A stretch of 48,520 nt of DNA, from the IMG/VR virus record IMGVR_UViG_2711768004_000012. One strand, 5' to 3'. The notes under the pieces were generated by a model. It saw nothing but the letters and a program-made list of their open reading frames with translations. It made no database searches and had not been told where the DNA came from. Numbering within the stretch: the first letter of the stretch is position 1; every line of letters begins with the position of its first letter. Below, in pieces: positions 1 through 48,520 of the stretch. The position numbers were made by a program, and so were the translations under genes. The stretch is from a virus (lineage: Duplodnaviria > Heunggongvirae > Uroviricota > Caudoviricetes).

Positions 1-212
1 CACAACATCCGAGGACAGCATCGTCCGCTGGCCCACAGAAGTCCGGAAAGTCATGGAAGGTCGTTGTTGGGAGGAGGTACAAATTCTCTCATGCAAAAAA
101 TACGTAAAATCGATAATAGCTGGAAATAATTCAATACATGCACTCTCGAAAGTGCATCAGCCAACCGCAGAACGTTATTGCATACAACGTTTCTGCGGCA
201 TAATCCCAATGA

Positions 213-797
213 TTACTCCCTGACAGGGTTCGTAGGCCACTCAATATCAGGTGCAGTTGACGTATCAACACGGTTCAGCAATACCCGATACTTTTTCCAT
301 GCTTCCAGCAACGAGATTTCTTCCTCCGTTGCAATTTCCAGATCTGCAGCATCCTGAAGCGGCGCAATATGCTCACTGGCTACCTGCATCAGGTTGTTTT
401 TTGTTTCTTCCGCCTCCCGGATCCGGAACAGTTTTTCTGCTTCCGTATCCTTCACCCAGGCTGTGCCGTTCCACTTCTGAAACTCCCCTTCCGGCGATAA
501 CCAGGTAACATTTTCCGGTAACGGACCGAGTTCAGAAATAAATAACGCGTCGCCGGAAGCCACGTCATAAACCGTTTTACCCCGATGATCTTCAACGAGA
601 TGCCACGATGACTCATCACTGTTGAAAACAGCCACGAAGCCAGCCGGAATATCTGGCGGTGCAATATCGGTACTGTTTGCTGGCAGACCTGTATGAGGCG
701 GAATATATGCATCACCTTCACCAATAAATTCATTAGTTCCGGCCAGCAGATTATAAATTTTTATGGTCCGTGGTTGTTCACTCATTCTGAATGCCAT
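213..797 (-). CDS. tfa: Tail fibre assembly protein (Tfa)
   Basis: 194 aa ORF starting [24 protein letters not shown], characteristic of lambdoid Tfa; immediately downstream of stf with ATGA 1-nt overlap. Confidence 0.85.
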
Positions 798-3685
798 TAT
801 GCAAGCCTCACAATATAGTTAAATGCGATGTTTTTGACGGTGTTTTCCGCGTTACCAGCAGCGTTAACGGTGATGGTGTGTCCATGTGAACCAATCGCAA
901 CGGAGTGCGTATGAGCACCAATACCGACAGTATGCGCGTGTGCACCTGCAGATGCTGCTGTGCCGGACAGTGAATGGCTATGATTACCATCTATACTGGT
1001 ATTCGCTAACCACCCCGTAGACATACCTACTGAGCCTTGTACACCCCAGGTATTTTGACCTGAGCTTGTATAACCATATTGATAAGTATCTTTAAAAACA
1101 CTGGGGTTAAATCGACGGCCATCTCTATGGCTGTGATTACCAGCTGCATTCGTGCTGCCACTTAAACTATGGGTATGCGCACCAGTGTTATTCGTGGATT
1201 TAGTGCCGTAATCAAACGACGATGTGGTTTTCGTCCCCAAATCCGTACTGGATGCGCTGGCGCTGTGGGTATGCGATTTAATGCCGTCCTGTTCCTGAGA
1301 CAATACGGCCCGACCACTGGCAGGTTTGCCCTTAATCGTCCAGCCACGCATATCAGGGATCACGCCTGACGGATAAGCCGCTGCAAGTTTCGGGTATGCA
1401 GATTTGTCAAAAGCCTGCCCCTGCATCAGGGCATAGCCAGACGGAACGGTATCTGATGGCCACGGGATTGGTGCGCCAGGCGGATAAAACTGCTCTGATG
1501 GCGTATAGAGTGAATAAACTGTACCGTCCGTTAACCCTTCCGGCTTATTAGCAGAATATGCTGGTGACGTATGAATCGTCACGCTGGCATTACTGGTATA
1601 ATCCCATTGAATATTTACACCAGTCGCATAATTTCCGATTGCAACGTAAATATCGTAAGTATCACCAGATGTATTAACCCAGGCAAAATTTGTAAACCCT
1701 GTCAATGTGCGCTGCCATAAAGCACCAGTAATCCCCTTCGGATTACCATTACCTGCACGTAAAACAAGTTCAGATATACCTGCCTGTTGAGGTGACCCCA
1801 CGTTAAATCCAGCGCCACCAATCAACGTAATTGAAACAACAGAACTCGCCTGTGGCATGGTTACCGTTGCTAATTTGAACCAACCAGCACCACCGCTGAA
1901 TGACATTGTTGTTGAGTTAAGCGTACCAATATCTTTCGGCGTCAGTGTTATATCCGCTGAAAGCGCCTTACCATTCACCTTACGGGCAGAAGGTACCCGA
2001 CCATTCGCATTGTCATTAGCTGCTTTCACTGCTTTCGGTGTCGCAGCAAGCGTTTCAGATGTGCTGTTGGTTGCACTACTGAGCTGGACAATTCCTTTTT
2101 GTGCTGTCGTAGCGTCCTGTGCGGTGTATTTCCCGTTAGCCAGGTCATACGCGGCCTTAACGGCTTTTGGCGTTGCCGCCTGTGACTCGGAAGTGCTGTT
2201 AGTCGCACTGCTGAGCTGAACTATCCCTTTCTGTGCTGTCGTTGCATCCTGTGCGGTGTATTTCCCGTTAGCCAGGTCATACGCGGCCTTAGCTGTCTCG
2301 GCGCGCGTTGCCGCGGATTCCGCCGTACTTTTGCTCTGTGCTGCCGCTGCCGCACTGCCAGCAGCCTCTGTCGCCTTCGTGGATGCCGTCGTGGCGCTGC
2401 CCCTCGCTGCTGACGCCTGTCTGGTCGCCTCATCTTTTGAAGCAGACGCAGATGATGCCGATGACGCCGCCGAACTGGCGGACGATGCGGCAGCCGTTTT
2501 TGAGGATTCTGCGCTGGTTTCCGACGCTTTCGCGTTCGTTTCGGATGTCTTCGCTGCGGAAGCAGACCTCGCTGCTGCGCTGGCCTGTTCAGTGGCTTCG
2601 CCAGCCTTCGTTGTGGCTGTTGAAGCGGATGATGCGGCGCTTTCTGCCGATTTTCCGGCGGCGGTGGCACTGACTGCTGCCTCCTCTGCCTTAATGGACG
2701 CCTCACGGGCCGATGATGCAGCTGCTGTCTCAGAGTCTGCCGCAGCTGAGGCGCTCTGTTCCGCTGCCGTTTCAGAAGACTTAGCATTCGTCTCGGACGT
2801 TTTTGCCGCCTTCACGGAATTTCCTGCCGCCGTTGCCGAGGAGGCTGCACTGCTGGCGCTTGTGGAGGCGTTCGTTTCTGATGATTTTGCCGCCTCTTTG
2901 GAGGCCGCCGCATCTCTGGCTGAAGTGGCGGCTTCTGACGCTTTCGTTGTCGCNNNNNNNNNNNNNNNNNNNNNNNNNNNNNNNNNNNNNNNNNNNNNNN
3001 NNNNNNNNNNNNNNNNNNNNNNNNNNNNNNNNNNNNNNNNNNNNNNNNNNNNNNNNNNNNNNNNNNNNNNNNNNNNNNNNNNNNNNNNNNNNNNNNNNNN
3101 NNNNNNNNNNNNNNNNNNNNNNNNNNNNNNNNNNNNNNNNNNNNNNNNNNNNNNNNNNNNNNNNNNNNNNNNNNNNNNNNNNNNNNNNNNNNNNNNNNNN
3201 NNNNNNNNNNNNNNNNNNNNNNNNNNNNNNNNNNNNNNNNNNNNNNNNNNNNNNNNNNNNNNNNNNNCAGATGTGCCGGCATCACTGGCTGACTTCTTCG
3301 CGGCTGCCGTGTTCTGTGCCACCGCGGACGCGTTACGCGCCACCTCTTCCACCATCAGTTCAAAACGGCGCAGAGCCTCCGGACGGGCATCATCCTCCGT
3401 CATGGCACCGAGAAAATCATTCAGCGTACCGGGTCGGGAATCTTCATACACAGTGATGGTCCCGGCATGTGACGGCGGGAATCCTTCCACCAACAGAATA
3501 ACGCTGTACTGACCGTACTCAACGTCCATGCTGTAACGCCCGGCTTCATCCGGATTTTCTGAGGCCAGCGTGTTCACCACCACCGTGGTGCTGTTACGTT
3601 TTGCTTTCAGCTGGATTGTGCAGTTCTGTACCGGTTTTCCTGTGCCGTCTTTCAGTACACCTGAAATCTTTACTGCCATATTCAC
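797..3685 (-). CDS. stf: Side tail fibre protein (Stf-like); interrupted by N run 2954-3267
   Basis: 962 aa ORF; N-terminus [29 protein letters not shown] resembles lambda Stf; long Ala/Ser/Thr-rich central region; C-terminal His/Gly-rich receptor-binding region; followed by tfa. Confidence 0.8.
2040..2300. repeat. Direct tandem repeat inside stf, period about 132 nt (2 copies), encoding a duplicated ~44 aa block
   Basis: Nearly identical DNA, e.g. gtgctgtt...cccgttagccaggtcatacgcggcctta at 2061-2160 and again 132 nt later; protein shows [35 protein letters not shown] twice. Confidence 0.8.
2954..3267. other. Run of N (masked/undetermined, 314 nt) inside stf
   Basis: Literal n characters in the sequence. 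Confidence 1.
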
Positions 3686-3690
3686 CCCAC

Positions 3691-3717
3691 AAAAAAGCCC
3701 GCCTGAACCGGCGGGCT
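3691..3717 (-). terminator. Candidate intrinsic terminator between lom and stf (minus-strand sense)
   Basis: On the minus strand: stem agcccgcc / ggcgggct with 6-nt loop followed by TTTTTT; lies just after the lom stop. Confidence 0.6.
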
Positions 3718-3743
3718 GTCATAACACTGTGTTACCTGGCTAA

Positions 3744-3908
3744 TCAGAATTTATAACCGACACCCACGATGAAACCGTCAGTGCGCCAGTCGCCACTGCC
3801 GGAGCCTTCATAAGCAATATCAATGGCCACGGATTCGGTCGGGTTAAACTGCACGCCAGCTCCCCACGCCAGAGACGTGTTGCTGTGGCGACCGTCATCA
3901 CTTCCGGT
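3744..3908 (-). CDS. lom: Lom/Ail/PagC-family outer membrane protein, 3' end only (5' part lost in N run)
   Basis: Reverse translation of 3744-3908 gives ...TGSDDGRHSNTSLAWGAGVQFNPTESVAIDIAYEGSGSGDWRTDGFIVGVGYKF-stop, a beta-barrel C-terminus ending in Phe like lambda Lom; position between J and stf matches lambda. Confidence 0.7.
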   Translation of the reverse strand, partial: TGSDDGRHSNTSLAWGAGVQFNPTESVAIDIAYEGSGSGDWRTDGFIVGVGYKF

Positions 3909-4491
3909 NNNNNNNNNNNNNNNNNNNNNNNNNNNNNNNNNNNNNNNNNNNNNNNNNNNNNNNNNNNNNNNNNNNNNNNNNNNNNNNNNNNNNNNNNNNN
4001 NNNNNNNNNNNNNNNNNNNNNNNNNNNNNNNNNNNNNNNNNNNNNNNNNNNNNNNNNNNNNNNNNNNNNNNNNNNNNNNNNNNNNNNNNNNNNNNNNNNN
4101 NNNNNNNNNNNNNNNNNNNNNNNNNNNNNNNNNNNNNNNNNNNNNNNNNNNNNNNNNNNNNNNNNNNNNNNNNNNNNNNNNNNNNNNNNNNNNNNNNNNN
4201 NNNNNNNNNNNNNNNNNNNNNNNNNNNNNNNNNNNNNNNNNNNNNNNNNNNNNNNNNNNNNNNNNNNNNNNNNNNNNNNNNNNNNNNNNNNNNNNNNNNN
4301 NNNNNNNNNNNNNNNNNNNNNNNNNNNNNNNNNNNNNNNNNNNNNNNNNNNNNNNNNNNNNNNNNNNNNNNNNNNNNNNNNNNNNNNNNNNNNNNNNNNN
4401 NNNNNNNNNNNNNNNNNNNNNNNNNNNNNNNNNNNNNNNNNNNNNNNNNNNNNNNNNNNNNNNNNNNNNNNNNNNNNNNNNNNNNNNNNNN
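3909..4491. other. Run of N (583 nt) covering the J 3' end and lom 5' end
   Basis: Literal n characters. Confidence 1.
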
Positions 4492-7400
4492 TTTTGGTCA
4501 CAATCACCGTACAGTCGGTGATATTGCCTGCCCCCTGATTGCCTTTCTGGAAAATCTTAAACTCCAGAGTGACGCTACCACCACCACTAGGCATATCAAT
4601 AACTGCACTGTAACTACCGGGAATGGCCCCTTTAGTTTCTCTGGATGCGATTAATACGCCGTTTTTGCGAACTTCAAAACCATAACCCGTGTATCGCGTG
4701 CCTCCTGGGTTATTTCCGCTCCCCGGATCGTCATACGCTATACCGTTAAAAATAATGGGCGGAATAATAATCTGGCGGTCAAAGTTATGATCATCGCTGA
4801 TGGTGACTGTAACCGTACCGTCTGGTGTTTCCGTGTTACCCCACGTACCGACTTTTTTCGGGAAGGCTTTTGATACAGCTTTAACGAAATCCCCTCTGAC
4901 CTGGGTCGCCTCCAGCATGCCCTTAATCGTACAGTTCTGGTTAATCGTGACATTGTTGAGCGTTCCTGAGTTCGCATTCACACTACCACTGATATCCGCA
5001 TTTTTAGCGGTCAGCTTTCCGTCTGATGTCAGGGAAAATACCGGAGGACTGCCACCGCTGGTAATGGCGGGGGCTGTCAGGCGCTTCAGGAACACGTCGT
5101 TCATGAATATCTGGTTGCCCTGCGCCACAAACATCGGCGTTTCATTCCCGTTTGCCGGGTCAATAAACGCGATACGATTGGCGGCAACCAGAAACTGGCT
5201 CAGCTTGCCTTCCTCCGTGTCCTCCATGCTGAGGCCAATACCCGCGACATAATGTTTGCCGTCTTTGGTCTGCTCAATTTTGACGCCCCACATCGCATTC
5301 CATTTATCGTTAGCGTCCTTCCACTCTTTCGAAAACTCATCCAGTCTGCTGGCGTTATCCTCCGTCAGATCAACTTTTTCCAGCAGCTCTTTACCGAGAT
5401 GGGATTCGGTTATCTTGCCTTTGAAAAAATCCAGGTAACCTTCCGCATCATCGCTCGCCCGACCGACGGCCTCCACGAATGCCGATTTGCCAACGGTGTT
5501 CACACTGCGGATATAAAAGTAATAATCATGGCCCGGTTTGATATTGATACTGGCGGCTATCCAGTACAGCCCCGCGCCAAGGTAGCGGGCTGTGGTTTCA
5601 ACCTGCCTGATATCGGTAATCCGCGTTTCCGAGAACCAGAACTCAAACTGTACCGTCGGATCATAAACCGCAAGATGCGGCGTGGCAGTTATCTGAAAAT
5701 AGCCCGGCGTCAGCTCAATCCGCGACGGTGCTACCGGTGCGGCAATCCTGAACGATACCGACGCCGGATCGCCCTGCTGTCCCCAGGCATTTACCGCCCG
5801 GACTGTCAGCGTGTACCGTCCCAGCGCCAGTTGCGTGAAGCGGTATGTGGTTTCCGTCGTCCGGGCCGTGCTGACCAGCCGCTCACTGCCGTCATCCGCT
5901 GCCACGGTCAGGCGAAGCATAAAGCTCACCCCCTTCACCACCTTCGGCGTGTCCCAGCGCGCCAGCACCTGATATTCCCCGCTGTCTGCGGTGACTTCGG
6001 CAGTCAGGTGCTGCACCGCTGGCGGCGTGACACCATTCACCGTGCCGCTCTGGTCGCCGTCAAAGTGCGCCCCGTTATCCACGATGGCTTCTTTTTCCGG
6101 TACATGCTGCACGGCAGTGATGGCATACGTGCCGTCATCGTTCTCACGGATACTCACACAGCGGAACAGGCGCTGGCGCAACGTCGGCAGCTTCAGCCCC
6201 CACACGCTGTATTCAGCAACGCCGTCAGGAACACGGCTCACTTTCACCTTCACGCCGTCGGTGACGGACTGAACCTCCACGCTGACCGGATTGCCACTTC
6301 CGTCAACCAGGCTTATCAGCATGGTACCGGAGGATGGCAGCGTGATTTCACGGTCGAGCGTCAGCGTCCGGGTCTGGCTGTTTACCGCCAGCACGCGCCC
6401 GCCGATGCTGATACCCGCATAGTCATCATCACAGATTTCAATGACATCGCCCGGCACATGGCGAAGCCCTTCTGCGCCCACGCTGAAGTCCACGGTCTGC
6501 GTTTCCAGCAGTTCTGTTTTAATCAGCCACAGCCCGGCGCGGTGTGCCTGCCCCCGGCTGGTACAGCCAAAAGCATCCATCTTCGTGACGTTACGACCGT
6601 AACGGGCAATGGCCTGCGTATCCTCCACAAGCTCTGTCGCCGTCTCCCAGCCGTTATCCGGGTCAATCCAGTTCACCTCAACGGCATTATGGCGGTCNNN
6701 NNNNNNNNNNNNNNNNNNNNNNNNNNNNNNNNNNNNNNNNNNNNNNNNNNNNNNNNNNNNNNNNNNNNNNNNNNNNNNNNNNNNNNNNNNNNNNNNNNNN
6801 NNNNNNNNNNNNNNNNNNNNNNNNNNNNNNNNNNNNNNNNNNNNNNNNNNNNNNNNNNNNNNNNNNNNNNNNNNNNNNNNNNNNNNNNNNNNNNNNNNNN
6901 NNNNNNNNNNNNNNNNNNNNNNNNNNNNNNNNNNNNNNNNNNNNNNNNNNNNNNNNNNNNNNNNNNNNNNNNNNNNNNNNNNNNNNNNNNNNNNNNNNNN
7001 NNNNNNNNNNNNNNNNNNNNNNNNNNNNNNNNNNNNNNNNNNNNNNNNNNNNNNNNNNNNNNNNNNNNNNNNNACACCAGGCCATGTTGTTGCTGTATGC
7101 TGGTTTTAACGTTCCGTCCCAGATACCGCTGTATTGTCGCGTCTGCGGGTTATAGTTCGACGGCACCTGCAGAATGCGCCCGCGAAGATGATAATTACGA
7201 CTCACCTGCTGGCTGCCGAACTGCTCCGAGTCCACCTGTACGCCGACCAGTGCAGTGTTCGGGTAGCACTGTTTCACATCGATGATTTCGGTGTATGACG
7301 ACCAGAGCGTTTTGTTCTGCAGCTGGTCTGTGGTGCTGTCCGGTGTCATCCTGCGCATCCGGATACTGAACGGGCGCGGAGGCAGGTTATCCACCACCAC

Positions 7401-7898
7401 CGAGACCAGATACTGCGAGGTGGTTTTGCCCTTAATGGTGATGTCTTTTTCCGTCACCCAGCCACCGTTACGCTGTATCTGAACCAGCAGGCGGACTTCC
7501 GACGGATTCCTGTCTCCCTTTGAGGTGGTTTCCACCAGTGCCTGTACACCGAAGGTAAAGCGCAGACGGTCGATGTTTGCCGACGTGATGGTCCGGGTGA
7601 TCGGCGTGTCATATTTCACTTCCGTACCCAGCACCGTCTCGGAGCCGGAGGATTCAAACCCCTCCGGCGGTGACTGCTCCTGCTCACCTGCCCGGAACAC
7701 CACCGTGACGCCGGAGATGTTGGTATTCCCCTCATTGTCCAGCACCGGCGTACTGTTCAGCAGCACGCTTTTTAATCCATCCACCGGACCTTCAACCGGC
7801 CCTTCACTGATGGCATCGATCACACTCAGCAGCTGCGTGGACTTCAGGTTGTCCTTCGCTTCGCGCGGGGTATGCCCCTTACTGCTGCCTTTACCCAT
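4492..7898 (-). CDS. J: Host specificity / central tail fibre protein J (3' end in N run; also interrupted by N run 6698-7073)
   Basis: N-terminus [34 protein letters not shown] matches lambda J; large continuous ORF across the region in two frames separated by a frame-breaking N run. Confidence 0.85.
6698..7073. other. Run of N (376 nt) inside J
   Basis: Literal n characters; length is not a multiple of 3, so the frame is not preserved. Confidence 1.
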
Positions 7899-7958
7899 TC
7901 CTCACGCTCCATAAACGACAAAACCGCCCGCAGGCGGTTTCTCATAAAACATTTTGCA

Positions 7959-8567
7959 TCAGCGACCAATCACCACAACCTGACCACCATCCCCTTCGTC
8001 TGCCGTGCTGATCTCCTGAGAAACCACACGTGACCCCACGCGCATTTCCCCGTACAGAACAGGCAGAACATTACCCTGGGCAACCATGTTATCCAGTGAC
8101 GAGAAATACGTGTTCTGTTTGCCGTTATCTGTACTGGCTGCCGTGGGCGTCCTGGCTTTCGGTGCCAGCATCTGCGCCACACCACCCAGGATCATACTGG
8201 CCCCTGCTGCATACATACCCGATACAGCCGCGGCCCCCAGCCAGCCCACAGGGTTCCACCATGCCACCGCAATCAGCGCCGCACCCAGCACCGCCTGAAA
8301 CACACCGCCACTTTTGGCACCCGCCAGACGCGGAACGATGTGGATCACGGCACCATTTGCCAGCGGTTCATTAAGACGGGCAGATAATTCATTTTCGCCT
8401 GCATCACGCCCGGCAATGCGCACCTGATACCAGCCGTCGCTCAGTTTCTGACGAAATGCCGGGAGCTGTGTGGCCAGTGCCCGGATGGCTTCGGCCCCCG
8501 TTTTCACACGAAGGTCGATGCGGCGGCCAAATCGCTGCAAATCCCCGTAAAGGCAGATGCGTGCCAT
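7959..8567 (-). CDS. I: Tail assembly protein I
   Basis: 202 aa ORF MARICLYGDLQRFGRRIDLRVKTGAEAIRALATQ..., Gly/Ala-rich hydrophobic C-terminal half, located between K and J as in lambda. Confidence 0.8.
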   Translation of the reverse strand: MARICLYGDLQRFGRRIDLRVKTGAEAIRALATQLPAFRQKLSDGWYQVRIAGRDAGENELSARLNEPLANGAVIHIVPRLAGAKSGGVFQAVLGAALIAVAWWNPVGWLGAAAVSGMYAAGASMILGGVAQMLAPKARTPTAASTDNGKQNTYFSSLDNMVAQGNVLPVLYGEMRVGSRVVSQEISTADEGDGGQVVVIGR

Positions 8568-8590
8568 GCCCGGTGACGCCAGAGGGAGTG

Positions 8591-8678
8591 NNNNNNNNNN
8601 NNNNNNNNNNNNNNNNNNNNNNNNNNNNNNNNNNNNNNNNNNNNNNNNNNNNNNNNNNNNNNNNNNNNNNNNNNNNNN
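8591..8678. other. Run of N (88 nt) at the K/I junction
   Basis: Literal n characters. Confidence 1.
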
Positions 8679-9304
8679 TCTCGTTTACTCAGTTGTTCAG
8701 GAATATGGTGCAGCAGCTCGCCGTCACCACAGTAAATGGCGGCATGATTCGGCACCGATGAACCAAAACAGCACAGCAGCACATCGCCCGGCTGCGCCGT
8801 TGACAACGGCACCTGATACAGCCCTGTAGCCTCCAGATTATCCAGATAGAGATTCTGACCATTACGCCACCAGTCGTCCTCACGATGAAAATCTGGCATC
8901 TCAATTCCCGCCAGATGGTAAGCGTCCCGGAACAGCGTGTAACAGTCCGTCACCCCGTGCTCAAAGCGCCGCCCGGTGAGATGCGGCACACAGCGGAACT
9001 TGTGAATCGCCCCGCGGCAGACCAGCCACCACGACAAATCACTCTGCACCTGCAGCCGCCGGTCGGCCTCACTCAGCCAGGGCAGACCACCGGGGTGGCT
9101 GTGGACCAGCGCCACAATCTCACCCTGCATCTCTGCCTGCAGCCAGTCCTCCGGAGCCATCCGGAAATACTCCTCCGGCTCACCGGAGATATTCACGCAG
9201 GGAAAATATCTTTCCCCCTCCGGTGTTCTCACCACGAAGCCGCACGACTCCGCTGGCGCACATCGCCGGGCGTGCGCCAGAATCGCTGATTCTGTCTGTG
9301 TCAT
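8679..9304 (-). CDS. K: Tail assembly protein K (JAB/MPN + NlpC/P60-like); 3' end in N run
   Basis: MTQTESAILAHARRCAPAESCGFVV...ALVHSHPGG (MPN-like HSHP motif) followed by a Cys-containing C-terminal domain ...VTDCYTLFRDAYH...; lambda K-like; sits between L and I. Confidence 0.8.
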
Positions 9305-9309
9305 GGGAT

Positions 9310-10008
9310 TTACTGCGAAAGTTTGTTAATGGAAAGGAAGCCGCCAAAGTTGCCGACGTTATTGCGGAACTTACAACCGCTCAGGCATTTGCTGCATTTA
9401 TCCTTCGTGATATCGGACGTTGGCTGGTCATATTCATCCGCGACAGCCGGACCGTGATAACCGCACTCATCACCGCGATAGGTCCAGGTGCAGGTATTAG
9501 CAAGCATGATGCGCCCCGGAAAAACAGCGCCGTCCGTTTCCGTCGGCGTGGACAGTACAAAGGAGGCACTGACCGCGCTCAGTTCGCTGCACTGCTCAAT
9601 ACGCCAGCGGCTGATCACCTCCTGCTCCGGATCGGCGTCACTGTTTCCGTTGACGAAGTTCACCGCATCCAGAAAACGGGCGTAAACCTTACGCCTGACC
9701 ACCGTTCCGCCGACCAGACTCTGCAGGTCTTCCGCCATCCCGGTGACCATGCCGTGCAGATTAGAGACTTTCAGCGTTGGCCTTGCACTGGCACCTTTGC
9801 CGTTCATCTCAAATCCACTCCCCTGAATGGGATAGGCCTGATACTGCCGACTCTGCCAGGTGACAGACTCTCCTTTCTCGTTCTGCTCATTGCAGAAAAA
9901 GTAGCGATCCCCGCCTACCTCGGTCAGGTCGATTTCCCAGAGCACCACGCTGGCCGACTGCTCCGCACGAATGCATTCATTCAGCGTTTCCTGTTGTATG
10001 TCCTGCAT
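9310..10008 (-). CDS. L: Minor tail protein L
   Basis: 232 aa [36 protein letters not shown]..., lambda L-like, with C-terminal Cys cluster; located between M and K. Confidence 0.85.
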   Translation of the reverse strand: MQDIQQETLNECIRAEQSASVVLWEIDLTEVGGDRYFFCNEQNEKGESVTWQSRQYQAYPIQGSGFEMNGKGASARPTLKVSNLHGMVTGMAEDLQSLVGGTVVRRKVYARFLDAVNFVNGNSDADPEQEVISRWRIEQCSELSAVSASFVLSTPTETDGAVFPGRIMLANTCTWTYRGDECGYHGPAVADEYDQPTSDITKDKCSKCLSGCKFRNNVGNFGGFLSINKLSQ

Positions 10009-10346
10009 CAGATCACCACTTCGTCAAACTGACACGAAAAATCGGTATAGGTGATATGTTCTGTCGCTGACCACGTTCGACACACCACTCTGATTTTTCT
10101 GTTAATACCCGGCGGGCGCCAAAAAAAAGATTTATAGCCTTCATGCCGGGCTAAAAATTTTTCAAATGAATCACGTTCATTCGCCTCAACTTTGAAATCA
10201 CAGGTGAAAACGCGCAGAGAATGATTAAGTCCATTTGGACTTCGTTGCTCATAACCATCACCAAATCTTACAGTTTTTATCGATGGTTTATTTTCTGTTT
10301 TCATTCCATCCTCTGGTAACCAGTGAAATTCTTCCGTATTAGCCAC
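10008..10346 (-). CDS. M: Minor tail protein M
   Basis: 112 aa ORF containing [16 protein letters not shown]...KSFFWRPP, resembling lambda M; ATGA overlap with L. Confidence 0.75.
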
Positions 10347-13300
10347 TTAACATTCCCCCATCACGTCGCATATTTAACAGATTGCCCTGCACCCGCTGAT
10401 CAACCATCCCCATAAGTGCTTTTATTGCCTGAGGGCCAATCTCTCCATTCTGGCCGTCATTTTGAATAGTGATTTGGTATACAGGGGCATAGGTAATATC
10501 TCCGCCTCCATTACCACTTTTACTATTAATAGCTCTGACACCAAGAGAACCATCGGAAGTTCGTGTTAATGGCATAATGGCTTCCGGTCCAGCCTCACCA
10601 AAAACACCAGCCCCTTTTGCAAAAGCAAAAAATTGCGGGGAATCATAAATACCGTTCGAATACGTGCTCAATGACGGAGACTCATAAACACCGCCCTTTG
10701 CATTCGGAATAAATTTACTAATAGCACTCCCGATAGTTCCTAAAATCCCCCCAGAAGAACTGTTACTAATGCTGTCGAAAATCCCAGTAATTGAAGCCTT
10801 TAATGCTATTCGACTAAGATCCGAAATCACGGAAGTAGCGAAAGAACGAAAATTTGCCTTGCCTGTCGTGACAAAATCACCCAGCGCATCGGTCATCCCA
10901 TCAAACATCTGAGTCGTGGTTGATTTTATCTGCTCACTGATATCCTTAGTGTCATCCAGCCAGTTATTGAATCCCTGGGAGGCACCACTAACCCAGTCTC
11001 CTGCCTGAATATCGAGCTGCTCGTTTTTCTGTCTGACAATTTCTTTTTCCCGTTCCAGAGCATCATTCAGAGCCTGCATTTTCTCTTGAAAAACATGATC
11101 TGACATTCCACGGGATTTATCTGCATAGTCACGTTCAAGTTGCAGACGCTGATTGTTATATCCATGTTCAATCCGCAGTAATTCCTGCTGGCGTTGCTGA
11201 TTTTTATCGCCAACCCCATAACCAGCAATCTGAATATCATACCCCTGCTGACGATTATCAATCGAAGCCTGCAATGAATCACGCCATGCTGTTATTTCGG
11301 CGGATTCCTTGATTAGCCTGTTATTTTTTTCAATCGCAACATTTTTCTCCATCAACGTGGTTATTTCTTCCCGGTGTAAGAGAAGCGATTTCTGATCCTG
11401 GGTTAATTTCGATGATGGTCGTGACTCTAGGTCGGCAATCCGCTGACGCCACTTAACCAGTTCCTGTTCAGAGGAACTTAATTTAACGGTCAACTCAGCT
11501 TGTGAACTTAGTAACGCATTCTGTTGATTCAGATGATCAATCATTCGTTGGGCTGCATCATCAGAATAACCTTTCGCCTTTGGTTGCTTTGGATCTTTAT
11601 AACGCTCATTTATTTGAGCGATAAGATTATTATATTCTTCCTTTGAATACTGATTCTTTAGCTTTTCCAGTTTTGCAAGTTCACTAGCTCTCTGCTGCTC
11701 CCGGGTCTGATATTGTTTTGAAAAGGCATCTGCTCTCTGTCTGAGTTCAATTCCTTCCTGTTGTCGCTTGTTGTAATCGTTTATTGATGAATTTAGTACG
11801 TCCTGAGCAATTTTTTCTGCTTGAAGTACGCCCAATTGCTGCTTTAATCGTGCCAGCCTTTTATTTTGAGCTCCGCCATCTCCAATGCCACCTAACCCGA
11901 AAACTCCGGGTCGGGTATTTTTTTCTATTTCATCAATTTGACGGAGAACATCTGAGATTTTTTGATCAAGGGAGGCCTCACGGCCAATATCCAGCATGGA
12001 ATCCCATGCCCATTTTGCGGAGTCTGCGACAGCTTTCCATGCAGTCTCAAGATAACCAAGATTTTCTTTAATCTGGTTGGTGCGCTGGATCATTGAGGAT
12101 GAGTATTCTTCTGTCGCAATGCGGGCGGCCTCCTGCTGGTTCCCTTCATCCTGTAGCGCCTTAATCTGGTTATAAGTCGCAAGTGTCAGAAAATGGTACT
12201 GATCATTAAGTTTTGATATGGCACTGACAGGATCCTTTGCAATTTCATTGAAGTCATTAACCAGTTGTTCGGTTGATATTCCTGTTACTTCGCTCGTTTT
12301 TACTATCGCTGTCGTCACTTGCTCCAGCGAACTGCTCGCTACCTTTCCCGAACGCACAAGCTGATTTAATACTGCCGCCGCAGCACCAGTTGTCGAATCA
12401 GCCGCATTCCCGGCACGTTGAGCTATATCGCCCAATTGCCCGCTGGTTGTCCCCAACTGATTTCCGGTAAGAATAAGAGATTTATTAAATTCGTCCTGCT
12501 CCTGAGAGCCTTTATAGTAAGCCAGTCCTAAGACCCCAACGGCTGCTGCGGCCAGGGTAAAAGGATTAATTAATCCCAGCACATAAGAACCTACACCTTT
12601 GATCGCCGGGCCAATCCCACCGAACATATCTTTTAGCTGGCCGCCCTGCTGCATTAACACCATAAATGGCGACTGACCAGTGGACAACCCAACAACAATA
12701 TCCGTCATTTGTACAGGCAACATGCGCATAGCAAAAGCCGTTTGTTTTGCCGACATTCCGGTTTTGCTTAATTGTGATTGAGTAACCTCAAGCTCACTCC
12801 GCATAGCACGAAGTTTTCCAGAAAGCTCCTCATACATTTCAGGAGAAAGCATCCCCTTAGCTTTTGCTTCATTGAGCTGTTTCTGTTGTTCTACCAGACG
12901 ATTAAAAGCAGTTCCGACAGGATCAAGTTGAGCAATCAGACGTTGCAAAGCAACAACCTGTTCATCATGCGCTTTTGCTGCTTCTCGCTCTGCCTGAGCC
13001 TCTCCGGTAAGCTCTCGCCGTGTTTCCTGTATTTTTCGGCTATAATTCTCAAACTGAGAACCATTTATTTTCCCGGATGCAAACGCAGCATTAAGTTCAT
13101 CATGCTGTTGTTCAAGATTTCTTAGCGCCGCAGCCAGAGGGTCGATCTTGTCCAGCATTCTTTGAAAGGCCTGAGCCTGCGCTTCCTGCTGGGCGGCAGC
13201 AAGTTTTCCGGCCTTCTCGGCTTCTCTCTGCGCTTGCGCAACCCCGCTCAATTCCTCTGTGGTTTCATTAAGTTTACGGACAAGAAATTCATATTCTTCT

Positions 13301-13572
13301 TTATCAATAAGCCCTTTATCGAAAAATTTCTTTAATTCAGAATAGCGTCGACCGACAGTATCAATTGCGGCACCAACTGGATCAATAGCTGCTTTTAATT
13401 TTGCGAGCGCGTTCTTCTCATCTTCTGTTGCCTTAGTCACTTTCCCTGCGCTATTTGCAGCAGTTTCCCCAGCCTGCGTCATTTTGACTAATGAGGAGGT
13501 CAGATTGTCAGCATTATTTTTCGCTCCAGTGCTATCAATAATTATTGCGAGACGCGAGGTTTGCTCTGCCAT
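10339..13572 (-). CDS. Tail tape measure protein
   Basis: 1077 aa ORF, coiled-coil-rich (repeated E/K/Q/L heptad-like stretches) with a Gly-rich hydrophobic central segment; located between the chaperone G/GT pair and M. Confidence 0.85.
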
Positions 13573-13737
13573 TTATTAAAACTCCTGACAACAAAAAACC
13601 CACCGCGAAGTGGGTTTCAGGCGACATAATAGTAGATATAGCGATTACGAGGCCACGCAATGCTTTTCTCCAGGAGCATCATCGATTTAATTAAAGACAC
13701 CATCACATCTCTGTAACAGAGTGTACGTAATTAACAA

Positions 13738-14507
13738 CTACACACACTGCTCCTGAAAATACTGGTCATCCAGTGCAAAGATCACTGCTTCAAATTCATC
13801 GCGCTCAATCAATACCGGATGAGTGGCTAAATATTCATTTATCTCTGTCAGAGATAAAGGCAAAGGCACCCCAGCCATTCCAGCATAACGTCGGGCACGG
13901 GATATTACCGAATAGGCGTACAACAACTCCTTAAGCACCGGGTCTATTTCTGGTTCCGGTATCGGTGGCAACCTGAGTTTTTCTCGCTTCCATCTTGCCT
14001 TTTCCCCCCTTTCTCCCCCGAACTCCGATAACCACCGCTGGGCAGCTATGGCTTTTTTATCGTATCCTGCTTCTGCTGCTCTTTACCCTGGGCGATGCTG
14101 GCTGCTTCTGCAAGGATCTGCCAGTACAACTCTGGATTCTGCTTAAGCAGCGCGATCCCTCGTTCTGCCGTATATTCCAGTGCAACCTCAACACCATTAA
14201 CCAGTTCACCAACCCCTTTCCAGTCTTTCAGCAGATAACGAGCGGCATTATCAATGAGTAAATCATCAACAGAATCCACCTCGGAAACCTTTGAAATATC
14301 AAACTCCTTCGTTCCGACGTGCAAACTGGCATCCATTTTCTCAATGTGGCGACGGATTAATGCATTACGGGAGCGATACTGATCGTTATCGCTGCTTGCC
14401 ACCAACAGTTTTAACCCGTCTACAGGTTTTAAGTCCTTCATTGGCGTAAACCAGCGTTCTCCACCAATGATAATTTTCTGATTAAGAATAAACATCCATA
14501 ACCTCAT
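13738..14507 (-). CDS. Tail assembly chaperone G-T fusion, made by programmed -1 frameshift at 14052-14058
   Basis: The -1 frame after the AAAAAAG heptamer continues open for about 100 codons (AIAAQRWLSEFGGERG...) to a stop at 13738; the downstream ORF lacks its own ATG; position immediately upstream of the tape measure gene. Confidence 0.65.
14046..14507 (-). CDS. Tail assembly chaperone (G-like, zero-frame product)
   Basis: 153 aa acidic ORF directly upstream of the tape measure gene, ending ...QDTIKKP with the slippery heptamer A_AAA_AAG spanning the last codons. Confidence 0.7.
   Translation of the reverse strand: MRLWMFILNQKIIIGGERWFTPMKDLKPVDGLKLLVASSDNDQYRSRNALIRRHIEKMDASLHVGTKEFDISKVSEVDSVDDLLIDNAARYLLKDWKGVGELVNGVEVALEYTAERGIALLKQNPELYWQILAEAASIAQGKEQQKQDTIKKP
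14052..14058 (-). other. Slippery heptamer A_AAA_AAG (programmed -1 ribosomal frameshift site)
   Basis: Plus-strand cttttttat; on the coding strand ATA AAA AAG CCA TAG, the same heptamer class as E. coli dnaX. Confidence 0.65.
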
Positions 14508-14555
14508 TCAATGCGTCCCCCTGTAGGGCAGTACCACAGGAGGAATAACGGAAAA

Positions 14556-15518
14556 TCAACTAATCGCCTCAGCACTGGCTTTTGCGATCACGGCAGCCGG
14601 GGAATTTTTTTTTCTGGTTATCGTAGGTGCTTCATCTGCTGCGGTAATGCTCAATTGAACCTGGATAATGTCGCTATTACCCCCATCAGGCCATTCACCT
14701 GACACCTGAACCTTCGGGAAACTGAAAGTGTATGCCCCCTCTCCATTCGAAAGCGTGAAGCTGAACGGAACTGTTTCTCCAGTCAGTGTTTTACTCCAGA
14801 TTTCCCACGCGGCTTTAGACCATGAAAGCGTCACCGTACCGGACGGTGTAAAAGTAGTCGGAATATTTGCTCCTGCATAAGGCGAGCCAGTCCCGATACA
14901 ACGCTGTGTCTGGAGTTTGTTATCGAACTGAATATCAAAACTGTCGATACAAAAACCGTTACCTCCGGCAACACCATTCAGGCTTACTGCTGAAACCTCC
15001 TTAAACGAATAACGTAGCTTTCCTGCACTATCCACAGGTTCGCCTTTGATAAAATTCGTATCATCGGCCTTTGATTCCCAGTCCAGTCCGGCAAAGGTTA
15101 CGGTCGCTGTAATATCGCCGTCGTTAGGGATCTGCATTTTCCATGAGCCAACCTGCGCTCCTCTGACGACAGAGGCAATTCCGACATCGGACGCATAGGT
15201 CGCCAGAGAAAATGTTATTCGCTCATTCCCCATTGTCAGAGAATCGCCTGACCATTCCGCGCCGAAACAGGATGCAAGAAAATCATCATGTTGACCCCAG
15301 CGAAATTTGGTACCAACATCACCGCCGACATCCACAGTGCCAGGCGTCGCCCCCTGAGCCATCCGGGAGCCACCAATCTCATTATTTTCGCCTTTATTCT
15401 GGGTGGGTTTTACTCCCCAGCTTGTGCGTTTTAATAAACTCCAGTCACCACTTGCTGGCGTAGTGCCTGCAACCGTCTCCCGGATAAATGCCGAGATAAC
15501 CTTTGCACCTGAACTCAC
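14556..15518 (-). CDS. Major tail (tube) protein
   Basis: 320 aa ORF between head-tail joining genes and the chaperone pair; Gly/Thr/Ser-rich beta-type composition typical of tail tube proteins. Call is by position and composition. Confidence 0.6.
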   Translation of the reverse strand: MSSGAKVISAFIRETVAGTTPASGDWSLLKRTSWGVKPTQNKGENNEIGGSRMAQGATPGTVDVGGDVGTKFRWGQHDDFLASCFGAEWSGDSLTMGNERITFSLATYASDVGIASVVRGAQVGSWKMQIPNDGDITATVTFAGLDWESKADDTNFIKGEPVDSAGKLRYSFKEVSAVSLNGVAGGNGFCIDSFDIQFDNKLQTQRCIGTGSPYAGANIPTTFTPSGTVTLSWSKAAWEIWSKTLTGETVPFSFTLSNGEGAYTFSFPKVQVSGEWPDGGNSDIIQVQLSITAADEAPTITRKKNSPAAVIAKASAEAIS

Positions 15519-15544
15519 AGGAGCCTCCTATGTCATTAATTGCG

Positions 15545-15937
15545 CTAGAGCGCGCGATATGGAATTTGAAGATTAAGCTGGAACCAGCCATTCTTTTCGC
15601 CAACGGCTATTGAGGAAACAGCCTGGTAACTGAGACGATCGTCATCCTGAAACTCAAACAGTTCCCGCAATTTATCGGCTGTCTCAGTAATGAGTTTTGA
15701 ACCAGAACCTGCGGGGACAAATAACTGAATAATGATTATCCCCGTGCGATAAACAACCGGCCCCGCGCCAATTTCATTAACTCCAGCCTGCCCGGGAATA
15801 TTACTTAACCGCGCCCAGATTAACTTACCGGAAGGATCGAACGTTGGCCCGTTCGGATACAATACGTCTTTTCCATCAATAATCGTCTGTGCCGTCATTC
15901 TGGAAATAACCGTATTTCTGATTTCAGTAAACTTCAT
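15545..15937 (-). CDS. Tail terminator / tail completion protein (by position)
   Basis: 130 aa ORF immediately upstream of the major tail gene. Confidence 0.45.
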   Translation of the reverse strand: MKFTEIRNTVISRMTAQTIIDGKDVLYPNGPTFDPSGKLIWARLSNIPGQAGVNEIGAGPVVYRTGIIIIQLFVPAGSGSKLITETADKLRELFEFQDDDRLSYQAVSSIAVGEKNGWFQLNLQIPYRAL

Positions 15938-16314
15938 TTGTAAGCCTGTAAAACACCATGAAAAGCGTTGGCATACACGCCAGTTGGCGCTTGTTGTGAA
16001 TGACCGTTTTCAAGAGCCTCTGCATAAGGAAGGTTATTCTGGATATAAATAACCCCGTAATTTGCAGCTTTCGAAATAACCCCGATCCCACGCTGAACAG
16101 CAATCGTACCGTTCGGATCCACGTTATCAGATATACCAAAATCGGGATGCTGTAACGACACCAGGTTGTTATTTCTGAAACGTCCGGTATCAACCGGAGC
16201 AGCAATATCAATAGCAGTAAGAATCTGCATAGCGATGTAGCGAATCTTCAGCCCTACATCTTCCTCAATCATCCCGGCAAATATTGACGGTTCTATATCC
16301 CATGCCTTTGCCAT
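15934..16314 (-). CDS. Head-tail joining protein (HK97 gp10-like, by position)
   Basis: 126 aa ORF in the connector gene block; ATGA-type coupling with neighbours. Confidence 0.45.
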   Translation of the reverse strand: MAKAWDIEPSIFAGMIEEDVGLKIRYIAMQILTAIDIAAPVDTGRFRNNNLVSLQHPDFGISDNVDPNGTIAVQRGIGVISKAANYGVIYIQNNLPYAEALENGHSQQAPTGVYANAFHGVLQAYK

Positions 16315-16698
16315 TTACGCTCTCCTTAACTGGATAGAGTAAACTGATGCGGAAGGATCTACACTTGCTGTAATTACCTCGTATCGTTGTAACTGCCTTG
16401 ATACAGGATCATAAATCTCAATAATATGGTCGACAGCTGGTTTATCCGTAACCTCGCATACCAGAGCGGTTAATTTAAGGTCACCATGCAAAATATTAAT
16501 CCCATCAATTCTGCCCAGCTTATAACGTGTCAACACGCCTCGCCCGGTATAGATTGCGGTTGATTCGCCGCCAGTTTCCGTCACAGGATCCCAGTGCCGG
16601 TGCGTAACGTAAGAACCAGAAAAATCACTCACGGCGTCCGCTAAATCCTCATCAAAAGCAGCGGCAACCTCTGACTGAATCTCTTCACGAAGCCCCAT
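16315..16698 (-). CDS. Head closure / head-tail adaptor protein (by position)
   Basis: 127 aa ORF in the connector block between capsid and tail genes. Confidence 0.45.
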   Translation of the reverse strand: MGLREEIQSEVAAAFDEDLADAVSDFSGSYVTHRHWDPVTETGGESTAIYTGRGVLTRYKLGRIDGINILHGDLKLTALVCEVTDKPAVDHIIEIYDPVSRQLQRYEVITASVDPSASVYSIQLRRA

Positions 16699-17093
16699 TA
16701 TCCCCCCCTCACAACCCTGACTTGTGAGCGACTAAGTCCGTACGGTTTCAGCAGTGCTATCGCAAGCTGTAAATCGGGTTCAAGCAATGCAGTGCTGTTT
16801 GCTGGCAACTCAGAAAATGATTTCGATACACTGACCCCGTCAGCCGACACGGCTTTACTGATAACAACGCCAGAATCATTTTTCTGCTGAAACAACTTAC
16901 CGAATGAGGCAATTCTGGCTGCATATGCTCCCGCAAGTTTTACCTCTTCCGGAATACGGGATGGGTTAATTTTCAGGTTGAAGCCATTAAGCCAGGCATT
17001 AGCCATTAAAACAGCTTTATTTTTAGCGTTCTCACTCGTCCAGGCGTTCCCAAACGCATTATCAACGTCATCACAGGTCACGTAAGTGATCAT
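16698..17093 (-). CDS. Head-tail connector protein (by position)
   Basis: 131 aa ORF downstream of the capsid gene, overlapping the next gene by 1 nt. Confidence 0.45.
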   Translation of the reverse strand: MITYVTCDDVDNAFGNAWTSENAKNKAVLMANAWLNGFNLKINPSRIPEEVKLAGAYAARIASFGKLFQQKNDSGVVISKAVSADGVSVSKSFSELPANSTALLEPDLQLAIALLKPYGLSRSQVRVVRGG

Positions 17094-17096
17094 GTG

Positions 17097-17273
17097 TTAC
17101 TCCTGAGTTTTCCAGCCCATAGCCTTCCAGTTGTCAACTTCATCAGGATGAACATTAGCGATAGTTGGTGCGCCGGGAAACATCTGATAATCGGTCACCA
17201 TAACCACTAACTCAATTTGCGTTTTTTGTGCGGCTTCACGCTGTGCTCTTTGCTCTTTAGTTAATCCGGCCAT
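17097..17273 (-). CDS. Small hypothetical phage protein (58 aa) between capsid and connector genes
   Basis: ORF MAGLTKEQRAQREAAQKTQIELVVMVTDYQMFPGAPTIANVHPDEVDNWKAMGWKTQE read by hand from the minus strand; fills the gap in the operon; below the ORF-track size cut-off. Confidence 0.4.
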   Translation of the reverse strand: MAGLTKEQRAQREAAQKTQIELVVMVTDYQMFPGAPTIANVHPDEVDNWKAMGWKTQE

Positions 17274-17315
17274 ATGCCCCCCATTAAAAATGGGGCCGAA
17301 GCCCCGTTTGAATGT

Positions 17316-18455
17316 TTAACCAAGAATCAGACAACCATGTGCCGGCTTCACTGATGAAACACCCCATGCCAGTCCAACTTCATAGCGCACCTGGCGATAC
17401 TGACGATACAGTGCAATCTGGAACGTAATCCCTGAAATCGGGTCCGTAACATTCATTACATCATCAGCATTATCGCCACCTTCCGGCATTGCCGGAGTAC
17501 GGGATGCCAGCAGAAACGCGTTGCGATCAAACGCCATATTTGCAGTAAAGGCCCCAACAACTGTGATGGCAGTATCATCGGCCAGATCCTGACGCAGTCC
17601 GGGCGCTGCAAGAGTAATCAGATTGCTGGTCGCTGCTGCCACAACATACTGATTCGGATCACCAGCGAACGTAACAATCTGACCTGCAGAAATACTCCCC
17701 GAACCAGTATCAATGGAAATAAGAACATCGCCTTCTTTTTTCTCTCCATTCACGAGATAACCAGTTGCAGCAACCTTTGGCGCTCGTTTCACACCTGCCG
17801 AACTGTGAATATTGAATCCCTCCAGACGCCCCAACACGCCCTCACGCAGTAGCTGTTCAGTGCCGGATTCATTCACTTTAAACAATACAGACTGTTTTCC
17901 GCGCAAATTAGCAATGGCAGTGGAGCCAAGCACCATCTGCAGATCGGTTGTCGGTGCGCCGTTATCCTCCAGAACCTGACGAGCCAGAGCAGCATCAGAA
18001 AGATCATCTTTAACACCAAACGGCGTTGTCCCTGCGGTTCCCACGGCGCGGGAAGCACCGAAATACAACGCACCAAGATCAGCCTCAACCTCGTTTGCAA
18101 GGGCGCGAAAAGCCTGCTTGAACTGATCAGCCAGAATGGTGTTGTAAGTCCCTGAAGGGCCAAGAGCCAGTTGTTCTTCACCATTCCATTTAACCGGTGC
18201 CATTTTGGATTTAGTAATTTTTACATCAACAGTGCCAATATTTTGATCACCGGTATTCGGAGCTGACGGCCCCGGTACGATATCTTCGGTTTTCGCCTCA
18301 GGCGCAACTGGCGCGGTTACCGTCTGATCTTTTGCTGCGGCGTCAGCTTTTGCGTTTTTTGCTACCGCAGGGATAAAACCTACCTGCTCACGGGATACAA
18401 CATCCAGGGCGGTATAAATAGTCGGGATCAACCCGGTCAGGGTATTTCCAGCCAT
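17316..18455 (-). CDS. Major capsid protein (probable start at MAGNTLTG; ORF track extends to 18548)
   Basis: Large ORF downstream of the scaffold gene, Ala/Gly/Thr-rich as in capsid proteins. Assigned by position and composition. Confidence 0.65.
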   Translation of the reverse strand: MAGNTLTGLIPTIYTALDVVSREQVGFIPAVAKNAKADAAAKDQTVTAPVAPEAKTEDIVPGPSAPNTGDQNIGTVDVKITKSKMAPVKWNGEEQLALGPSGTYNTILADQFKQAFRALANEVEADLGALYFGASRAVGTAGTTPFGVKDDLSDAALARQVLEDNGAPTTDLQMVLGSTAIANLRGKQSVLFKVNESGTEQLLREGVLGRLEGFNIHSSAGVKRAPKVAATGYLVNGEKKEGDVLISIDTGSGSISAGQIVTFAGDPNQYVVAAATSNLITLAAPGLRQDLADDTAITVVGAFTANMAFDRNAFLLASRTPAMPEGGDNADDVMNVTDPISGITFQIALYRQYRQVRYEVGLAWGVSSVKPAHGCLILG

Positions 18456-18553
18456 AATTAAATATTCCTTAAAAATTTGCGTAATTGTGAATAGATGGAG
18501 TAATGAGCTATCCAGCCCTGACACCAGCTCCCATCCGGAAGCTGACAAATGTG

Positions 18554-19318
18554 TTAATCAACGATTGTGATACCGTCTTTCAATGCGTTTTGCTTACCTG
18601 CAACATCCAGTGCATCAAAAGCAGAGCGTTTCATCGTTTTCTGACCAATATCATGCTGTGTCGGACGGGAGCCGCCGCCATTGTTGCCACTGGCTTTCAG
18701 GATGTAGTCTTTCTGAGGGTAATTTTCGACAAGGAACTCCAGCGCCTCATCAAACTGCGCCAGTTCGCCAGGCTTCGCGCGGGAATAAATTTTGTTGCCG
18801 GAAGCGTCATAAGCAACGATCCTCCCTTCTTCCACTTTGAATGCCTGCCCGAAGCGGGCTTGTAATAAATCTGCCGGGATCGCAATTTTATCGGCAATAT
18901 ATTTTGAACCCGCAAAACTACCGCCAATCATAGAATCGTAAAGCTGCTTCTCCAGCATCTGAGAGCGTTGCTTTTCTTCATCTAATTGCTGCTGAAAATT
19001 TTTCGTAATTTCTGCCTTAACCTGGTCAACCTGTCCCGCATCGAGCAGCTTTTTCTGGTCGATTTTTGACAGCATTTCCAGTGCCTCGATCGCCTTCTTC
19101 GGGTCTTCGATAGCGGCAAACTTAGCCAGTTTTTCCTCTGCAGCTTCTTTAGCCAGGCGATGATTTTTTGCCTCGCCATTAAGCTCTGTAATTTTTTTTG
19201 TCGCCAGCGGTGCATCGAAGCCAATTTCTTTACCATCGTCGTGCACATAAACTGGCAGGCCAGCAGTATCAATTTCTGCGTATTGTTTTCCGTTAATCTC
19301 GACCGTTTTCAGTTTCAT
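18554..19318 (-). CDS. Capsid scaffolding protein (probable start MKLKTVEINGK)
   Basis: Highly charged, coiled-coil-like (EEKLAKFAAIEDPKKAIEALEMLSKIDQKKLLDAG...), between the head morphogenesis and capsid genes. Confidence 0.6.
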   Translation of the reverse strand: MKLKTVEINGKQYAEIDTAGLPVYVHDDGKEIGFDAPLATKKITELNGEAKNHRLAKEAAEEKLAKFAAIEDPKKAIEALEMLSKIDQKKLLDAGQVDQVKAEITKNFQQQLDEEKQRSQMLEKQLYDSMIGGSFAGSKYIADKIAIPADLLQARFGQAFKVEEGRIVAYDASGNKIYSRAKPGELAQFDEALEFLVENYPQKDYILKASGNNGGGSRPTQHDIGQKTMKRSAFDALDVAGKQNALKDGITIVD

Positions 19319-19422
19319 ATTAGTACCTGGTTTAAGTCTTCCGACAGTTACGCTGCTCACCATCCGGATCGCAGCAATAAAAAAGGCCACCCGAAGGTAG
19401 CCTGTTGTAATAAATGATTTAT

Positions 19423-20538
19423 TTAAATCCCTGCTTTTCTGAATACCTGTGCATCACGCTCACGGAGCTGCTTCAGCGTCAGCCATTCGCCTTTATCGGT
19501 GTAAAATTCATCTGGCGACATACCACCATCCCGAATCAGCTTTGCTCGGCTTTCCCCCACAATCTGTTTTTGTCTGGTGTAAGGCTGACGCAAAAACCAT
19601 TCCCTGTAGGTTGTATCTCCGGCCACCACGCCATCCATGCTGGCCCGCTCAGCCGGGGAAATATCGCGAACATCAATACCCAGTTCCTTCGCTGATTTCA
19701 GAATGAACGTTTCCGTTGAGCGGCAGCAGAAATGAATTTTTCCCGGCCCCTGCAAATAAGGCACGCTGTGACCTACAGGTTTATTATTCAGCGTATATTT
19801 GAGGCGATCCCTGATTCGACATTGTGGCGTAGTACGATTATCAAGCGTTGATAACCATTGCTTACCCTTAATCAAATCATTATTCGCGCTGGCAAAACTC
19901 TCACGGGCAGTAGCAGCAAGATGTCCAACCGCTGTTTTTGCAATGCTGGCCGCATTAGCCCGGCTCATCTGCAATGCACCATCCTGAAATCCCTTACTGA
20001 CATGTCCCCGAATTTTTCTTGCGATCTGCTCATTGGTATCCCCCAGCAAAAAACCCTGACGCACTGTATTTGTTATGCGTCTGAGCCGATCCGCCTCAAG
20101 ATCTGAGGCCCACTCACTGAGCAGTCGTCCCTGGAATGGTCGCGCCATTGCAGCGGCATAAAGTGCATCAGGAGAGATACCAACCAGAGGGTGAACATCA
20201 GCAACAAAATCAGGTAGCATAGAATCAAACAGACTTAACTGATAACCAGCCTCATAAATTGCCAGCTCGTTCAGCTCTCCGGAGAGACTGGTAAACATGC
20301 TGTTAATAGCAGTGCGGTTAACCTCTCTGACGCTCGCCAGAAGTGACTCCAGGCGCTTAACGGTAAAACTACCTGGATCGAGGCTGTCCAGTGCTATCAG
20401 CAGGCGAGCAGTAAGTTCCGCATCGCTGTCATTCAGTATTTTCACCATTCTGGCAGCCACGCCAGTGCTATAGCGGGATATCCAGACTGCATGAGCAATT
20501 GATTCATCACGCAGCCGTTCATTCACGGTTTGCATCAT
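19423..20538 (-). CDS. Head morphogenesis protein (SPP1 gp7 / Mu F-like)
   Basis: 371 aa ORF immediately downstream of, and overlapping, the portal gene; typical position of the minor head protein. Confidence 0.6.
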   Translation of the reverse strand: MMQTVNERLRDESIAHAVWISRYSTGVAARMVKILNDSDAELTARLLIALDSLDPGSFTVKRLESLLASVREVNRTAINSMFTSLSGELNELAIYEAGYQLSLFDSMLPDFVADVHPLVGISPDALYAAAMARPFQGRLLSEWASDLEADRLRRITNTVRQGFLLGDTNEQIARKIRGHVSKGFQDGALQMSRANAASIAKTAVGHLAATARESFASANNDLIKGKQWLSTLDNRTTPQCRIRDRLKYTLNNKPVGHSVPYLQGPGKIHFCCRSTETFILKSAKELGIDVRDISPAERASMDGVVAGDTTYREWFLRQPYTRQKQIVGESRAKLIRDGGMSPDEFYTDKGEWLTLKQLRERDAQVFRKAGI

Positions 20539-21925
20539 TGATTTCCATCAGCATTACACTCTGATTTTTTAATTCATCGATCACTTCCTCTGGACGGGAA
20601 TCCTGATCGATAAATTTCAACGCCTGCAACACCCGAACCGCATCAATCTGACGTATATCACCGCCCTGACGCAATGACTGAACAGCCAGCGCGGAGGATG
20701 AGTCAAACACCTGGGCAGATACATCCAGTTCAGTGCGCACATCCACATTGCCACCGCAACTCTCTCCGATCCATTCCGCCATTATCTGGAGAATATTATC
20801 GAGGGCATCTTCGAGGGAGTTCGCCATTGTATAAAGCGGCGAGTTTTCCTGCATTCGCTCTTCATTAGTCTGATCAACAGATTTGGTGGATGTATTTTCA
20901 GCACGCAGAAGTTTAGCGCCGGCATGACGCATCTGATTTTCCAGCTTCTCAAGTGATGTTTCGCCAGATTCTATCGCTGCGCCACTATGTTCAACATATT
21001 CGAGGCCATTTTTTGTTCTGTCCTCAAAAATCGTAGCGGTGGATGCACCAACCGTCAGTTCTTCATTCCTGTCCAGCCCGTAGGCCACCAGCAATGGAAC
21101 GCGGGCAACATGAAGAATATTGTCCTGCTCGCTCTGGCTTTGCCAGTGCTTGATATTCAGCAAGCCAAGATTAAGCAATGGCGGTGTACCACGCATAAAT
21201 CCTGTTTTCTTCGTGTACAGTGTTACCAGAGGAATATCATCACGGCTGGTATTCCATGACTCATGAAGCGTCCAGACAGATTCGCCATTAGTGCCTTCGC
21301 TACGTCGATAAATTTCAACTCGACGGGGCATAATATGGCGGATCTGCTCCACCTTCTTCTGCCCGAAATCATCACCATCAATAATGATGACCTCTTTTAT
21401 ACGCAAATCAGTGAGAACAACTTTCCCTTTTTCAACTTTCGATTTCCATCCAATAACCTGGCGTGGATTCAGCATCGTAACGTACGGACGACCACCGGTC
21501 GCGTTTTCATCGGCTTTTGTCCGAATCTCTTTCATATCCGTTCGTGGATAGTCCACCAGCGCATGTGCCACACCATACTGAAATGCGAGGCTGAAAAATT
21601 GCTGCGCCCACACATCCAGTCGGCTCCCCTCCATGTCGATATTTTCTGCATATTCCCTGATTTTTGCCGGCGTTTCCTCACTCAATACTGTCGGCTCTGC
21701 AAATATGCGCCCAATATTTTGCTTGATGCTTTCTTCATACACAGGAAGTAGCGTAGCCACAGACAGGCGTTTTTTATAAGCGTCTTCATCTTCGTTAGGC
21801 CATTTTGGGAGATAATTTTCCCCCTGCCTGCGCATTTCAAGCGTACCGCCCATCAGTGCGTCGTTAATATCCCACGCCTCCAGCATATCGTTATAGTCGA
21901 GGTTGGGTGTTGATATATCAGCCAT
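20519..21925 (-). CDS. Portal protein
   Basis: 468 aa acidic ORF directly downstream of the large terminase gene. Confidence 0.75.
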   Translation of the reverse strand: MADISTPNLDYNDMLEAWDINDALMGGTLEMRRQGENYLPKWPNEDEDAYKKRLSVATLLPVYEESIKQNIGRIFAEPTVLSEETPAKIREYAENIDMEGSRLDVWAQQFFSLAFQYGVAHALVDYPRTDMKEIRTKADENATGGRPYVTMLNPRQVIGWKSKVEKGKVVLTDLRIKEVIIIDGDDFGQKKVEQIRHIMPRRVEIYRRSEGTNGESVWTLHESWNTSRDDIPLVTLYTKKTGFMRGTPPLLNLGLLNIKHWQSQSEQDNILHVARVPLLVAYGLDRNEELTVGASTATIFEDRTKNGLEYVEHSGAAIESGETSLEKLENQMRHAGAKLLRAENTSTKSVDQTNEERMQENSPLYTMANSLEDALDNILQIMAEWIGESCGGNVDVRTELDVSAQVFDSSSALAVQSLRQGGDIRQIDAVRVLQALKFIDQDSRPEEVIDELKNQSVMLMEINDANRE

Positions 21926-21927
21926 AA

Positions 21928-23238
21928 TTAAATCCGAAGTGATGTGACTCTTCCGGTCGGTTTGACAATAGGGAATTGCTTAACGATGAAATAACCTCCG
22001 GCATCATTCGGGTGATCATTGCCAGATTTTTTATCAGGCTCCCCCTTCTCATCCCAGACCTGTTGCTCCAGAGATTCGGCATATAACGGGCAACGCTTCA
22101 CATTAACTTTATAGCGACGCTCACCATTGGCATTGCAGAACATTGCATTCATTGAGTTAACGCGATCTTTTACTGGCGGGTTCGAGCTGTTCACCACAAC
22201 GTTAAAACCAGCCTGCTTAAGCTGGGCTATATCCGTCGTACTTGCGTTACTTGATTTTCTGGAATCCCCGGAAGCATCTGGATAAATATAAATTTCCCTC
22301 ACTTTCCGGTAATCATTCCCATCATACAGCCAGAAGCGTTCTTTAATGATGCGGATCATATCCGGCGTATCGTAGGCATTGATGATTTCAGTTACCGCAC
22401 ATGGAAGCCCCAAACGCAGCACATGGACGATTCCCGCCATCTTTCCAACGTTAAAATCCATCCCAATATAAATCGGCTCCCCTGGCTGCTCCACTTCTTC
22501 GCAATTATTCAGTTTCCGGTCAAACTGATGGTAAACAGTACCACTTGTCAGGTTAGTAAACTGTCCTCGAAGATAGGCTTTAATCAGCTCTGGAGGGTAT
22601 GATTCAAGAAGCGAAGGAATGTAATCTGCTGGCAGGTTCTTTTCATTATCGAAAGTAGATGCCTGCACCAGACCATACAGTGAGGCCAGCTCTGTTTTTT
22701 CACGCACGGCTTTAACAAACTGCTCGTAGACAAATTTGAATCCTTCCGGCGTGGTTGTAACGTCAATACCGTTGCGAAGTCCATCAATCTTATAACGCAT
22801 ACGTGCAATTATCTTGCGCCACGCCGTTCTGGCTTTTTCCTTCGGCAAAATGTCCAGTTCATCCACCAACGCATTACCAATTTTGAAACCGACGATCGTT
22901 TGTGGCTTCTCCATCGATCTGCAGATAGTGGTTCCCCGATACTGGCGTCCGTAATAAAAGTGAACCTCTTTATTTCCCTCATTAATTTTTACGTTCAATC
23001 CCCAGTCAGCAGCAACTTCTTCCACTGTAGGGTAAAAAATATCGCGAATTTGGGGATACGTTGGCGCAAAATATCCCTGATTTATACCTGGATGCTCCCA
23101 AATCCCCTTGCATATGCCGCCACACCCAACCCATGTTTTGCCCGAGCCAAAACCAGCAATATAGGCTTTAAATTTATGGGGCATTGAAAGAAATCGCGCC
23201 TGAGGCACATTAAGCGTCGGAGAGATCATCTTCATCAC
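21928..23238 (-). CDS. Terminase large subunit
   Basis: 436 aa; Walker A-like motif AGFGSGKT near the N-terminus; acidic nuclease-type C-terminal half; overlaps the small-subunit gene. Confidence 0.85.
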   Translation of the reverse strand: MMKMISPTLNVPQARFLSMPHKFKAYIAGFGSGKTWVGCGGICKGIWEHPGINQGYFAPTYPQIRDIFYPTVEEVAADWGLNVKINEGNKEVHFYYGRQYRGTTICRSMEKPQTIVGFKIGNALVDELDILPKEKARTAWRKIIARMRYKIDGLRNGIDVTTTPEGFKFVYEQFVKAVREKTELASLYGLVQASTFDNEKNLPADYIPSLLESYPPELIKAYLRGQFTNLTSGTVYHQFDRKLNNCEEVEQPGEPIYIGMDFNVGKMAGIVHVLRLGLPCAVTEIINAYDTPDMIRIIKERFWLYDGNDYRKVREIYIYPDASGDSRKSSNASTTDIAQLKQAGFNVVVNSSNPPVKDRVNSMNAMFCNANGERRYKVNVKRCPLYAESLEQQVWDEKGEPDKKSGNDHPNDAGGYFIVKQFPIVKPTGRVTSLRI

Positions 23239-24304
23239 TCCTTACTCTGGCATCAACCACATTAATATTGATCGCCACAGGCTGGGGATGTTCATTATCT
23301 TCCACCGTTTCGATCTCTTTGCGCAGCTTCTGGTTTTCCATTCTGCGCCGTTCAATTTCCAGTTCCCGTAGCCGCTTATCTGCACATAAAGCCCCGCCAG
23401 CAGAAAACAAACGCAACAATTCACGCCGGGCGGCAGCCTTATCCTCCAGCAGGATCTCAACGCCGAATTTTCCGAATTTTGCCCCTGCATATAATTGCCG
23501 CGCATCCCCATCAAGCAGAGTGGTATCAGCCATATAAAGCTGTCCCGTTCCCTCACCGCAGCACTTCGGGCAGTCCGGATTGGGTATGGCGTTATCAACA
23601 AAGCCGAGGCCTCCATATTCCGGTTCGGGTTTGCCATCTCTGGAAGCCTGCGCCGCTGCCTTGTCGAATTCTGCTATATCGCGCCACTGGTAGAGATGAT
23701 TCTCGCCCCAGCAATAACGGCAGTTAACACGGCGAAATTGTGCAAGCTGATTGGGGTCGGCCAGGACAATAGCCATCAACTGACTCACTAGTAAATCCAG
23801 GTCTGCGGTATAGCGTTTCTGGTACTGATTGCGGAAGTAGCTGATAGCGCGAAAAACCCTGGCATTTCTAAGCATACGACTGGCGTTGCTGTTAGCTGTC
23901 GCACCTTGCCCCTCATAACCGGCTAGTCGGTACGCCTCTGTCGGCTTTTTACCCTGAGCAACAAGCATCGCAAACTTAGCCTGCTGGTCAGAAATGCCGA
24001 ATTCATCGGGACAGAACGAAAATTCCTCCGCGTCGCCCTCATTCAGGCCCGCATCGAATACTGGCTTTTTTTCCTGAGATTTTTCGTTCCGCTTTTGTGC
24101 AGTCTGCGCAGATTTTTTCTGCGCACTTTTTTGCGCAGTTTTGCACATTTCTGTCTGCGCATTTTTCGGAGTTTTTTTGATGTAACGACGGGCTGTTGCG
24201 TAATTCAGTCCCCTTGCTTCACACCATGCCACCGGAGATATACCGGAGCGGGTGTATTCAGCAATATACTCCTGCTGCAACGCCCCCCAGTCCGGTCTGC
24301 TCAT
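23210..24304 (-). CDS. Terminase small subunit (DNA-recognition subunit)
   Basis: 364 aa ORF with N-terminal HTH-like segment (ISPVAWCEARGLNYATARRYIKK) and a basic/charged middle; immediately upstream of, and overlapping, terL. Confidence 0.65.
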   Translation of the reverse strand: MSRPDWGALQQEYIAEYTRSGISPVAWCEARGLNYATARRYIKKTPKNAQTEMCKTAQKSAQKKSAQTAQKRNEKSQEKKPVFDAGLNEGDAEEFSFCPDEFGISDQQAKFAMLVAQGKKPTEAYRLAGYEGQGATANSNASRMLRNARVFRAISYFRNQYQKRYTADLDLLVSQLMAIVLADPNQLAQFRRVNCRYCWGENHLYQWRDIAEFDKAAAQASRDGKPEPEYGGLGFVDNAIPNPDCPKCCGEGTGQLYMADTTLLDGDARQLYAGAKFGKFGVEILLEDKAAARRELLRLFSAGGALCADKRLRELEIERRRMENQKLRKEIETVEDNEHPQPVAININVVDARVRSDEDDLSDA

Positions 24305-24307
24305 CAG

Positions 24308-24559
24308 TTAGTCCTGATTTTTATCCACCCTGAGTAGTTCGCGCAGAGCAAAGGCATCCCCTTTTCTGGCAAGCTTAAACAATGCCGCTCGTAACTCGGC
24401 TTCACCTTTCGCTCTGCCCTTACGGATGGCCGCATAAAAATCTGTCATTGCTTCCCGATTTTCTTTCAGTCGGTTCAGATCAACATCCAGAACGTCAGCG
24501 ATTTGTTGTGCAGTCATCCGGCACGCTGCCAGAGACTCGACTTTCGAATACGGAATCAT
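24308..24559 (-). CDS. Small hypothetical protein with HTH-like segment
   Basis: 83 aa ORF (MTAQQIADVLDVDLNRLKENREAM...) directly upstream of terS; overlaps the 3' end of the upstream gene. Confidence 0.4.
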   Translation of the reverse strand: MIPYSKVESLAACRMTAQQIADVLDVDLNRLKENREAMTDFYAAIRKGRAKGEAELRAALFKLARKGDAFALRELLRVDKNQD

Positions 24560-25445
24560 TTGTCACCCCCATTGATATGCAGGGTGTCTTCTTCCTGTAT
24601 TTTTCGTGAAGGATTTTTACTGCAGCGTTGTTCCAGGTGACCTGATGGTGAATGCGTTTATGACTGGCACCCATAAGTGAGATTTTTACGCACGACGGCG
24701 CATACATGACGGAGTAAAAACTTTTAACGTAGGTTCCGGAATCCAGATACAGCTCGGTCATTCCGCCGCTGTTTTTCTGCGTCTGTTTCTGCCCTAACTG
24801 GACAGCACCGATCGTCATAAACAATTCACCACAGCGACCGAGATTCGTGTACGTATTCACATCCTCGTTAATGCGCCCCATGAATGAGAACGGTCGATCA
24901 ACCGAACAGATAAAGCTGTTCATTGCCTTGCGTTTCACCCACGAAGCATGGCCGCCATTGTCACCAAGAAAATCCCCGCCCTGCGACATAGCGATGGAAA
25001 GAGCAGGTATTGATTCGTAGTACGCAAGCATTTCAGAAAGGATCTCATCCAGTTTCCTTATCGGGAAATAGGCCTGGTCATAGTTGCGATCCACCCGAAA
25101 CTGGAACTCGTGATAATCATCATCGAGCTGAATGAAGTATTTACACCCGACCAGTTTTGCCTGGTCGAAACAGGCATTACGGGCGTAAAAAATTGAGCGG
25201 CGGTCACTAAAATTATCGGCTTCGTCAAAACGACTAGCAATATCGGCTTTGGAAAATACCAGCACCTGTTCACCAAATTCAGCCATGTACTGATGCCGTG
25301 TCTTATCTTCATCATCAACAACGATAAAAATTTTCCCGGTATAGCCAGCACGACGCAACGTCCGGTAAGTCAGAACTTTGTCCGGTCGCCCGTGAGTCAG
25401 AATAAAGGCGCAAAAATCATCACGCATATTCCTCCTCCCCGCCAT
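24495..25445 (-). CDS. Hypothetical protein with DxD-type motif (possible glycosyltransferase-like fold); start may be at MRDDF (25427)
   Basis: 316 aa ORF; motifs IFIVVDDEDKT and YFIQLDDDYHEF resemble GT-A nucleotide-sugar transferase DxD signatures. Assignment is tentative. Confidence 0.4.
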   Translation of the reverse strand: MAGRRNMRDDFCAFILTHGRPDKVLTYRTLRRAGYTGKIFIVVDDEDKTRHQYMAEFGEQVLVFSKADIASRFDEADNFSDRRSIFYARNACFDQAKLVGCKYFIQLDDDYHEFQFRVDRNYDQAYFPIRKLDEILSEMLAYYESIPALSIAMSQGGDFLGDNGGHASWVKRKAMNSFICSVDRPFSFMGRINEDVNTYTNLGRCGELFMTIGAVQLGQKQTQKNSGGMTELYLDSGTYVKSFYSVMYAPSCVKISLMGASHKRIHHQVTWNNAAVKILHEKYRKKTPCISMGVTNDSVFESRVSGSVPDDCTTNR

Positions 25446-26208
25446 GCATGATCTCCACCATGCGCTGCGTCATTCGGACAAATCCATTTTCAATAGCCTG
25501 CTGATAATCAATGATCACCAGCGCCGACTCCTCGAAAAGGCACTGAATTTCAGCGGGGGCATGAGCGTAATAGTCCGCAATTCTGCTGAAATTAAACACC
25601 GTGTGACGTTCTGCTGCACACAGGAGGAATTTCTCAATATCAGGATCAAGGGACGCCGAACGTATCCGGCTGATCAGCTCCTGAGTTTTCGTATCGTCGT
25701 ACAGTTCACTGATATCCGGTTTACCGCCTGACGGCTCATAAACAGGCGTATCAATTTTCGTCGTATACGGCTCCTCCTCATTTCCTGTACCGGGCAAAAC
25801 ATCCGTCAACAGTTCATCAATTTCTGCCGGGATGAAGCCTGTCAGGGAGACATCAAAATCAGCATTGATTAGGTCCGACAGCTCCATCCGCAACAGATCT
25901 TCATCCCAGCCAGCATTCATCGGCAGGCGATTATCTGCCAGGCGGTACGCCTTTTTCTGCTCATCCGTCAGGCCAGACAGAACAATGACCGGAACAGAAT
26001 CCATTTTGAGCATTTCAGCCGCCATAACACGACCGTGACCCGCAATAATTTCGCCCTTTTCGTCAATCAGCACCGGATTAGTCCAGCCGAATTGCTTAAT
26101 ACTTTCTACCAGTTGTGCCACCTGCTCAGTACTGTGCGTCCTGGCGTTGTGCGCATACGGTGACAATTCTTGTAATGGGCGATAGACTATCTTTAATTTC
26201 TCGCTCAT
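25420..26208 (-). CDS. ParB-like nuclease domain protein
   Basis: 262 aa; N-terminal region ...NPVLIDEKGEIIAGHGRVMAA... resembles the ParB N-terminal (sulfiredoxin-like) GxGR-type motif common in phage ParB nucleases. Confidence 0.65.
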   Translation of the reverse strand: MSEKLKIVYRPLQELSPYAHNARTHSTEQVAQLVESIKQFGWTNPVLIDEKGEIIAGHGRVMAAEMLKMDSVPVIVLSGLTDEQKKAYRLADNRLPMNAGWDEDLLRMELSDLINADFDVSLTGFIPAEIDELLTDVLPGTGNEEEPYTTKIDTPVYEPSGGKPDISELYDDTKTQELISRIRSASLDPDIEKFLLCAAERHTVFNFSRIADYYAHAPAEIQCLFEESALVIIDYQQAIENGFVRMTQRMVEIMHGGEEEYA

Positions 26209-26345
26209 ACAGCCTTGCTTTATGAATAAAACGCACCCCAGCAGCCAGTGCTACTGGGGGCGGAGGTGTTGCTGGTAAAGTTAGGTATTGGATCAATGAG
26301 TGAGTCAACATAATATTAAACTCACAATTATAAATCAGCCATATA

Positions 26346-27821
26346 TTAGGAGCGCCAAAAAAAACCTGAAAACAATATAATAACAGGATAAATTTCAAGG
26401 CGACCAAGAATCATAGCTATGCACATTAAATATTTTGCAATGTCATTAAGCACTCCGAATGACGATGCAGTAGCCCCAAAACCTAATCCCATATTATTAA
26501 TACATGCAGCCACTGTTGCAAATGATGTAAGAAAATCATATCCCATACCATTTAACACCAGTATAAAAAACACCGTGAAGAGAGTATAAAGAAAAAAGAA
26601 ACTCCATACAGACCTCATTACACGATCTGTAACTATCTTCCCTCCTACATTTACACTCAACAACGCTCTGGGATGAGAAAGCTGATTTATCTCGTGTTTG
26701 CTTTGTTTGAAAAGTATAAGAAATCGAAGTGACTTAATTCCACCACAGGTTGAACCTATACATCCCCCAAAGAAACTTGACAACAGCAAAAACACTATCG
26801 TGTGCGTGGGCCAGTTTGCATAATCCTGCGTAGCTAAACCATTATCAGTGAGCATGGAGCTGGCAAGAAAAAACGAATGAATAAAACTTCCATGCAAGTC
26901 ATACATACCTATATGCCAGACCTGGAAAGAGGTAACAATGATCACCCCTAAGGCTATTAACAGAAAGAAACGAAGTTCAATATCTCTGATTAAAGGTTTT
27001 ATCGTTTTTCTGCTAATAACAATATACCAAAGAGTGAAGTTGAAAGCCGATAGCAGGGAAAAAGAACCAGCCACCAGCTCAACCAAATAGTTATTAAAAT
27101 ATCCGATACTCTCGCTATGAGTTGAGAAACCACCAAGCGAAACTGTGGAAATCCCGTGACAAATAGCATCAAACAAAGGCATTCCTGCAAGTCTATAACA
27201 GACAATACAAGCAATACCTAATAAAGAATAAGTTATCCACAGTGTCCGTGACGTATCGGCCAGGCGGGGAGTGAGTTTGTCATCCTTAAATGGCCCCGGC
27301 ATTTCTGACTGATAAAGCTTTGCACCACCAATACCCAATAATGGCAATACTGCAACCGCCAGAACAATAACTCCTAAACCACCTATAAAATTTAACTGTG
27401 ACCGATAGTACAAATATGCCCGAGGTAATGAACTAACATCATCAATTACAGTTGCTCCTGTTGTTGTTATTCCAGAAACCCCTTCAAACAGAGCATCAAT
27501 GAACGTTAAATTAAGTTCTGAGTCAATCCATAAAGGGAATGCACTAATAACAGAAAACAAAATCCAAAACATTACAATTATAATAAACCCATCACGGGTA
27601 CGTAATTGAATGCCAGATTTCTTAGTTGTATACCACGCTCCGCCACCAATGCAAAAAAATATAACGAAAGTTATAAAGAAAACGAACAGGCTTTTTTCTT
27701 TATAAAACAATGCTACAACCATTGGTGGCAACATTGAAAGACTATAGAGCCAAACCAGGAACCCACACATATGAGTAACAACTCTTACATGAGATGTATT
27801 CATATCTAAATATTCTTTCAA
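26346..27821 (-). CDS. trkG: TrkH/TrkG-family K+ uptake membrane protein (moron); possible start at MNTSHVRVV (27803)
   Basis: 491 aa polytopic membrane protein matching my recollection of Rac TrkG (MNTSHVRVVTHMCGFLVWLYSL...); markedly AT-rich compared with flanking phage genes. Confidence 0.8.
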   Translation of the reverse strand: MKEYLDMNTSHVRVVTHMCGFLVWLYSLSMLPPMVVALFYKEKSLFVFFITFVIFFCIGGGAWYTTKKSGIQLRTRDGFIIIVMFWILFSVISAFPLWIDSELNLTFIDALFEGVSGITTTGATVIDDVSSLPRAYLYYRSQLNFIGGLGVIVLAVAVLPLLGIGGAKLYQSEMPGPFKDDKLTPRLADTSRTLWITYSLLGIACIVCYRLAGMPLFDAICHGISTVSLGGFSTHSESIGYFNNYLVELVAGSFSLLSAFNFTLWYIVISRKTIKPLIRDIELRFFLLIALGVIIVTSFQVWHIGMYDLHGSFIHSFFLASSMLTDNGLATQDYANWPTHTIVFLLLSSFFGGCIGSTCGGIKSLRFLILFKQSKHEINQLSHPRALLSVNVGGKIVTDRVMRSVWSFFFLYTLFTVFFILVLNGMGYDFLTSFATVAACINNMGLGFGATASSFGVLNDIAKYLMCIAMILGRLEIYPVIILFSGFFWRS

Positions 27822-27940
27822 TTATAACCACCTTGCTGCAATATTATGATTATACTGTATAAAATTTAACTCCTCTTAGATCTTACTTCACTGTTCCTTA
27901 TGAAACAATCATCAAAATGAATCATATTGTAGTTAAGATT

Positions 27941-28262
27941 TTACTTTAAACACTGCTCGGTTATGTATTGCTGAGCACCTTCAAGTTGGGCCTGCATCAT
28001 TACCAGTCGTTCCCGGAGGGTGAAATAATCCCGTTCAGCGGTGTCTGCCAGTCGGGGGGAGGCTGCATTATCCACGCCGGAGGCGGTGGTGGCTTCACGC
28101 ACTGACTGACAGACTGCTTTGATGTGCAACCGACGACGACCAGCGGCAACATCATCACGCAGAGCATCATTTTCAGCTTTCGCATCAGCTAACTCCTTCG
28201 TGTATTTTGCATCGAGCGCAGCAACATCACGCTGACGCATCTGCATGTCAGTAATTGCCGCG
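27941..28262 (-). CDS. Rz i-spanin (5' end in N run)
   Basis: C-terminal ...AALDAKYTKELADAKAENDALRDDVAAGRRRLHIK..., typical Rz coiled-coil; contains embedded Rz1 in the +1 frame. Confidence 0.8.
28000..28185 (-). CDS. Rz1 o-spanin lipoprotein (embedded in Rz)
   Basis: 61 aa MRKLKMMLCVMMLPLVVVGC TSKQ... with lipobox VVGC and a Pro-rich mature region (PPPPPAWIMQPPPDW), fully nested in Rz in another frame. Confidence 0.8.
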   Translation of the reverse strand: MRKLKMMLCVMMLPLVVVGCTSKQSVSQCVKPPPPPAWIMQPPPDWQTPLNGIISPSGNDW

Positions 28263-28512
28263 NNNNNNNNNNNNNNNNNNNNNNNNNNNNNNNNNNNNNN
28301 NNNNNNNNNNNNNNNNNNNNNNNNNNNNNNNNNNNNNNNNNNNNNNNNNNNNNNNNNNNNNNNNNNNNNNNNNNNNNNNNNNNNNNNNNNNNNNNNNNNN
28401 NNNNNNNNNNNNNNNNNNNNNNNNNNNNNNNNNNNNNNNNNNNNNNNNNNNNNNNNNNNNNNNNNNNNNNNNNNNNNNNNNNNNNNNNNNNNNNNNNNNN
28501 NNNNNNNNNNNN
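28263..28512. other. Run of N (250 nt) covering the R 3' end and Rz 5' end
   Basis: Literal n characters. Confidence 1.
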
Positions 28513-28898
28513 TTGATATCGCCCTGGTTTATTTTGCGAAGAAGCGTCGATGTTCTGAAATTGCCAGCACCCACGTTGTAAACGAATGAGTAAAGAGCGC
28601 CGCGCGTTGTTTCCGGTATATCGACTTTGATGTACGGGTTAATTTGTCTGGCGACAGTGGCAAGGTCTTTATTCAAGAGTGTTTTGCATTCTGCTTTGGT
28701 ATACGTTTTACCGAGCATGATGTCTTTTCCTGTATGCCCGTGACATACAGTCCATACACCAACAATATCTTTGTATGGTATGTAGCTGACACCTTCCAGA
28801 CCATCGTTACCACTTGGGCCAGTGATTAACACTGATGCTATAGCAATTGCTCCGCCACCAATAGCAGCAGCAACGACTTTTCGTAATGATGGAGGCAT
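28513..28898 (-). CDS. SAR-endolysin (phage 21 R-type lysozyme), 3' end in N run
   Basis: [44 protein letters not shown]...: N-terminal Gly/Ala-rich signal-anchor-release domain followed by lysozyme-like region; ATGA overlap with holin. Confidence 0.8.
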
Positions 28899-29113
28899 TA
28901 TTCACCTCTCGCAGCCTTGCGCTTATCTTCTTTAATCTTGAAATAAAGGTTTGTCAGGTACGTCAGCAGGCCAAATACCAGACTACCCAGCACACCGATT
29001 GCAGCCCACTGTGACGGAGTTACTCTATCGAGCAACTGTAAAAACCAGTAGCCAGCACTGCCTGCGGAGGTGCCGTAGGCAATGCCTGTTGAAATTTTGT
29101 CCATGGATTTCAT
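28898..29113 (-). CDS. Pinholin (phage 21 S-type) with dual-start motif MKSMDK
   Basis: [71 protein letters not shown]: two TMDs, charged C-terminus, Met-Lys-x-Met dual start typical of holin/antiholin pairs. Confidence 0.8.
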
Positions 29114-29214
29114 AGCCTCACCTCCGCACGGAACGGATGGCATAGTTATTATGTGTAGGCTTTCAGACACATCAATCAGAGCCTTAATTGATATATATGC
29201 TGGAGACGATGCAA

Positions 29215-29239
29215 TATAAAAAGCTCGCCGTAGCGAGCT
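29215..29239 (-). terminator. Candidate intrinsic terminator downstream of lipoprotein gene 29365-29760
   Basis: Minus strand: stem agctcgc / gcgagct (loop 4 nt) followed by TTTTAT. Confidence 0.5.
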
Positions 29240-29364
29240 AATAAAATGTATTTCTCTGATATTATGTTTATTTGTATTAGCTCAGACTTGACATCACAGG
29301 TTTCGTATATAGAACATCATCAAATCTGTCAGTTTGCTATGAATGAGATATAGTAATTGAAGAG

Positions 29365-29760
29365 CTAACCTCGCATGTCAAAGCCAGATTTCTGAAAATC
29401 TCTGTAGACTTCCGGATTGTTGAAGGCCGGAAATTTGGCTTTATGAGCTGCGGACTTTATCGCTTCGCAATAGGCTTTATCACCGTTACTGGTAGATATT
29501 TTTAACGCCGTGCCATCCTGAGAGAATTCCATATGCAACCTGCATTTTTTCCCTTTCCAGTTATGCGGCTCATCAAGTTTGGCATTAATTGCAGCTCTGA
29601 TTCCCCGCGCTTGCGCCCCCCATTCATCCTGATCATCCCAGCGTCCTGAACTGCAACTACCTGTAGCAGTAGTTTTGTGGCAATCTGAAGGGTGTAAAGG
29701 TGTGCATCCCGCAACAAAACCGACCCAAAAAGTCAACATAACGATTTTCTTTAATCCCAC
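29365..29760 (-). CDS. Lipoprotein with TolA C-terminal domain (domain III)-like region
   Basis: 131 aa; signal peptide plus lipobox (FVAGC); mature part ...KKCRLHMEFSQDGTALKISTSNGDKAYCEAIKSAAHKAKFPAFNNPEVYRDFQ... resembles TolA-III (two Cys, PxxxxVY motif). Confidence 0.7.
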   Translation of the reverse strand: MGLKKIVMLTFWVGFVAGCTPLHPSDCHKTTATGSCSSGRWDDQDEWGAQARGIRAAINAKLDEPHNWKGKKCRLHMEFSQDGTALKISTSNGDKAYCEAIKSAAHKAKFPAFNNPEVYRDFQKSGFDMRG

Positions 29761-29910
29761 TTCTTGCTCCTCAATCCATTAAAATCTCAGCAATAGTAGT
29801 TGTTACGTCCGCCACTGGCTCAGAGCTGACTATCCGCTAAATTTAGCTCAGTGCCGTAGCTGTGTCAGAACAAACCTAAGCCGAAACCGTTTATTACAAA
29901 ACAATAAATA

Positions 29911-30339
29911 TCAGGGTTTAAAATCCAGCACCCCATTTTGAAATACTTTATATACTTCCGGCGAAGGGGGGGCAGGTATATCAGCATTCTTTATCGCATT
30001 CATCGCTTCACGACATAAATCGAGGTCTCCACTTTCTCTTTTAACCTCCAGTAGAAGGCCATTCGGGGCCATATGCATTCTCAGTGTACACTCTTTTCCT
30101 GAATACTTACTCGCATCCCCGAACTGTTTTTCGATGGCGCTCTTGATTTGATGGGCATACAGACGGATATCCTCACTAACATCAGAAGTACGTTCAGATG
30201 AACTCACATACTGTGTCTCTATTGCTTTATCGGAGTAATATGATGTACGGTCATGATAATTTGTCGATACAGCATCAGTGCACCCGATAATAATCCCACT
30301 AATAATCAACGTAAGAATTGATGCGCTACGAAAACCCAT
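29911..30339 (-). CDS. Lipoprotein with TolA domain III-like C-terminus (closer TolA mimic)
   Basis: 142 aa; signal peptide plus lipobox (IIGC); C-terminus YAHQIKSAIEKQFGDASKYSGKECTLRMHMAPNGLLLEVKRESGDLDLCREAMNAIKNADIPAPPSPEVYKVFQNGVLDFKP closely parallels the E. coli TolA C-terminus as I recall it (YAGQIKSAIESKFYDASSYAGKTCTLRIKLAPDGMLLDIKPEGGDPALCQAA...PSQAVYEVFKNAPLDFKP). Confidence 0.75.
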   Translation of the reverse strand: MGFRSASILTLIISGIIIGCTDAVSTNYHDRTSYYSDKAIETQYVSSSERTSDVSEDIRLYAHQIKSAIEKQFGDASKYSGKECTLRMHMAPNGLLLEVKRESGDLDLCREAMNAIKNADIPAPPSPEVYKVFQNGVLDFKP

Positions 30340-30936
30340 TTTTCCTCACATATGTCATATAGTAAAGGATTATATATACCGTTGTTTTGGACGCTCAAAC
30401 AGCGAATCAGATCAAATAAAACGCACATTTGTTAACATTTACACAAAGTCTGCGTGGGATATTCTGAAAGAATATCCATAATGTGGAGAGAATCTATTGA
30501 AGTGCATGGTGCCGGGTGCCTCCCGGTGAACAAAATGTTCGTGATACCTGTCGGCGACAGAAAAGGTTAATGGTATCACCCCACCGCACAGGGGGATTCA
30601 CCATGCAGGAGTTTTCTTAGCAAACTCACTGCGCGCCCGGCAACTCCCAACCACATAAAATGCGGAGTTTGTGGCATTTATGCATATAACTCGCAGGAAT
30701 TATCTTAAAAAACTGATGTCGATCCGGATTAAAAAGAAGCAGGTCATCATCAGATGACTGGAAAAAAGGAAAACAAAAAATACTCATCATACAGTTTTGA
30801 TTGCAGGGATGAGCCTGCTATGCACAATATGCAGAATATAAGCAAGATAAAAATATGCAGGCATATTATTTCGGATCTTGTTATTAACACAACCTTTTTA
30901 ATAATCATTTGGCATACAATAAACCAGCCCAAAAAG

Positions 30937-30956
30937 AACCGCCTAAACAGGCGGTT
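30937..30956 (-). terminator. Second candidate intrinsic terminator in the Q-to-lysis leader (minus-strand sense)
   Basis: Minus strand: aaccgcc tgttta ggcggtt followed by CTTTTT. Confidence 0.4.
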
Positions 30957-31276
30957 GGTCAATACAAAGGATGCTTCGTCTTTATTATAGTAATCTGAGG
31001 CGTCGGGTGTCTTGTATCAGACAACATATTGTCCCGCTAAACAGCGAATTACAAACCACCCTGCAATGATCTCTCATCTCATTTTATATGAGTTGACGAC
31101 ATCAGGATAACGCATCATCAGCCCCTGCCAAGAAATATCAAAACTCCCGCCAGCAATGTGTTATCACAATATTGTAAAAAAAACACAGCACCGAAACTAT
31201 AACTGGTCTCTGTTATAATTTGGAGCAGAAAGACCAGTTGCCCAACTAGCAGCATTCTCCCCTGCTTTCCTGACGT

Positions 31277-31303
31277 AAAAAAACCGCATTAAGCGGTTTT
31301 TTT
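31277..31303 (-). terminator. Intrinsic terminator downstream of Q (tR'-like; A-run / hairpin / T-run, potentially bidirectional)
   Basis: gtaaaaaaaccgcattaagcggtttttttacg: 7-bp stem aaaccgc / gcggttt flanked by A7 and T7; about 80 nt downstream of the Q stop, as expected for the late-promoter terminator that Q-modified RNAP reads through. Confidence 0.7.
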
Positions 31304-31306
31304 ACG

Positions 31307-31383
31307 ATGTCCATGTCTGCAATCCGCCTCGCGATACAGCTTTGCGAAGCATAGCAAAATTGAAGCAGTTTATACGTAAGAAA
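31307..31383 (-). promoter_or_regulatory. Candidate late promoter (pR'-like) / Q-utilisation region between Q stop and terminator
   Basis: Position only (between Q stop and the tR'-like hairpin); -10-like TATAAA on the minus strand at 31374-31369. No strong consensus identified. Confidence 0.35.
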
Positions 31384-31926
31384 TCAAGCCATTTTCTCAG
31401 CAAATGATTCACGCATGGGAATATATAGGGCATACTCAGCAACAGCTAACCAATTAGCAATCCGTTTTTCGCATGTGCTAAAACACCACTCTGGGTGTGC
31501 ATCATTTAGCAATTCAGCCATTTTGCGCTTAGTCATCCCCCGCCCTTCATAGCGTTGCCGGAGAATGCAAATCAATCCTGGATGCTCTGCCAGCACCTCA
31601 CTTATGACTCGATCAATACATAACGCCTCTGCATCAGTACAATGCGCCAGCCAGCTCTTTTGCTTGCCGTTGATCATCTCTCGCAAAAACGCTTCCAGCT
31701 CAGCTTTCTCTATTCCCGCTTTTTTCATTCTGCGCAGGGCTTCATTAATGGCTGTTTTCGTCAGTTTTTTGGATGCCAACAACTGATTGAACATATTCCC
31801 TGACCTGCCACCGCCAATATACGACCAGCGCCCCCACATACGTAGTTTTCCCTGAATCCAGACACTTTCCAGCGTGGTGAGGCGAAGGTGTTCTCCGCTT
31901 TTTCCTGTATTCGTTGGGTAAATCAT
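31384..31926 (-). CDS. Late-gene antiterminator Q-like protein
   Basis: 180 aa ORF at the end of the nin region, immediately upstream of an intrinsic terminator and the lysis cassette; sequence is not lambda Q-like, so the call rests on position and size. Confidence 0.55.
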   Translation of the reverse strand: MIYPTNTGKSGEHLRLTTLESVWIQGKLRMWGRWSYIGGGRSGNMFNQLLASKKLTKTAINEALRRMKKAGIEKAELEAFLREMINGKQKSWLAHCTDAEALCIDRVISEVLAEHPGLICILRQRYEGRGMTKRKMAELLNDAHPEWCFSTCEKRIANWLAVAEYALYIPMRESFAEKMA

Positions 31927-32213
31927 AAATGACCTTTCTTTCTCCAGATTTCTTGTGTGCGAAAAACCCCTTCAGCATGCATCAGGCGCAATTCTTCTTT
32001 GGTGTAATCGCTGGTTTTTACCCGCCCGTCGATTAGATCGTGGCATGAGCTACAGGCTATCGCCGCCTGCATATCATGTGGTTTTGTCGCTGTTCCGCAC
32101 GTCCCCGCCAGCCTGTAATGCGCCAGCACAGAGGTTTCGGGATTGTGATTGCAGTAGCCAGGGATTCTGATCTGGCACATCTGGCCTTTAGCCGCTTTAC
32201 GTAAATTCACCAT
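31923..32213 (-). CDS. YbcO-like (DUF1364) nin-region protein, Cys/His metal-binding
   Basis: 96 aa with CQIRIPGYCNHNPETSVLAHYR...IACSSCHDLIDGR, resembling DLP12 YbcO-type proteins. Confidence 0.55.
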   Translation of the reverse strand: MVNLRKAAKGQMCQIRIPGYCNHNPETSVLAHYRLAGTCGTATKPHDMQAAIACSSCHDLIDGRVKTSDYTKEELRLMHAEGVFRTQEIWRKKGHL

Positions 32214-32812
32214 TACGCAAACTCCAGTAGTTGTGCGGCCACATTTTCAACTTCCTCCTGAGAGGAGAATTTACGGAACAGAATCCAGTTCCACAGCACA
32301 TTCAGTACAGATTTATAAACCTGCTGAAACTCGACTTCGTCCATATTCGCAAAAGCGATGGATTTTGCCCGACGCCCACGGCTACCGTCCGGATAAATAT
32401 GCTCGGTGTAAAATCCGGCCTGAATGGTTACCCACTCGCGGAAAGCCTCAAACGACTTTAGCAACGCCGTATCCCGGGTTCTACGAGTCGCAACGGTGTT
32501 AAGGTATTGCTCTGCGGCATCACTCAGGGCTGGCGTGTGTTCCCGACCAACTGATTCGCACAGGTAATCAACGAAACCAGACAGCAGTTCTCGTTCGCGA
32601 GGCGTGATCGCCCCACCGACCGGAGTCCAGTAATCGAATCCCAGTTGCAGGAGTTTGAAAAAACGCTTGTGGAATGCGTAGTTACGCACACGCTTAAAGT
32701 CTGCGTGTATCCACTCACCTATTTTGATTTGATGCAGAAAATCGCAACTCTCCGGCGTCGCCGGGAGAAGTAAACCAGAAGAGGTTTGTTTGACCAGTTG
32801 TATATGCGCCAT
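32213..32812 (-). CDS. Nin-region hypothetical protein (DUF1367-like)
   Basis: 199 aa ORF, 1-nt overlap with the downstream gene; phage backbone composition. Confidence 0.5.
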   Translation of the reverse strand: MAHIQLVKQTSSGLLLPATPESCDFLHQIKIGEWIHADFKRVRNYAFHKRFFKLLQLGFDYWTPVGGAITPRERELLSGFVDYLCESVGREHTPALSDAAEQYLNTVATRRTRDTALLKSFEAFREWVTIQAGFYTEHIYPDGSRGRRAKSIAFANMDEVEFQQVYKSVLNVLWNWILFRKFSSQEEVENVAAQLLEFA

Positions 32813-33092
32813 TTCTCAATCTCTCGATGGCGCAGCGCAGCAGATGCCAGTTGTTCAGGCTGACGAATAAAGTATAAATAAACTGGCTATGGTGTAAAGC
32901 CCCACATAGCATGAACAAACACTACATATCAAATAGCTGGTACAAGGATAGAAATACGACACTTATTATTAAAAACGATTAGATAAATTACATTTTAATG
33001 TTATGCAAAAGTTCTTTTTTATCATAACATTTCAATAAAAGCATTACAGATGCAATCATCCCGTCATCATCAATTATTTAAGGTGGTTAAAC

Positions 33093-33179
33093 ATGGAAAA
33101 TAACAAGTTCGCACATCTCGCTCCTTTTTTATCCGTAATCCTTTTCGCTTGTTGTTTTATATGGGCATTATTTTTATAA
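33093..33179 (+). CDS. Candidate small hydrophobic peptide (28 aa) MENNKFAHLAPFLSVILFACCFIWALFL
   Basis: ATG preceded by strong SD AAGGTGG at 33080-33086 with 6-nt spacing; single predicted TM helix; inside the AT-rich island. Confidence 0.35.
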   Translation: MENNKFAHLAPFLSVILFACCFIWALFL

Positions 33180-33587
33180 AGTAGCCACATGATAAGTTGC
33201 TGGAATCATATTTCCCACTCAAGTCATTAACATTTGATAAGATATATCTAAAAGGACGCCTTTACATTATTTATGCGTATATAATTTATTTATATACACA
33301 GTAAAGGTATCCTGGGAAAATATTTATCGTTAAAAAATACATCATAAATAATTAAGCTGAAATTTCAGAACACAACTAATACACACAATAAGGTTCAGTA
33401 ACAGTAATCTATGTGGACTACATCGAGATTTTTTGATTAAACTTTAATAACTTATTCCTAACACACAGAATGCATAAACTAAAAGTAAAACAAATAGTTA
33501 TACGAAAAACAACCATATTTATTCTATCTTCTCCTCTAATCAACATATCAATTATGTGTTTCATAACAGCTTGACATAACCCTCCAA

Positions 33588-33610
33588 AAGATGCATTTTT
33601 AATGCATGTT
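33588..33610 (+). promoter_or_regulatory. NsrR-type operator-like inverted repeat upstream of the yeaR-like gene
   Basis: aagATGCATttttaATGCATgtt: first half AAGATGCATTT is identical to the NsrR half-site consensus as I recall it; ATGCAT-based 11-1-11 palindrome; a perfect TTGACA lies at 33571-33576. Confidence 0.5.
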
Positions 33611-33625
33611 TTGGAGGAGGTGGTT

Positions 33626-33964
33626 ATGACACACAAGAGAATTCCTAAAGATTGGGTAATCAAACGCTCAACTCCGTTCTTCACAAAAGAGAACGTACCT
33701 TCAGCGTTATTAACACATCATAATACAGCAGCAGGTGTTTTTGGGCAGTTGTGCGTAATGGAAGGCACTGTAACATATTATGGTTTTACTGATGAGAATG
33801 CTACTGAACCGGAGATAAAAGTAGTCATTAATGCTGGCGCTTTTGCAACAAGCCCACCACAATACTGGCACCGTGTTGAACTAAGCGATGATGCTCAGTT
33901 TAATATTAACTTTTGGGTCGCTCCAGACTTTTCGGGCGAAAAAGTCTATAGCACCAAAAAATAG
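33626..33964 (+). CDS. YeaR-like DUF1971 protein (moron)
   Basis: 112 aa MTHKRIPKDWVIKRSTPFFTKENVPSALLTHHNTAAGVFGQLCVMEGTVTYYGF...FNINFWVAP parallels E. coli YeaR (…RSTPFWNK…MHGAVKYLGY…YFNIDFFVAP); strong SD GGAGGAGGTGG upstream. Confidence 0.7.
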   Translation: MTHKRIPKDWVIKRSTPFFTKENVPSALLTHHNTAAGVFGQLCVMEGTVTYYGFTDENATEPEIKVVINAGAFATSPPQYWHRVELSDDAQFNINFWVAPDFSGEKVYSTKK

Positions 33965-33993
33965 ATGATCATATTAAAAATGCTTTAACAGTC

Positions 33994-34031
33994 AGACCCG
34001 GCAGGGCTATCCCCGACGGGTCTCATTTTTG
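33994..34031 (+). terminator. Candidate terminator after the yeaR-like gene
   Basis: agacccg...cgggtct inverted repeat followed by cattttt; the loop is long (16 nt), so strength is uncertain. Confidence 0.4.
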
Positions 34032-34584
34032 TAAATATATTGGTTCTACATTGACAGGAGACTTCAACCATAAGAAGTAATCTGAATACTTGAGCAATAA
34101 ATTTACTTAAGATTAATGAGCGCACCTTGCCGGACAAAGATAAACCAAGGTAACACCTTTTTTCTAGCCAGTATGTAATCAATCAGAAAGCCGCTCCATA
34201 AGAACAACAGCAAGACAATAAATTGCCATTACAGCCGCAATAGCCAGCGCACATTTGAGAACCAGCACGACAACCCCCTGTATTAGACGCACACCAGTCC
34301 TGATAAATATGAGGCTGTCTCGTCAGTGATTCAATACAACTATTGGGTATAGTTTCTGTGATTTTATTCTGTAGAAATGGAACACAACAACCAGTCACCA
34401 CCAGCACTTCCTTAAATGCTCTAAGTCAGAAACAAGCCAACATTTTAGTCCGCTTTGAGCGATCTGCAGACATTGCTAGCAGCCTTCTGTGTGAATTCTC
34501 AGGGAGCAGGTCGGCATAGCATCACGTTGAGGCTCTTACCCTACTTGTTCACACCAACCCTAACTCCACAGACTGATTCATAAA

Positions 34585-35586
34585 TTAGTAATCTGCGTGT
34601 TTCGCACTTTTCAGAAATGCTTTCATATTTTCATTAGGTCGCTCAATTTCGAAGTTACTTCCATATAACTCTTGTAATTTTGGCCATAACTTACTTAATA
34701 ACCCTCTCCTGCGATAAAATGGATGTATCCAAACGGTAGATAGGTACGGAGAATTTGCATTTGAATTGTTTATTGTGACCAGCCCAACTAAACATTGTCG
34801 ATAACCACTATTATCCATTGATTGTATTTCTTCGACGAATGGATACGCGATTACATCAGTCCAACCATGATCGGTTGTATCCCATTGCATTCCGTCATGA
34901 CATTCCTTCGACTGATAGCGGCGTAAAGCTACACACGCGAGCTTTTGCCAATCTGGAGAATTAATTGTGATCTCTTCATCGTATGACGCGCCTATTGGAG
35001 CGGGTATTGGTCTGATTAATCCAGCATGGCATTCATCATAGAACTTCATGTTTCCCTCAGAAACGTTGTGTACGTTGGGTTGCTCCATGTGTGCGCCATT
35101 CAAAAATAGCTCTGATAGTAGTGTATCTACACTGTAATCTTTATTGATTATTGTCGGCTTAGAGTTTTTCTTATTAAGGCCGCGAGTAACGATTTTTTGA
35201 TCAATGTTAACAACATGGAATAATCCGTCGGGGAGGCTAGCGAACCACGATGGGGCATCGGACCAGAATAGCATGCCTTTTGTACTTCTTAAGAGTTTAA
35301 TTAAGTTAATACAAGCTTCTTCACTAGTCTTGCCGTTGATGCGAAGTATGTTAGGACTAAAGTAATATTCATCCATATCAGGGAATGCAGCTTCGCAAAA
35401 CTCCTGTACATAATTTAGCACCTGGATTCTACAGAGATCATCATAGCTGGTAATAACTAAGGGGGTATCTTCATTACTATTATGATTATCAATAATGCAA
35501 TCTATAGCGAGACTTACTGCTTTGCGTATCACTTCAGTTGAATCTAACGACTCTAAAAATTTTGTCTTTCGTGTGCGAATATCCAT
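34585..35586 (-). CDS. Hypothetical protein with GNAT-like acetyltransferase C-terminal domain
   Basis: 333 aa; C-terminus ...CLVGLVTINNSNANSPYLSTVWIHPFYRRRGLLSKLWPKL... fits GNAT motif A (beta strand then R-x-x-G-x-hydrophobic); AT-rich; 15 nt downstream of the preceding gene (operon). Confidence 0.5.
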   Translation of the reverse strand: MDIRTRKTKFLESLDSTEVIRKAVSLAIDCIIDNHNSNEDTPLVITSYDDLCRIQVLNYVQEFCEAAFPDMDEYYFSPNILRINGKTSEEACINLIKLLRSTKGMLFWSDAPSWFASLPDGLFHVVNIDQKIVTRGLNKKNSKPTIINKDYSVDTLLSELFLNGAHMEQPNVHNVSEGNMKFYDECHAGLIRPIPAPIGASYDEEITINSPDWQKLACVALRRYQSKECHDGMQWDTTDHGWTDVIAYPFVEEIQSMDNSGYRQCLVGLVTINNSNANSPYLSTVWIHPFYRRRGLLSKLWPKLQELYGSNFEIERPNENMKAFLKSAKHADY

Positions 35587-35601
35587 GTATGACCTGCGCT
35601 A

Positions 35602-36562
35602 TTAAAATTCATGAATGAACGGTTTGTCATCTGGTTGCAAAATGGTGGTTTTATTCGTTGCTACATTTAAACTGTTGTAGAGCATAATTGCCAGGTTCGA
35701 TGCATTTTCAATCAGCGTTTCAAGATCCTGGTCTGTAATCACTACGAGGTTCCCTTCTTTATCCTTTCCACCACGATGCACTAAGTGATTTCGATTGAGG
35801 GTTGCCAATTCAATAGCTTCTATCGGACAGTCTTTTTGTACTTTTATATCGAATGTAGCTTCATAGCGGTCGATTACCTTTTTAGTGCTATGCCAGCTTG
35901 CACTGATCAAGTGTTCCTTGATTGACCTGATTAGCTCTCCCCTAATTTTCTCGATGGGTTCACCCTTGAAAGGCAACGCAGCAATATCTTTGCTTACTTT
36001 AAATTCAGTCTTACCTTTTTCTATACAATTGGCTATGTAGACATCATCTTTCTCTATAGAATTAATGAATAGCTCAACATAAAGCGTTTCCAAAGCTGTA
36101 ATAACATTCGTGTAGAGCAAACTAAGCAAGTGGTTTTTTTGCTGTTGTTCAGTTTTATCTTTTGCAAGTTTTTTTATTTTATCGATATTATCAATGAATT
36201 TTAAATACGGATTACCGGAAGACGTTACAGCGTCGTAGATATCATCATCGTACCAATCATCTATATTATTTGAGTTTCCAGACCAGTCAAAACATTGTGT
36301 TTGTAATTCATCTACTAATTCCTCAATATACTCAGATTTAACATATTGACCGAAGATGGATTGTAGTTCTTCGCTCGCATCATACGGCCCGCCATATATG
36401 TAAGCATAGCCACCTTCTCTACTTTCATACGGACAAGCATTTGCCGGATCTTCAAAGTTTTCAAAGAACCAGTTTTTCATTACTTCGAGTTGATCTTTTT
36501 TGCTTATGTATTTTAAAGATTTTAGTGGAACTTTCTTTCCATTAACCTCGAAAACAATTTTC
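35602..36562 (-). CDS. Hypothetical protein with HEPN-like R-N-x3-H motif (probable GTG start; ORF track extends to 36693)
   Basis: About 320 aa; C-terminal region ...ELATLNRNHLVHRGG... contains R-N-H-L-V-H (Rx4H); SD AAGGGAG before GTG AAA ATT; AT-rich; first gene of a two-gene operon. Confidence 0.45.
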
Positions 36563-36762
36563 ACGATGTAACGCTCCCTTGTATCAATTGCGCAACTATT
36601 ATACCACAGCGAAATACAGGGCATAACCTGCCTCCTTAAACTAACATACCATGAGCCAGCAATGTCCGCTATTGGCACAAAGCGGACAACCACGCTAGCT
36701 CTCCCCTGTGCCAGAAAAATGTCAATTTACATATGAACTAATGCTCTTTGATCTAGTAACGT

Positions 36763-37179
36763 CTATAAATACCGAAGATTTCCTTGATAAAATGCCAGTA
36801 CACGTTTCATAACTTCACTCTTCCGGCACTCGCGACAGATTATGTTCTGACGCCTGTCATAGCGGCGTATTTCTCCGTCTGGTAATGACCAGATAAGGTC
36901 AGGATCAACCACAACCGTTTTTTTCACCTTTGCCCTGGATAGTTTTTTGCGGGCGTTTTTCCAATCCTTACGAGCCTGTTCAGACGGGAATAACCCATAG
37001 CCAGAGTTGTATACATCGCCACTGGCAACCAACTCTCTGGCAAGAATGCTCATCAGATATCTTGTCGCACCTGTCTTGGCCTCCAGTTGCCTTAACGTCT
37101 CGCGCCCACTCTGGCGTACCAACTCAACAACCTGCTCCTTAATTTTTTCACGCTCTTCCTGTGTAAAAACTTTTGCCAT
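36763..37179 (-). CDS. Hypothetical protein with HTH-like region and CxxC (CRECRK)
   Basis: ORF starting MAKVFTQEEREKIKEQVVELVRQSGRETLRQLEAKTGATRY...; backbone GC content; lies between the replication module and the AT-rich cassette. Confidence 0.45.
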   Translation of the reverse strand: MAKVFTQEEREKIKEQVVELVRQSGRETLRQLEAKTGATRYLMSILARELVASGDVYNSGYGLFPSEQARKDWKNARKKLSRAKVKKTVVVDPDLIWSLPDGEIRRYDRRQNIICRECRKSEVMKRVLAFYQGNLRYL

Positions 37180-37194
37180 AAGCGCCTCCGGCAA

Positions 37195-37956
37195 TCACTT
37201 TTCCGACACAATACGACTGGAGGAATCGACAATCTGTCGGACAATATCCCGGTGCTTGTTCAGCTCCCGCAGCGCGGCGCAGACTCGCTCCCACTTCTGG
37301 ACATGATTTTTCGCCCGACGCAGTTCGCGGTTTGCCATATGCAGCGATGGTAAAACTAGGTCATCCGCTTGCGTTTCAGTAAACGATGGCAGCGACTGCA
37401 CAATGTCCGCCACAGTTTCTGTTTTAATATCTTCCTGTGTTGCCGCTTCCTGTACTGGTAACGCAACACCGGCTGGCTGAGGAAAGGCTTTACCATCAGT
37501 TTCCGCTACCGATGCAGCTTTCGGCTCTGCTGGTAAATTATCGCCCGGCATGCAGTAACGAAATTTACTGTTCTGGTTTACGCGAATCAGGCGTCCTTTG
37601 CTGATTGCCATTGCCAGCGTTGAAGCAACTTTGCGGGATGTTGTACCGAACAGCGTAGCCAGTTCATCCGCCGTTTGTGGTCCGCGTTGTTCAATCGTCG
37701 CGGTTAAATCGCACTCTGAGATTTTCACTACAGTTGCCGTGGTGGTTTCTTCCGGCAGTTCTGCCTGCATTGGCTGTTCCTGCTGAACGTTGTTATCAGC
37801 CACACGCCAGGTGTACGCGCTTTTATCAACGAAACCAGCTTTTTTCAGTTCCCATAGTTCGTTCAGCACTTCTTCACGACTGATATCAAGTCGCGCAGCA
37901 AGTTCTATGGATGTGGCTTTTCCCATTGCTTTCAGTGCGTCAAAAACAGTCTCCAT
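37195..37956 (-). CDS. YdaW-like replication-module protein (winged-helix N-terminus)
   Basis: [43 protein letters not shown]...; downstream of the DnaC-like gene as in Rac. Confidence 0.5.
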
Positions 37957-37978
37957 AAAAATTTCCTCCCGGTAAAAA

Positions 37979-38725
37979 TTACTTCTCAATTCCTGGCTGG
38001 ACGACATTCGGACGCCAGCTCTCCCAGTTAAAATTCACCCATCGCCCGCCGTTCATGGTCATGCGATCCATAATCCGCTCGCCGAGCAATGTTTTCATGG
38101 CCTCATAGTTCAGGTTTGTCAGCATCCCCACGCTGCGCATCGACGCTGTCCGGCGATCAACAATCTGGTGCAGCACCACCTGCTCGTTTTTCGTCTCGCG
38201 CTGAATGCCAATTTCATCAAGAACCAGCAGATCCACTTCGCATAGTTCCCGCAAAAATTTTTCGCCTGACTGCCCATCGTCATAGCTGGCGTGCAGGGCA
38301 CTCATAACATCAGCCACGGTAACCACAATCACTGTCTGACCGTCTTTCAGCAGGCGATTCCCGATAGCTGCCGCTAAGTGGTTCTTCCCGGTACCAGGTT
38401 TTCCGCTGAACGCAAAATTTGTACACCCGGTCATCAGTTCATCAGCGATGGATTTCGCCTGACTCAACGCGTATCGCTGCGCTTCGTTCTGCACCTGGTA
38501 ATTCGAAAACGAGCATTTGCGGTGCAATGGCTGGATGCCAGAGCGATTCAGAATTTTTTCCACCCGCAACTGACGATTCTGACGGTTGATCTCCTCACAA
38601 CGTTTCTGGCCTTCGGAAAGTTGCCACTCGCGCCACTCCGCTACCGTCTTGAATGGCGCGGTTACATGTGACGGGGCCAGTCTGCGGATACGTTCAAGAA
38701 CGTCGCCTGTCGCAATATTTTTCAT
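37979..38725 (-). CDS. DnaC/IstB-like helicase loader ATPase (YdaV-like)
   Basis: 248 aa with Walker [18 protein letters not shown] and Walker B LLVLDEIG. Confidence 0.8.
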
Positions 38726-38731
38726 GGTCAG

Positions 38732-39589
38732 TTACCCCCTGAAGCCTGGCGGGATCGCACTATCCGGTAACGAGACGGTGTTAACCTGTCGGAGTAACGT
38801 CTCAGGTCGAACACCTTTCGGCGCGAACAAGCCCTGGTATTCATTGGCGATGCTGTGTCGAATCACCTGCTCAGGTGAAAAACCCTGCTGGCGGAATTTT
38901 TCCAGCTCCCGTATCGCCCCGTTAGCGCCCTGCTCCGTTCGAATCGGTTTTCGCAATGCCTGGCGAAATTCAACCCACTCACGCCAAAGCGAGACAGAAA
39001 TCCAGTTCGGCAAAGCAATATCCAGAGGGTCAAACTTTTTGACACCTCGATTCCCCCGGGGGGGATTTAGGGGGGGATCTGTTTTTAGATCTTTATCTGT
39101 ATCTTTATTAGTTGCCTTTGTGTTGACATCATGTTCAAACACCACTTCAACATCTGTTTGAACACCTGTTAAATTTCTCTCTTGTTTTGTTTGAACATCT
39201 GCTTCCTTTCTGCTTCTTCTGGCCTGAACAGATGCTTTTCCTGCGGCTGATTTTTTGGTTAATTTTTCCCTGACTGATGCCAGATCTTCCTCAATCCGAA
39301 GATGCACCCATTCCTCGCCGTTATCGCAAAAAAACTCCTGCAAGGATGGTTCAACATCAGCCCATCGCTCGTTAGTCAGACGGGCAATTTTTGCCAGCCT
39401 GTTTTTAGGTATTGGCTTTCCTGTTTGCCAGTAATTGAACATCAGCAACAAATACGCACCATGCTCCTCTGCTGACAAATGCATGGTGTCAGCCAGGTAA
39501 TCAGCTATGTACAGTTGCATGTATGGTAATGCGGCCATAATTGCCCCGTATGATGCTGCCCGGTGGCTTAGAATAAGCACAAACAGCAT
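38732..39589 (-). CDS. Replication initiation protein (YdaU/DUF1376-like; start may be at MAALPYMQLY, 39538)
   Basis: ORF upstream of the DnaC-like gene; N-terminus MAALPYMQLYIADYLADTMHLSAEEHGAYLLLM is typical of DUF1376 phage replication proteins as I recall them. Confidence 0.55.
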   Translation of the reverse strand: MLFVLILSHRAASYGAIMAALPYMQLYIADYLADTMHLSAEEHGAYLLLMFNYWQTGKPIPKNRLAKIARLTNERWADVEPSLQEFFCDNGEEWVHLRIEEDLASVREKLTKKSAAGKASVQARRSRKEADVQTKQERNLTGVQTDVEVVFEHDVNTKATNKDTDKDLKTDPPLNPPRGNRGVKKFDPLDIALPNWISVSLWREWVEFRQALRKPIRTEQGANGAIRELEKFRQQGFSPEQVIRHSIANEYQGLFAPKGVRPETLLRQVNTVSLPDSAIPPGFRG

Positions 39590-39601
39590 GGAAACTTTTG
39601 C

Positions 39602-40024
39602 TTAATGAACAATGACAGAATCGTCGGAAGACCCGCCGCCGCTGAAATGCGCTTTCCGGTAAACGGCTTGGACTGCATCATCATGCGCATCAATTGCCGT
39701 ACTTAACGCTTCCTGCGCCGCCAGTAATGCACGGCGTTCCAGGGTATCGAAGATGCAGAGTCGGTGACGCAGCTCGCGCGGAAGGATTGCCAGAATTGCT
39801 GGGATCAGCTTCTGAATTTTTTCTCTTTGCGTTTTCGTTTCACCTTTCAACCAACGGTGATAGATATTCTGCTGATTATTCCAGTCCTTGCCTGGTACCA
39901 GGGGCAATTCGCCGCCCCCCTGGCGCAGATATTCTTCAGTAATGGCATTGGCTACCCATGCCTGCCCTTTTTCGGCTGCCAGGGCTAACAACACTGACTC
40001 GATGTGCTCATGCTTGATTTTCAT
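39602..40024 (-). CDS. YdaT-like protein (second gene of the cro-side operon)
   Basis: 140 aa ORF immediately downstream of the Cro-like gene with 4-nt overlap; Rac-type ydaS-ydaT arrangement. Confidence 0.55.
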   Translation of the reverse strand: MKIKHEHIESVLLALAAEKGQAWVANAITEEYLRQGGGELPLVPGKDWNNQQNIYHRWLKGETKTQREKIQKLIPAILAILPRELRHRLCIFDTLERRALLAAQEALSTAIDAHDDAVQAVYRKAHFSGGGSSDDSVIVH

Positions 40025-40275
40025 GAATCAACTCCCATCAGCTTTTTCGTAGTAGTTTTATTTCTGCCAATAGTTAAAATTACATCAGCAGAAAATAATC
40101 CGTTTGATGCATGAGCGATTTTTTCAGCGTAATTTGTTTCGCCGGTATATTCTGTGCGAGGCAATTTTCCGTTATCCATCCATTTGTAGATTGCTCTTTG
40201 GCTGACACCACAAACGTCGGCCACAACAGAAACGCGAACAGTTTTGATTACATCTTCAAGTGTTTTCTGGTTCAT
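40021..40275 (-). CDS. Cro-like HTH regulator (YdaS-like)
   Basis: 84 aa from MNQKTLEDVIKTVRVSVVADVCGVSQRAIYKWMDNGKLP (HTH); divergent from the repressor gene. Confidence 0.65.
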   Translation of the reverse strand: MNQKTLEDVIKTVRVSVVADVCGVSQRAIYKWMDNGKLPRTEYTGETNYAEKIAHASNGLFSADVILTIGRNKTTTKKLMGVDS

Positions 40276-40354
40276 ATCACCCTCACAATGTGAACTTTGA
40301 GTACATGCTATAACAGAACTGACAGTACATTCAAGAGTGAATATCATTGAACTT
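40276..40354. promoter_or_regulatory. Divergent promoter/operator region of the immunity switch
   Basis: 79-bp spacer between divergent HTH genes; contains three GAACT repeats (about 40292, 40316, 40349) and two GTACAT repeats. Confidence 0.5.
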
Positions 40355-40774
40355 ATGGTTCATGAAGATAAAGCGCGTAAAGAGTTCGCCAGTAGGCTTG
40401 CGCTAGCCTGTGAAAACGCTGGTTATGAACAACATGGAAGGCAGGCAGAAATTGCCCGTCGAATGAAATTAACACCAAAAGCGGTTAGCAAATGGTTTAA
40501 TGGCGAAACAATTCCTCGCCGAGAGAAATTAAGGGAATTAGCAACACTCATTGGAACAACACCAACCTATCTTTTGGGAGAGGATACAGAAGAAAGTGGA
40601 CAGGTACGTTTCTATCAGGAGTTAAATCCAAGACAAAAAATCATCATTGACCTTCTGGACGAGCTCCCTGACAGTGAGACAGATGAACTTTTAAAAACTC
40701 TTGAGGAGAAAAAACAGAAGTACAATGCAATTTACGAAGAGCTAGCACGAAAGAAAAAACAAAAAGCCTCTTAA
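40355..40774 (+). CDS. Prophage repressor, XRE-type HTH (RacR-like); alternative GTG start at 40337
   Basis: HTH segment GRQAEIARRMKLTPKAVSKWFNGETIP; divergent from the cro-like gene. Confidence 0.65.
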   Translation: MVHEDKARKEFASRLALACENAGYEQHGRQAEIARRMKLTPKAVSKWFNGETIPRREKLRELATLIGTTPTYLLGEDTEESGQVRFYQELNPRQKIIIDLLDELPDSETDELLKTLEEKKQKYNAIYEELARKKKQKAS

Positions 40775-41064
40775 ACCAGCATAAATCCGGTAGCGTCCCC
40801 CTCCGGGTTTGTGCTTCACTTTATCCCATCTCATTTTTTTACACACAAAATGTACTTATAGTACTTTACATCAATGAACACAAAGTACATTATATACCTA
40901 CCAACCCACCCCGCCCCACAGAACGCAGGGCAATACTTCGAGTTACCAGGCAGTGGTCAGGGGTTAAGTAGCCAGCCCGAGGCGTATGAACATGACGGCA
41001 GGGTTCAGATTTTGCAGTGCAGCAGGTTTCAGTTCCGCCACCCGGCGTTAAGGGGAGAGATAAG

Positions 41065-41199
41065 ATGGTGCATTACGAAGTAGTTCAGTATTTGATGGAT
41101 TGTTGCGGTATCACTTACAACCAGGCTGTGCAGGCTTTACGCAGCAACGACTGGGATCTCTGGCAGGCAGAAGTCGCTATACACAGCAACAAGATGTGA
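41065..41199 (+). CDS. Small protein (YdaF-like), 44 aa
   Basis: MVHYEVVQYLMDCCGITYNQAVQALRSNDWDLWQAEVAIHSNKM; position after the repressor as in Rac. Confidence 0.45.
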   Translation: MVHYEVVQYLMDCCGITYNQAVQALRSNDWDLWQAEVAIHSNKM

Positions 41200-41209
41200 G
41201 ATTCGCAAA

Positions 41210-41365
41210 ATGCAAAAAATCGACCTCGGCAACAACGAATCCCTGGTGTGCGGCGTGTTCCCCAACCAGGATGGAACGTTCACTGCCATGACGTATACCA
41301 AAAGCAAAACATTTAAAACCGAAACTGGTGCGCGCCGATGGTTGGAGAAGCACACAGTAAGCTAA
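41210..41365 (+). CDS. Small protein (YdaG-like), 51 aa
   Basis: Hand-translated MQKIDLGNNESLVCGVFPNQDGTFTAMTYTKSKTFKTETGARRWLEKHTVS; below ORF-track cut-off. Confidence 0.45.
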   Translation: MQKIDLGNNESLVCGVFPNQDGTFTAMTYTKSKTFKTETGARRWLEKHTVS

Positions 41366-41850
41366 CGATTAAAACGTCTACTCCTGCTGTTCCAGAATAA
41401 CTTCATAAAATGGGAGTATTTTTCGGTGACGAGATAATAAGAACAGTTTGCGCTATCACTCTGATGTTGAATGATGCCCTTCCGTTCTAATTTTTTCATA
41501 ACCGGGTTACGGCAAGGAGAAGTGATAATAAGATTTCCTGTTTTAAGGAAATCTTTAAATACAGCGATTTCTTTCTCAGATAAACGAAGCAATACTCGTT
41601 GCTCTGGTAGTAATGAATAATGCTTTTGAATATGTGCTCGCAATCTTGAGAAGGAAATGGCGACCACGAAAGAAAAGGCAAAAACGATAATCTGAAAGAG
41701 CCAAGGTATTTCAGTATAAGCATTGAATGCGACAGTAAACTCTTTCGGTATCAGCCAGAGAGTGAGACCAAAAATGATAATCGTATACATAAGTATTTCG
41801 AGTGGCTCGTTAGCAAAAAGTTTCAACAATGGAGTAAATACATCCAACAT
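41362..41850 (-). CDS. sieB: Superinfection exclusion protein B (SieB-like), 162 aa
   Basis: MLDVFTPLLKLFANEPLEILMYTIIIFGLTLWLIPKEF...: N-terminal TM helices, location in the immunity region on the opposite strand, size matches SieB. Confidence 0.65.
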   Translation of the reverse strand: MLDVFTPLLKLFANEPLEILMYTIIIFGLTLWLIPKEFTVAFNAYTEIPWLFQIIVFAFSFVVAISFSRLRAHIQKHYSLLPEQRVLLRLSEKEIAVFKDFLKTGNLIITSPCRNPVMKKLERKGIIQHQSDSANCSYYLVTEKYSHFMKLFWNSRSRRFNR

Positions 41851-42291
41851 ATCAATAACTCTCAACTGTAAGGGTATTGAAATGTTAACACAAGCTCTCG
41901 CTGTAGGGGTATAGCCGAGACCACCGAAGCCCGGAGGTGGTGAAATAAAACCGGGCACAACACGAAGGCGCATTTCCGATATCCATAAAGAGTCGGTCTT
42001 GTCTGTTAAATTTAAATGGTGGGAGTGCGCCTCCGGTTGTAAATAACGACATTGCTGTGTGTAGTCCTGGCGGCATCAGTTTTTTTCTTGAAGTTCGGCT
42101 GATGTCCGCCCTTTTTAAAGTGAATTTTGTGATGCGGTGAATGCGGCTAAGCGCACGTGGCACAGTTAAAAGTCATGTTAGTCCTTATTGGTTTGGGTGG
42201 GAAAGCCGACTGTAATTGTTAACTGGTTGCAGTCACCTGGAGGCACCAGGCACCGCATCAACAAAGTTCATTTGTAAAAATGGAGATAATT

Positions 42292-42513
42292 ATGATTGCA
42301 CATCACTTCGGAACTGATGAAATACCACGTCAGTGTGTGACTCCTGGCGATTATGTTCTTCATGAAGGCCGGACATATATTGCCTCGGCAAACAATATTA
42401 AAAAGCGAAAACTATATATTCGTAACCTGACCACAAAAACATGCATTACTGACCGCATGATTAAAGTCTTCCTCGGTCGTGATGGTTTACCTGTAAAGGC
42501 GGAGTCATGGTGA
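42292..42513 (+). CDS. kilR: Killing protein KilR (FtsZ inhibitor), 73 aa
   Basis: [46 protein letters not shown]..., matches my recollection of Rac KilR; first gene of the left operon. Confidence 0.75.
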
Positions 42514-42683
42514 TGACTAAGAAAATAAAATGTGCTTACCACCTTTGCAAAAAAGACGTTGAAGAAAGCAAAGCTATTGAAAGAATGCTTCACTTCATGC
42601 ACGGGATTTTATCAAAAGACGAACCGAGAAAATATTGCAGTGAAGCTTGTGCCGAAAAAGACCAGATGGCACATGAACTTTAA
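42513..42683 (+). CDS. ydaE: YdaE-like small Zn-binding protein (56 aa)
   Basis: Hand-translated [56 protein letters not shown]; TGATG overlap with the kilR stop. Confidence 0.65.
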   Translation: MTKKIKCAYHLCKKDVEESKAIERMLHFMHGILSKDEPRKYCSEACAEKDQMAHEL

Positions 42684-42757
42684 TTAATTGACTATTCGAA
42701 ACTGAATTTATGCCAGAAATGGCAGGTATTCGCTCAACCTTAATTAAGGAGAAAAAC

Positions 42758-43033
42758 ATGATTACCAATTATGAAGCCACTGTTGTAACTACCGATGACA
42801 TTGTTCACGAGGTGAATCTGGAAGGAAAGCGCATTGGCTACGTAATTAAAACAGAAAATAAAGAAACCCCATTCACTGTGGTTGATATCGATGGTCCATC
42901 AGGCAACGTAAAAACACTTGATGAAGGTGTCAAAAAAATGTGCCTGGTGCATATCGGAAAGAATCTGCCCGCAGAAAAAAAAGCCGAATTTCTGGCAACT
43001 CTAATTGCAATGAAATTAAAAGGTGAAATCTGA
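42758..43033 (+). CDS. racC: RacC-like protein (91 aa)
   Basis: MITNYEATVVTTDDIVHEVNLEGKRIGYVIKTENKETPF...; upstream of recE as in Rac. Confidence 0.7.
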   Translation: MITNYEATVVTTDDIVHEVNLEGKRIGYVIKTENKETPFTVVDIDGPSGNVKTLDEGVKKMCLVHIGKNLPAEKKAEFLATLIAMKLKGEI

Positions 43034-43134
43034 AAGAAATAGCCTGCGTATGGCGCAGGCTATGAACAGTGTGTATCCGGCAAGATCATTCACTGAACAA
43101 AACGAATTTTAATCTGAGTTGAGGTTAAAAAACA

Positions 43135-45735
43135 ATGAGCACAAAACCACTCTTCCTGTTACGGAAAGCGAAAAAATCATCCGGTGAACCTGACGTCGTC
43201 CTGTGGGCAAGCAACGATTTTGAATCGACCTGTGCCACTCTGGACTACCTGATCGTTAAGTCAGGTAAAAAACTGAGCAGCTATTTTAAAGCTGTTGCCA
43301 CGAATTTTCCTGTCGTTAATGACCTGCCCGCTGAAGGTGAGATCGATTTTACCTGGAGTGAACGCTATCAACTCAGCAAAGACTCCATGACATGGGAACT
43401 AAAACCGGGAGCAGCACCAGACAACGCTCACTATCAAGGCAATACCAACGTCAACGGCGAAGACATGCCTGAGATTGAGGAGAATATGCTACTCCCAATT
43501 TCTGGCCAGGAACTGCCCATTCGTTGGCTTGCTCAACACGGCAGCGAAAAACCGGTAACGCACGTTTCACGCGACGGACTCCAGGCATTACACATTGCTC
43601 GGGCTGAAGAACTACCGGCTGTTACTGCCCTGGCTGTTTCCCACAAAACCAGCCTGCTCGACCCGCTGGAAATTCGCGAACTCCACAAACTGGTTCGTGA
43701 CACTGACAAAGTTTTCCCTAATCCTGGTAATTCAAACCTGGGACTGATAACTGCTTTTTTCGAAGCATACCTGAACGCTGACTACACCGATCGAGGACTG
43801 CTGACAAAAGAGTGGATGAAGGGTAATCGTGTTTCACACATCACTCGCACGGCTTCCGGTGCTAATGCTGGCGGCGGAAACCTCACCGATCGCGGCGAAG
43901 GTTTCGTACACGATCTGACGTCACTGGCGCGGGACGTAGCCACTGGCGTACTGGCCCGTTCAATGGATCTGGACATCTATAACCTTCATCCGGCACACGC
44001 TAAACGCATTGAGGAAATTATCGCTGAAAATAAACCGCCCTTTTCTGTTTTCCGCGACAAATTCATCACCATGCCTGGCGGGCTGGATTATTCCCGCGCC
44101 ATCGTGGTTGCGTCCGTAAAAGAAGCACCAATTGGGATCGAGGTCATCCCCGCGCACGTCACTGAATATCTGAACAAAGTACTGACTGAAACCGATCATG
44201 CCAACCCTGATCCGGAAATCGTGGATATTGCCTGCGGTCGCTCCTCTGCCCCGATGCCGCAGCGAGTAACAGAAGAAGGAAAACAGGATGATGAAGAAAA
44301 ACCGCAACCATCTGGAACAACGGCAGTTGAACAGGGAGAGGCTGAAACAATGGAACCGGACGCAACTGAACATCATCAGGACACGCAGCCGCTGGATGCT
44401 CAGTCACAGGTAAATTCTGTTGATGCGAAATATCAGGAACTGCGGGCAGAACTCCATGAAGCCCGGAAAAACATTCCATCAAAAAATCCTGTCGATGCCG
44501 ATAAATTGCTTGCTGCATCACGTGGTGAATTTGTTGACGGAATTAGCGACCCGAACGATCCGAAATGGGTAAAGGGGATCCAGACTCGCGATTGTGTGTA
44601 CCAGAACCAGCCAGAAACGGAAAAAACCAGCCCGGATATGAATCAACCTGAGCCAGTAGTGCAACAGGAACCGGAAATAGCCTGCAATGCCTGCGGCCAG
44701 ACTGGCGGGGATAACTGCCCTGACTGTGGTGCGGTGATGGGCGACGCAACATACCAGGAAACATTCGATGAAGAGAGTCAGGTTGAAGCTAAGGAAAATG
44801 ATCCGGAGGAAATGGAAGGCGCTGAACATCCGCACAATGAGAATGCTGGCAGCGATCCGCATCGCGATTGCAGTGATGAAACTGGCGAAGTCGCAGATCC
44901 CGTAATCGTAGAAGACATAGAGCCAGGTATTTATTACGGAATTTCGAATGAGAATTACCACGCGGGTCCCGGTGTCAGTAAGTCTCAGCTCGATGACATT
45001 GCTGATACTCCGGCACTGTATTTGTGGCGTAAAAATGCCCCCGTGGACACCACAAAGACAAAAACGCTCGATTTAGGAACCGCTTTCCACTGCCGGGTAC
45101 TTGAGCCGGAAGAATTCAGTAACCGCTTTATCGTAGCACCTGAATTTAACCGCCGGACAAACTCCGGAAAAGAAGAAGAGAAAGCGTTTCTGAGGGAATG
45201 CGCAAGCACAGGAAAAACGGTTATCACTGCCGAAGAAGGCCGGAAAATTGAACTCATGTATCAGAGCGTTATGGCTTTGCCGCTGGGGCAATGGCTTGTT
45301 GAAAGCGCCGGACACGCTGAATCATCAATTTACTGGGAAGATCCTGAAACAGCAATTTTGTGTCGGTGCCGTCCGGACAAAATTATCCCTGAATTTCACT
45401 GGATCATGGACGTGAAAACTACGGCGGATATTCAACGATTCAAAACCGCTTATTACGACTACCGCTATCACGTTCAGGATGCATTCTACAGTGACGGTTA
45501 TGAAGCACAGTTTGGAGTGCAGCCAACTTTCGTTTTTCTGGTTGCCAGCACAACTATTGAATGCGGACGTTATCCGGTTGAAATTTTCATGATGGGCGAA
45601 GAAGCAAAACTGGCAGGTCAGCTGGAATATCACCGCAATCTGCGAACCCTGGCTGACTGCCTCAATACCGATGAATGGCCAGCTATTAAGACGTTATCAC
45701 TGCCCCGCTGGGCTAAGGAATATGCAAATGACTAA
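43135..45735 (+). CDS. recE: Exodeoxyribonuclease VIII (RecE), full length 866 aa
   Basis: [42 protein letters not shown]... and C-terminal nuclease domain ...[11 protein letters not shown]...; length and sequence match RecE as I recall it. Confidence 0.9.
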
Positions 45736-46537
45736 GCAACCACCAATCGCAAAAGCCGATCTGCAAAAAACTCAGGGAAACCGTGCACCAGCAGCAATTA
45801 AAAATAACGACGTGATTAGTTTTATTAACCAGCCATCAATGAAAGAGCAACTGGCAGCAGCTCTTCCACGCCATATGACGGCTGAACGTATGATCCGTAT
45901 CGCCACCACAGAAATTCGTAAAGTTCCGGCGTTAGGAAACTGTGACACTATGAGTTTTGTCAGTGCAATCGTACAGTGTTCACAGCTCGGACTTGAGCCC
46001 GGTAGCGCCCTCGGTCATGCATATTTACTGCCTTTTGGTAATAAAAACGAAAAGAGCGGTAAAAAAAACGTTCAGCTAATCATTGGCTATCGCGGCATGA
46101 TTGATCTGGCTCGCCGTTCAGGTCAAATCGCCAGCCTGTCAGCCCGTGTTGTCCGTGAAGGTGACGAGTTTAATTTCGAATTTGGCCTTGATGAAAAGTT
46201 AATACACCGCCCAGGAGAAAACGAAGATGCCCCTGTTACCCACGTCTATGCTGTCGCAAGACTGAAAGACGGAGGTACTCAGTTTGAAGTTATGACGCGC
46301 AAACAGATTGAGCTGGTGCGCAGCCAGAGTAAAGCTGGTAATAACGGGCCGTGGGTAACTCACTGGGAAGAAATGGCAAAGAAAACGGCTATTCGTCGCC
46401 TGTTCAAATATCTGCCCGTATCAATTGAGATCCAGCGTGCAGTATCAATGGATGAAAAGGAACCACTGACAATCGATCCTGCAGATTCCTCTGTATTAAC
46501 CGGGGAATACAGTGTAATCGATAATTCAGAGGAATAA
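45728..46537 (+). CDS. recT: Recombinase / single-strand annealing protein RecT (269 aa)
   Basis: [59 protein letters not shown]...; overlaps the recE stop (ATGACTAA). Confidence 0.9.
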
Positions 46538-46592
46538 TTCAGCCTGGCGGTGTAATGCACCGCCAACTTGAAATATTTTTATGAGAAAAATT

Positions 46593-46742
46593 ATGAGATA
46601 TGACAATGTTAAACCATGTCCATTTTGTGGTTGTCCATCAGTAACGGTGAAAGCCATTTCAGGATATTACCGAGCGAAGTGTAACGGATGCGAATCCCGA
46701 ACCGGTTATGGTGGAAGTGAAAAAGAAGCACTCGAACGATGA
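46593..46742 (+). CDS. ralR: Restriction alleviation protein RalR/Lar-like (49 codons to an in-frame TGA; see findings)
   Basis: MRYDNVKPCPFCGCPSVTVKAISGYYRAKCNGCESRTGYGGSEKEALER-TGA; Cys4 zinc-ribbon; an in-frame ATG also lies 12 nt upstream (46581). Confidence 0.6.
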   Translation: MRYDNVKPCPFCGCPSVTVKAISGYYRAKCNGCESRTGYGGSEKEALER

Positions 46743-46779
46743 AATAAACGAACCACTGGAAATAATAATGGAGGTGTTC

Positions 46780-46968
46780 ATGTATAAAATTACCGCCACT
46801 ATTGAAAAGGAAGGTGGCACTCCTACTAACTGGACAAGATATTCAAAATCTAAACTAACGAAATCAGAATGCGAAAAAATGCTCTCAGGTAAAAAAGAAG
46901 CAGGCGTTTCCAGAGAGCAGAAAGTAAAACTGATAAATTTTAATTGCGAGAAACTTCAGTCCTCGTGA
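46780..46968 (+). CDS. ydaC: YdaC-like small protein (start may be at 46768, MEVFMYK)
   Basis: MYKITATIEKEGGTPTNWTRYSKSKLTKSECEKMLSGKKEAGVSREQKVKLINFNCEKLQSS; between ralR and xis as in Rac. Confidence 0.55.
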   Translation: MYKITATIEKEGGTPTNWTRYSKSKLTKSECEKMLSGKKEAGVSREQKVKLINFNCEKLQSS

Positions 46969-47067
46969 ATTGCATTGTATTCAAATTAAAACTTCATAGC
47001 TGATTATTAATAATCAACATCGGGCGTCAATTTAAGTCTAACATTGGCGCCTGCCAGAGGTGATGCG

Positions 47068-47283
47068 ATGGCACAAGTAATCTTTAATGAAGAGTGGATG
47101 GTTGAATACGGCCTGATGCTTCGCACTGGTCTGGGGGCCAGACAAATTGAAGCATACCGCCAGAACTGTTGGGTGGAAGGCTTCCACTTCAAACGAGTAT
47201 CTCCTTTAGGGAAGCCAGACAGTAAGCGAGGGATTATCTGGTATAACTATCCAAAGATAAATCAGTTTATCAAAGACTCATGA
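47068..47283 (+). CDS. xisR: Excisionase (Xis; YdaQ-like)
   Basis: [43 protein letters not shown]...; immediately upstream of int with 1-nt spacing. Confidence 0.7.
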
Positions 47284-47284
47284 T

Positions 47285-48520
47285 ATGTCTAAATTACCAA
47301 CAGGTGTCGAGATTCGAGGTAAATACATTCGCATCTGGTTCATGTTTCGAGGAAAACGATGTCGGGAAACATTGAAAGGCTGGGAGGTTACTAACAGTAA
47401 CATTAAAAAAGCCGGGAATTTAAGAGCGTTGATAGTTCATGAAATCAATTCCGGTGAGTTTGAGTATTTAAGACGTTTTCCCCAGTCCAGCACTGGGGCA
47501 AAAATGGTGACAACGAGGGTCATAAAAACGTTCGGGGAGCTTTGTGATATCTGGACAAAAATTAAAGAAACAGAGTTAACAACAAACACAATGAAGAAAA
47601 CGAAATCACAATTAAAAACACTCAGGATAATAATTTGTGAGAGTACTCCGATATCGCATATTCGTTATAGCGATATCTTAAACTACCGGAATGAACTGCT
47701 GCATGGAGAAACGCTTTACCTGGATAATCCAAGATCCAACAAAAAAGGAAGAACCGTGCGCACAGTTGATAACTATATCGCCCTGCTCTGTTCGTTGTTA
47801 CGTTTTGCGTATCAGTCGGGATTTATATCAACCAAACCATTTGAAGGAGTAAAGAAATTACAGAGAAACAGAATAAAGCCTGACCCGTTATCTAAAACAG
47901 AATTCAATGCATTAATGGAAAGTGAAAAAGGACAGAGCCAGAACTTGTGGAAATTTGCCGTATACTCCGGGCTTCGTCACGGGGAACTGGCTGCTCTGGC
48001 GTGGGAGGATGTGGATTTCGAGAAGGGAGTTGTGAATGTCAGAAGAAACCTGACGATACTGGATATGTTCGGTCCCCCAAAAACAAATGCGGGGATCCGG
48101 ACGGTAACACTACTGCAGCCTGCTCTTGAAGCACTGAAGGAGCAATACAAACTGACCGGGCATCATCGCAAAAGCGAAATCACTTTTTATCATCGGGAGT
48201 ACGGCAGAACCGAAAAGCAAAAACTGCATTTTGTTTTCATGCCCAGAGTGTGTAACGGAAAACAGAAACCTTATTACTCGGTAAGCAGTTTGGGTGCGAG
48301 ATGGAATGCAGCAGTAAAACGTGCTGGTATTCGCCGCCGTAATCCGTACCATACGCGGCATACTTTTGCCTGCTGGCTGTTGACGGCAGGAGCGAACCCG
48401 GCGTTTATAGCCAGCCAGATGGGGCATGAAACTGCGCAGATGGTGTATGAAATTTACGGTATGTGGATTGATGACATGAACGACGAACAGGTAGCCATGT
48501 TGAATGCGCGGTTATCGTAG
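47285..48520 (+). CDS. intR: Tyrosine integrase (IntR-like), 411 aa; stop at the last three bases of the window
   Basis: N-terminus MSKLPTGVEIRGKYIRIWFMFRGKRCRETLKG; C-terminal catalytic region with ...RHTFACWLLTAGANPAFIASQMGHETAQMVYEIYGMW... (R...HxxR...Y tyrosine recombinase signature). Confidence 0.9.
   Translation: MSKLPTGVEIRGKYIRIWFMFRGKRCRETLKGWEVTNSNIKKAGNLRALIVHEINSGEFEYLRRFPQSSTGAKMVTTRVIKTFGELCDIWTKIKETELTTNTMKKTKSQLKTLRIIICESTPISHIRYSDILNYRNELLHGETLYLDNPRSNKKGRTVRTVDNYIALLCSLLRFAYQSGFISTKPFEGVKKLQRNRIKPDPLSKTEFNALMESEKGQSQNLWKFAVYSGLRHGELAALAWEDVDFEKGVVNVRRNLTILDMFGPPKTNAGIRTVTLLQPALEALKEQYKLTGHHRKSEITFYHREYGRTEKQKLHFVFMPRVCNGKQKPYYSVSSLGARWNAAVKRAGIRRRNPYHTRHTFACWLLTAGANPAFIASQMGHETAQMVYEIYGMWIDDMNDEQVAMLNARLS

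Follow-up and report, generated by a model that had tools for sequence, protein, structure and literature searches.

Recoded Tail Assembly Chaperones and Related Frameshift Sites

The frameshift that joins the tail assembly chaperones G and T of phage lambda was reportedly described by Levin, Hendrix and Casjens in 1993 and by Xu, Hendrix and Duda in 2004, 2013, and 2014. In lambda, G and GT are needed at a ratio of about 30:1, with G binding the tape measure protein and T recruiting the tube protein; both lambda products are required for tail assembly and are absent from virions, and G-T frameshifting is widely conserved in long-tailed phages (reviewed in PMC5009743). Within the protein family studied here, the gp18/gp19 pair of Acinetobacter phage vB_AbaS_TRS1, annotated in RefSeq NC_031098 as a joined CDS across the slip, has the layout of our locus, with a T domain that is ~39% identical and a G that aligns. 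This phage differs from the prophage in its heptamer, G_GGA_AAG, and in a 0-frame tail that continues for 78 nt past the site. Outside tail assembly, the frameshift of Escherichia coli dnaX combines a strong upstream Shine-Dalgarno-like element with a downstream stem-loop, and a shift of ~50% there yields the shorter product. The heptamer of this gamma/tau site, A_AAA_AAG, is identical to the one found in the prophage, and so is the proposed mechanism of tRNA-Lys slippage (PMC4344849). The same heptamer is on record for a tail chaperone, ECs1801, listed as a "safely inferred" A_AAA_AAG case in cluster A_AAA_AAG_25 (Sharma et al. 2014, PMC4066793 Table S4); a dnaX-type heptamer is thus not unusual for such a protein. 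In ECs1801/ECs1802 of prophage Sp9 of E. coli O157 Sakai, the chaperone ends ...AGA AAA AAG TAG and the -1 product is the longer one, as predicted for our locus. Yet ECs1801 has 124 aa and a stop directly after the heptamer, unlike the prophage G (149 aa, with CCA in between), and it gave no BLASTP alignment with that protein, which places it in an unrelated family.

The window analyzed here is the whole 48,520-nt stretch of IMG/VR record IMGVR_UViG_2711768004_000012. Elsewhere in it we found genes for head and minor tail proteins together with the sRNA RalA, and we therefore consider it to be an intact Rac-type lambdoid prophage. Pfam matches give the order tube, G, T, tape measure (table 1), which supports the G/GT arrangement upstream of the tape measure gene put forward in a preliminary description of this DNA. 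With lambda G/T the locus shares its place between the major tail and tape measure genes, a T in the -1 frame without a start of its own, a short G ORF, an X_XXY_YYZ heptamer that ends in A_AAG near the G stop, the lack of an evident RNA stimulator, and broadly similar sizes (149 and 104 aa, with 140 aa for lambda G and 144 aa for T). It differs in the distance from the site to the G stop (3 nt rather than 15 nt), in a tube protein of the Phage_tube_2 type rather than lambda V, and in its heptamer, A_AAA_AAG at 14058..14052 in place of lambda's G_GGA_AAG, a dnaX-type substitution that the preliminary description had named correctly. The site is nonetheless unlike dnaX itself: no conserved flanking stimulators were found, the frameshift product would be the longer one, and a low efficiency is expected.

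At the protein level, G matches PHROG 313, "tail assembly chaperone" (E 4.9e-46, profile positions 15-149), and T matches the same 258-position profile weakly at positions 173-246 (E 0.0097); the profile thus spans G and T, implying that some of its members are annotated as fusions. Taken alone, T corresponds to phrog_1189, with function not assigned (E 1.4e-36). Its score against Pfam Phage_TAC_18 (PF23812) is 20.7 bits (E 4.7e-4), below the gathering cut-off of 27 bits, and the T domains of 3 of 6 relatives reach 13.7-17 bits on the same stretch of that profile, which suggests that T and Phage_TAC_18 may be distantly related at most. The G domain had no Pfam or NCBIfam match in the copies searched and no sequence relative in the PDB; the database's precomputed Pfam label on all the G homologues listed, PF27119, was unmatched in the Pfam copy scanned. 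Comparison of the family profiles with lambda G and T by hhalign gave no sign of homology (probability 0.1-0.2%). Given that no sequence similarity to either lambda protein is detectable, we regard the chaperone pair, on profile evidence, as a functional analogue of lambda G/T in a family of its own, PHROG 313, and not as a homologue.

Anatomy of the G/T Overlap

Table 1. Features of the G/T region and its neighbors (window coordinates)
Feature	Coordinates	Strand	Basis or remarks
Tail tube (major tail) protein gene, directly 5' of G	14556..15518	minus	Pfam Phage_tube_2, E 9.4e-32; RefSeq "phage tail tube protein"
G-like tail assembly chaperone ORF, 0 frame, 149 aa	14046..14495	minus	ORF list, GAGG, PHROG 313, conserved N-terminus
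Overlap part 5' of the heptamer, -1 frame already open	14053..14082	minus	
AGGA, 4-base Shine-Dalgarno-like stretch, 6 nt 5' of the heptamer	14065..14068	minus	
Slippery heptamer A_AAA_AAG in X_XXY_YYZ phase	14052..14058	minus	0-frame codons ATA AAA AAG
T extension, -1 frame after the predicted slip	13738..14052	minus	ends with TAG 13740..13738
Weak local hairpin directly 3' of the heptamer	14025..14051	minus	~-11 kcal/mol, many G-U pairs, no spacer
G stop TAG, 0 frame, one codon (CCA) past the heptamer	14046..14048	minus	
TTG taken by ORF callers as the start of T	13969..13971	minus	AGG directly abuts, no usable Shine-Dalgarno spacing
Tape measure protein gene, 1077 aa, 3' of T	10339..13572	minus	Pfam TMP_2, E 3.9e-81; Tape_meas_lam_C; TMP_4

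On the minus strand the 3' end of G reads ...CAG GAT ACG ATA AAA AAG CCA TAG CTG CCC..., confirming the terminal codons ATA AAA AAG CCA TAG first reported for the G-like ORF (TAG at 14048..14046). Past a TAA at 14085..14083, the -1 frame is open from 14082 on, leaving room for a productive slip of 34 nt only. From the slip point, the T extension starts with GCC (14052..14050) and continues for 103 more sense codons to its TAG; these 104 codons, 101 of them past the G stop, agree with the earlier estimate of about 100 open codons down to 13738, and the predicted GT fusion has 252 aa. The statement that T lacks an ATG of its own holds for the stretch ahead of the conserved domain, where there is none, but not for the frame as a whole, which contains a single ATG, the Met of ...RYAGMAGV..., deep inside the domain. 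The TTG to which the ORF track had resorted, at 13971, is indeed the first possible start in the -1 frame. For G, the listed 0-frame ORF (14046..14507, 153 aa) begins at an upstream alternative ATG at 14507; the ATG at 14495 has a GAGG at 6-nt spacing, better than that at 14507, and gives a protein of 149 aa that begins MFILNQK..., matching the N-termini of relatives.

Counted on both strands, AAAAAAG occurs 23 times in the window against 13.9 expected. Within stop-to-stop ORFs of at least 100 codons it is found in phase in two copies, and only the one at 14058..14052 leads into a -1 frame that stays open well beyond the 0-frame stop. A null built within the window, from heptamers followed by a long -1 ORF, is weak, as several other heptamers also enter long -1 frames; most of these frames are spurious ORFs lying across real genes, and such contamination leaves the null with little value. 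What decides in favor of a frameshift site is the comparative evidence rather than a single-window statistic.

A downstream stimulatory structure, which the preliminary description had put forward as a point to check, did not emerge as a conserved element from folding, consensus folding, or Rfam. Segments of 62-149 nt 3' of the heptamer folded no better than shuffled sequences (z = +0.89), the consensus fold of 14 diverse relatives came to -2.9 kcal/mol with 0 compensatory pairs, and an Rfam search at E up to 10 returned no match except a chance match to a miRNA. A conserved stimulator of this kind was therefore rejected, the fold being no better than shuffles and unconserved among the 14 relatives, and the weak hairpin that directly follows the heptamer is probably not a stimulator. 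Upstream, Sharma et al. (2014, PMC4066793) looked for Shine-Dalgarno-like elements 6-17 nt from the site. The AGGA stretch of the prophage is a possible weak stimulator; it is widely kept in relatives, but it also encodes a conserved Gln-Asp/Glu, so that the two signals are confounded.

Conservation of the Predicted Slip Site in PHROG 313

A tblastn search with the conceptual GT fusion returned separate G and T segments, each in its own frame, for phages of Klebsiella (65% identity) and Erwinia (55%), and the same two-piece pattern was seen in phages of Pseudomonas (32%) and Acinetobacter (31%). The comparison set consisted of the phage records from this search together with 13 bacterial-genome loci and 80 IMG/VR loci, and the codon table drew on 91 loci with 28 distinct 66-nt segments. 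The two-frame layout is kept in the 91 related loci (28 distinct sequences). With the single exception of one IMG/VR locus, L024, T lies in the -1 frame relative to G in every lineage, overlapping the G end and running 82-115 codons past the G stop. The layout extends over 12 genera (Escherichia, Shigella, Citrobacter, Klebsiella, Scandinavium, Serratia, Pectobacterium, Pantoea, Mixta, Erwinia, Pseudomonas, and Acinetobacter), with protein identity down to 21-32%, and the frame change falls at one fixed codon throughout. It is also found in isolated phages, namely SPF_0923, the vB_EcoS series, and Klebsiella, Erwinia, Pseudomonas, and Acinetobacter phages. The G/T region of the prophage is 100% identical to that of Salmonella phage SPF_0923 and 98% identical to that of a series of induced E. 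coli phages.

At the homologous codon, Escherichia, Shigella, Citrobacter, Klebsiella, and Scandinavium carry A_AAA_AAG, and Serratia, Pantoea, Mixta, and Acinetobacter carry G_GGA_AAG. Imperfect motifs occur in a Pectobacterium prophage (G_GGG_AAG), and, among isolated phages, in Erwinia phage Gungnir39 (C_GCA_AAG, directly followed by TAA) and in Pseudomonas phiPSA1 and Aurca01 (G_GAA_AAG). Read in 0-frame codons, the site is GTC GCA AAG TAA in Gungnir39 and CTG GAA AAG CCA in phiPSA1. Since the three lineages of Pectobacterium, Gungnir39, and phiPSA1 have such motifs, a perfect heptamer appears not to be strictly required. Among the IMG/VR relatives, A_AAA_AAG is present in 80 of 80, in phase within the overlap in 79. 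In the odd one, L024, the heptamer is intact and a G run 3' of it is one nt short, which rules the locus out as a natural in-frame fusion; the deletion is secondary damage or a sequencing error. A true in-frame G-T fusion, formed by an internal deletion, does exist in P0068, a rare form with five member sequences in its cluster.

The codons around the site point to the nucleotide sequence as the object of conservation. In an alignment of 10 fusions (21-71% identical), the AAG lysine (K148) is one of nine invariant columns. All 28 distinct segments have AAG as the lysine codon at +2, the 24 of the A type without exception have AAA at +1, and the preceding Ile/Val codon ends in A (ATA/GTA) in 24/24 segments with AAA_AAG and in G (GTG) in 3/3 with GGA/GGG_AAG; neighboring codons for Gly, Lys, Gln, and Thr each vary among two to four synonyms. 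The change of Val GTA to GTG in step with the motif type is, on this codon evidence, a synonymous change that preserves the X_XXY_YYZ pattern, and the heptamer is evidently under selection at the nucleotide level. What is conserved corresponds to the pattern that tandem slippage of two tRNAs would need, with tRNA-Lys on A_AAG in the A site. Among relatives, the site is followed by the 0-frame stop at a distance of 0, 3, 21, 75, or 105 nt and the 0-frame tail is unconserved, whereas conservation of the -1 peptide, (K)AIxAQxWLxEFGGExGEKAxWxREKLxLPPIPEPEID..., sets in with the very first codon past the slip.

The two perfect heptamers gave nearly equal rates of -1 shifting when measured in E. coli: 0.29% without a stimulator, 4.3% with that of IS911, and 39% with that of IS3 for A_AAA_AAG, and 0.28%, 3.8%, and 43%, respectively, for G_GGA_AAG (PMC4066793 Table S3). 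We attribute their interchange among PHROG 313 relatives to this near equality, which makes the family a clean example of two equally slippery heptamers replacing each other at one site. The unstimulated reporter value of ~0.3% (PMC4066793) is about 10 times below lambda's GT:G of 1:30, or ~3% (PMC5009743), which, with no stimulatory element found, counts against the proposed frameshift. A low efficiency, from ~0.3% to a few percent, would be compatible with what G and GT do in lambda.

Proposed Frameshift, Alternatives, and Annotation

Our preferred reading, to which we give a probability of about 90%, is that a programmed -1 frameshift at A_AAA_AAG yields both G and a GT fusion. The anatomy of the locus, the conserved two-frame layout, the selection on the heptamer, and the lack of a separate T start are seen in the sequences; the slip, its rate, and the binding partners of the products are what we infer. 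The majority of ribosomes would make the 149-aa G and terminate at the TAG one codon past the heptamer. A minority would slip back by one base on A_AAA_AAG, with tRNA-Lys on AAA in the P site and on AAG in the A site, and would then read GCC ATA GCT..., adding a T domain of 104 residues to give the 252-aa GT. The predicted junction is ...QDTIKK-AIAAQR...; trypsin would cut within KK, and the Asp-N peptide DTIKKAIAAQRWLSEFGGERGEKARWKREKLRLPPIPEPEI and the Glu-C peptide QQKQDTIKKAIAAQRWLSE would span it. By analogy with lambda, the G part of both proteins would coat the tape measure protein and the rarer T domain would recruit the tail tube protein, at a fixed low GT:G ratio presumably set by the efficiency of the frameshift.

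Three other explanations were weighed, all of them of very low probability. The least improbable is that T is a separate gene with a start of its own, either the TTG at 13971 or the start given in the SPF_0923 record, and that the heptamer is a coincidence. Gene callers and GenBank/RefSeq do annotate a separate "hypothetical protein" of 61-77 aa, and T homologues in databases carry many different called starts; such scatter, however, is what would be expected if no real start exists. The position of the E. coli TTG is CTC, CTT, or CTG in Citrobacter, Klebsiella, Scandinavium, Pantoea, and Pectobacterium, and since the codon changes in this way in other genera we judge that the TTG, which also lacks Shine-Dalgarno spacing, is not a real start. 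Between the heptamer and the TTG, the -1 frame encodes some 27 conserved residues, no ATG precedes the conserved domain, and the synonymous-site selection on the heptamer, with its swap between A and G types, would be hard to reconcile with coincidence.

A fusion made by transcriptional slippage, in which RNA polymerase adds one A within the A run and so reaches the same frame, is a shade less probable still. Similar fusions are known to arise by such slippage at homopolymers (reviewed in PMC5009743), and the site does offer six consecutive A. Six is a short run, however, and relatives with GGGAAAG, with three A at the same position, keep the two-frame layout; moreover, conservation of X_XXY_YYZ in codon phase, with G at its 3' end, is what marks tandem slippage of tRNAs on AAG. 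Transcriptional slippage normally needs runs of ~9 or more. Decay is the most remote of the three: a frameshift mutation in a defective prophage would have split a once continuous G-T ORF, or a homopolymer sequencing error would make it look split. Rac-type elements are often defective, K-12 retains a truncated copy only, and single loci do show secondary damage, as in L024 and the deletion fusion of P0068. The same layout is nonetheless present in 1061 of 5426 complete E. coli genomes, as well as in isolated phages and the 12 genera, and the codon at which the frame changes does not vary.

Under programmed frameshifting the locus is one more ordinary example of a recoding device already well known, and the understanding of frameshifting and tail assembly is unchanged by it. 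The single feature that is slightly unusual is that members of the family carry a range of perfect and imperfect motifs at the same fixed codon. Should Gungnir39, phiPSA1, Aurca01, and the Pectobacterium prophage make GT at that codon, A_AAG together with near-cognate re-pairing in the P site may suffice for a frameshift that the phage requires, a suggestion that we make tentatively and rate at somewhat below even odds; if true, the PHROG 313 family would offer a set of naturally varying sites on which to measure the amount of slippage needed for tail assembly.

The main value of these results lies in the correction of annotation, which concerns the start of G, the missing T, and the unannotated GT. 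Of 5426 complete E. coli genomes, 1073 contain the G/T region. In RefSeq, G goes under the name "protein YdaY" and its start is called at a TTG inside the gene (window position 14405), 30 codons past the proper start; the call follows the Rac remnant of K-12, where the 5' end of the gene is deleted. T is unannotated in RefSeq or a "hypothetical protein". Among the papers that could be searched, none was found that links ydaY or Rac to a chaperone or a frameshift. Identifying YdaY as the Rac-type tail assembly chaperone G, with a -1 frameshift, would provide a function for a "y-gene" family. None of the E. coli and Salmonella records inspected has a joined GT CDS; the only annotated join found in the family is that of the distant Acinetobacter phage TRS1.

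Annotation of YdaY and rearranged copies of G and T

In intact prophages the tail assembly chaperone G is labeled "protein YdaY" by RefSeq (PGAP) and given a length of 119 aa from an internal TTG start, a start that is taken over from the truncated Rac remnant of Escherichia coli K-12. The 30 N-terminal residues thereby left out are conserved across genera. The K-12 remnant itself retains the 3' part of G (ydaY), an intact A_AAA_AAG heptamer, and the entire frame of T, the -1 extension of G, adjoined by a truncated tape measure pseudogene (ynaA); at the 5' side, a deletion fuses what remains of G to ynaK (ParB-like), and a ParB-YdaY fusion protein (P0102) is present in some genomes.

Two further copies depart from the usual arrangement. 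In an E. coli protein of 240 aa (P0068), G and T are naturally fused in one frame as the result of an internal deletion that removed the heptamer region (junction ...QILAEA|GYDKKAIAAQ...). A prophage carrying it would produce GT, the fusion otherwise expected from frameshifting, alone, and by analogy with lambda would probably be tail-defective. In the related locus L024 (IMGVR_UViG_2513237361_000013) the heptamer is intact, but a GGGGGG run at about position 1700, 45 nt downstream of it, is short of one G, so that the remainder of T leaves the -1 frame; this loss is either a homopolymer sequencing error or a mark of a defective copy.

Slippery motifs in relatives and elsewhere in the window

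Four loci, from Erwinia phage Gungnir39, Pseudomonas phiPSA1 and Aurca01, and Pectobacterium, carry imperfect motifs at the homologous slip codon, and no canonical in-phase heptamer was found anywhere in their G/T overlaps, which suggests that A_AAG together with near-cognate re-pairing in the P site may be enough for the slip. Within the window, a G_GGG_GGA heptamer also lies in phase at the extreme end of a 131-aa gene (17093..16698). The gene that follows (16698..16315) is in the -1 frame; since an ATG is available to it within an ATGA overlap, this second heptamer is probably a coincidence.

Coordinates of the features discussed (L-numbers, related loci)
Feature	Location	Strand	Remark
RefSeq YdaY TTG start	window 14403-14405	minus	annotated CDS in L002 1616-1975
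K-12 MG1655 Rac remnant	L003 2493-3200		ydaY, heptamer, T frame
G_GGG_GGA	window 16701-16707	minus	
C_GCA_AAG, then TAA	L006 (Gungnir39) 1986-1995		slip codon
G_GAA_AAG	L007 (phiPSA1), L008 (Aurca01)		slip codon
G_GGG_AAG	L019 (Pectobacterium)		slip codon
Terminator-like hairpin	window 13595-13618	minus	GAAACCCAC-TTCG-CGGTGGGTTTT, then T-rich tail
Additional small genes downstream of T	L005 2404-3239; L007 832-1173; L008 2250-3507; L009 2392-3095; L010 1827-2854		
N runs	window 2954-3267, 3909-4491, 6698-7073, 8591-8678, 28263-28512		
RalA sRNA	window 46786-46964	minus	Rfam
IS009	window 256-454	minus	Rfam
STnc100	window 30450-30636	minus	Rfam

Intergenic region preceding the tape measure gene

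A gap of 165 nt separates the stop of T (13738) from the start codon (ATG) of the tape measure gene (13572); all it contains in the window is a terminator-like hairpin placed immediately 5' of that gene's CAGGAG ribosome site. Through this hairpin, the tape measure and the distal tail genes could be expressed at a lower level than the tube, G, and GT. Relatives in Klebsiella, Pseudomonas, and Acinetobacter have one to several additional small genes downstream of T, whose products include a DUF4760 protein and one labeled "membrane protein"; in the three Klebsiella/Pseudomonas loci these genes occupy the space separating T from the tape measure gene.

Window quality and RNA matches

The window contains five N runs (88-583 bases), several inside tail genes: the 88-base run breaks a K-like ORF (8504..9304), and others fall in the J/host-specificity region. 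Three Rfam families match above gathering score, among them RalA, an sRNA that serves as antitoxin to the Rac toxin RalR; this match speaks for a prophage of Rac type.

Follow-up and report, generated by a model that had tools for sequence, protein, structure and literature searches.

The gene under study encodes a GT-A glycosyltransferase of the TAGT (TET/JBP-associated glycosyltransferase) family and is obligatorily paired with the gene directly upstream, which encodes a full-length YnaK protein. Both are located in a window (the whole 48,520-nt stretch of viral DNA analysed, IMG/VR record IMGVR_UViG_2711768004_000012) that is a nearly complete Rac-type E. coli prophage, and the cassette lies just before the DNA-packaging genes. 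Judged by gene arrangement, this TAGT subfamily is not solitary and comes with a conserved unnamed partner domain. The enzyme is best explained as a partner-dependent glycosyltransferase, probably acting on phage DNA before packaging, a reading to which we assign about an even chance.

Gene coordinates and translation starts

The preliminary description had placed a 316-aa ORF and an overlapping 83-aa ORF within 24308-25445, and had pointed out two acidic motifs in the longer one. Both frames were recovered exactly as described, at 24495..25445 and 24308..24559 on the minus strand, with VVDDEDK at residues 42-48 and QLDDDYHEF at residues 106-114. The true start of the longer frame is almost certainly M7 (ATG at 25427-25425), which would give 310 aa instead of 316, because this codon is preceded by the Shine-Dalgarno sequence GGAGGAGG, its ATG overlaps the TGA of the upstream partner gene as ATGCGTGA, and the same start is used by the homologues and by PGAP, which names the product 'GREB1-related protein' (WP_001614535). 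The ATGCGTGA overlap suggests translational coupling of the partner gene and the TAGT gene. The final ~21-25 residues are missing from homologues of ~285-290 aa, and pLDDT was below 60 over the last ~20 residues in the AF2 model. By comparison with these homologues the C-terminal tail is a read-through of the E. coli lineage, which accounts for the overlap with the 83-aa ORF. Coordinates are compiled in Table 1.

Table 1. Features of the TAGT cassette and adjoining packaging genes (positions in the window; aa, amino acids)
Feature	Position	Strand	Basis or remark
Terminase large subunit, 436 aa	21928..23238	-	Pfam Terminase_6N/6C
Terminase small subunit TerS, 364 aa, directly downstream	23210..24304	-	Pfam Terminase_2, PHROG 51
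83-aa basic (pI 9.3) HTH protein, likely packaging accessory	24308..24559	-	PHROG 309 'terminase small subunit', positions 145-218 of 319, E 8e-23
Overlap of TAGT tail and start of 83-aa ORF, 65 nt	24495..24559	-	Homologues stop ~21-25 residues sooner
TAGT-family GT-A glycosyltransferase, 310 aa from M7	24495..25427	-	
N-E-D codons of RINEDVNTY (residues 187-189), predicted third active-site motif	24861..24869	-	N187 and D189 invariant in 110 sequences
DDD codons (residues 102-104), predicted DxD metal/diphosphate motif at end of strand E97-102	25116..25124	-	Conservation and model
D-D-E-D codons in IVVDDEDK, residues 38-41 (310-aa numbering), closing beta-strand 2 with its acidic end	25305..25316	-	Invariant or nearly invariant columns; strand E32-38
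Partner gene, ParB/Srx, full-length YnaK, 262 aa	25420..26208	-	Directly upstream of TAGT
Partner, conserved acidic C-terminal module, aa 146-262	25420..25773	-	Alignment; Y, K, P, Y, P invariant
Shine-Dalgarno GGAGGAGG, 3 nt 5' of M7 ATG	25431..25438	-	Read from sequence
Partner, helical segment and variable acidic linker, aa 101-145, net charge -12	25774..25908	-	Alignment of 37 non-redundant partners
Partner, N-terminal ParB/Srx nucleotide-binding domain, aa 1-100	25909..26208	-	Pfam ParB_N, E 8.7e-7
Terminator-like hairpin between trkG moron and partner gene	26236..26259	-	

Family, fold and conserved motifs of the glycosyltransferase

The ORF matched Pfam TAGT (PF20691) over positions 4-205 of the 205-position model, scoring 118.8 bits (cut-off 27.5; E 4e-34); with a score this far above the cut-off the ORF is not a chance one. 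PF20691 was carried by all 120 homologues among the matches listed. An AF2 model built on a 110-sequence alignment showed a GT-A (single Rossmann-like) fold with a DxD motif, in which strands E32-38 and E97-102 end in the acidic motifs. This run replaced a shallower model (35-sequence alignment) with a weak C-terminal half (pLDDT 66.7), for which Foldseek also returned GT-A folds, but at low TM. The likeness to nucleotide-sugar transferases noted in the preliminary description, where structure prediction had been proposed, was thus borne out by family, fold and conserved motifs. Neither the TAGT protein nor the 83-aa ORF has a model in NCBIfam, TAGT had no match in PADLOC, and a sequence search of solved structures with TAGT gave no match even at E 10.

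In GT-A enzymes the acidic end of beta-strand 2 touches the nucleotide of the donor, and by analogy D-D-E-D 38-41 would make this contact in TAGT. In the numbering of the 316-aa frame, D44, D47 and D108-D110 were invariant across 35 homologues of 58-98% identity; in that of the 310-aa protein, D41 and D102-104 were nearly invariant across 110 homologues with identities down to 39%. In the same 110 sequences R14, D102-D104 and N187-E188-D189 were invariant or nearly so, which corresponds to the R...DDD...ED motifs reported for JGT and for GT-A DNA glycosyltransferases of phages (bioRxiv 10.1101/2023.12.21.572611). Purifying selection was strong, with pN of 0.12-0.18 versus a saturated pS of 0.73-0.89 in comparison with other enterobacterial orthologues. 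Longer TAGT proteins are fusions to a methyltransferase, a sulfotransferase or a second TAGT.

The partner protein

Only ParB_N (residues 23-90) was detected in the partner by Pfam, the same scan found no HTH DNA-binding domain, and a distinct conserved module makes up the C-terminal 117 aa. Of the 'ParB-like nuclease' previously noted beside the enzyme, the upstream position holds, whereas the protein is not a separate nuclease and is instead the obligate partner of the enzyme. Canonical chromosome and plasmid ParB proteins have a GERR arginine patch, an HTH domain for parS binding and a ParA partner. The YnaK head has GHGR where ParB has GERR (alignment to Spo0J 1vz0, residues 23-112), and for this reason its NTPase cycle may be altered. 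A canonical partition ParB was rejected on the basis of this exchange, the lack of an HTH domain, a TIGR00180 score of 38.1 against a cut-off of 58.45, and the lack of a parA gene in the prophage annotation.

The head matched the N-terminal region of PADLOC 'MTase_II' (E 1.5e-38) and PHROG 498, a DNA methyltransferase (E 6e-51), and was up to ~50% identical to phage methylases. This domain was present in 432 phage records; of the 40 listed, many bear a DNA methylase annotation.

The C-terminal module contains the motif Y-[TSC]-x-K-x3-P-x-Y-x-P-x4-P, whose two invariant tyrosines are Y147 and Y156 of the 262-aa protein, followed by a helical domain with the pattern FL..AA.RH.VF.Y..IA.YYAH...Q.LME.SALVIID..KAIE.G. 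It was represented by at least 7342 clusters, with no Pfam domain in any of the 120 listed, and also exists as a stand-alone protein of ~131 aa. A search of solved structures with the module profile gave nothing below E 0.14. The module is acidic (net charge -12; median pI of the stand-alone forms 5.35) and is therefore unlikely to bind DNA itself. No useful literature was found on ynaK, or on HHTV-2 in connection with ParB.

Pairing of the two genes

A full-length partner gene was located directly upstream on the same strand, with a gap of at most 41 nt or overlapping, in 82 of the 83 related viral loci for which upstream sequence was present; dereplication yielded 37 non-redundant partners in all. 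The arrangement was also seen in four of four metagenome contigs, which carry three different terminase types, and in L. gasseri phage phi jlb1 and the haloarchaeal virus HHTV-2. The stand-alone C-terminal module adjoined TAGT in six of six look-ups and in Vibrio phage pv27, among replication or recombination genes. No partner-TAGT fusion was present among 262 collected proteins, the single match being a fragment. Each half of the cassette was represented by at least 7000 clusters at 90% identity.

Relatives were also observed fused to or beside SAM methyltransferases, sulfotransferases and cytidylyltransferase-like enzymes. Several L. delbrueckii phages carry a split or decayed TAGT gene, and K-12 Rac has lost it by deletion.

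Downstream HTH gene and packaging genes

The 83-aa ORF overlapping TAGT, previously described as HTH-like, is a real HTH-type gene according to its PHROG 309 match, and the terminase reported next to it was found in place as TerS. Based on this match the 83-aa protein is related to the N-terminal DNA-binding part of a small-terminase family, and the ORF is assigned to packaging and not to the TAGT enzyme. Its start was favoured over the 69-aa call of PGAP, as conservation reaches back to residue 1 in 52 of 84 loci and matches to the family set in at residue 3. The small ORF starts at or beside the TAGT stop in other enterobacterial loci, and the stop of the 83-aa ORF lies 3 nt before the TerS ATG. 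A full-length TerS with an oligomerisation domain was rejected because the match to the family was partial (Table 1), as expected of an HTH-only relative; a paralogue of the neighbouring TerS was rejected because the two proteins have no similarity.

Within partner-TAGT-HTH-TerS no terminator as strong as the hairpin upstream of the partner gene was seen, from which we infer that these genes form a single late transcription unit. The slot had been put forward as a home of DNA-modification genes, and the TAGT family and its partner fit there.

Source of a modified base

Canonical DNA bases carry no hydroxyl group, and to our knowledge every characterised DNA-acting relative of TAGT needs 5hmC, 5hmU or an already attached sugar. 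The association with TET/JBP gave TAGT its name and is not a structural requirement. By PGAP names and Pfam scans, no TET/JBP dioxygenase, thymidylate-synthase-type hydroxymethylase or alpha/beta-GT was present in the window; Pfam scans of its ten unnamed or poorly named ORFs yielded a weak sub-threshold HEPN/RES-type N-terminal match, a weak GNAT match, TolA-C, DUFs and an integrase. Neither a source of 5-hydroxymethyl-pyrimidine nor an alpha/beta-GT was recorded on the nine look-up contigs with the cassette, and the 25 families met most often in 149 neighbouring ORFs included no TET/JBP, hydroxymethylase or alpha/beta-GT. No hydroxymethylase was seen within 50 of the 191 kb of Vibrio phage pv27, and no base-modifying gene is annotated in the 10.8-kb region around the cassette of phi jlb1 (38 kb, complete).

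A classical TAGT would perform the second step on a hydroxymethylated or glycosylated base, with a second prophage, a co-infecting phage or some unrecognised enzyme providing the first step in trans. The PHROG 842 match of TAGT, labelled 'beta-glucosyl-HMC-alpha-glucosyltransferase', and the precedent in T2/T6 and TET-linked clusters favour this explanation, and thousands of contigs carry unannotated dioxygenase-like genes (PMC13229309). We nevertheless regard it as highly improbable: the searches of the window and of the sampled neighbourhoods found no base-modifying gene, small complete phages such as phi jlb1 have the cassette, enzymes of the T2/T6 type are too distant for tblastn, and the strict pairing is with the partner module and not with a base-modifying enzyme.

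The label of PHROG 842 originates from the beta-glucosyl-HMC-alpha-glucosyltransferase of T2/T6, which adds the second glucose to give gentiobiosyl-5hmC and shares the Pfam family and fold of TAGT. A T4-like representative (Klebsiella phage PKO111) was a structural match to the TAGT studied here (E 1.6e-8). The T-even enzymes were not reached by tblastn at E 1e-3, and that of Aeromonas phage 65 is 22% identical. The T2/T6 enzyme acts on alpha-glucosyl-5hmC DNA and hence needs dCMP hydroxymethylase and an alpha-GT, both absent from the window. Since these requirements are lacking and the sequence is very distant, the PHROG 842 name is a misnomer here, and a T6-type function (second glucose on glucosyl-5hmC) was rejected on the same grounds. 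The names 'beta-glucosyl-HMC-alpha-glucosyltransferase', 'GREB1-related protein' and 'ParB-like partition protein/nuclease' given by PHROG and PGAP are misleading for these genes.

Acceptor of the sugar

All characterised viral and kinetoplastid relatives of TAGT glycosylate DNA (PMC13216743; PMC13390438; bioRxiv 2023.12.21.572611). A ParB protein with a nucleotide-binding head and a C-terminal domain, and without a DNA-binding domain, activates phage T-dioxygenases on dsDNA, and the T-dioxygenase pathways co-occur with GTs and terminases (PMC13229309). As cited in PMC8256090, Iyer et al. (2013) proposed that modification enzymes are directed by ParB during packaging. With DNA as the acceptor, the 310-aa protein would be an active Mn2+/DxD-type GT-A glycosyltransferase and one half of an autonomous two-gene cassette with full-length YnaK. 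The acidic C-terminal module goes with the enzyme and would probably bind TAGT, as a physical complex, and activate or direct it. In Rac-type and other temperate phages the module is fused to a ParB-type head, of a type also fused to DNA methyltransferases. The cassette would be translationally coupled to the small HTH protein and the terminase genes and hence be made late. Its most likely job would be to decorate replicated phage DNA with a sugar taken from a nucleotide-sugar, either during packaging or shortly before it, and the presumed benefit would be anti-restriction, the blunting of host nucleases. Points against DNA as the acceptor are the lack of a base-hydroxylating gene, the acidic module, the action of GREB1 on protein, the lack of a fusion, and GHGR in the head.

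Protein glycosylation is a serious, if rather unlikely, rival. The cassette would then be an enzyme-substrate or enzyme-adaptor pair, in which TAGT glycosylates the partner in a glycogenin-like manner, e.g. on the invariant tyrosine of Y-x-x-K-x3-P-x-Y-x-P, or in which a packaging, virion or host protein is presented by the partner as acceptor. The TAGT-domain protein GREB1 transfers O-GlcNAc to protein (PMC7968844), and the structural neighbours of the TAGT model include glycogenin, SunS/ThuS, COLGALT1, POMGnT1 and GalNAc-Ts, GT-A enzymes that glycosylate proteins or peptides. The autonomy of the cassette, for which no base-hydroxylating enzyme was found, and the acidity of the partner, which speaks against DNA binding, point in the same direction, as does the invariant extended motif with two tyrosines before the helical domain in every partner, stand-alone forms included. 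However, docking peptides equally show conserved linear motifs, and the residue after the first tyrosine varies (T/S/C), so that there is no conserved Ser/Thr acceptor. The ParB head common to DNA methyltransferases and the replication or packaging neighbourhood are more easily explained by a DNA-directed job.

It is quite improbable that the acceptor is neither DNA nor protein (a nucleotide or second messenger, RNA or a cell-envelope precursor, for counter-defence or host manipulation), or that the gene is a dispensable accessory in E. coli. The fused or adjacent tailoring enzymes listed above typify small-molecule or glycan tailoring, but the same enzymes occur in DNA hypermodification clusters (PMC13229309), and no evidence of a membrane or secretion signal was obtained. 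Decay in L. delbrueckii phages and deletion in K-12 Rac would suit a dispensable gene; the strong purifying selection and the invariant catalytic residues speak against a relic.

We consider it decidedly unlikely that the cassette is self-sufficient through a chemistry new to TAGT, either glycosylation of canonical DNA or glycosylation of a partner tyrosine. The former could, for example, place a sugar on an exocyclic amine (N-glycosylation), on a DNA end or on the backbone, and the partner would give the enzyme access to dsDNA; in the latter the glycosylated partner would be a glycoprotein effector.

Comparison with known systems

Phage TET/JBP-associated GTs (PF20691) are GT-A enzymes that glycosylate 5hmC produced by a C5-methyltransferase and TET (Burke 2021, Pyle 2024). 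The enzyme studied here shares with them the Pfam family above threshold, the GT-A fold and the R...DDD...ED motifs, and is likewise phage-encoded, often near terminase and ParB genes, and presumably post-replicative. In contrast, the searches of the prophage found neither a methyltransferase/TET pair nor anything else that would supply a hydroxymethyl base, and the enzyme is tied to a dedicated partner module not described in Burke 2021 or Pyle 2024.

The pairing of a DNA-modifying-type enzyme with a small ParB-like protein resembles 5mYOX176/ParB176 (O'Toole et al., PNAS 2026, PMC13229309), in which the ParB protein is required for action on dsDNA. In ParB176 a linker joins the nucleotide-binding head to a C-terminal domain and there is no recognisable DNA-binding domain, as is the case for the partner. 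The client enzyme here is a glycosyltransferase and not a 5-methylpyrimidine dioxygenase, and here the C-terminal module alone is the conserved partner, often without a ParB head. A closely related head is found in the ParB-N6/N4 DNA methyltransferase fusions of prophages, and in phage records from Streptococcus, Yersinia and Vibrio the sampled positions may fit a slot ahead of the packaging genes. Unlike in those fusions, the head is joined to an adaptor-like module, and the enzyme is separate and a glycosyltransferase.

According to the literature, JGT (kinetoplastid base J) and animal GREB1 have a homologous GT-A catalytic domain (PMC7968844; bioRxiv 10.1101/2023.12.21.572611). Neither has the partner module; JGT needs 5hmU made by JBP, and GREB1 is a cytoplasmic protein of 1949 aa that O-GlcNAcylates ER-alpha.

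Significance and distribution

Of 753 GT-encoding phage genomes, 288 have 'solitary' TAGT homologues, which were flagged as unexplained (PMC13216743), and in the Pyle et al. preprint a dioxygenase or hydroxymethylase is missing from ~65% of the contigs that contain a GT. Experiments on the present subfamily were not found in the literature searched. One TAGT of the 'solitary' type is now placed in a genetically tractable Rac-type E. coli prophage, and partner and TAGT are a concrete two-protein system to reconstitute. ParB heads may, as a possible general rule, be carriers for methyltransferases, dioxygenases and glycosyltransferases. If the acceptor were canonical DNA or the partner protein, the chemistry would be new, and either version would represent a new class of phage modification system in ~15-30% of complete E. 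coli genomes; if nothing were modified, the family annotation would need revision. The 3.1-kb region of the Rac-type prophage had matches in 1617 of 5426 complete E. coli genomes; in 839 of these the match spanned 80% or more of the region.

Prophage setting and gene boundaries

The window holds a Rac-type lambdoid E. coli prophage that is nearly complete. In the 3.1-kb region around the two ORFs of interest, sequence identity to E. coli EC2 and other strains was 100%. Among 5426 complete E. coli genomes, 1617 matched this region, with at least 80% of its length covered in 839 of these. All relevant genes are located on the minus strand in the order lysis genes, trkG moron, ynaK, TET-associated glycosyltransferase (TAGT) gene, small ORF, small and large terminase subunit genes (TerS, TerL), and portal, head and tail genes.

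Coordinates of the features discussed
Feature	Position	Strand	Remarks
TAGT ORF	24495-25445	-	316 aa; 310 aa from M7
Small ORF	24308-24559	-	83 aa
ParB/Srx gene annotated ynaK (partner)	25420-26208	-	262 aa
TerS	23210-24304	-
TerL	21928-23238	-
trkG moron	26346-27821	-	between lysis genes and cassette
Terminator-like hairpin, strong, trkG's own	26236-26259	-	10 bp stem, 7 GC
Unnamed ORF, early region, 333 aa	34585-35586	-	weak GNAT match, E 9e-4; without PADLOC match
Unnamed ORF, early region, 363 aa	35602-36693	-	weak HEPN/RES N-terminal domain match, E 2e-4; without PADLOC match
Two small ORFs with TolA C-terminal domains	29365-29760; 29911-30339	-	between Q-like antiterminator region and lysis genes

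The 316-aa and 83-aa ORFs of the preliminary description were recovered with unchanged coordinates, and the acidic motifs VVDDEDK and QLDDDYHEF of the larger one were in place. Its true start is almost certainly the seventh codon, ATG 25427-25425, giving 310 aa. GGAGGAGG is found three bases 5' of this ATG, which overlaps the stop of the upstream partner gene as ATGCGTGA, and the same start is used in homologues and by PGAP. Residue numbers refer to the 310-aa protein. TAGT homologues comprise some 285-290 aa; proteins of the E. coli lineage carry an extra read-through tail of about 21-25 residues, which accounts for the unusual 65-nt overlap between TAGT and small ORF. Related enterobacterial loci have a small ORF that begins at, or adjoining, the TAGT stop. 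The evidence favours the 83-aa start of the small ORF over the 69-aa start of PGAP: GGGGGTG precedes it, and in 52 of 84 related loci conservation of the protein extends to residue 1.

Glycosyltransferase

The 310-aa protein matched Pfam PF20691 (TAGT; E 4e-34, 118.8 bits, cut-off 27.5) and PHROG 842 (E 8e-104). At 90% identity the family has over 7700 clusters, and at 50% identity 1325 (E up to 1e-3). No relative was detectable in a sequence search of solved structures. In an AlphaFold2 model built from a 110-sequence alignment (pLDDT 91.4, pTM 0.86), QLDDD provides the DxD where strand 97-102 ends, and the acidic end of strand 32-38 is formed by IVVDDED. R14, the DDED and DDD motifs and N187-E188-D189 were invariant or nearly so among aligned homologues, matching the R...DDD...ED signature of phage GT-A DNA glycosyltransferases and JGT (Pyle et al.). 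The GT-A nucleotide-sugar transferase fold, proposed initially from the DxD motifs, was correct by family match, model and motif set. Compared with other enterobacterial orthologues, non-synonymous divergence was 0.12-0.18 and synonymous sites were saturated (0.73-0.89); the gene is strongly constrained.

The gene itself is not new, as it is already present in databases under family names; new is its position as one half of a very widespread two-gene cassette without the usual upstream chemistry.

In many E. coli database proteins (P0007, P0027, P0028, P0036, P0041-P0043), the first ~230-260 TAGT residues are followed by tail-fibre, tail-assembly or NlpC/P60 sequence. These fusions suggest that, in decaying prophages, deletions have repeatedly joined the gene to distal tail genes.

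Pairing with the ParB-like partner

A full-length homologue of the 262-aa partner was located directly 5' of TAGT in 82 of the 83 related viral loci having upstream sequence, always on the same strand and overlapping or with a gap of at most 41 nt. The pair is kept on metagenome contigs whose packaging genes are of GpA, Terminase_4/TerL_ATPase and other types, occurs as ParB-TAGT-TerS-TerL in Lactobacillus gasseri phage phi jlb1, and is also present in haloarchaeal virus HHTV-2. The sole non-adjacent case was locus L071, where the ParB-like partner (1945-2814) lies 3.2 kb from a TAGT that makes up the N-terminal half of a 572-aa ORF (6001-7719).

Three parts were recognisable when 37 non-redundant partners were aligned: a ParB-type nucleotide-binding head with GHGR at the position of Spo0J GERR, a variable acidic linker, and a C-terminal module of about 115 residues, the best-conserved part. 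This module starts with Y-[TSC]-x-K-x3-P-x-Y-x-P-x4-P, followed by a helical domain. It belongs to no Pfam family, with recurrent sub-threshold matches to PF23887 only, and no relative was found among solved structures. It also exists as a stand-alone protein of ~131 aa (at least 7342 clusters), which adjoined TAGT in all six examples, five times immediately upstream or overlapping and once with a SAM-methyltransferase gene between. The setting there comprises replication and recombination genes, e.g. PolA, primase, clamp-like protein, ERF and NinB/G; Vibrio phage pv27 (191 kb) shows this arrangement too. Since the module adjoins TAGT with or without the ParB head, what is conserved is the unit of TAGT and C-terminal module; the head is an extra part that occurs in temperate phages beside the terminase.

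The head matched PADLOC MTase_II (E 1.5e-38) and PHROG 498 (E 6e-51). It occurred in 432 phage records, and many of the 40 listed were annotated as adenine methylases; it is of the type that phages fuse to DNA methyltransferases. ParB-fold fusions to methyltransferases in prophages were catalogued by Kaljevic et al. (PMC12704722), in whose main text the word glycosyltransferase is absent. ParB and terminase were named among glycosyltransferase neighbours by Pyle et al. (bioRxiv 10.1101/2023.12.21.572611). In the literature searched, we found no account of the C-terminal module, nor of a strict pairing between it and this TAGT subfamily.

Proposed function and acceptor

We propose that TAGT is a partner-dependent GT-A glycosyltransferase made late, most probably acting on phage DNA around the time of packaging, and that it might confer an anti-restriction benefit. 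Late expression would be expected because of the tight coupling between both genes and those of the terminase, and because the terminator-like hairpin lies only upstream, after trkG, with none of similar strength inside the unit. Binding of the enzyme would fall to the C-terminal module, and the ParB head would serve as a nucleotide-gated means of holding the complex on DNA. For action on dsDNA, some phage thymine dioxygenases require a ParB-like activator, a protein composed of a nucleotide-binding head and a C-terminal domain and devoid of a DNA-binding domain (O'Toole et al., PMC13229309, 2026). According to PMC8256090, Iyer et al. 2013 proposed a role for ParB in directing modification enzymes during packaging.

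The weak point of a DNA target is the chemical acceptor, as the bases of canonical DNA carry no hydroxyl and the module is acidic (net charge -12; whole partner, -24). Stand-alone modules had a median pI of 5.35, and TAGTs were mildly basic (median pI 8.6). Characterised DNA-acting relatives use hydroxyls put on DNA by other enzymes: TET-linked phage enzymes act on 5hmC, the T2/T6 enzyme on the glucose of glucosyl-5hmC, and JGT on 5hmU (PMC13216743, PMC13390438, bioRxiv 10.1101/2023.12.21.572611). GREB1 acts on Ser/Thr of a protein (PMC7968844). The main rival is glycosylation of a protein, perhaps of the partner itself at its invariant tyrosine motif; it is judged less probable than a DNA target.

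No TET/JBP dioxygenase, hydroxymethylase or first-step glycosyltransferase was found in the prophage by PGAP annotation and Pfam scans of unnamed larger ORFs, and no base-hydroxylating or first-step genes were recorded around the other cassettes looked up. TET_JBP was not among the commonest 25 of 65 families in 149 neighbouring ORFs of 13 diverse loci, a result compatible with rare occurrence; terminases, ParB_N, TAGT, portal and similar families were commonest. A hydroxymethyl base supplied in trans is regarded as very improbable. Solitary TAGT homologues of undefined function were reported in 288 of 753 phage genomes (PMC13216743, 2026), and ~65% of glycosyltransferase-containing contigs lacked a neighbouring dioxygenase or hydroxymethylase (Pyle et al., bioRxiv 10.1101/2023.12.21.572611).

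Tailoring enzymes near or fused to TAGT were a SAM methyltransferase, a sulfotransferase, a second TAGT and a cytidylyltransferase-like protein. Among loci L089 (6001-9982) and L095 (6001-7675), one variant has partner, SAM methyltransferase, TAGT and HNH, with a C5 DNA methylase a few genes later; the other has TAGT followed by cytidylyltransferase-like and clamp-like genes. Fusions to a methyltransferase, sulfotransferase or second TAGT domain occurred among proteins P0128, P0132, P0170, P0146 and P0148.

Several L. delbrueckii phages (records H49-H57, H64-H65; phiLdb, Ld17, LL-Ku, Ld25A) have TAGT in two pieces or retain just a short remnant of it; the gene is intact in phages c5 and PMBT4. 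The split and remnant forms suggest that the cassette is dispensable under some conditions. Other acceptors, or dispensability, are given little weight as an alternative to modification of phage DNA.

Small ORF

The 83-aa basic protein, noted early as HTH-like, indeed matched PHROG 309 small terminases in their HTH region; it had no similarity to the neighbouring 364-aa TerS. More distant loci carry longer TerS-like proteins with the same N-terminus in the equivalent place. Cassettes beside other terminases are without the small ORF, which therefore travels with the terminase type and not with the cassette. It is read as a putative packaging accessory.

Other features of the prophage

In E. 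coli K-12 MG1655 (1425377-1425980), the 87-aa YnaK is just an N-terminal stump of the 262-aa partner. It is directly followed by ydaY and tail remnants; therefore, the deletion that crippled Rac took the C-terminal module, glycosyltransferase, terminase and head genes. Because K-12 YnaK is truncated, PGAP wrongly called the intact gene in EC2 an 'incomplete' ynaK pseudogene.

The trkG potassium-transporter moron has a lower GC content (0.37-0.40). Five masked N runs (2954-3267, 3909-4491, 6698-7073, 8591-8678 and 28263-28512), none close to TAGT or the small ORF, are located in tail-fibre and tail genes and the lysozyme gene; ORF calls and composition are distorted there, e.g. by GC and AT-skew spikes at 2-5 kb. 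The adjacent 333-aa and 363-aa early-region ORFs may be a defence or toxin-type moron, and the two ORFs between the Q-like antiterminator region and the lysis genes are TolA-C fragments carried by the prophage.

Follow-up and report, generated by a model that had tools for sequence, protein, structure and literature searches.

An intact trkG as probable lysogenic-conversion cargo of a full-length, ttcA-integrating Rac prophage

The 48,520-nt stretch of viral DNA analysed here (the window) very probably carries a functional trkG as lysogenic-conversion (moron-type) cargo of a full-length, ttcA-integrating Rac prophage. Sequence comparison identifies the gene as trkG itself, and not merely as a trkG-like gene as the first-pass annotation had called it. 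The gene is already known and ordinary, at its usual place after the Rac lysis genes, and its promoter, control by H-NS and transport activity have already been characterised in K-12. What the window provides is a clean reference, in which trkG is seen in its original setting, in the post-Rz cargo slot of a complete prophage. The features of the region are as follows.

25420..26208, minus strand: full-length ParB_N-domain protein of 262 aa (Pfam ParB_N), the downstream boundary of the cargo module.
26226..26259, minus strand: intrinsic-terminator-like hairpin and tail (stem-loop 26236-26259), from a terminator scan and RNA folding.
26251..27940, minus strand: trkG cargo module, ~1690 bp and 37% GC, delimited by homology breakpoints.
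26346..27803, minus strand: trkG CDS, 485 aa (ATG at 27803, TAA at 26346-26348), encoding the membrane subunit through which the Trk system translocates K+.
27804..27940, minus strand: 5' intergenic region of trkG, 137 nt from the Rz stop to the trkG start.
27941-28246, minus strand: Rz i-spanin gene (Pfam Phage_lysis, 158 bits; "lysis protein" in the NCTC10444 annotation), the upstream boundary of the module.
28000-28185: Rz1, embedded in Rz.

Along the minus strand the genes are ordered holin, lysozyme, Rz/Rz1, trkG, the ParB_N protein, a TAGT glycosyltransferase, and the small and large terminases, which agrees with the earlier placement of the transporter between Rz and a ParB-like gene. 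The lysozyme gene is partly N-masked (28263-28512), and the 5' end of Rz runs into the same masked stretch. The uninterrupted ORF spans 26346..27821 on the minus strand; RefSeq annotates the identical sequence as a 485-aa protein that starts with the ATG at 27803. Because this is the start, the range of 26346-27940 originally reported for the gene takes in, besides the CDS, the 137 nt of 5' spacer that separate it from the Rz stop.

The first reading of the ORF as a full-length TrkH/TrkG-family transporter was borne out by the profile searches. The Pfam TrkH model (PF02386) matched residues 40-483 of the 485-aa protein at 483 bits (E 1e-144, cutoff 27), and the NCBIfam TrkH-family model TIGR00933 reached 415 bits (cutoff 331), scores that put family membership far beyond chance. 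TrkH of V. parahaemolyticus (3pjz, 4j9u) was colinear with the protein over residues 4-485 and 7-485, respectively (E 2e-121). The four M1-P-M2 repeats could be recognised by their filter glycines, G116 (TTTGAT), G225 (LGGFS), G322 (DNGLA) and G439 (NNMGLG), all of which align with those of the Vibrio protein, and the D3M2b intramembrane loop GGCIGSTCGGIK and the conserved R468 (GRLEI) were also present. The roles ascribed to the pore, loop and D327 residues are those given in PMC9898762, some of them as that paper reports them from TrkH structure papers.

Within this family the protein groups with TrkG and not with TrkH. It scored 452 bits with the TrkH equivalog model NF008020, under the cutoff of 866, it has the Na+-dependence residue D327, and it is nearly identical to K-12 TrkG (b1363, P23849; cryptic Rac). 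TrkH, an E. coli core protein with structures solved for V. parahaemolyticus (3PJZ, 4J9U), belongs to the same fold family, has the same length, aligns with TrkG in full-length colinear fashion, and has in common with it the glycines of all four pore loops, the gating loop within the membrane, the conserved arginine and the TrkA partner. It is, however, a paralogue and not an orthologue, with a published identity of 41% (PMC9898762). TrkG differs from it in needing Na+ for K+ uptake and in taking up Na+, and its gene is AT-rich and phage-borne whereas trkH is a core gene.

The comparison with K-12 trkG that had been proposed as a check yielded 483 of 485 identical residues (99.6%), the differences being S330N and C458Y, in an alignment that had no gaps and showed neither stops nor frameshifts in the gene. 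The protein is WP_001097893.1, which is also encoded by NCTC10444 and O78 strain 3. We therefore see next to no chance that this copy of trkG has decayed or lost its function, the outcome that interruptions relative to a functional TrkG/TrkH would have signalled. Nothing was found in favour of this reading, and its sole caveat is the two amino acid differences from the characterised allele. Against it are the uninterrupted 485-aa frame, the occurrence of the identical protein in other complete genomes, and the fact that N330 and Y458 are both the residues of the nearest outgroups.

S330N is three residues away from D327, which, with the three glycines checked, was invariant in all 60 TrkG-clade members. 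Y458 was found in 55 of those 60 and, among the Escherichia alleles sampled, in E. ruysiae, E. albertii and E. fergusonii, and C458 in K-12 and two other sampled E. coli genomes. Since Y458 is present in the outgroups and in most of the clade, C458 is the derived state. Thus, of the two alleles, that of the window (N330, Y458) keeps the clade-wide Y458, and it is the K-12 laboratory allele (S330, C458) that carries a derived residue.

Over positions 9000-33000 the window was 100% identical to a Rac prophage of the ttcA type, that of E. coli NCTC10444 (NZ_LR134092.1), from whose RefSeq annotation the gene names used here were taken (coordinate offset between window and locus, 2288). As the window spans tfaR to intR, it contains essentially the whole of a Rac-family prophage; the att sites fall outside it. 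In the NCTC10444 annotation the early region comprises integrase, excisionase, recET, kilR, sieB, a repressor pair and the ydaTUV replication genes, and late control is represented by a DUF1367/DUF1364/DUF1133 (Q-type) block. The lysis genes (holin, lysozyme, Rz) are followed by trkG, the ParB-like gene and TAGT, then by the packaging and head genes (terminases, portal, head genes and a P22-type capsid) and the tail genes (tail tube, tape measure, tail tip, Lom and tail fibre). The annotated head, tail, lysis and replication gene set of this prophage is complete, so the earlier description of an otherwise intact phage stands at the level of annotation. There were no tRNA genes in the window. 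Full-sized Rac-like prophages have already been described in the literature.

Membership of the Rac family was evident from a region of intR, xisR, ralR, recET, racC, kilR, sieB and ydaSTUV type that was colinear with K-12. By blastn, window positions 40899-48520, with the intR, recET, kilR and sieB region, were 98.7% identical to the K-12 Rac, and positions 37507-40030 were 98.3% identical. When the K-12 Rac locus was compared directly with the window by blastn, K-12 counterparts were nevertheless found for only 16.6 of the 48.5 kb. The first-pass annotation had stated that morphogenesis genes are largely missing from the K-12 remnant, and this proved correct: K-12 lacks window segments 3909-12637 (tail genes), 14398-25954 (tail tube, head, terminase, TAGT and the C-terminus of the ParB-like protein) and 28263-37506 (lysozyme, holin and the Q region). 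Three deletions have cost K-12 the genes for lysis, Q, terminase, head and tail that the window prophage retains. A 2.3-kb Rz-trkG-ynaK island was left between the 11.6-kb and ~9-kb deletions, in which trkG has the same neighbours as in the window, an Rz remnant upstream and ynaK downstream. The latter is an N-terminal remnant comprising codons 1-87 of the ParB-like gene, the K-12 match stopping at window position 25955. Given the complete prophage in the window, the K-12 arrangement can be read as an island left by the flanking deletions.

The edges of the trkG cargo were defined by comparison with related prophages. Those of XH990 and PM7 have essentially identical holin-lysozyme-Rz cassettes followed by iss and by a DUF1398 gene, respectively, and homology with both stops at the Rz stop (27941); the last ~25 codons of Rz (27941-28016) have diverged from rzpD-type copies. 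On the other side, E. coli PapRG-04-4 has a 94%-identical ParB-TAGT-terminase module, in which the ParB-like gene is annotated as intact, together with a different lysis cassette and no trkG. Homology with it breaks at ~26250, within the terminator-like hairpin. These two breaks place the module at ~26251-27940, its 3' end coinciding with the hairpin. PapRG-04-4 came from a search of E. coli genomes. When the phage collection was searched with the ParB-like gene for a close relative lacking trkG, all 10 close matches carried trkG and the remaining matches were less than 62% identical. No relative was found in which Rz directly abuts the ParB-like gene, so a documented example of a clean empty site is lacking.

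The composition of trkG is foreign relative to the surrounding phage genes. The CDS has a GC content of 38.0% (GC3 32.5%), its 5' spacer 25.5% and its 3' spacer 41.6%, as compared with 53.3% for Rz, 49.6% for the ParB-like gene, 51.3% for the small terminase and 47% for the whole window; the remark that the gene is strongly AT-rich thus holds against both flanks. Schlösser et al. 1991 (cited in PMC9898762) had already identified trkG in the Rac of K-12 as a foreign gene of low GC content. The interpretation as a cargo gene put forward at the outset is consistent with this composition, with the variability of the slot after Rz among related phages, with the homology breaks at both edges, with the absence of the gene from PapRG-04-4, and with the hairpin that follows it.

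By its position the module fills the slot behind Rz in which lambdoid phages classically carry cargo. Lambda bor and iss-type morons occupy the same place, directly 3' of Rz and before the packaging genes, and they resemble trkG in foreign composition and probably also in having an own promoter (for trkG, from K-12 data) and a terminator (predicted for trkG). There are also differences. The bor/iss genes, like the DUF1398 gene, are small and on the opposite strand, whereas trkG is 1.46 kb long, encodes a polytopic protein and is co-oriented with the late operon; bor and iss affect serum resistance, while trkG alters ion physiology.

The 137-nt 5' spacer is identical base for base in K-12 (columns 1-137). 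Genomic SELEX identified a constitutive sigma-70 promoter at K-12 trkG, among very few in the K-12 prophages, and its authors concluded that the gene came into Rac along with its own promoter (PMC5811629). Based on these data for the identical sequence, the promoter region of trkG would lie within 27804..27940. When 25900-28400 was scanned for sigma-70 consensus promoters, 5 sites were obtained compared with 4.4 +/- 2.9 in shuffled sequence, and because this is no more than in the shuffles, the promoter is not placeable by such a scan. The single match upstream of trkG, TTTAAA-18-TATGAT at 27950..27921, was weak and not above chance. The AT-rich 5' spacer is likely an H-NS target.

The hairpin downstream of trkG has a GC-rich stem of 10-13 bp and a 4-nt loop, followed by the U-rich UGCGUUUUAU. 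It lies 87 nt 3' of the trkG stop and, with its tail, 18 nt 5' of the ParB-like start. Its predicted fold of -25.2 kcal/mol (z = -4.2) was matched in stability by none of 200 shuffles. Based on this modelling, trkG is predicted to have its own transcription terminator.

The physiology of TrkG has been studied with the K-12 allele, the only one for which TrkA- and SapD-dependent, Na+-activated K+ uptake has been published (PMC9898762). According to the same paper, K+ uptake by K-12 TrkG depends on Na+, which the protein takes up as well, D327 is implicated in the Na+ dependence, TrkA is common to TrkG and TrkH, and TrkG is able to replace TrkH. Promoter-reporter activity has been shown for K-12 trkG, which H-NS and StpA repress partly, without silencing it (PMC9898762). 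Since the upstream spacer is identical and the key residues are kept, we consider these properties transferable to the window allele with high confidence, and it is from K-12 that its expression, membrane insertion and transport are extrapolated.

Under this scheme the constitutive sigma-70 promoter of trkG would drive its transcription in the lysogen, which H-NS/StpA acting on the AT-rich DNA would dampen without silencing it. TrkG would insert in the inner membrane, form a pore of the TrkH type with four M1-P-M2 repeats, pair with the host-encoded TrkA RCK ring, and owe its ATP dependence to SapD/TrkE; as trkA and sapD are absent from the window annotation, host partners would be needed. The resulting transporter may mediate Na+-activated K+ uptake and some Na+ uptake, such that the lysogen would gain a second Trk route able to substitute for core TrkH. 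Because trkG is read in the same direction as the late operon around it (lysis to trkG to terminase), late transcripts should also cross it, and Q-antiterminated transcription would probably read through the gene during lytic growth.

This last point bears on whether trkG is kept mainly for the benefit of the phage, with any benefit to the lysogen secondary, a reading that we consider improbable. It would suppose high, late Q-antiterminated expression and a K+/Na+ flux that adjusts cytoplasmic K+ or membrane potential during assembly, thereby affecting virion yield or the timing of holin-triggered lysis. The location of trkG inside, and in the orientation of, the late string holin-lysozyme-Rz-trkG-ParB-TAGT-terminase is as this reading would have it, and so is the conservation of the Rz-trkG junction (the 3' end of Rz and the 5' spacer) even with the very divergent E. 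albertii allele of trkG (84% nucleotide identity, dS 0.92). In addition, among 50,697 phage records TrkH-family genes were essentially absent beyond ten that carry trkG (nine ON470xxx vB_EcoS records and ON032529), the other matches being bacterial contigs or unannotated metagenomic fragments, and the near-absence of Trk-type genes means that their persistence in the Rac lineage needs a reason. However, trkG is kept at 99.5% identity in remnants that are incapable of forming virions (K-12, BL21), and it is found on conjugative plasmids in four genera, which argues for a benefit to the cell. Its own constitutive promoter in K-12 (PMC5811629) and the strong terminator-like hairpin that follows it likewise speak against a primarily lytic role. 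There is a small chance that the cation flux matters in lytic growth besides lysogenic conversion, tuning holin triggering or burst size.

The ten phage records were considered as proof of virion formation by trkG-carrying phages and rejected, because the one paper found for the ON470xxx set, on vB_EcoS-683R6, deals with phages that had been located in clinical-isolate genomes.

Cargo of use to the lysogen remains the preferred reading of trkG, and the distribution of the gene shows how widely it is carried. A search of 5426 complete E. coli genomes with a 1732-bp query segment detected trkG DNA in 1551 of them, and ~71% were without it. Identity reached at least 99% in 1516 records. The 24-kb morphogenesis-lysis block (9000-33000) was at least 80% covered in 667 of the same 5426 genomes. 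The high identity of trkG across E. coli may in part reflect recent spread rather than selection.

Deeper comparison was provided by the E. albertii type strain, which has a divergent trkG allele (93% protein and 84% DNA identity, 38% GC). The island around it has decayed and also contains an NleF-like gene. Homology to the window begins inside the 3' end of Rz and ends at the trkG stop codon. Between the window and E. albertii alleles dS was 0.92 and dN 0.043, and the resulting dN/dS of 0.047 at this divergence indicates long-term purifying selection on TrkG and an old linkage of Rz with trkG. Among Escherichia trkG alleles dN/dS was 0.07-0.10, on very few changes.

These values also bear on the proposal that trkG is a selectively neutral passenger, dampened by H-NS and hitch-hiking with a successful prophage, which would make no measurable contribution because TrkH, Kup and Kdp already meet the K+ needs of the cell. 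K-12 grows better with TrkH than with TrkG, which is a minor contributor, and the repression of trkG by H-NS (both PMC9898762) and the large share of E. coli genomes lacking the gene point the same way. We nonetheless judge a neutral passenger very unlikely, given the protein constraint over a dS of ~0.9, the intactness of all pore residues, the survival of trkG between independent flanking deletions in K-12 and its acquisition by conjugative plasmids. Moreover, expression of trkG in K-12 is similar to that of trkH, whose loss it complements (PMC9898762).

With regard to origin, the TrkG clade is spread across Enterobacterales, where it is cellular. This makes the phage copy a captured representative of a family of cellular paralogues. 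Identity to the window TrkG was 79% in E. fergusonii, 77% in Citrobacter, 76% in Pectobacterium, 70-72% in Enterobacter, 68% in Buttiauxella, 62-66% in Serratia and 61-63% in Morganella and Xenorhabdus. No donor could be named, as the best non-Rac homologue was the 79%-identical E. fergusonii gene, with homology confined to the ORF. The chromosomal genes (E. fergusonii, Enterobacter, Buttiauxella, Serratia, Morganella and Xenorhabdus; 61-79%) have D327 and the pore glycines in common with the phage copy but are not phage-borne. That of Enterobacter cloacae is in a core context, in the ftsP/plsC/parC neighbourhood, and has a native GC content of 57%, that of E. fergusonii, at 42% GC, is close to porin genes in a chromosomal islet that is AT-rich, and that of Serratia, at 45% GC, is in an island.

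A fragment made up of Rz (annotated as "lysis protein") and trkG was found on the Citrobacter freundii plasmid pA18-1 (L035, 9001-11155) and on 14 other plasmids, and the plasmid fragment is 99.6% identical to the corresponding module in the window. These plasmids are large, mostly conjugative, and come from E. coli, Citrobacter, Klebsiella and Enterobacter. Around the copy in pA18-1 lie IS26, IS5 and Tn3-family transposases and an ars operon. The presence of the Rz-trkG fragment on plasmids of the last three genera shows that plasmids have taken trkG outside Escherichia.

A divergent trkG allele was identified in E. albertii NBRC 107761 (L016, 3819-5462; 38% GC), with 93% amino acid and 84% nucleotide identity to the window gene, a dS of 0.92 and a dN/dS of 0.047. 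The 3' end of Rz and the 5' spacer are still present upstream of this allele, which lies within a decayed island bounded by copC/copD/yebY-like genes on one side and rsmF on the other, and has as neighbors a phosphoesterase gene and a gene for an NleF-like effector. Relative to K-12, the window trkG has two adjacent nucleotides changed in each of two codons: codon 330 (26814-26816), which is AAC in the window and AGT in K-12 (N330 versus S), and codon 458 (26430-26432), which is TAT in the window and TGC in K-12 (Y458 versus C). The remaining four coding differences are single and synonymous.

Directly downstream of trkG are two genes that immediately precede the small terminase (24495-26208, - strand):

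25420-26208, - strand, full-length ParB_N-domain protein, 262 aa
within 24495-26208, - strand, TAGT protein, 316 aa (Pfam TAGT, "TET-associated glycosyltransferase", 119 bits)

In K-12 the ParB-like gene, full-length in the window, is reduced to its first 87 codons (ynaK). Based on distant ParB-like homologues in Lactobacillus phages (~41% identical), which are annotated beside a "beta-glucosyl-HMC-alpha-glucosyltransferase", the ParB-like and TAGT pair may represent a conserved DNA-modification module.

The other classic cargo slot of lambdoid phages, which has the Q-type region on one side and the holin on the other, contains a pair of small ORFs that carry the C-terminal domain of TolA:

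29365-29760, - strand, TolA C-terminal domain (Pfam, 55 bits)
29911-30339, - strand, TolA C-terminal domain, 142 aa (Pfam, 83 bits)

Both have lipoprotein-signal-like N-termini (...GC...) and were found again in another prophage (PM7, L005); the annotation of phage mEp460 also includes a "TolA protein". Speculatively, these ORFs could imitate the TolA of the host or compete with it.

In the RefSeq/PGAP annotation of the source genome, NCTC10444 (L003), the ParB-like ORF is labeled an "incomplete ynaK pseudogene" (28239-28496) and the 142-residue TolA ORF an "incomplete tolA pseudogene" (32200-32460). These labels apparently stem from the naming references, the truncated K-12 YnaK and full-length TolA, and the same ParB-like gene carries an intact annotation in strain PapRG-04-4.

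The window contains five runs of N, totaling 1611 bases:

2954-3267
3909-4491
6698-7073
8591-8678
28263-28512

Among the masked parts are a portion of the lysozyme gene and the Rz 5' end; the masked sequence was readable in L003. In NCTC10444, the stretch that lies just outside the left edge of the window (L003, 1-2227) shows the tail-fiber end of the prophage adjoining sitBCD, which encode an iron/manganese transporter, whereas pinR, ydfK and ynaM follow that end in K-12 Rac; the tail-fiber-side junction therefore varies by strain.

Follow-up and report, generated by a model that had tools for sequence, protein, structure and literature searches.

In a full-length Rac-like prophage of E. coli, two adjacent small genes, here named TolL1 and TolL2, lie between the gene of a Q-type antiterminator and that of a P21-type holin (Table 1). 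Both open reading frames are intact where the earlier note had placed them, and both have good Shine-Dalgarno sequences (GAGGAAAAATG and GAGGAGCAAGAAGTG).

Table 1. Features around TolL1 and TolL2; positions are those of the window, the whole stretch of 48,520 nucleotides that was analysed.
Feature	Position	Strand	Basis
Q-like late antiterminator (DUF1133; weak Phage_antitermQ match)	31384-31926	-	Pfam, PGAP context
Second strong hairpin, downstream of Q	~31274-31300		sequence
Candidate late promoter-like site, AAGACA-18-TATAAT	31013-30984	-	consensus scan; putative assignment
Candidate terminator, hairpin AACCGCCTGTTTAGGCGGTT and T-run	30956-30937	-	paired with the late promoter-like site; putative assignment
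STnc100-like sRNA element	30450-30636	-	Rfam, 86.6 bits (gathering score 47)
Candidate moron promoter, sigma-70-like, TTGAGC-18-TATAAT, 10/12	30369-30398	-	consensus match only
TolL1, predicted 142-aa lipoprotein	29911-30339	-	intact ORF
TolL2, predicted 131-aa lipoprotein, GTG start	29365-29760	-	intact ORF
Intrinsic-terminator-like hairpin AGCTCGCTACGGCGAGCT and T-run	29222-29239	-	hairpin scan, sequence
Holin, phage P21 S family, lysis cassette gene 1	28898-29113	-	Pfam PF04971, E=2e-35
Endolysin, ORF broken by N-run	28248-28898	-	ORFs, PGAP names

Each protein begins like a lipoprotein, for which we required Lys or Arg in the n-region, a hydrophobic stretch, a [LIVMF..][..][AGS]C lipobox and, for sorting to the outer membrane, no Asp at +2. 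A regular expression that we take to be equivalent to PROSITE PS51257 found the lipobox IIGC in TolL1 (MGFRSASILTLIISGIIIGC followed by TDA, with Cys at 20) and VAGC in TolL2 (MGLKKIVMLTFWVGFVAGC followed by TPL, with Cys at 19), which agrees with the signal peptides proposed earlier. In both, the +2 residue is Thr rather than Asp, so that at the sequence level they have the features of PS51257-type bacterial lipoproteins, and alignment finds the lipobox retained in homologues. Judged from these signals, TolL1 and TolL2 are probably outer-membrane lipoproteins. In TolL1 the signal peptide (1-20) is followed by a disordered tether (~21-53) and a TolA domain III (54-142); TolL2 has the same order, with a signal peptide at 1-19, a tether and the domain at ~44-131.

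The identity of the folded part as TolA domain III rests on profile, pairwise and structural comparisons. Both proteins belong to Pfam PF06519 (TolA C-terminal), with scores of 82.6 bits (TolL1, E=2.4e-23) and 54.6 bits (TolL2, E=1.3e-14) against a curated gathering score of 25. The alignment of TolL1 55-142 with E. coli TolA 334-421 covers both segments completely (phmmer, PDB; E ~5e-28), and 52 of 88 residues (59%) are identical, whereas TolL2 shares 27 of 88 (31%) and keeps both cysteines and the P-x-V-Y core. The profile search suggested by the earlier note thus supports its two descriptions, a close match of the longer protein to the TolA C-terminus and a more diverged paralogue. In AF2 models, pLDDT exceeds 90 for TolL1 54-142 (and is below 50 for 1-51) and across the TolL2 domain; the superposition likewise called for places the TolL2 model on TolAIII 3qdp with an rmsd of 1.1 Å and a TM score of 0.92 (Foldseek). 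The predicted fold contains the three-stranded sheet and the disulfide pair of TolA-III (C363-C388 in E. coli), and this Cys pair is invariant in the family alignment, which also delineates a conserved Cys-containing segment in TolL2 (CHKTTATGSCSSGRWDDQDEW). Family, fold and disulfide pair are therefore those of TolA domain III as known from E. coli TolA 334-421 (PDB 1s62, 3qdp, 1tol, 2x9a). Neither protein is TolA proper by the NF007065 and TIGR02794 equivalogs or by the succession of transmembrane anchor, domain II and domain III: matches to NCBIfam NF007065 are confined to positions 293-386 of its 387, and the scores of 107.8 (TolL1) and 53.7 (TolL2) stay under the equivalog cutoff of 213. 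Because the full-length TolA architecture is missing, databases mislead when they name these genes 'TolA' or 'tolA pseudogene'. Between diverged copies, dN/dS ranged from 0.06 to 0.36 across comparisons, with 0.24 for the TolL1 domain, 0.06-0.09 for TolL2 and 0.10 for the Cys-containing segment.

The two genes are cargo, each acquired independently, and their site in this Rac-type lambdoid prophage is the Q-S interval of the late operon. The cassette stands behind two unrelated Q types (73/80 IMG/VR loci), and a block from 30627 to 28897, whose 5′ edge is the STnc100-like element, is common to phage mEp460_ev081 (blastn). A 66%-identical TolL1 variant occurs as a single gene with different flanks, in the order Q - TfpB - AraC - TolA-like - nanS-p (SASA esterase) - DUF1378 - DUF826 - holin. 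As claimed earlier, the tandem lies between Q and the holin, with terminator-like hairpins downstream of Q, and the downstream copy has a terminator of its own, a hairpin ~125 nt past the TolL2 stop and ahead of the holin, endolysin and an Rz/Rz1-like pair (PGAP names). A candidate sigma-70-like promoter precedes the TolL1 start codon by ~30 nt, in a region whose total of promoter-like sites is not clearly above that of shuffled sequences; for homologues elsewhere, promoter signals are weak. Together, the terminator, the 10/12 promoter-like match, the two Q types and the variant with other flanks are compatible with a moron-like tandem that may be expressed in the lysogen.

Cargo in this interval is familiar from lambdoid prophages, as stx in Stx phages and nmpC in DLP12. 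TolL1 and TolL2 resemble these in slot and moron logic; gene product and presumed role are unrelated. No tRNA genes were found in the Q-S interval, where Stx phages have them. Of the proposed equivalence to the stx slot, the Q-holin interval and the variant upstream of nanS-p hold, and the link to stx2 itself is our assumption: we take the nanS-p arrangement to be the stx2 neighbourhood, nanS-p presumably being the gene after stx2 in Stx2 phages.

How widespread are such genes? The identical locus occurs in 773 of 5426 complete E. coli genomes, and mEp460_ev081 is the sole carrier among 50,697 phage records (DNA and protein search). Relatives reside on IncI, IncF and IncR plasmids, on cloacin-type Col plasmids and on Enterobacter chromosomes, where TolL2-type genes have a conserved, non-mobile context. 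On I-complex conjugative plasmids they follow a nikB-type relaxase; phage If1 uses I pili as its receptor, and PDB 2x9a, among the phmmer matches, is presumably the If1 g3p-TolAIII complex. A Klebsiella cloacin-type Col plasmid (Tol-dependent T domain) encodes a TolA-III lipoprotein as well as a secreted TonB C-terminal domain, the former divergent from the bacteriocin operon, in which a separate E3-type immunity gene follows the toxin. Colicin immunity proteins bind or neutralise the cytotoxic domain of a cognate bacteriocin and are encoded directly after it; TolL1 and TolL2 do not class with them, as they have no similarity to immunity families (Pfam) and the TolA-III gene of the Col plasmid stands apart from the toxin operon. 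Short TolA-III lipoproteins form a large family, with at least 43 clusters (50% identity) among the best 147 representatives, to which TolL1 and TolL2 belong and which is wider than the earlier note saw; its tandem in the Q-S interval stands, and such genes are not an invention specific to phages.

The similarity to TolA had already been recognised by annotation pipelines, and all database names are automatic. Our literature search found neither a study of natural TolA-III lipoproteins nor an experiment on their function; 'tolA' is merely listed on small Col-like plasmids (PMC6807383, PMC10269471). One paper mentions TolA in connection with a prophage gene of EDL933 (PMC11125564); the gene meant there is one for a tail fibre. 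PADLOC returned no matching defence model and BFVD no significant structural match, and the matching PHROG family, 5772, is of unknown function in PHROG.

What might such proteins do for their carrier? TolA domain III is the part of TolA that colicins and filamentous phages seize for cell entry. Its beta3 edge strand and helix alpha2 engage g3p-N1, colicin N and TolB, and the colicin A site comprises three lysines (PMC4339652, PMC3365938). Both proteins conserve beta3, the strand to which these three ligands bind, and TolL1 does so strongly (FQNGVLDFKP where TolA has FKNAPLDFKP, D418 and K420 included); TolL1 also retains 11 of the 16 alpha2 residues and two of the three lysines, K379 and K396. 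TolL2 has none of these lysines and has lost most alpha2 identities, with fold and edge strand kept. The affinities of TolA-III are ~1 µM for ColN and g3p, with values up to 12 µM for g3p, and ~40 µM for TolB (PMC4339652, PMC7391070).

Given these features, the best-supported reading in our view is a decoy that intercepts Tol-dependent colicins and filamentous phages, with about an even chance of being right. Because the membrane anchor and helical domain II of TolA are absent, TolL1 and TolL2 cannot couple to TolQR. Once lipidated, they would be delivered by Lol sorting to the inner leaflet of the outer membrane, where many uncoupled TolA-III domains would be shown beneath porins, TolC and pilus sites, the places where invaders emerge. 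There, epitopes of group A colicins and other bacteriocins, as well as g3p N1, would bind by beta-strand addition at ~1 µM to the decoy instead of energised TolA, and import would stall. As the TolB N-terminus binds so much less tightly, a moderate amount of decoy could block invaders without a full tol phenotype. Bearing the ligand surfaces of E. coli TolA in TolL1 and different ones in TolL2, the pair may cover different ligands. The lysogen or plasmid host would gain colicin tolerance and exclusion of filamentous phages.

In line with such a decoy are the TolA-III identity and fold, the lipobox lacking Asp at +2, purifying selection, the preserved surfaces of TolL1, the moron behaviour including the nanS-p variant, and the occurrence of relatives on I-complex plasmids and, beside a TonB C-terminal domain, on a Tol-dependent bacteriocin plasmid. 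Experimental precedents exist as well. Levengood-Freyermuth and co-workers are said to have found in 1993 that cells with periplasmic TolAIII are tolerant to group A colicins. Conversely, periplasmic g3p-N1 sequesters TolA, which makes cells resistant to colicin A and lowers phage uptake by 4 logs (PMC10424213). That exclusion targets the same g3p-N1/TolA-III interaction with the roles exchanged: a ligand from the invader ties up TolA, whereas in the decoy reading a copy of TolA would tie up the invader's ligand. Engineered periplasmic TolAIII (pTA3Y), too, is free and uncoupled from TolQR; in the passage of PMC6195910 that cites Levengood-Freyermuth 1993 and Wan & Baneyx 1998, its production from a signal-sequence fusion leaks periplasmic protein, and cells overexpressing it are leaky and detergent-sensitive. 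The engineered domain, however, is artificial, soluble and overexpressed, whereas TolL1 and TolL2 are predicted to be lipid-anchored, are tethered and diverged, and are presumably made at levels the host tolerates.

Several points weigh against the decoy. The promoter is a consensus match, so that expression in the lysogen is presumptive. Colicin killing is single-hit, so that sensitivity may only fall, not vanish. TolB would be competed for too, and leakiness of the kind described for overexpression in that passage would be costly in the gut. The surface losses of TolL2, together with the fact that Enterobacter has its subfamily as an ordinary gene of the chromosome, could mean a housekeeping role in the envelope. 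Moreover, a neighbourhood of lysis genes, or of release genes on Col plasmids, suits a release function equally.

Comparison with known systems sharpens these distinctions. TolA of Tol-Pal is anchored by an inner-membrane helix and linked to TolQR and the proton motive force; TolL1 and TolL2 have neither, are probably attached by lipid to the outer membrane, and are of a type carried by prophages and plasmids. Small phage lipoproteins that guard the carrier's envelope are known in Llp of T5 and Cor of phi80, HK022 and N15, which inactivate FhuA by binding it. Unrelated to TolL1 and TolL2 in sequence and fold, they bind an outer-membrane receptor, whereas the TolL proteins would mimic a periplasmic co-receptor and bind the invader.

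The main rival is that the proteins sabotage Tol-Pal or help release, which we regard as unlikely. Free TolA-III would titrate the TolB N-terminus (perhaps also CpoB), so that energised TolA could not free TolB from Pal; the outer membrane would loosen, with vesiculation and leakage that might aid phage release, or bacteriocin release on Col plasmids, or yield decoy vesicles. The late-operon site directly upstream of the holin, endolysin and spanin genes fits this, yet a complete set of lysis genes is already there in the phage, and the tandem's own terminator and promoter-like site suggest expression outside the lytic cycle. Similarly, the Klebsiella Col plasmid homologue adjoins a bacteriocin-immunity-lysis operon but is divergent from it and lies outside it. 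Mutations at beta3 that block TolA-TolB binding cause a full tol phenotype, and TolL1 keeps beta3; the affinity of TolB for TolA-III is nevertheless low (PMC4339652). According to the same passage of PMC6195910, biotechnology uses periplasmic TolAIII precisely for the leakage of periplasmic proteins; leakiness would be a cost on the conjugative plasmids and Enterobacter chromosomes on which homologues are stable.

A further rival, in our view also improbable, is that TolL1 and TolL2 are envelope lipoproteins whose partner is not among the known ligands of TolA-III. The domain would then be a generic beta-strand-addition module that binds, for example, some different protein of the periplasm or outer membrane. 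Their function would be unrelated to colicins, phages or Tol-Pal, with the genes as ordinary mobile cargo. The number of clusters, the non-mobile setting of TolL2-type genes in Enterobacter, the diverged surfaces of TolL2 and its additional, strongly conserved Cys-containing segment all agree with such a role. On the other hand, the ligand-binding strand and helix of E. coli TolA are nearly unchanged in TolL1, and recurrence on bacteriocin plasmids beside a copy of the TonB C-terminal domain would be hard to explain.

PGAP flags TolL1 as a pseudogene ('tolA, incomplete, missing N-terminus'). That the genes are functionless, decaying fragments of a captured tolA, as this label implies and the NF007065 scores below cutoff might suggest, is very improbable and was rejected: the frames and their de novo lipoprotein signal peptides are intact, ribosome-binding sites are good, the structure models are confident, the family comprises hundreds of clusters of constant architecture, and dN/dS lies well below 1 between diverged copies. 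Since purifying selection acts on both, TolL1 and TolL2 are not pseudogenes.

Taking the decoy reading further, the free-standing copies of periplasmic import hubs on mobile elements of Enterobacteriaceae, TolA-III as an envelope-tethered lipoprotein and, on some Col plasmids, a secreted TonB C-terminal domain too, may together make up a generic kind of decoy defence that has gone unrecognised. It would cross-protect against bacteriocins that depend on Tol or Ton and against filamentous phages, with decoy diversification (TolL1 vs TolL2) tracking invader epitopes. We put this forward tentatively, as a proposal that is rather more likely to fail than to hold. The carriers include lambdoid prophages, Col bacteriocin plasmids and plasmids of the I-complex, F-type and IncR groups.

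Whichever reading applies, two very common genes labelled 'TolA' or 'tolA pseudogene' would need re-annotation. If Tol-Pal perturbation is true, mobile elements would carry natural regulators of outer-membrane stability and vesiculation. If the decoy reading is true, about one in seven sequenced E. coli genomes, and many clinically important IncI, IncF, IncR and Col plasmids, would hold a built-in, broad tolerance factor acting on group A colicins and klebicins and on filamentous phages. This would bear on models of bacteriocin warfare in the gut, on the design of colicin and klebicin therapeutics and on M13-type phage or phagemid delivery into wild strains, and it would add a new principle of entry defence, in which a periplasmic co-receptor is copied rather than a surface receptor masked.

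An earlier note on this prophage, made from the sequence alone, had proposed that two tandem minus-strand genes between the Q-dependent terminator and the holin gene encode lipoproteins resembling domain III of the host protein TolA (TolA-III or TolAIII; residues 334-421 in E. coli), and this observation is confirmed in every particular, from the reading frames and gene order to the terminator behind the second gene. We call the two products TolL1 and TolL2. A convincing ribosome-binding site precedes both genes, and both N-termini (MGFRSASILTLIISGIIIGC followed by TDA in TolL1, MGLKKIVMLTFWVGFVAGC followed by TPL in TolL2) fit the lipoprotein lipobox rule (PROSITE PS51257 type), with Lys or Arg in each n-region and at +2 a Thr, a residue that does not signal retention in the inner membrane. 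The Pfam TolA C-terminal model matches both far over its cutoff (E=2.4e-23 for TolL1, 1.3e-14 for TolL2). Residues 55-142 of TolL1 align with TolA-III gaplessly at 52/88 identities (E about 5e-28 in a PDB search), and TolL2 is, as claimed, the more diverged paralogue (27/88 identical to TolA, 25/88 to TolL1), retaining both disulfide cysteines and the P-x-V-Y core. AF2 models of both proteins exceed a pLDDT of 90 across the domain, with signal peptide and tether disordered; that of TolL2 superposes on E. coli TolAIII (3qdp) at 1.1 Å (TM 0.92), its next structural matches being other TolAIII entries, including complexes with colicin A, If1 g3p and M13 g3p. By domain, both proteins belong to the TolA C-terminal family, and they are not TolA: neither has the full-length architecture, and matches to the NCBIfam full-length TolA models are confined to the last ~95 model positions. 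Because both lack a TolQR-coupled anchor, they are unable to replace TolA.

How much of the TolA-III ligand surface do they keep? In TolA, strand beta3 (A415-K420) is bound by g3p-N1, colicin N (ColN) and the TolB N-terminus via beta-strand addition, g3p contacts helix alpha2 as well, binding is lost in the D418P and K420P mutants, which show a tol phenotype, and affinities are about 1 µM for ColN and g3p (up to 12 µM for g3p) and about 40 µM for TolB (PMC4339652; PMC7391070). Colicin A uses the other edge, L375-P380, where K368, K379 and K396 make cation-pi contacts with it (PMC3365938). TolL1 has FQNGVLDFKP in place of the TolA beta3 strand FKNAPLDFKP, the same D and K at positions 418 and 420, 11/16 alpha2 identities and H/K/K at the three lysine positions; since beta3, most of alpha2 and two of the three colicin A-site lysines are kept, it appears equipped for E. 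coli TolA-III ligands. TolL2, with FQKSGFDMRG, D/R, 4/16 and E/S/H, respectively, is predicted to retain the fold and a proline-free edge strand with different surfaces.

In the RefSeq/PGAP annotation of NZ_CP033250.1, TolL1 is labelled a tolA pseudogene 'missing N-terminus' and the start of TolL2 is set at Met8, which strips the signal peptide of its charged KK n-region. Both calls seem artefactual, as would arise when full-length TolA serves as the yardstick for a short protein. Between TolL1 and a 66%-identical variant, dN/dS (Nei-Gojobori) is 0.24 for the domain and 0.36 for the whole gene; for the TolL2 domain it is 0.09 against the IncI-plasmid copy and 0.06 against the Enterobacter chromosomal copy. 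With ratios of 0.06-0.36 and PGAP calls that look artefactual, a pseudogene reading of either gene is effectively excluded. The lipobox-to-domain segment of TolL2, CHKTTATGSCSSGRWDDQDEW, gives 0.10 against the IncI-plasmid copy, so this extra segment appears to be more than a spacer. Many database entries call these short lipoproteins 'cell envelope integrity protein TolA', and the names of the family in sequence databases are all automatic ('TolA', 'tolA family protein', 'colicin import membrane protein'); the PGAP labels and 'TolA' names are probably systematic mis-annotations.

Features of the TolL locus and of the surrounding prophage
Feature	Coordinates	Strand	Remarks
Q-like gene	31384-31926		Upstream of TolL pair; DUF1133, weak Phage_antitermQ match
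Terminator-like hairpin AAAAAACCGCTTAATGCGGTTTTTTT	about 31274-31300	minus	Directly after Q-like gene
Promoter-like AAGACA-18-TATAAT, then terminator-like hairpin	31013-30937	minus	Between Q-like gene and TolL1
STnc100-like element (Rfam)	30450-30636	minus	86.6 bits, gathering score 47; non-coding, between Q-like gene and TolL1
TolL1 ORF	29911-30339	minus	142 aa, ATG start
TolL2 ORF	29365-29760	minus	131 aa, GTG start
Clean terminator hairpin	29239-29222		After TolL2
P21-type holin	28898-29113		Downstream of TolL pair; then endolysin and spanin-like genes
trkG	26346-27821	minus	Potassium transporter; directly after lysis cassette
RalA antitoxin sRNA (Rfam)	46786-46964	minus	225 bits
IS009 (Rfam)	256-454	minus	221 bits
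N runs (masked or unknown sequence)	2954-3267, 3909-4491, 6698-7073, 8591-8678, 28263-28512		Five runs

With recE, kilR, sieB, ydaT, trkG, ynaK and ydaY, the window is a full-length prophage of the Rac type, an identity with which the RalA match fits. Both hairpins between the Q-like gene and TolL1, the first of which overlaps weak isrK-like Rfam matches, are candidates for the Q-dependent late promoter/terminator pair. The STnc100-like element coincides with the 5' edge of a block common to phage mEp460_ev081 and could be part of a late-transcript leader or a recombination joint; a sigma-70-like site (TTGAGC-18-TATAAT), a consensus match only, ends about 30 nt ahead of the TolL1 start. The last N run interrupts the endolysin gene, hiding both its end and the start of the spanin gene. 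A second cargo gene of the Rac-type prophage is trkG, which K-12 Rac keeps, but K-12 Rac is not known to have the segment running from Q through TolL and holin to endolysin. Against the otherwise near-identical Rac-type prophage of ECCHD184, 33195-40001 matches in two short pieces only (88-92%), and the cargo from the replication genes to nin/Q thus varies between strains.

The block from 30627 to 28897 (STnc100-like element, TolL1, TolL2, holin) is 97% shared with mEp460_ev081, whose Q gene is unrelated to the Q-like gene here and which is the only carrier of TolL genes among 50,697 deposited phage genomes. Across 80 IMG/VR prophage loci chosen by identical TolL1, the Q ahead of the cassette is of the DUF1133 type in 39 and of the PF03589 type in 34. 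DNA similarity between the window and the 66%-identical TolL1 variant is limited to the ORF; around the variant the genes run Q - TfpB - AraC - TolL1 - nanS-p - DUF1378 - DUF826 - holin, and terminators of its own follow it. In Stx2 phages, nanS-p, DUF1378 and DUF826 are the genes after stx2, an order that would make this a putative stx-equivalent slot, as the earlier note proposed.

The family is far wider than that first observation suggests. The exact 1.3-kb locus is present in 773/5426 complete E. coli genomes, and about 600 plasmids of E. coli and Shigella carry 88%-identical TolL2 homologues, which on I-complex plasmids (IncI1/B/O, IncI-gamma/K) lie directly 3' of the nikB-type relaxase gene. 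Such homologues extend beyond this complex, to a toxB-bearing IncFIA/FIB plasmid (NZ_AP026113.1, 3465-3896, near psiB, psiA and hok) and, right behind a nikB-type relaxase, an IncFIA/FII plasmid (NZ_CP042885.1, 3504-3899); homologues with 78-89% identity occur in Citrobacter, Enterobacter, Klebsiella, Serratia and Raoultella, and more distant members on about 690 further plasmids, mostly of Klebsiella. Searched exhaustively with HMMER, 1.8 billion protein cluster representatives yielded 333 matches; among the best 147, 68 are 100-175 aa long, 43 of these 68 have a lipobox, and none of the 43 has Asp at +2. On IncR plasmid NZ_CP141857.1 (4217-5246), a Thioredoxin_2 (thioredoxin-fold) gene lies immediately 5' of that for a 144-aa TolA-III lipoprotein and could encode a dedicated oxidoreductase for the TolA-III disulfide. 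Alongside immunity and lysis genes, the 10,060-bp ColRNAI plasmid NZ_CP031718.1 of Klebsiella pneumoniae encodes a bacteriocin whose translocation domain is of the cloacin type, a Tol-dependent kind. Adjoining this operon and a ParE/CopG module is a divergent pair (1512-2245) encoding a 123-aa TolA-III lipoprotein with the C-terminus NAPLDFRP and a 121-aa secreted TonB C-terminal domain protein with a cleavable signal peptide, which suggests decoys for both import pathways. TolL1 and TolL2 are both assigned to PHROG 5772 ('unknown function'); PADLOC holds no model for them, and BFVD gave no significant structural match.

What might such proteins do? The most economical reading is that TolL1 and TolL2 are decoys. 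A lipid-tethered TolA-III domain would probably stay at the outer membrane, on its inner face, where it could capture Tol-dependent invaders as they emerge, and the gap between affinities of 1 µM and 40 µM would let it work without crippling Tol-Pal. Cells with periplasmic TolAIII, as made by Levengood-Freyermuth et al. in 1993, were reportedly tolerant to colicins E1, E2, E3 and A, not to colicin D. In the mirror experiment, periplasmic g3p-N1 sequesters TolA; the cells resist colicin A, and phage uptake falls by 4 logs (PMC10424213). Two associations back the decoy reading circumstantially: that with I-complex plasmids, and that with a bacteriocin plasmid bearing a TonB C-terminal domain copy. 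I-complex plasmid pili are used by phage If1. The If1 g3p binds TolAIII (PDB 2x9a).

Alternatively, Tol-Pal might be weakened deliberately, aiding phage or bacteriocin release or raising vesiculation: the TolL pair adjoins lysis genes, and E. coli with free periplasmic TolAIII leaks periplasmic proteins (PMC6195910). This sits badly with the stable maintenance of such genes on plasmids and chromosomes in gut bacteria that meet bile, with the terminator that the cassette has to itself and with the divergent orientation of the TolA-III gene on the Col plasmid, and we consider it unlikely. Mainly for the TolL2 subfamily, the conserved, non-mobile chromosomal context of the Enterobacter gene and the diverged surfaces would also fit an unrelated envelope partner, an option we consider improbable.

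As decoys, the TolL proteins would act by entry-level exclusion or tolerance, a class known in kind. Nearest by function are engineered periplasmic TolAIII, g3p-mediated TolA sequestration and receptor-blocking phage lipoproteins such as Llp and Cor; no natural copy of the periplasmic co-receptor encoded by a mobile element is among them. Annotation pipelines have already recognised the similarity to TolA, and 'tolA' genes on small plasmids are mentioned in passing (PMC6807383, PMC10269471). In the full-text literature we found no functional proposal or test for natural TolA-III lipoproteins, most subscription journals being outside its coverage and earlier work possible. The interest of the finding lies in how widespread it is, how cheaply it can be tested and its bearing on bacteriocin and phage therapeutics.

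Follow-up and report, generated by a model that had tools for sequence, protein, structure and literature searches.

An AT-rich interval of a Rac-type Escherichia coli prophage as a probable accessory-gene slot for anti-phage cargo

Composition, borders and small genes of the interval

The window analysed here is a 48,520-nucleotide stretch of caudoviricete DNA (IMG/VR record IMGVR_UViG_2711768004_000012), in which positions 32813–36762 (3.95 kb) had been preliminarily described as an AT-rich accessory island of about 4 kb. Base composition bears this out. The interval has a GC content of 0.376, against 0.470 (47%) for the whole window, 0.491 for the genes on its left (31384–32812) and 0.500 for those on its right (36763–40024). 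In the sliding-window profile the discontinuity is present, with the interval as the minimum of all 3950-bp windows; the 0.3% of such windows that are equally low in GC all overlap it. GC3 is 0.31–0.36 in the island genes versus 0.47–0.61 in the flanking genes.

The ends of the island coincide exactly with the start of one phage gene, DUF1367, and the stop of another, DUF977. The left anchor, DUF1367 (32213–32812, minus strand; Pfam DUF1367, E = 6e-98), opens a nin-like/late-regulation block, DUF1367–YbcO–Q-like, and is at least 97% identical in 80 of 80 sibling loci. The right anchor, DUF977 (Ren-like/LygF; 36763–37194, minus strand; Pfam DUF977, E = 3e-31), belongs to PHROG 142, 'Ren-like exclusion protein', and is the final gene of the replication block. 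With DUF1367, YbcO and Q-like on one side and DUF977, DUF1627, ydaV and ydaU on the other, the island does lie between the nin and replication modules, as had been claimed.

Next to DUF1367 is an AT-rich spacer (32813–33183; GC about 0.30), which is semi-conserved backbone and not cargo. It contains the small membrane-peptide reading frame of the preliminary description, a 28-residue hydrophobic ORF, MENNKFAHLAPFLSVILFACCFIWALFL (33093–33179, plus strand), preceded by an AAGGTGG Shine–Dalgarno sequence and 100% conserved across the loci that hold it. The ORF matches no Pfam or NCBIfam family and is absent from the PGAP annotation; it is a candidate gene whose status is unproven.

The second segment, a YeaR-like moron module (about 33184–34160), carries a gene for a 112-residue DUF1971 protein (33626–33964, plus strand; Pfam DUF1971, E = 2.6e-26) that is 41% identical to K-12 YeaR. 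The regulatory site and terminator ascribed to this gene are both present. Its promoter region (33571–33610, plus strand) has a TTGACA at 33571–33576 and, between it and the start codon, an NsrR-type palindrome, AAGATGCATTTTTAATGCATGTT (33588–33610), an inverted repeat of AANATGCATTT, the half-site consensus cited in PMC6391409. The palindrome has one mismatch to AANATGCATTTNAAATGCATNTT (22 of 23 positions) and is the sole match in the window, with none in 100 shuffles. Downstream of the gene, a terminator-like hairpin (33994–34030, plus strand), AGACCCG...CGGGTCT followed by the T-run CATTTTTGT, has a minimum free energy of -19.4 kcal/mol (z = -2.1). The E. coli yeaR-yoaG operon is regulated by NsrR and NarL, and a similar palindrome lies upstream of K-12 yeaR. 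The prophage copy resembles that operon in its DUF1971 protein and in the palindrome just upstream, but it has no yoaG beside it, belongs to a moron equipped with a separate terminator, and is preceded by an operator closer to consensus than that of the chromosomal gene. Given its own promoter, NsrR-type operator and terminator, the moron probably responds to nitric oxide or nitrosative stress by being induced; control would be exerted through NsrR binding and NO-dependent derepression, as the match to the operator suggests.

The stretch of roughly 550 bp said to be without a convincing ORF is indeed free of long reading frames (33965–34584, 620 bp), but it is not empty: it holds a conserved element, a likely 29-residue gene and a boundary hairpin. 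The element (34160–34480, minus strand; about 300 bp) closes the cargo slot and has never been annotated, the annotation being 'none' in every one of the 1718 of 5426 E. coli genomes that carry it. In other Rac-like prophages (L100, L002) it lies about 200 nt upstream of hokD. It probably encodes a membrane peptide, the 29-residue hydrophobic candidate (V)LVLKCALAIAAVMAIYCLAVVLMERLSD (34179–34268, minus strand), with AGGGGG/AGGAGG 6 nt upstream of a GTG start. In an alignment of 15 variants, six changes are synonymous and six conservative when read in this frame, whereas the other two frames give 2/9 and 1/10; the peptide belongs to no known family. Rfam covariance models gave no match at E ≤ 1 in 32813–36762 except two at chance level, and none on seven hairpin-bearing loci.

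The DS-33 genes

The remaining segment is a mobile unit (34558–36623, minus strand) comprising its own promoter, a HEPN gene, a 15-nt gap, a GNAT-like gene and a 27-nt tail, and its limits are those at which homology to an Aeromonas copy begins and ends. Upstream of the HEPN gene and inside this homologous block, an extended -10-like site, TGTGGTATAAT (36598–36608, minus strand), reads TGTGATACAAT in Aeromonas (9 of 11 positions). By identity of its proteins the cassette is DS-33, the DefensePredictor-discovered system 33 of DeWeirdt et al. (Science 2026, PMC13092281), whose Table S6 gives WP_014639476.1 plus WP_000354965.1 as validated DS-33. The HEPN protein is identical to WP_014639476.1 (DS-33A) at 320 of 320 residues, the GTG start being taken as Met, and the GNAT-like protein is identical to WP_000354965.1 (DS-33B) at 332 of 333, with Pro289 in the window and Leu289 in the tested clone. 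Gene order, spacing and source in the E. coli accessory genome are also the same.

DS-33A (35602–36564, minus strand; 320 residues) has an N-terminal HEPN_RES_NTD1-like domain and a C-terminal RiboL-PSP-type HEPN domain with the four-helix up-down fold. The Rx4-6H catalytic motif is present as R258-N-H-L-V-H263, and R258, H263 and R264 do not vary among 44 homologues whose identity ranges down to 26%. The protein itself falls below the Pfam gathering score (PF18870, 22.2 bits versus a cutoff of 27.4) and has no PF18735 match, while many of its relatives have precomputed matches to PF18870 and/or PF18735; membership of RiboL-PSP HEPN/HEPN_RES_NTD1 thus holds at the level of the family, not from this sequence alone. 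DS-33B (34585–35586, minus strand; 333 residues), directly downstream on the same strand, has a C-terminal GNAT fold (Pfam Acetyltransf_1, 19.9 bits versus a cutoff of 20.7) and some 200 N-terminal residues with no match. At acetyl-CoA motif A (R/Q-x-x-G-x-G/A) it reads RRRGLL, with the Arg and Gly kept and Leu in the last position. R292 is invariant across the family, and so is Pro289 in 41 homologues.

In Table S7 of PMC13092281, wild-type DS-33 gives log10 protection of 3.8 against T7, 3.3 against T3, 4 against Bas67 and 5 against Bas26. Protection falls to about zero when the HEPN gene is deleted and to 0.8 on T7 with DS-33A R258A, and it is equal or higher when the GNAT gene is deleted. 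These data were obtained with an identical DS-33A and may extend to the present locus. The tested DS-33B allele, however, carries Leu at a position where the family has an invariant Pro, so the dispensability of the GNAT protein may not hold for the window allele; the published conclusion comes from a mutant allele altered at this invariant position, and the window holds the common one.

We propose that DS-33A would act as a HEPN ribonuclease-type effector, most likely kept silent by its N-terminal HEPN_RES_NTD1 domain until an infection cue. RNA cleavage, metal-independent as in HEPN enzymes, would then stop phage growth by an abortive-infection logic like that of HepS, and the GNAT-fold protein would ride in the cassette, unneeded for the measured defence. 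The available part of the DeWeirdt et al. text (PMC13092281) does not show RNase activity or abortive infection for DS-33. HepS, of Salmonella prophage Gifsy-1 (Sargen et al., Nature 2026, PMC13043305), and DS-33A are both single HEPN-domain defence proteins encoded in an accessory slot past the replication genes of a lambdoid prophage, and both depend on the Rx4-6H motif, lack an obligate partner and are non-toxic when expressed. The solo HEPN gene in the equivalent Gifsy-1 slot is a precedent for DS-33A.

Two adjacent minus-strand genes, HEPN-like and GNAT-like, had been reported as a pair; the adjacency stands, whereas an obligate two-gene system does not, given the solo copies and the dispensable GNAT gene. 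With solo occurrence defined as absence of the partner within ±5–6 kb, solo copies of the HEPN gene occur in Aeromonas, in Dickeya and on a satellite-like island of E. coli, and those of the GNAT-like gene in a Shewanella phage, in Marinomonas and on a Serratia ICE; in Aeromonas the two also occur together, beside Thoeris. A toxin–antitoxin (toxin–immunity) pair, in which one protein neutralises the other and the prophage is stabilised, is therefore improbable, because each gene occurs without the other in several lineages. In addition, the GNAT-deletion construct is viable and defends equally or better, so the genes do not behave as a type II pair; the HEPN-deletion construct has no phenotype, and DS-33A was cloned with its native promoter with no toxicity problem reported in the available part of PMC13092281. 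That part of the main text is silent on the prophage slot, on solo copies of either gene and on the repeats at the flanks.

Variable content between conserved anchors

The interval was compared across a sibling set of 56 IMG/VR loci, all sharing a DUF1367 identity of at least 97%. As the preliminary description had anticipated for related Rac-like prophages, the interval varies and its flanks are conserved: there are 31 distinct interval types, 2.7–8.5 kb in length and with 80 protein clusters, between a DUF1367 at least 97% and a DUF977 83–100% identical. The exact arrangement of the window occurs in 13 of 5426 complete E. coli genomes.

PADLOC matches at least nine known or candidate defence systems in the sibling slots. 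These include IetA/IetS (IetAS; E = 9e-143 and 9e-302), PD-T7-3 (3.5e-168), dGTPase (8.7e-145) plus PDC-S32, the restriction–modification genes Dcm plus REase_II, and HEC-06, Rst_3HP Hp1-3, AbiLi (AbiL) and a ThsA-like SIR2 protein; about half of the 30 largest representatives scanned have no PADLOC match. In locus L100 the slot holds AbiH plus DS-37. Conserved phage flanks, variable content and known defence systems in siblings are what characterize a prophage defence hotspot, and the claim of a cargo hotspot is supported. In the hotspots of PMC9122126 and of Vassallo et al. 2022 (PMC9519451), conserved phage genes likewise flank a short, swapped defence region, and Rst_3HP and PD-T7-3 occur there and in the Rac slot, but those hotspots belong to a different phage family and lie elsewhere in the genome.

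The island is a mosaic of four segments with independent distributions. Across the 31 interval types, the spacer is found in 23, the YeaR-like module in 7–8, the approximately 300-bp element in 11–15 and the DS-33 unit in a single one; in the 5426 E. coli genomes, the YeaR-like module is found in 467 and DS-33, in copies of at least 99% identity, in 209. It is not one 4-kb insertion. The low GC could in principle mark a single acquisition of foreign DNA, with a transposon or integrative island entering the Rac backbone once as a block of about 4 kb, and composition does fall sharply at both gene boundaries, with a 46-nt imperfect inverted repeat present. Such an origin is nevertheless scarcely credible: the four segments differ widely in frequency, the repeat encloses 34435–36700 and not the entire island, and no transposase, integrase or target-site duplication was found in the interval. 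The swappable cassette is about 34472–36663 only, some 2.2 kb.

We consider it very probable that the interval is an accessory-gene slot of a Rac-type E. coli lambdoid prophage, made up of four independently distributed pieces and with hairpin-mediated exchange of cargo. The slot would lie between DUF977, which closes the replication module and sits where lambda has ren, and DUF1367, which opens the nin-like genes, and would contain the DS-33 cassette, the closing element, the YeaR-like moron and the semi-conserved spacer. The island itself is an ordinary and now well-understood feature, a prophage slot with anti-phage cargo, and as its main occupant was experimentally validated in 2026 it adds little as such. 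The Rac-type DUF977–DUF1367 slot, with about 80 protein clusters in 31 versions, is a rich and easily mined reservoir.

Boundary hairpins A and B

Two hairpins delimit the exchangeable cassette. Hairpin A, GTCCGCTTTGTGCCAATAGCGGAC (36664–36687, minus strand), at its 5' limit, lies 75 nt past the stop codon of DUF977 (about 78 nt when counted from where the tblastn match ends), is the only exact match in the window, with none in shuffles, and folds as single-stranded DNA at -9.3 kcal/mol (z = -4.4). Hairpin B, GTCTGCAGATCGCTCAAAGCGGAC (34448–34471, minus strand), is placed at the 3' limit by the asymmetry of cargo and backbone: across 121 B sites, the sequence is conserved towards the backbone and variable towards the cargo. 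Together the A and B regions form the 46-nt imperfect inverted repeat; the hairpin core is GTGCCA/TCGCTC. A is followed by a semi-conserved, promoter-like TGGTATGTT...AGGAGG leader, and B by a conserved backbone block. In 19 of the 31 interval types, which have more divergent DUF977 alleles, the search pattern detects no hairpins, and the hairpins are thus not universal to the slot. In some Alphaproteobacteria, the two-hairpin junction is also a multi-copy repeat.

B comes after A on the same strand in 89 cases, at a spacing of 293–5832 nt, and A after B in 34, of which 24 have a gap of exactly 18 nt; as a composite, B-18-A folds into a single long hairpin (-18.7 kcal/mol, z = -6.4). The hairpins have 54 upstream-flank families versus 90 cargo families. 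The same cargo occurs behind Rac-like and P2-like flanks at 94–99% identity over 975–1853 nt, and this identity begins directly past the loop GTGCCA. In phage P2, the same A and B bracket the genes of the Z/fun region, and they delimit cargo in other phages too. That the hairpins framing this cargo also frame a classical hotspot is the less ordinary part of the finding; Rousset 2022 and the 2026 NAR P2/P4 paper do not mention them.

In the proposed exchange of cargo, recombination at these two related repeats, A at the 5' border and B at the 3' border, would leave the backbone-facing half of each hairpin with the phage and let the cargo-facing half travel with the cassette. With a probability we place a little short of even, the hairpins are ordinary intergenic repeats (REP/BIME-like) or terminator or mRNA-stabiliser stem-loops between transcription units, and would mark cargo borders only because general homologous recombination (RecA, Rac RecET or lambda Red-type) happens to resolve at short conserved sequences, with no dedicated machinery. 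The A motif, with a second hairpin about 20 nt upstream, is present in many copies per genome on alphaproteobacterial chromosomes, which fits a general repeat over a dedicated cassette site. No recombinase gene linked to the A/B repeats was found, stem covariation is weak (83.6% paired versus 82.6% in shuffles), single hairpins are not always stable, and the backbone block after B and the leader after A are in keeping with ordinary repeats. Rac encodes RecE, which works on short homologies, and presumably RecT as well. On the other hand, the B-to-A spacing in arrays is fixed at 18 nt, crossovers in different backbones are confined to the 6-nt loop core, no T-run follows the stems and the same 24-mer is conserved across unrelated phages, all of which argue for sequence-specific recognition.

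A more tentative reading, and the less likely of the two, is that a cassette-exchange system, undescribed or described only for P2, uses A (GTCCGCTnnGTGCCAnnAGCGGAC) and B (GTCCGCnnnTCGCTCAnAGCGGAC) as its recombination sites. In such a system mostly-defence units would be stacked as A-cargo-B-18 nt-A-cargo-B, and crossover in the loop would carry cargo from the hotspot of one temperate phage to that of another, unrelated one (Rac-like lambdoids, P2-like and Klebsiella phages). True recombination sites would account for the movement of defence systems between phages that are not related, and would provide a sequence tag with which cargo slots could be found without gene annotation; the A/B system would then be a phage-borne, integrase-less analogue of the integron. 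The resemblance is by analogy only. As in integron cassette arrays (attC), promoter-poor cargo units would alternate with imperfect palindromic junctions, with crossover at a short conserved core and with half-sites that stay and half-sites that travel. Unlike in integrons, a unit of slot cargo often comprises several genes, may lie in either orientation and brings promoters of its own. The slot is not itself an integron: there is no IntI integrase in or beside it, and the core is GTGCCA/TCGCTC instead of GTTRRRY. A looser parallel may be drawn with the promoter-early stem-loops (PeSLs) of T4-type phages, reportedly described by Arbiol et al. in 2010, in which a stem-loop and a promoter motif are said to flank novel ORFs in hyperplastic regions and to have been proposed to mediate modular shuffling; hairpin A would be like them in joining a stem-loop to a promoter-like leader, while differing in sequence and phage group.

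The exchange slot and its composition

The island lies between DUF1367 on the nin-like side and DUF977 on the replication side, and its limits, 32813-36762, correspond exactly to the DUF1367 start codon and the DUF977 stop codon. A 4982-bp query comprising the island with the flanking gene on either side matches E. coli chromosomal segments at 100% identity; in these segments, the annotated gene order is trkG-...-DUF1133-DUF1364-DUF1367-[island]-DUF977-DUF1627-ydaV-ydaU-ydaT-...-sieB-kilR-racC-recE, and intR/ttcA adjoin related copies of the segment. The window represents a Rac-type prophage of E. coli.

The GC content of the island (0.376) is the minimum among all 3950-bp stretches in a sliding profile; the whole window has 0.470, the genes of the left flank (31384-32812) 0.491, and the right flank (36763-40024) 0.500. 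The third codon position follows the same pattern, with GC3 of 0.47-0.61 in the flanking genes and 0.31-0.36 in the island genes. The sharp compositional drop noted in the preliminary description is therefore real, and all of the elements it listed were found, i.e., the membrane-peptide ORF, the YeaR-like gene with its site and terminator, and the HEPN/GNAT pair. Spurious very low GC values in the profile result from runs of N (2954-3267, 3909-4491, 6698-7073, 8591-8678, and 28263-28512; 1611 bases in total). Another low-GC stretch, 26500-28500 (0.29-0.41, partly N-masked), is near TolA-like genes annotated in the matching genome. In addition, a match to the small RNA STnc100 (30450-30636, minus strand; Rfam 86.6 bits, E=5e-18, above the gathering score) is located just left of the Q-like gene, and the same RNA is present in a sibling prophage locus (L033).

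Eighty sibling loci, with DUF1367 97-100% identical to that of the window, were fetched from IMG/VR, and in 56 of them DUF977 or DUF1627 is also present as the upstream anchor. Between the two anchors, 31 sequence types can be distinguished, which are 2.7-8.5 kb long and encode 80 protein clusters. The comparison with Rac-like relatives, which had been proposed as a check, thus revealed a variable interval with conserved flanks, and the hotspot interpretation is right. Of 5426 complete E. coli genomes, just 13 show the arrangement of the window exactly. The slot proteins recognized by PADLOC among the siblings include known and candidate defence systems: IetA/IetS, HEC-06 (DUF262), PD-T7-3, a dGTPase with PDC-S32, Rst_3HP (Hp1-3), AbiLi, Dcm with either a type II restriction enzyme or a PtuA/HEC-04-like ATPase, and a CARF-ADA-like deaminase with a ThsA-like SIR2. 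Judging from N-terminal sequences, some versions of the slot appear to carry metabolic-type cargo (a transporter, a LysR-type regulator, a ChaC-like protein, and an MFS protein).

In L064, a sibling Rac-like locus, a three-gene cargo (5713-8083) encodes the CARF-ADA-like adenosine deaminase, a 184-aa protein for which there was no match, and the ThsA-like SIR2; no complete known system in PADLOC corresponds to this cargo. In E. coli A29 (L100, 1534-3923), the slot is occupied by AbiH and by DS-37 of the DefensePredictor study (WP_000982358.1); the 300-bp element described below and hokD come next.

The number of interval types covering each base differs markedly along the island. The first segment (32813-33183), including the 28-aa ORF, is covered in 23 of the 31 types, the YeaR-like module (33184-34160) in 7-8, the next segment (34160-34480) in 11-15, and the segment 34484-36680 in one. 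Among the complete E. coli genomes, the YeaR-like module is found in 467/5426, the 34165-34470 element in 1718/5426, and the HEPN/GNAT cassette in 209/5426. These differing frequencies indicate that the island is built from separate pieces brought together.

The cargo of the island

The chief cargo of the island is a defence system that has already been published and validated. The HEPN protein (35602-36564, minus strand) is identical to DS-33A, and the GNAT-like protein (34585-35586, minus strand) differs from DS-33B (WP_000354965.1) solely at residue 289; the pair WP_014639476.1 and WP_000354965.1 is listed as DS-33, defensive, with the working id 'GNAT' (DeWeirdt et al., Science 2026, Table S6; PMC13092281). 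PADLOC 2.0.0, a version that predates DS-33, returned no match for the window's own proteins, nor did phmmer against PDB sequences for the HEPN or GNAT-like protein. The published log10 protection of the wild type is 3.8 against T7, 3.3 against T3, 4 against Bas67, 5 against Bas26, and 0.8 against T5; deletion of the HEPN gene leaves none, deletion of the GNAT gene gives equal or greater protection than wild type, and R258A retains 0.8 against T7 (Table S7, PMC13092281). In Aeromonas, Dickeya, and an E. coli satellite-like island, HEPN homologues have no GNAT-like gene within 5-6 kb of them; GNAT-like homologues that lack HEPN were found in a Shewanella phage, beside an Abi_2 gene in Marinomonas, and on a Serratia conjugative element. 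The deletion data and these solo contexts lead us to the conclusion that DS-33A, like HepS, is an HEPN effector sufficient by itself, with DS-33B as a passenger or accessory protein and not an antitoxin.

We note that codon 289 of the GNAT-like gene (34720-34722, minus strand) encodes proline in the window and leucine in the tested clone. The proline is invariant in 41 DS-33B homologues and directly precedes the conserved FYRRRG segment. The published dispensability of GNAT may thus derive from a defective allele, and may not hold for the common one.

In an Aeromonas island (L013-L015, 4420-7904), both genes occur together with their promoter beside Thoeris-like genes (SIR2/STALD and ThsB TIR), with protein identities of 87% and 78% and homology beginning at the cassette's own promoter. 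A 138-aa gene upstream, considered as a DUF977 homologue that would indicate co-transfer of the backbone, gave E=0.48 and was rejected. In one Aeromonas genome, DS-33 also adjoins class 1 integron-type resistance genes. Upstream of the annotated HEPN start (GTG), at a distance of 20 codons, is an in-frame ATG preceded by AAGGAGG (36622-36624, minus strand), and a 340-aa version of the protein is present in some databases. The Aeromonas copy has TTG at this position and conserves the GTG with a similar Shine-Dalgarno sequence, and the homologues are 310-326 aa long, which makes the 320-aa start more likely than the 340-aa start.

The YeaR-like gene (DUF1971; 33626-33964, plus strand, PGAP start) is 41% identical to K-12 YeaR. 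Between a TTGACA at 33571 and its start codon sits AAGATGCATTTTTAATGCATGTT, which has one mismatch to an inverted repeat of the E. coli NsrR half-site AANATGCATTT (PMC6391409). This NsrR-type palindrome is the sole match in the window (none in 100 shuffles), and a similar one lies upstream of K-12 yeaR. A hairpin and T-run lie 3' of the stop codon, in keeping with the regulatory site and terminator that had been proposed; the module is a self-contained moron, probably induced by nitrosative stress.

The gap described earlier as lacking a convincing ORF exists as an ORF-poor stretch of 620 bp, but it contains a conserved element of ~300 bp (34160-34480), which is present in a third of E. coli genomes, is never annotated, and lies ~200 nt upstream of hokD in other Rac-like prophages. 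On the minus strand of this element, a strong Shine-Dalgarno sequence accompanies a candidate hydrophobic ORF of 29 aa (34179-34268). Across 15 variants of the sequence, the changes in the frame of this ORF are six synonymous and six conservative, against 2/9 and 1/10 in the other frames, a pattern that is suggestive, not proof, of a small membrane protein. A Cys-rich 74-aa ORF (34183-34407) was rejected as a gene, its frame having 2 synonymous/9 non-synonymous or 1/10 changes and no family match.

Hairpins at the cassette boundaries

The DS-33 cassette is bracketed by an imperfect inverted repeat of 46 nt (34435-34480 and 36655-36700), which a repeat search identified. The cores of this repeat are hairpin A (36664-36687, minus strand), GTCCGCTTTGTGCCAATAGCGGAC, and hairpin B (34448-34471), GTCTGCAGATCGCTCAAAGCGGAC, at the 5' and 3' limits of the cassette, respectively. 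Such hairpins are present in 12 of the 31 interval types, where nearly every cassette junction has one, and in one sibling locus four hairpins set three cargo units apart. Across all loci collected, there are 89 cases of A with B next on the same strand, at distances of 293-5832 nt, and 34 of B with A next, 24 of which have a gap of exactly 18 nt. The B-18-A junction folds into a single long imperfect hairpin (-18.7 kcal/mol, z -6.4), whereas lone hairpins vary in stability. The A sites (n=162) have 90 downstream families versus 54 upstream-flank families, and the B sites (n=121) have 53 backbone-side versus 84 cargo-side families.

The second most common upstream flank of A comes from P2-like phages and consists of the 3' end of their tail-fibre assembly gene; in phage P2 itself, gene G is followed by A, the Z/fun-region genes, B, and then gene FI. 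Three cargo families were found behind both Rac-like and P2-like flanks. In shared cargo, the 5' half of the hairpin is specific to the backbone (GCTTTG versus GCTCTG) and identity starts right after the loop GTGCCA; in two such pairs, the shared sequence is 975 nt long with 94.5% identity and 1853 nt long with 99.2% identity, respectively. Follow-up is merited for the DS-33B allele, for the element with the unannotated 29-aa ORF, and above all for the arrangement of hairpin-bounded cassettes that is shared with P2. In many unrelated cargos, A is followed by a semi-conserved leader of ~45 nt, RTTGCTnnCATCATGGTATGTTAGTTTAAnGGGAGCAGGT (36609-36663 in the window), which resembles an extended -10 promoter and ribosome-binding site that would be supplied with the slot.

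The nature of the hairpins

Several assignments were rejected. The stems of A and B have no following T-run, so a reading as canonical intrinsic terminators was dropped; the GTTRRRY core and the integrase of integron attC sites are both absent; and a sigma-54 promoter built on the reverse-strand TGGCAC of hairpin A would have GGAC, not TTGC, at -12. Rfam gave no match for the hairpins, the 300-bp element, or the ORF-poor gap. Stem covariation in hairpin A is weak, partly because the search pattern fixed most stem positions. Literature searches gave no relevant description of the Rac hotspot or the hairpin sequence, and the hairpins are not mentioned in Rousset et al. 2022 or the 2026 NAR study of P2/P4 hotspots.

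That the hairpins are dedicated recombination sites of a cassette-exchange system is a tentative and rather unlikely reading, under which integron attC sites and the PeSLs of phage T4 would be their analogues. The title of Nilsson et al. 2004 reportedly names site-specific recombination at P2 hot spots, and that work may pre-empt part of the reading. The hairpins also fit REP/BIME-like intergenic repeats that would be the places where recombination, either general or of the RecET type, is resolved. When one genome was scanned for each species, the A motif turned up in several Enterobacterales and, many times per genome, in Alphaproteobacteria (Pseudolabrys, Xanthobacteraceae, Hyphomicrobiales, and Methyloceanibacter MAGs; comparison loci L223-L302 and others), with a second hairpin, ATGTCCGCTTTACCCCCGAAAGCGGACAT, ~20 nt upstream. 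The alphaproteobacterial motif looks like a REP/BIME-type repeat whose core is common to the boundary hairpins of the enterobacterial phages.

What the first reader, a model, noticed from the sequence alone, without database searches (positions are those of the whole stretch)
33093..33179. Small hydrophobic peptide ORF with a strong ribosome-binding site
A 28-codon ORF (MENNKFAHLAPFLSVILFACCFIWALFL) has a near-ideal SD (AAGGTGG) at optimal spacing and encodes a single predicted transmembrane helix. It lies in the AT-rich island upstream of the yeaR-like gene. Peptides of this kind can be type I toxins, membrane modulators or leader peptides.
Basis: seen in the sequence. Interest (0 to 1): 0.45.

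Follow-up and report, generated by a model that had tools for sequence, protein, structure and literature searches.

The report
Unannotated 28-residue prophage membrane peptide gene
The 28-codon reading frame is a real, conserved but never-annotated gene for a tiny membrane peptide, carried by Rac/Qin-type prophages in about a fifth of complete E. coli genomes; what the peptide does is unknown.

Summary
The ORF (33093-33179, +), its Shine-Dalgarno sequence and its hydrophobic product are all there as described. It is not a chance ORF. A match to this region occurs in 1175 of 5426 complete E. coli genomes. In about 600 of them the only alignable DNA is SD plus ORF. Every one of 150 complete loci recovered through a non-coding upstream anchor keeps exactly 28 codons. 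Across 18 DNA haplotypes, 25 of 49 changes are synonymous, against 12.6 expected (P<5e-5).

The gene belongs to a roughly 390-bp module next to the DUF1367/Q-type genes of lambdoid prophages. It faces a slot whose cargo varies: a yeaR-like gene here, hokD elsewhere, and an S8 peptidase in one phage. That rules out a leader-peptide role for the yeaR-like gene.

The peptide matches no Pfam, NCBIfam, PHROG or PADLOC family and no Rfam RNA. It is unannotated in every listed record. At 87 nt it is shorter than the 90-nt minimum gene length that I recall for Prodigal.

The best reading is a small single-pass inner-membrane protein made from the prophage. A type I toxin remains possible: weak sense and antisense promoter-like sites exist. 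However, the start region is unusually unstructured and no antitoxin RNA is supported. This is a new member of a known kind and of moderate interest.

The parts
33093..33179 (+). 28-codon ORF plus TAA, encoding MENNKFAHLAPFLSVILFACCFIWALFL: a polar N-terminus (residues 1-8) followed by a 20-residue hydrophobic helix that runs to the C-terminus
   Evidence: Searches give the sequence. It is intact with 28 codons in 150 of 150 complete loci found through a non-coding anchor. There are 18 haplotypes; 25 of 49 changes are synonymous against 12.6 expected, P<5e-5. Hessa sum is -1.55 kcal/mol.
33080..33086 (+). Shine-Dalgarno sequence AAGGTGG, 6 nt before the ATG
   Evidence: AAGGTG is kept in most alleles and is AAAGTG in the APEC O1-type allele. 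The start region folds less well than shuffles, z +0.7 to +1.9.
32992..33036 (+). Conserved inverted repeat AATGTTATG-N17-CATAACATT inside the upstream block. It is either a 5'-UTR hairpin or two promoter or operator half-sites. The arms are invariant; the spacer is variable in sequence but constant in length.
   Evidence: I5; invariant columns; G-C to G-U change compatible with + strand RNA only; 5' UTR z -1.4 to -2.2.
32964..32969 (+). TATTAT, a candidate -10 of the sense promoter, 129 nt before the ATG. Its TTGYYG -35 partner, present in other alleles, is displaced here by an 8-nt insertion.
   Evidence: TTGCCG-16-TATTAT in strain 042. (TATTAT present in all 142 loci; a TTG-type -35 in 118). 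This is an inference, not shown.
33073..33099 (-). Candidate antisense promoter. TTTCCA is the complement of the ATGGAAA start of the ORF. AATAAT follows after 15 nt here; TATGAT or CATAAT follows after 16 nt in other alleles.
   Evidence: 115 of 142 loci have a 5/6 -10 at 16 nt. The count of such sites is not above shuffle expectation. Speculative.
32950..32977 (-). Weak minus-strand hairpin CGTTTTTAATAATAAGTG followed by a T-rich run. It is a candidate terminator of an antisense RNA or of early-right transcription.
   Evidence: the motif is present in 124 of 142 loci. The two substitutions in the window allele keep pairing as G.U only in the minus-strand RNA. RNAalifold does not select the hairpin.
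32871..32898 (-). Promoter-like TTTACA-16-TATACT facing the DUF1367-YbcO-DUF1133(Q-like) genes. It forms the left part of the conserved module.
   Evidence: Searches find it in all three alleles scanned. It is conserved in the alignment.
32813..33200 (.). The conserved module as a whole. It runs from the start codon of the left-hand nin-type gene to about 20 nt past the ORF stop, and homology to other loci ends at both edges.
   Evidence: K-12 Qin shares only the hokD 3' end, starting about 22 nt after the ORF stop.

Best explanation
This is a real protein-coding gene for a 28-residue, single-pass inner-membrane peptide. It belongs to the backbone of Rac/Qin-type lambdoid prophages of E. coli and Shigella.

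Shown:
- The reading frame, its length and its amino-acid sequence are under purifying selection.
- SD plus ORF is a local island of conservation.
- The gene stays put while the genes on both sides are exchanged.

Inferred:
- It is transcribed on its own, against the direction of the phage early-right operon, from a weak promoter about 120 nt upstream.
- It is translated from an open, unstructured start region.
- It inserts with the short polar N-terminus (MENNK.AH) in the cytoplasm and the C-terminus at the periplasmic face.

Most likely mode of action (inference): like other bacterial small membrane proteins, it works as a membrane-embedded helix that binds and modulates a larger host or phage membrane protein through its invariant face (H8, P11, S14, F18, C21, W24/A25, L28). 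This would give the lysogen a conversion or exclusion phenotype rather than killing the cell. Convergent early-right transcription would shut it off during lytic growth.
For: - Distribution: a match in 1175 of 5426 complete E. coli genomes. In about 600 of them the alignable block is window 33073-33180, which is exactly SD plus ORF.
- Intactness: all 150 complete loci recovered with a non-coding upstream anchor have an intact 28-codon ORF.
- Selection between the two main alleles: 17 nt differences, 10 at third positions, only 6 residue changes against 10.7 expected (P=0.003); 47% of random placements would create a stop. pN/pS is about 0.25.
- Selection across 18 haplotypes: 25 synonymous of 49 changes against 12.6 +/- 2.9 expected, P<5e-5.
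- Other frames: they have fewer synonymous changes or carry stops, and the start codon of the 38-aa antisense ORF is not conserved.
- Context: four downstream contexts and two left-hand contexts surround the same ORF.
- Membrane helix: all alleles have a negative Hessa insertion energy, and replacements are hydrophobic-for-hydrophobic.
- Start region: less structured than 75-99% of shuffles.
- Helix face: variable residues lie on one face (R=0.45, P about 0.05).
Against: - No transcription, translation or proteomic evidence was available. The peptide strings are in no searchable paper, and strings of the commonest allele are not in the supplements of the Sakai small-ORF study.
- No convincing sigma-70 promoter precedes the ORF in the window allele, and there is no intrinsic terminator after it here.
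- Diversity is shallow: at most 18 of 87 nt differ from the window allele, and the family is seen in Escherichia/Shigella only. The selection tests therefore rest on few events, and recombination may inflate the spanning-tree count.
- The SD is weakened in the commonest allele.
- The helix-face signal loses significance without one singleton position (P=0.17).
- The proposed partner-binding mechanism is analogy only.
Confidence: 0.5

Rival explanations
1. Type I toxin-antitoxin module. The peptide is a membrane-damaging toxin whose mRNA has a leader of about 120 nt. An antisense RNA of about 110 nt would start from TTTCCA-16-TATGAT, which overlaps the ORF start, and end at the weak hairpin plus T-run in the upstream block. 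It would pair with the whole leader and keep the toxin off. Loss of the prophage or phage attack would release the toxin.
For: - Size and hydrophobicity resemble ShoB, DinQ, TisB and ZorO (my own knowledge).
- The ORF sits on a prophage, and in most loci directly beside hokD, a known type I toxin.
- Sense and antisense promoter-like sites and a minus-strand terminator-like hairpin recur across alleles.
- The two substitutions in the hairpin of the window allele keep pairing only in the minus-strand RNA.
- The leader region is more structured than shuffles, z -1.3 to -2.2, and the minus-strand 206-nt RNA has z -2.3.
Against: - No Rfam antitoxin or toxin-leader family matches at E<=1, and no toxin family matches in NCBIfam, Pfam or PADLOC.
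- Promoter-like sites are no more frequent than in shuffles.
- The antisense -35 is simply the complement of the conserved start of the ORF, and in the window allele the spacer is 15 nt.
- The terminator stem has only 5 bp.
- RNAalifold gives a weak minus-strand consensus with no covariation support (-10.6 kcal/mol, covariation term +0.42).
- The SD and start codon lie in an unusually open region, unlike the occluded start sites of hok, tisB, zorO and dinQ mRNAs.
Confidence: 0.27
2. The ORF is incidental. What is conserved is a non-coding DNA or RNA element of the phage backbone on either strand, for example a terminator or anti-terminator region, an operator, or an sRNA lying between the cargo slot and the nin/Q genes.
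For: - The non-coding block 100-130 nt upstream is even better conserved than the ORF.
- The last six codons are almost invariant at the nucleotide level.
- The T-rich strand of AT-rich DNA readily yields hydrophobic ORFs.
Against: - Changes concentrate at third codon positions of the +1 frame (27 of 49) and are synonymous twice as often as expected, P<5e-5.
- No allele among 150 has a stop or frameshift, although 47% of random placements of just 17 substitutions create a stop.
- The + strand RNA over the ORF shows no excess structure, z 0.0 to +1.9.
- No Rfam family matches.
Confidence: 0.1
3. Leader peptide or upstream ORF that controls the downstream yeaR-like (DUF1971) gene by attenuation or translational coupling.
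For: It is on the same strand as the DUF1971 gene and upstream of it.
Against: - 446 nt separate the ORF stop from the DUF1971 start, and that gene has its own 17-bp palindrome and SD (I4).
- The ORF is conserved in loci that lack DUF1971 and have a convergent hokD or S8 peptidase gene instead.
- There is no terminator/antiterminator pair after the ORF, and no run of regulatory codons.
Confidence: 0.03
4. Remnant of a larger gene: the signal peptide of a former lipoprotein or secreted protein, cut off by cargo insertion. Alternatively, a lipoprotein precursor that yields an 8-residue lipopeptide.
For: - Weak matches to lipoprotein and Rz1-like signal sequences (E 0.03-0.24).
- LFAC in this allele and FAGC in phage vB_EcoS-666R9 resemble lipoboxes.
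Against:
- The stop codon and about 20 nt beyond it lie inside the conserved module in all four contexts, so the end of the ORF is not a junction artefact.
- tblastn finds no longer relative in phages or plasmids at E<=10.
Confidence: 0.03

Closest known systems
Chromosomal type I toxins of E. coli: ShoB (26 aa), DinQ (27 aa), TisB (29 aa), ZorO (29 aa), IbsC (19 aa)
   Same: Size is 19-29 residues, essentially one hydrophobic helix. They are encoded in an intergenic region away from any operon. A long leader is plausible here. ShoB, like this peptide, ends in an uncharged hydrophobic tail. (Comparison from my own knowledge of these families.)
   Different: There is no sequence similarity: NCBIfam and Pfam give no hit. 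No antitoxin RNA is supported. The start region is open rather than occluded. Toxicity is untested.
Hok/Gef family (hokD of Qin, hokW of Sp5)
   Same: It is a prophage-borne small membrane peptide gene in the same slot, between the replication genes and the nin/Q genes. In most loci hokD is the immediate convergent neighbour, with about 110 nt between the two stops.
   Different: Hok is about 50 aa with a periplasmic domain, an overlapping mok frame and Sok RNA. This ORF is half that size and unrelated in sequence. It is not part of the hok module: K-12 Qin has hokD with its terminator but not the ORF.
Small inner-membrane proteins of E. coli that act by binding larger proteins: MgtS (31 aa), AcrZ (49 aa), KdpF (29 aa), PmrR (29 aa), or of unknown role such as YohP (27 aa)
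   Same: Length, a single TM helix, a short polar end, and having been missed by annotation because of size. One helix face is conserved, as expected for a helix-helix contact (weak).
   Different: Those genes are core-genome genes, and most lie in or next to the operon of their partner. This one is on a mobile prophage module with no fixed neighbour that could be its partner. No homology was found.
Prophage morons that encode membrane proteins for superinfection exclusion (HK97 gp15, lambda and Rac SieB)
   Same: A stand-alone gene transcribed against the flanking phage operon, so it could be expressed from the repressed prophage. The product is a membrane protein.
   Different: Those proteins are several times larger. 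No exclusion phenotype has been tested here. This ORF is part of the conserved backbone module, not of the variable cargo.

Membership tests
Type I toxin-antitoxin system | Small hydrophobic, membrane-targeted toxin peptide (under about 60 aa) | tested here: met
   28 aa. The best 19-mer Hessa sum is -0.7 to -2.2 kcal/mol across five representative alleles.
Type I toxin-antitoxin system | An antisense or partly complementary sRNA antitoxin, encoded at the locus with its own promoter and terminator | tested here: inconclusive
   An antisense promoter-like site is present (TTTCCA-16-TATGAT/CATAAT in 115 of 142 loci), and a 5-bp hairpin plus T-run in 124 of 142. Such sites are not more frequent than in shuffles. 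There is no Rfam hit and no covariation.
Type I toxin-antitoxin system | Toxin mRNA folded so that the ribosome-binding site is occluded until processing | tested here: not met
   The 85-nt start regions of four alleles fold less well than 75-99% of shuffles (z +0.7 to +1.65); two 148-149-nt stretches through the ORF give z 0.0 and +1.9. Only local folding was tested. Long-range 5'-3' pairing could not be assessed because the transcript ends are unknown.
Type I toxin-antitoxin system | Growth arrest or membrane depolarisation on overexpression, relieved by the RNA | not testable with these tools
   This needs an experiment.
Hok/Gef (Pfam PF01848) | Sequence match to the Hok/Gef profile; about 50 aa with a C-terminal periplasmic domain; mok/sok organisation | tested here: not met
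   No Pfam or NCBIfam match at E<=10. The peptide is 28 aa with no residues beyond the helix. There is no Sok match.
Transcription-attenuation or translational leader peptide | Lies immediately upstream of, and is co-transcribed with, the regulated gene, and that linkage is conserved | tested here: not met
   It is 446 nt from the DUF1971 gene. The downstream gene differs among loci and is convergent in most.
Transcription-attenuation or translational leader peptide | Alternative terminator/antiterminator hairpins overlapping or following the ORF | tested here: not met
   There is no + strand terminator after the ORF in the window and no excess structure in the + strand RNA.
Bacterial lipoprotein precursor | Conserved lipobox [LVI][ASTVI][GAS]C at the end of the hydrophobic segment | tested here: not met
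   Residue -1 relative to the invariant C21 is C, G, S, L or F. The commonest alleles have L or F.
Small single-pass inner-membrane proteins (functional class, not a homology family) | Translated ORF of 50 codons or fewer under purifying selection | tested here: met
   Selection is shown. Translation itself is not shown.
Small single-pass inner-membrane proteins (functional class, not a homology family) | One predicted TM helix; membrane localisation | tested here: inconclusive
   The helix is predicted. Localisation is not testable here.

The most novel reading that the evidence does not exclude
The module is a previously unrecognised type I toxin-antitoxin family. It would comprise a 28-aa toxin plus a cis-antisense RNA of about 110 nt against its leader. 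It would be fixed at the edge of the cargo/defence hot spot of Rac/Qin-type prophages in about one fifth of E. coli genomes, where it stabilises the prophage or aborts infection and is switched by convergent early-right transcription.
Probability: 0.2. Interest if true: 0.6.

Novelty: new member of a known kind. Interest (0 to 1): 0.4.

Why it matters
A peptide gene present in more than a thousand complete E. coli genomes, including pathogens such as APEC O1 and EAEC 042, is missing from every annotation checked. K-12 lacks it. By my recollection, automatic gene callers also stop at 90 nt, and this gene is 87 nt.

It adds a family to the poorly charted set of prophage-encoded small membrane proteins. 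It also marks a precise, conserved boundary of a cargo slot that holds hokD/relBE, a yeaR-like gene or candidate defence genes.

If it proves toxic or confers exclusion, it would be a simple new handle on prophage-host interplay. If not, it is one more entry for small-protein catalogues.

Tried and rejected
- Exact look-up of four peptide alleles in the 15-billion-protein collection: absent.
- The search for homologous proteins refuses queries under 40 aa. For the same reason, structure prediction and representative searches were not usable on a 28-mer.
- tblastn against phages and plasmids at E<=10 found only E. coli records, with no longer or more distant relatives.
- Two degenerate codon patterns, built to catch relatives that differ at third positions, found nothing in IMG/VR.
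- The N-terminal codon pattern hit only one of 185,579 species representatives, a Shigella flexneri genome.
- Pfam, NCBIfam, PHROGs, PADLOC and Rfam gave no family.
- Literature: the peptide strings are in no paper. Strings from the commonest (hokD-type) allele — peptide MENNK and PFLSVILF, which both alleles share, and a nucleotide string specific to that allele — are not in the supplements of the Sakai small-ORF study. The Pas sRNA paper concerns another locus. A CFT073 small-proteome preprint could not be opened.
- The SD-occluding hairpin proposed by RNAalifold (SD with codons 10-12) is made of invariant columns, and it is the MFE in only two of the four 85-nt single-sequence folds, each folding no better than shuffles. 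I rejected it as evidence.
- The antisense promoter reported by the scan just after the stop (TTATCA-17-AATAAT) is not consistently placed in the other downstream contexts (my reading). I rejected it.
- The 38-aa antisense ORF (33190..33074) has a start codon that lies outside the conserved module and is absent elsewhere. I rejected it.
- The upstream region of K-12 yeaR does not align with that of the DUF1971 gene here.

Full report
**1. Observation**

The window has ATG at 33093 and TAA ending at 33179. The product is MENNKFAHLAPFLSVILFACCFIWALFL. AAGGTGG lies at 33080-33086, 6 nt before the start.

The SD is good but not ideal. It has a central mismatch to the anti-SD, so UAAGG or AGGUG are the effective pairings. 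Residues 10-28 give a Hessa insertion energy of -1.55 kcal/mol (position-independent scale values entered from memory). GC content is 29% over 33000-33399.

In Markov-1 imitations of the 813-nt intergenic region, an SD-preceded ORF of at least 25 codons turns up 15% of the time. One that also has a TM-like 19-mer turns up 0.3% of the time. The single sequence is suggestive only.

**2. Setting**

The window is a Rac-like lambdoid prophage of a non-K-12 E. coli. Identical DNA in strain LD39-1 is flanked by trkG, the lysis genes, sieB, kilR, racC and recE.

- Left of the ORF, on the minus strand, lie DUF1367, YbcO (DUF1364) and a DUF1133/Q-like antiterminator.
- Right of it, on the plus strand, lies a DUF1971 (YeaR-family) gene at 33626-33964.
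- Beyond that come two minus-strand genes: 333 aa with a weak GNAT match, and 363 aa with a weak HEPN/RES-NTD match.

The phage early-right operon runs on the minus strand, so the ORF is transcribed against it.

**3. Conservation**

The 808-bp intergenic region matches 850 of 5426 complete E. coli genomes by megablast. A 231-bp query around the ORF matches 1175 genomes with blastn. None of the 70 listed records has an annotated feature there.

For about 600 genomes the alignment is about 79% identical and covers only query positions 44-151. That is window 33073-33180, exactly SD plus ORF.

In APEC O1, 042 and EA13 the ORF lies between a nin-type gene and a convergent hokD. K-12 Qin has rem at that position and no ORF. 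It shares only the hokD 3' end, starting about 22 nt past the ORF stop.

**4. Is it coding?**

A scan of IMG/VR with a non-coding anchor 90 nt upstream of the ORF returned 154 places. All 150 that are not cut by a contig end have an intact 28-codon ORF.

Together with two induced phages there are 18 DNA haplotypes and at least 14 peptide variants, all of 28 residues.

Comparison of the window allele with the commonest allele:
- 17 differences, 10 of them at third codon positions.
- 6 residue changes, against 10.7 in permutations that keep the base changes (P=0.003).
- 47% of permutations create a stop.
- pN/pS is about 0.25.

On a minimum spanning tree of the haplotypes, 25 of 49 changes are synonymous, against 12.6 +/- 2.9 expected (P<5e-5).

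The other frames give 8-22 synonymous changes. The one with 22 is the wobble-aligned antisense frame, which carries a stop in 13 of 14 haplotypes. The 38-aa antisense ORF of the window begins outside the conserved module.

I conclude that the +1 frame is under protein-level purifying selection. Two caveats apply. Diversity is shallow, and recombination may make some tree events non-independent.

**5. The module**

Homology among loci runs from the start codon of the left-hand gene to about 20 nt past the ORF stop. The left-hand gene is DUF1367, or a 92-aa hypothetical followed by DUF968-RusA-Q in APEC O1.

The downstream neighbour varies:
- DUF1971 plus variable genes here. The cargo differs from LD39-1 over 34497-36665 even though the module is identical.
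- hokD, with or without relBE.
- A perfect bidirectional terminator.
- An S8 peptidase plus an FtsH-like ATPase in phage vB_EcoS-683R6.

The ORF is therefore backbone, not cargo, and it cannot be a leader for the yeaR-like gene.

**6. Signals**

*Plus strand.* The scan finds no sigma-70 site before the ORF in the window. TATTAT lies 129 nt before the ATG in all 142 loci. It is paired with TTGYYG at 16-18 nt in 118 of them. In the window allele an 8-nt insertion displaces that -35.

Between this site and the SD lies an invariant inverted repeat, AATGTTATG-N17-CATAACATT. Its single variable pair is G-C or G-U in plus-strand RNA. The leader is more folded than shuffles, z -1.4 to -2.2. The start region is less folded than shuffles: the four 85-nt start regions give z +0.7 to +1.65, and two longer stretches through the ORF give 0.0 and +1.9. 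Reduced folding around the start is, from general knowledge, typical of well-translated genes.

*Minus strand.* TTTCCA, the complement of ATGGAAA, is followed after 16 nt by TATGAT or CATAAT in 115 of 142 loci. In the window allele the spacer is 15 nt and the hexamer AATAAT. A 5-bp hairpin with a T-run occurs in 124 of 142 loci. Together these could give an antisense RNA of about 110 nt covering the leader.

Three points weaken this. Such sites are as common in shuffles. RNAalifold gives -10.6 kcal/mol with a positive covariation term. Rfam has nothing here at E<=1.

**7. Family searches**

- There is no Pfam family. The only NCBIfam and PHROG matches are chance-level hits to lipoprotein and Rz1-like signal peptides. 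PADLOC gives nothing.
- A lipobox is not conserved: residue -1 is L or F in the commonest alleles.
- The exact peptides are absent from the 15-billion-protein collection. This fits an 87-nt gene lying below the 90-nt minimum that I recall for Prodigal.
- tblastn finds only E. coli phages and chromosomes.
- Looser codon patterns find nothing further.
- Among species representatives, only a Shigella flexneri genome matches.
- No paper prints the sequence. Strings from the commonest allele — two of the three shared with the window allele — are not in the supplements of the Sakai small-ORF study.

**8. Interpretation**

What is shown is a conserved protein-coding 28-codon gene. What is inferred is that it encodes a single-pass inner-membrane peptide with its N-terminus inside the cell.

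Invariant residues are E2, N3, N4, H8, P11, L13, S14, I16-F18, C21, W24, A25, F27 and L28. Variable TM positions (9, 10, 12, 15, 19, 20, 22, 23, 26) cluster on one helical face (R=0.45, P about 0.05; 0.17 without position 12). This is weak support for a specific helix-helix contact.

My estimates:
- About 0.85 that the gene is real.
- Within that, I favour a non-lethal small membrane protein that modulates a host or phage membrane protein, giving a lysogenic-conversion or exclusion type of role (overall about 0.5).
- A type I toxin comes second (about 0.27). The start site is open and no antitoxin RNA is supported.
- An incidental ORF over a non-coding element is about 0.1.
- A leader peptide and a lipoprotein remnant are about 0.03 each.

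**9. Novelty and score**

The kind is known: an unannotated small hydrophobic protein on a prophage. The family is new and widespread, but its function is open. I classify it as a new member of a known kind, with interest 0.4.

The most novel reading still allowed is a new type I toxin-antitoxin family sitting at the boundary of a prophage cargo hot spot (probability about 0.2, interest 0.6).

Noticed in passing
window 30450-30636 (-): Full-length match to the prophage sRNA family STnc100 (RF02076), 86.6 bits against a gathering score of 47, E 3.5e-18. It lies about 750 nt downstream of the Q-like DUF1133 gene.
   Followed up: partly
window 31277-31350 (-) and 31222-31303 (+): Sub-threshold isrK-like matches (21.6 and 20.1 bits; gathering score 50), immediately downstream of the Q-like antiterminator gene. 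This recalls the position of IsrK in Gifsy-1 (my recollection). It may be chance.
   Followed up: no
window 33581-33617 (+): A 17-nt inverted repeat, 94% complementary: CCTCCAAAAGATGCATT/AATGCATGTTTTGGAGG. Its 3' arm runs into the GGAGG Shine-Dalgarno of the DUF1971 (YeaR-like) gene. The core GATGCAT-N5-ATGCATG resembles, from memory, the NsrR operator that controls yeaR-yoaG in K-12. The K-12 yeaR upstream region does not align with it.
   Followed up: partly
window 34497-36665; L001 10685-13969; L168 3642-7035: A variable cargo slot between the small-ORF module and the replication genes.
- In the window: a 333-aa protein with a weak GNAT match and a 363-aa protein with a weak HEPN/RES N-terminal domain match.
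- In LD39-1: three different hypothetical proteins, although the DNA is identical on both sides.
- In many strains: hokD with or without relBE.
- In phage vB_EcoS-683R6: an S8 peptidase plus an FtsH-like ATPase.
This looks like a defence or moron hot spot.
   Followed up: partly
window 32871-32898 (-): Conserved promoter-like TTTACA-16-TATACT (10 of 12), 52 nt or more upstream of the DUF1367-YbcO-Q-like genes. It is present in all three alleles scanned, even where the first gene differs. This suggests that the nin/Q block has its own promoter in these prophages.
   Followed up: partly
L002 4130-4215, L003 4143-4230 (hokD-type loci): The terminal hairpin of the convergent hokD mRNA (CCCGCCGAAGCGGG followed by a T-run on the hokD strand) ends about 20 nt from the small ORF's stop. 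The two genes would therefore share a terminator region. In the L008/L168 type, the site is a perfect bidirectional terminator, AAATCAAACCCGCTACAGCGGGTTTGATTT.
   Followed up: partly
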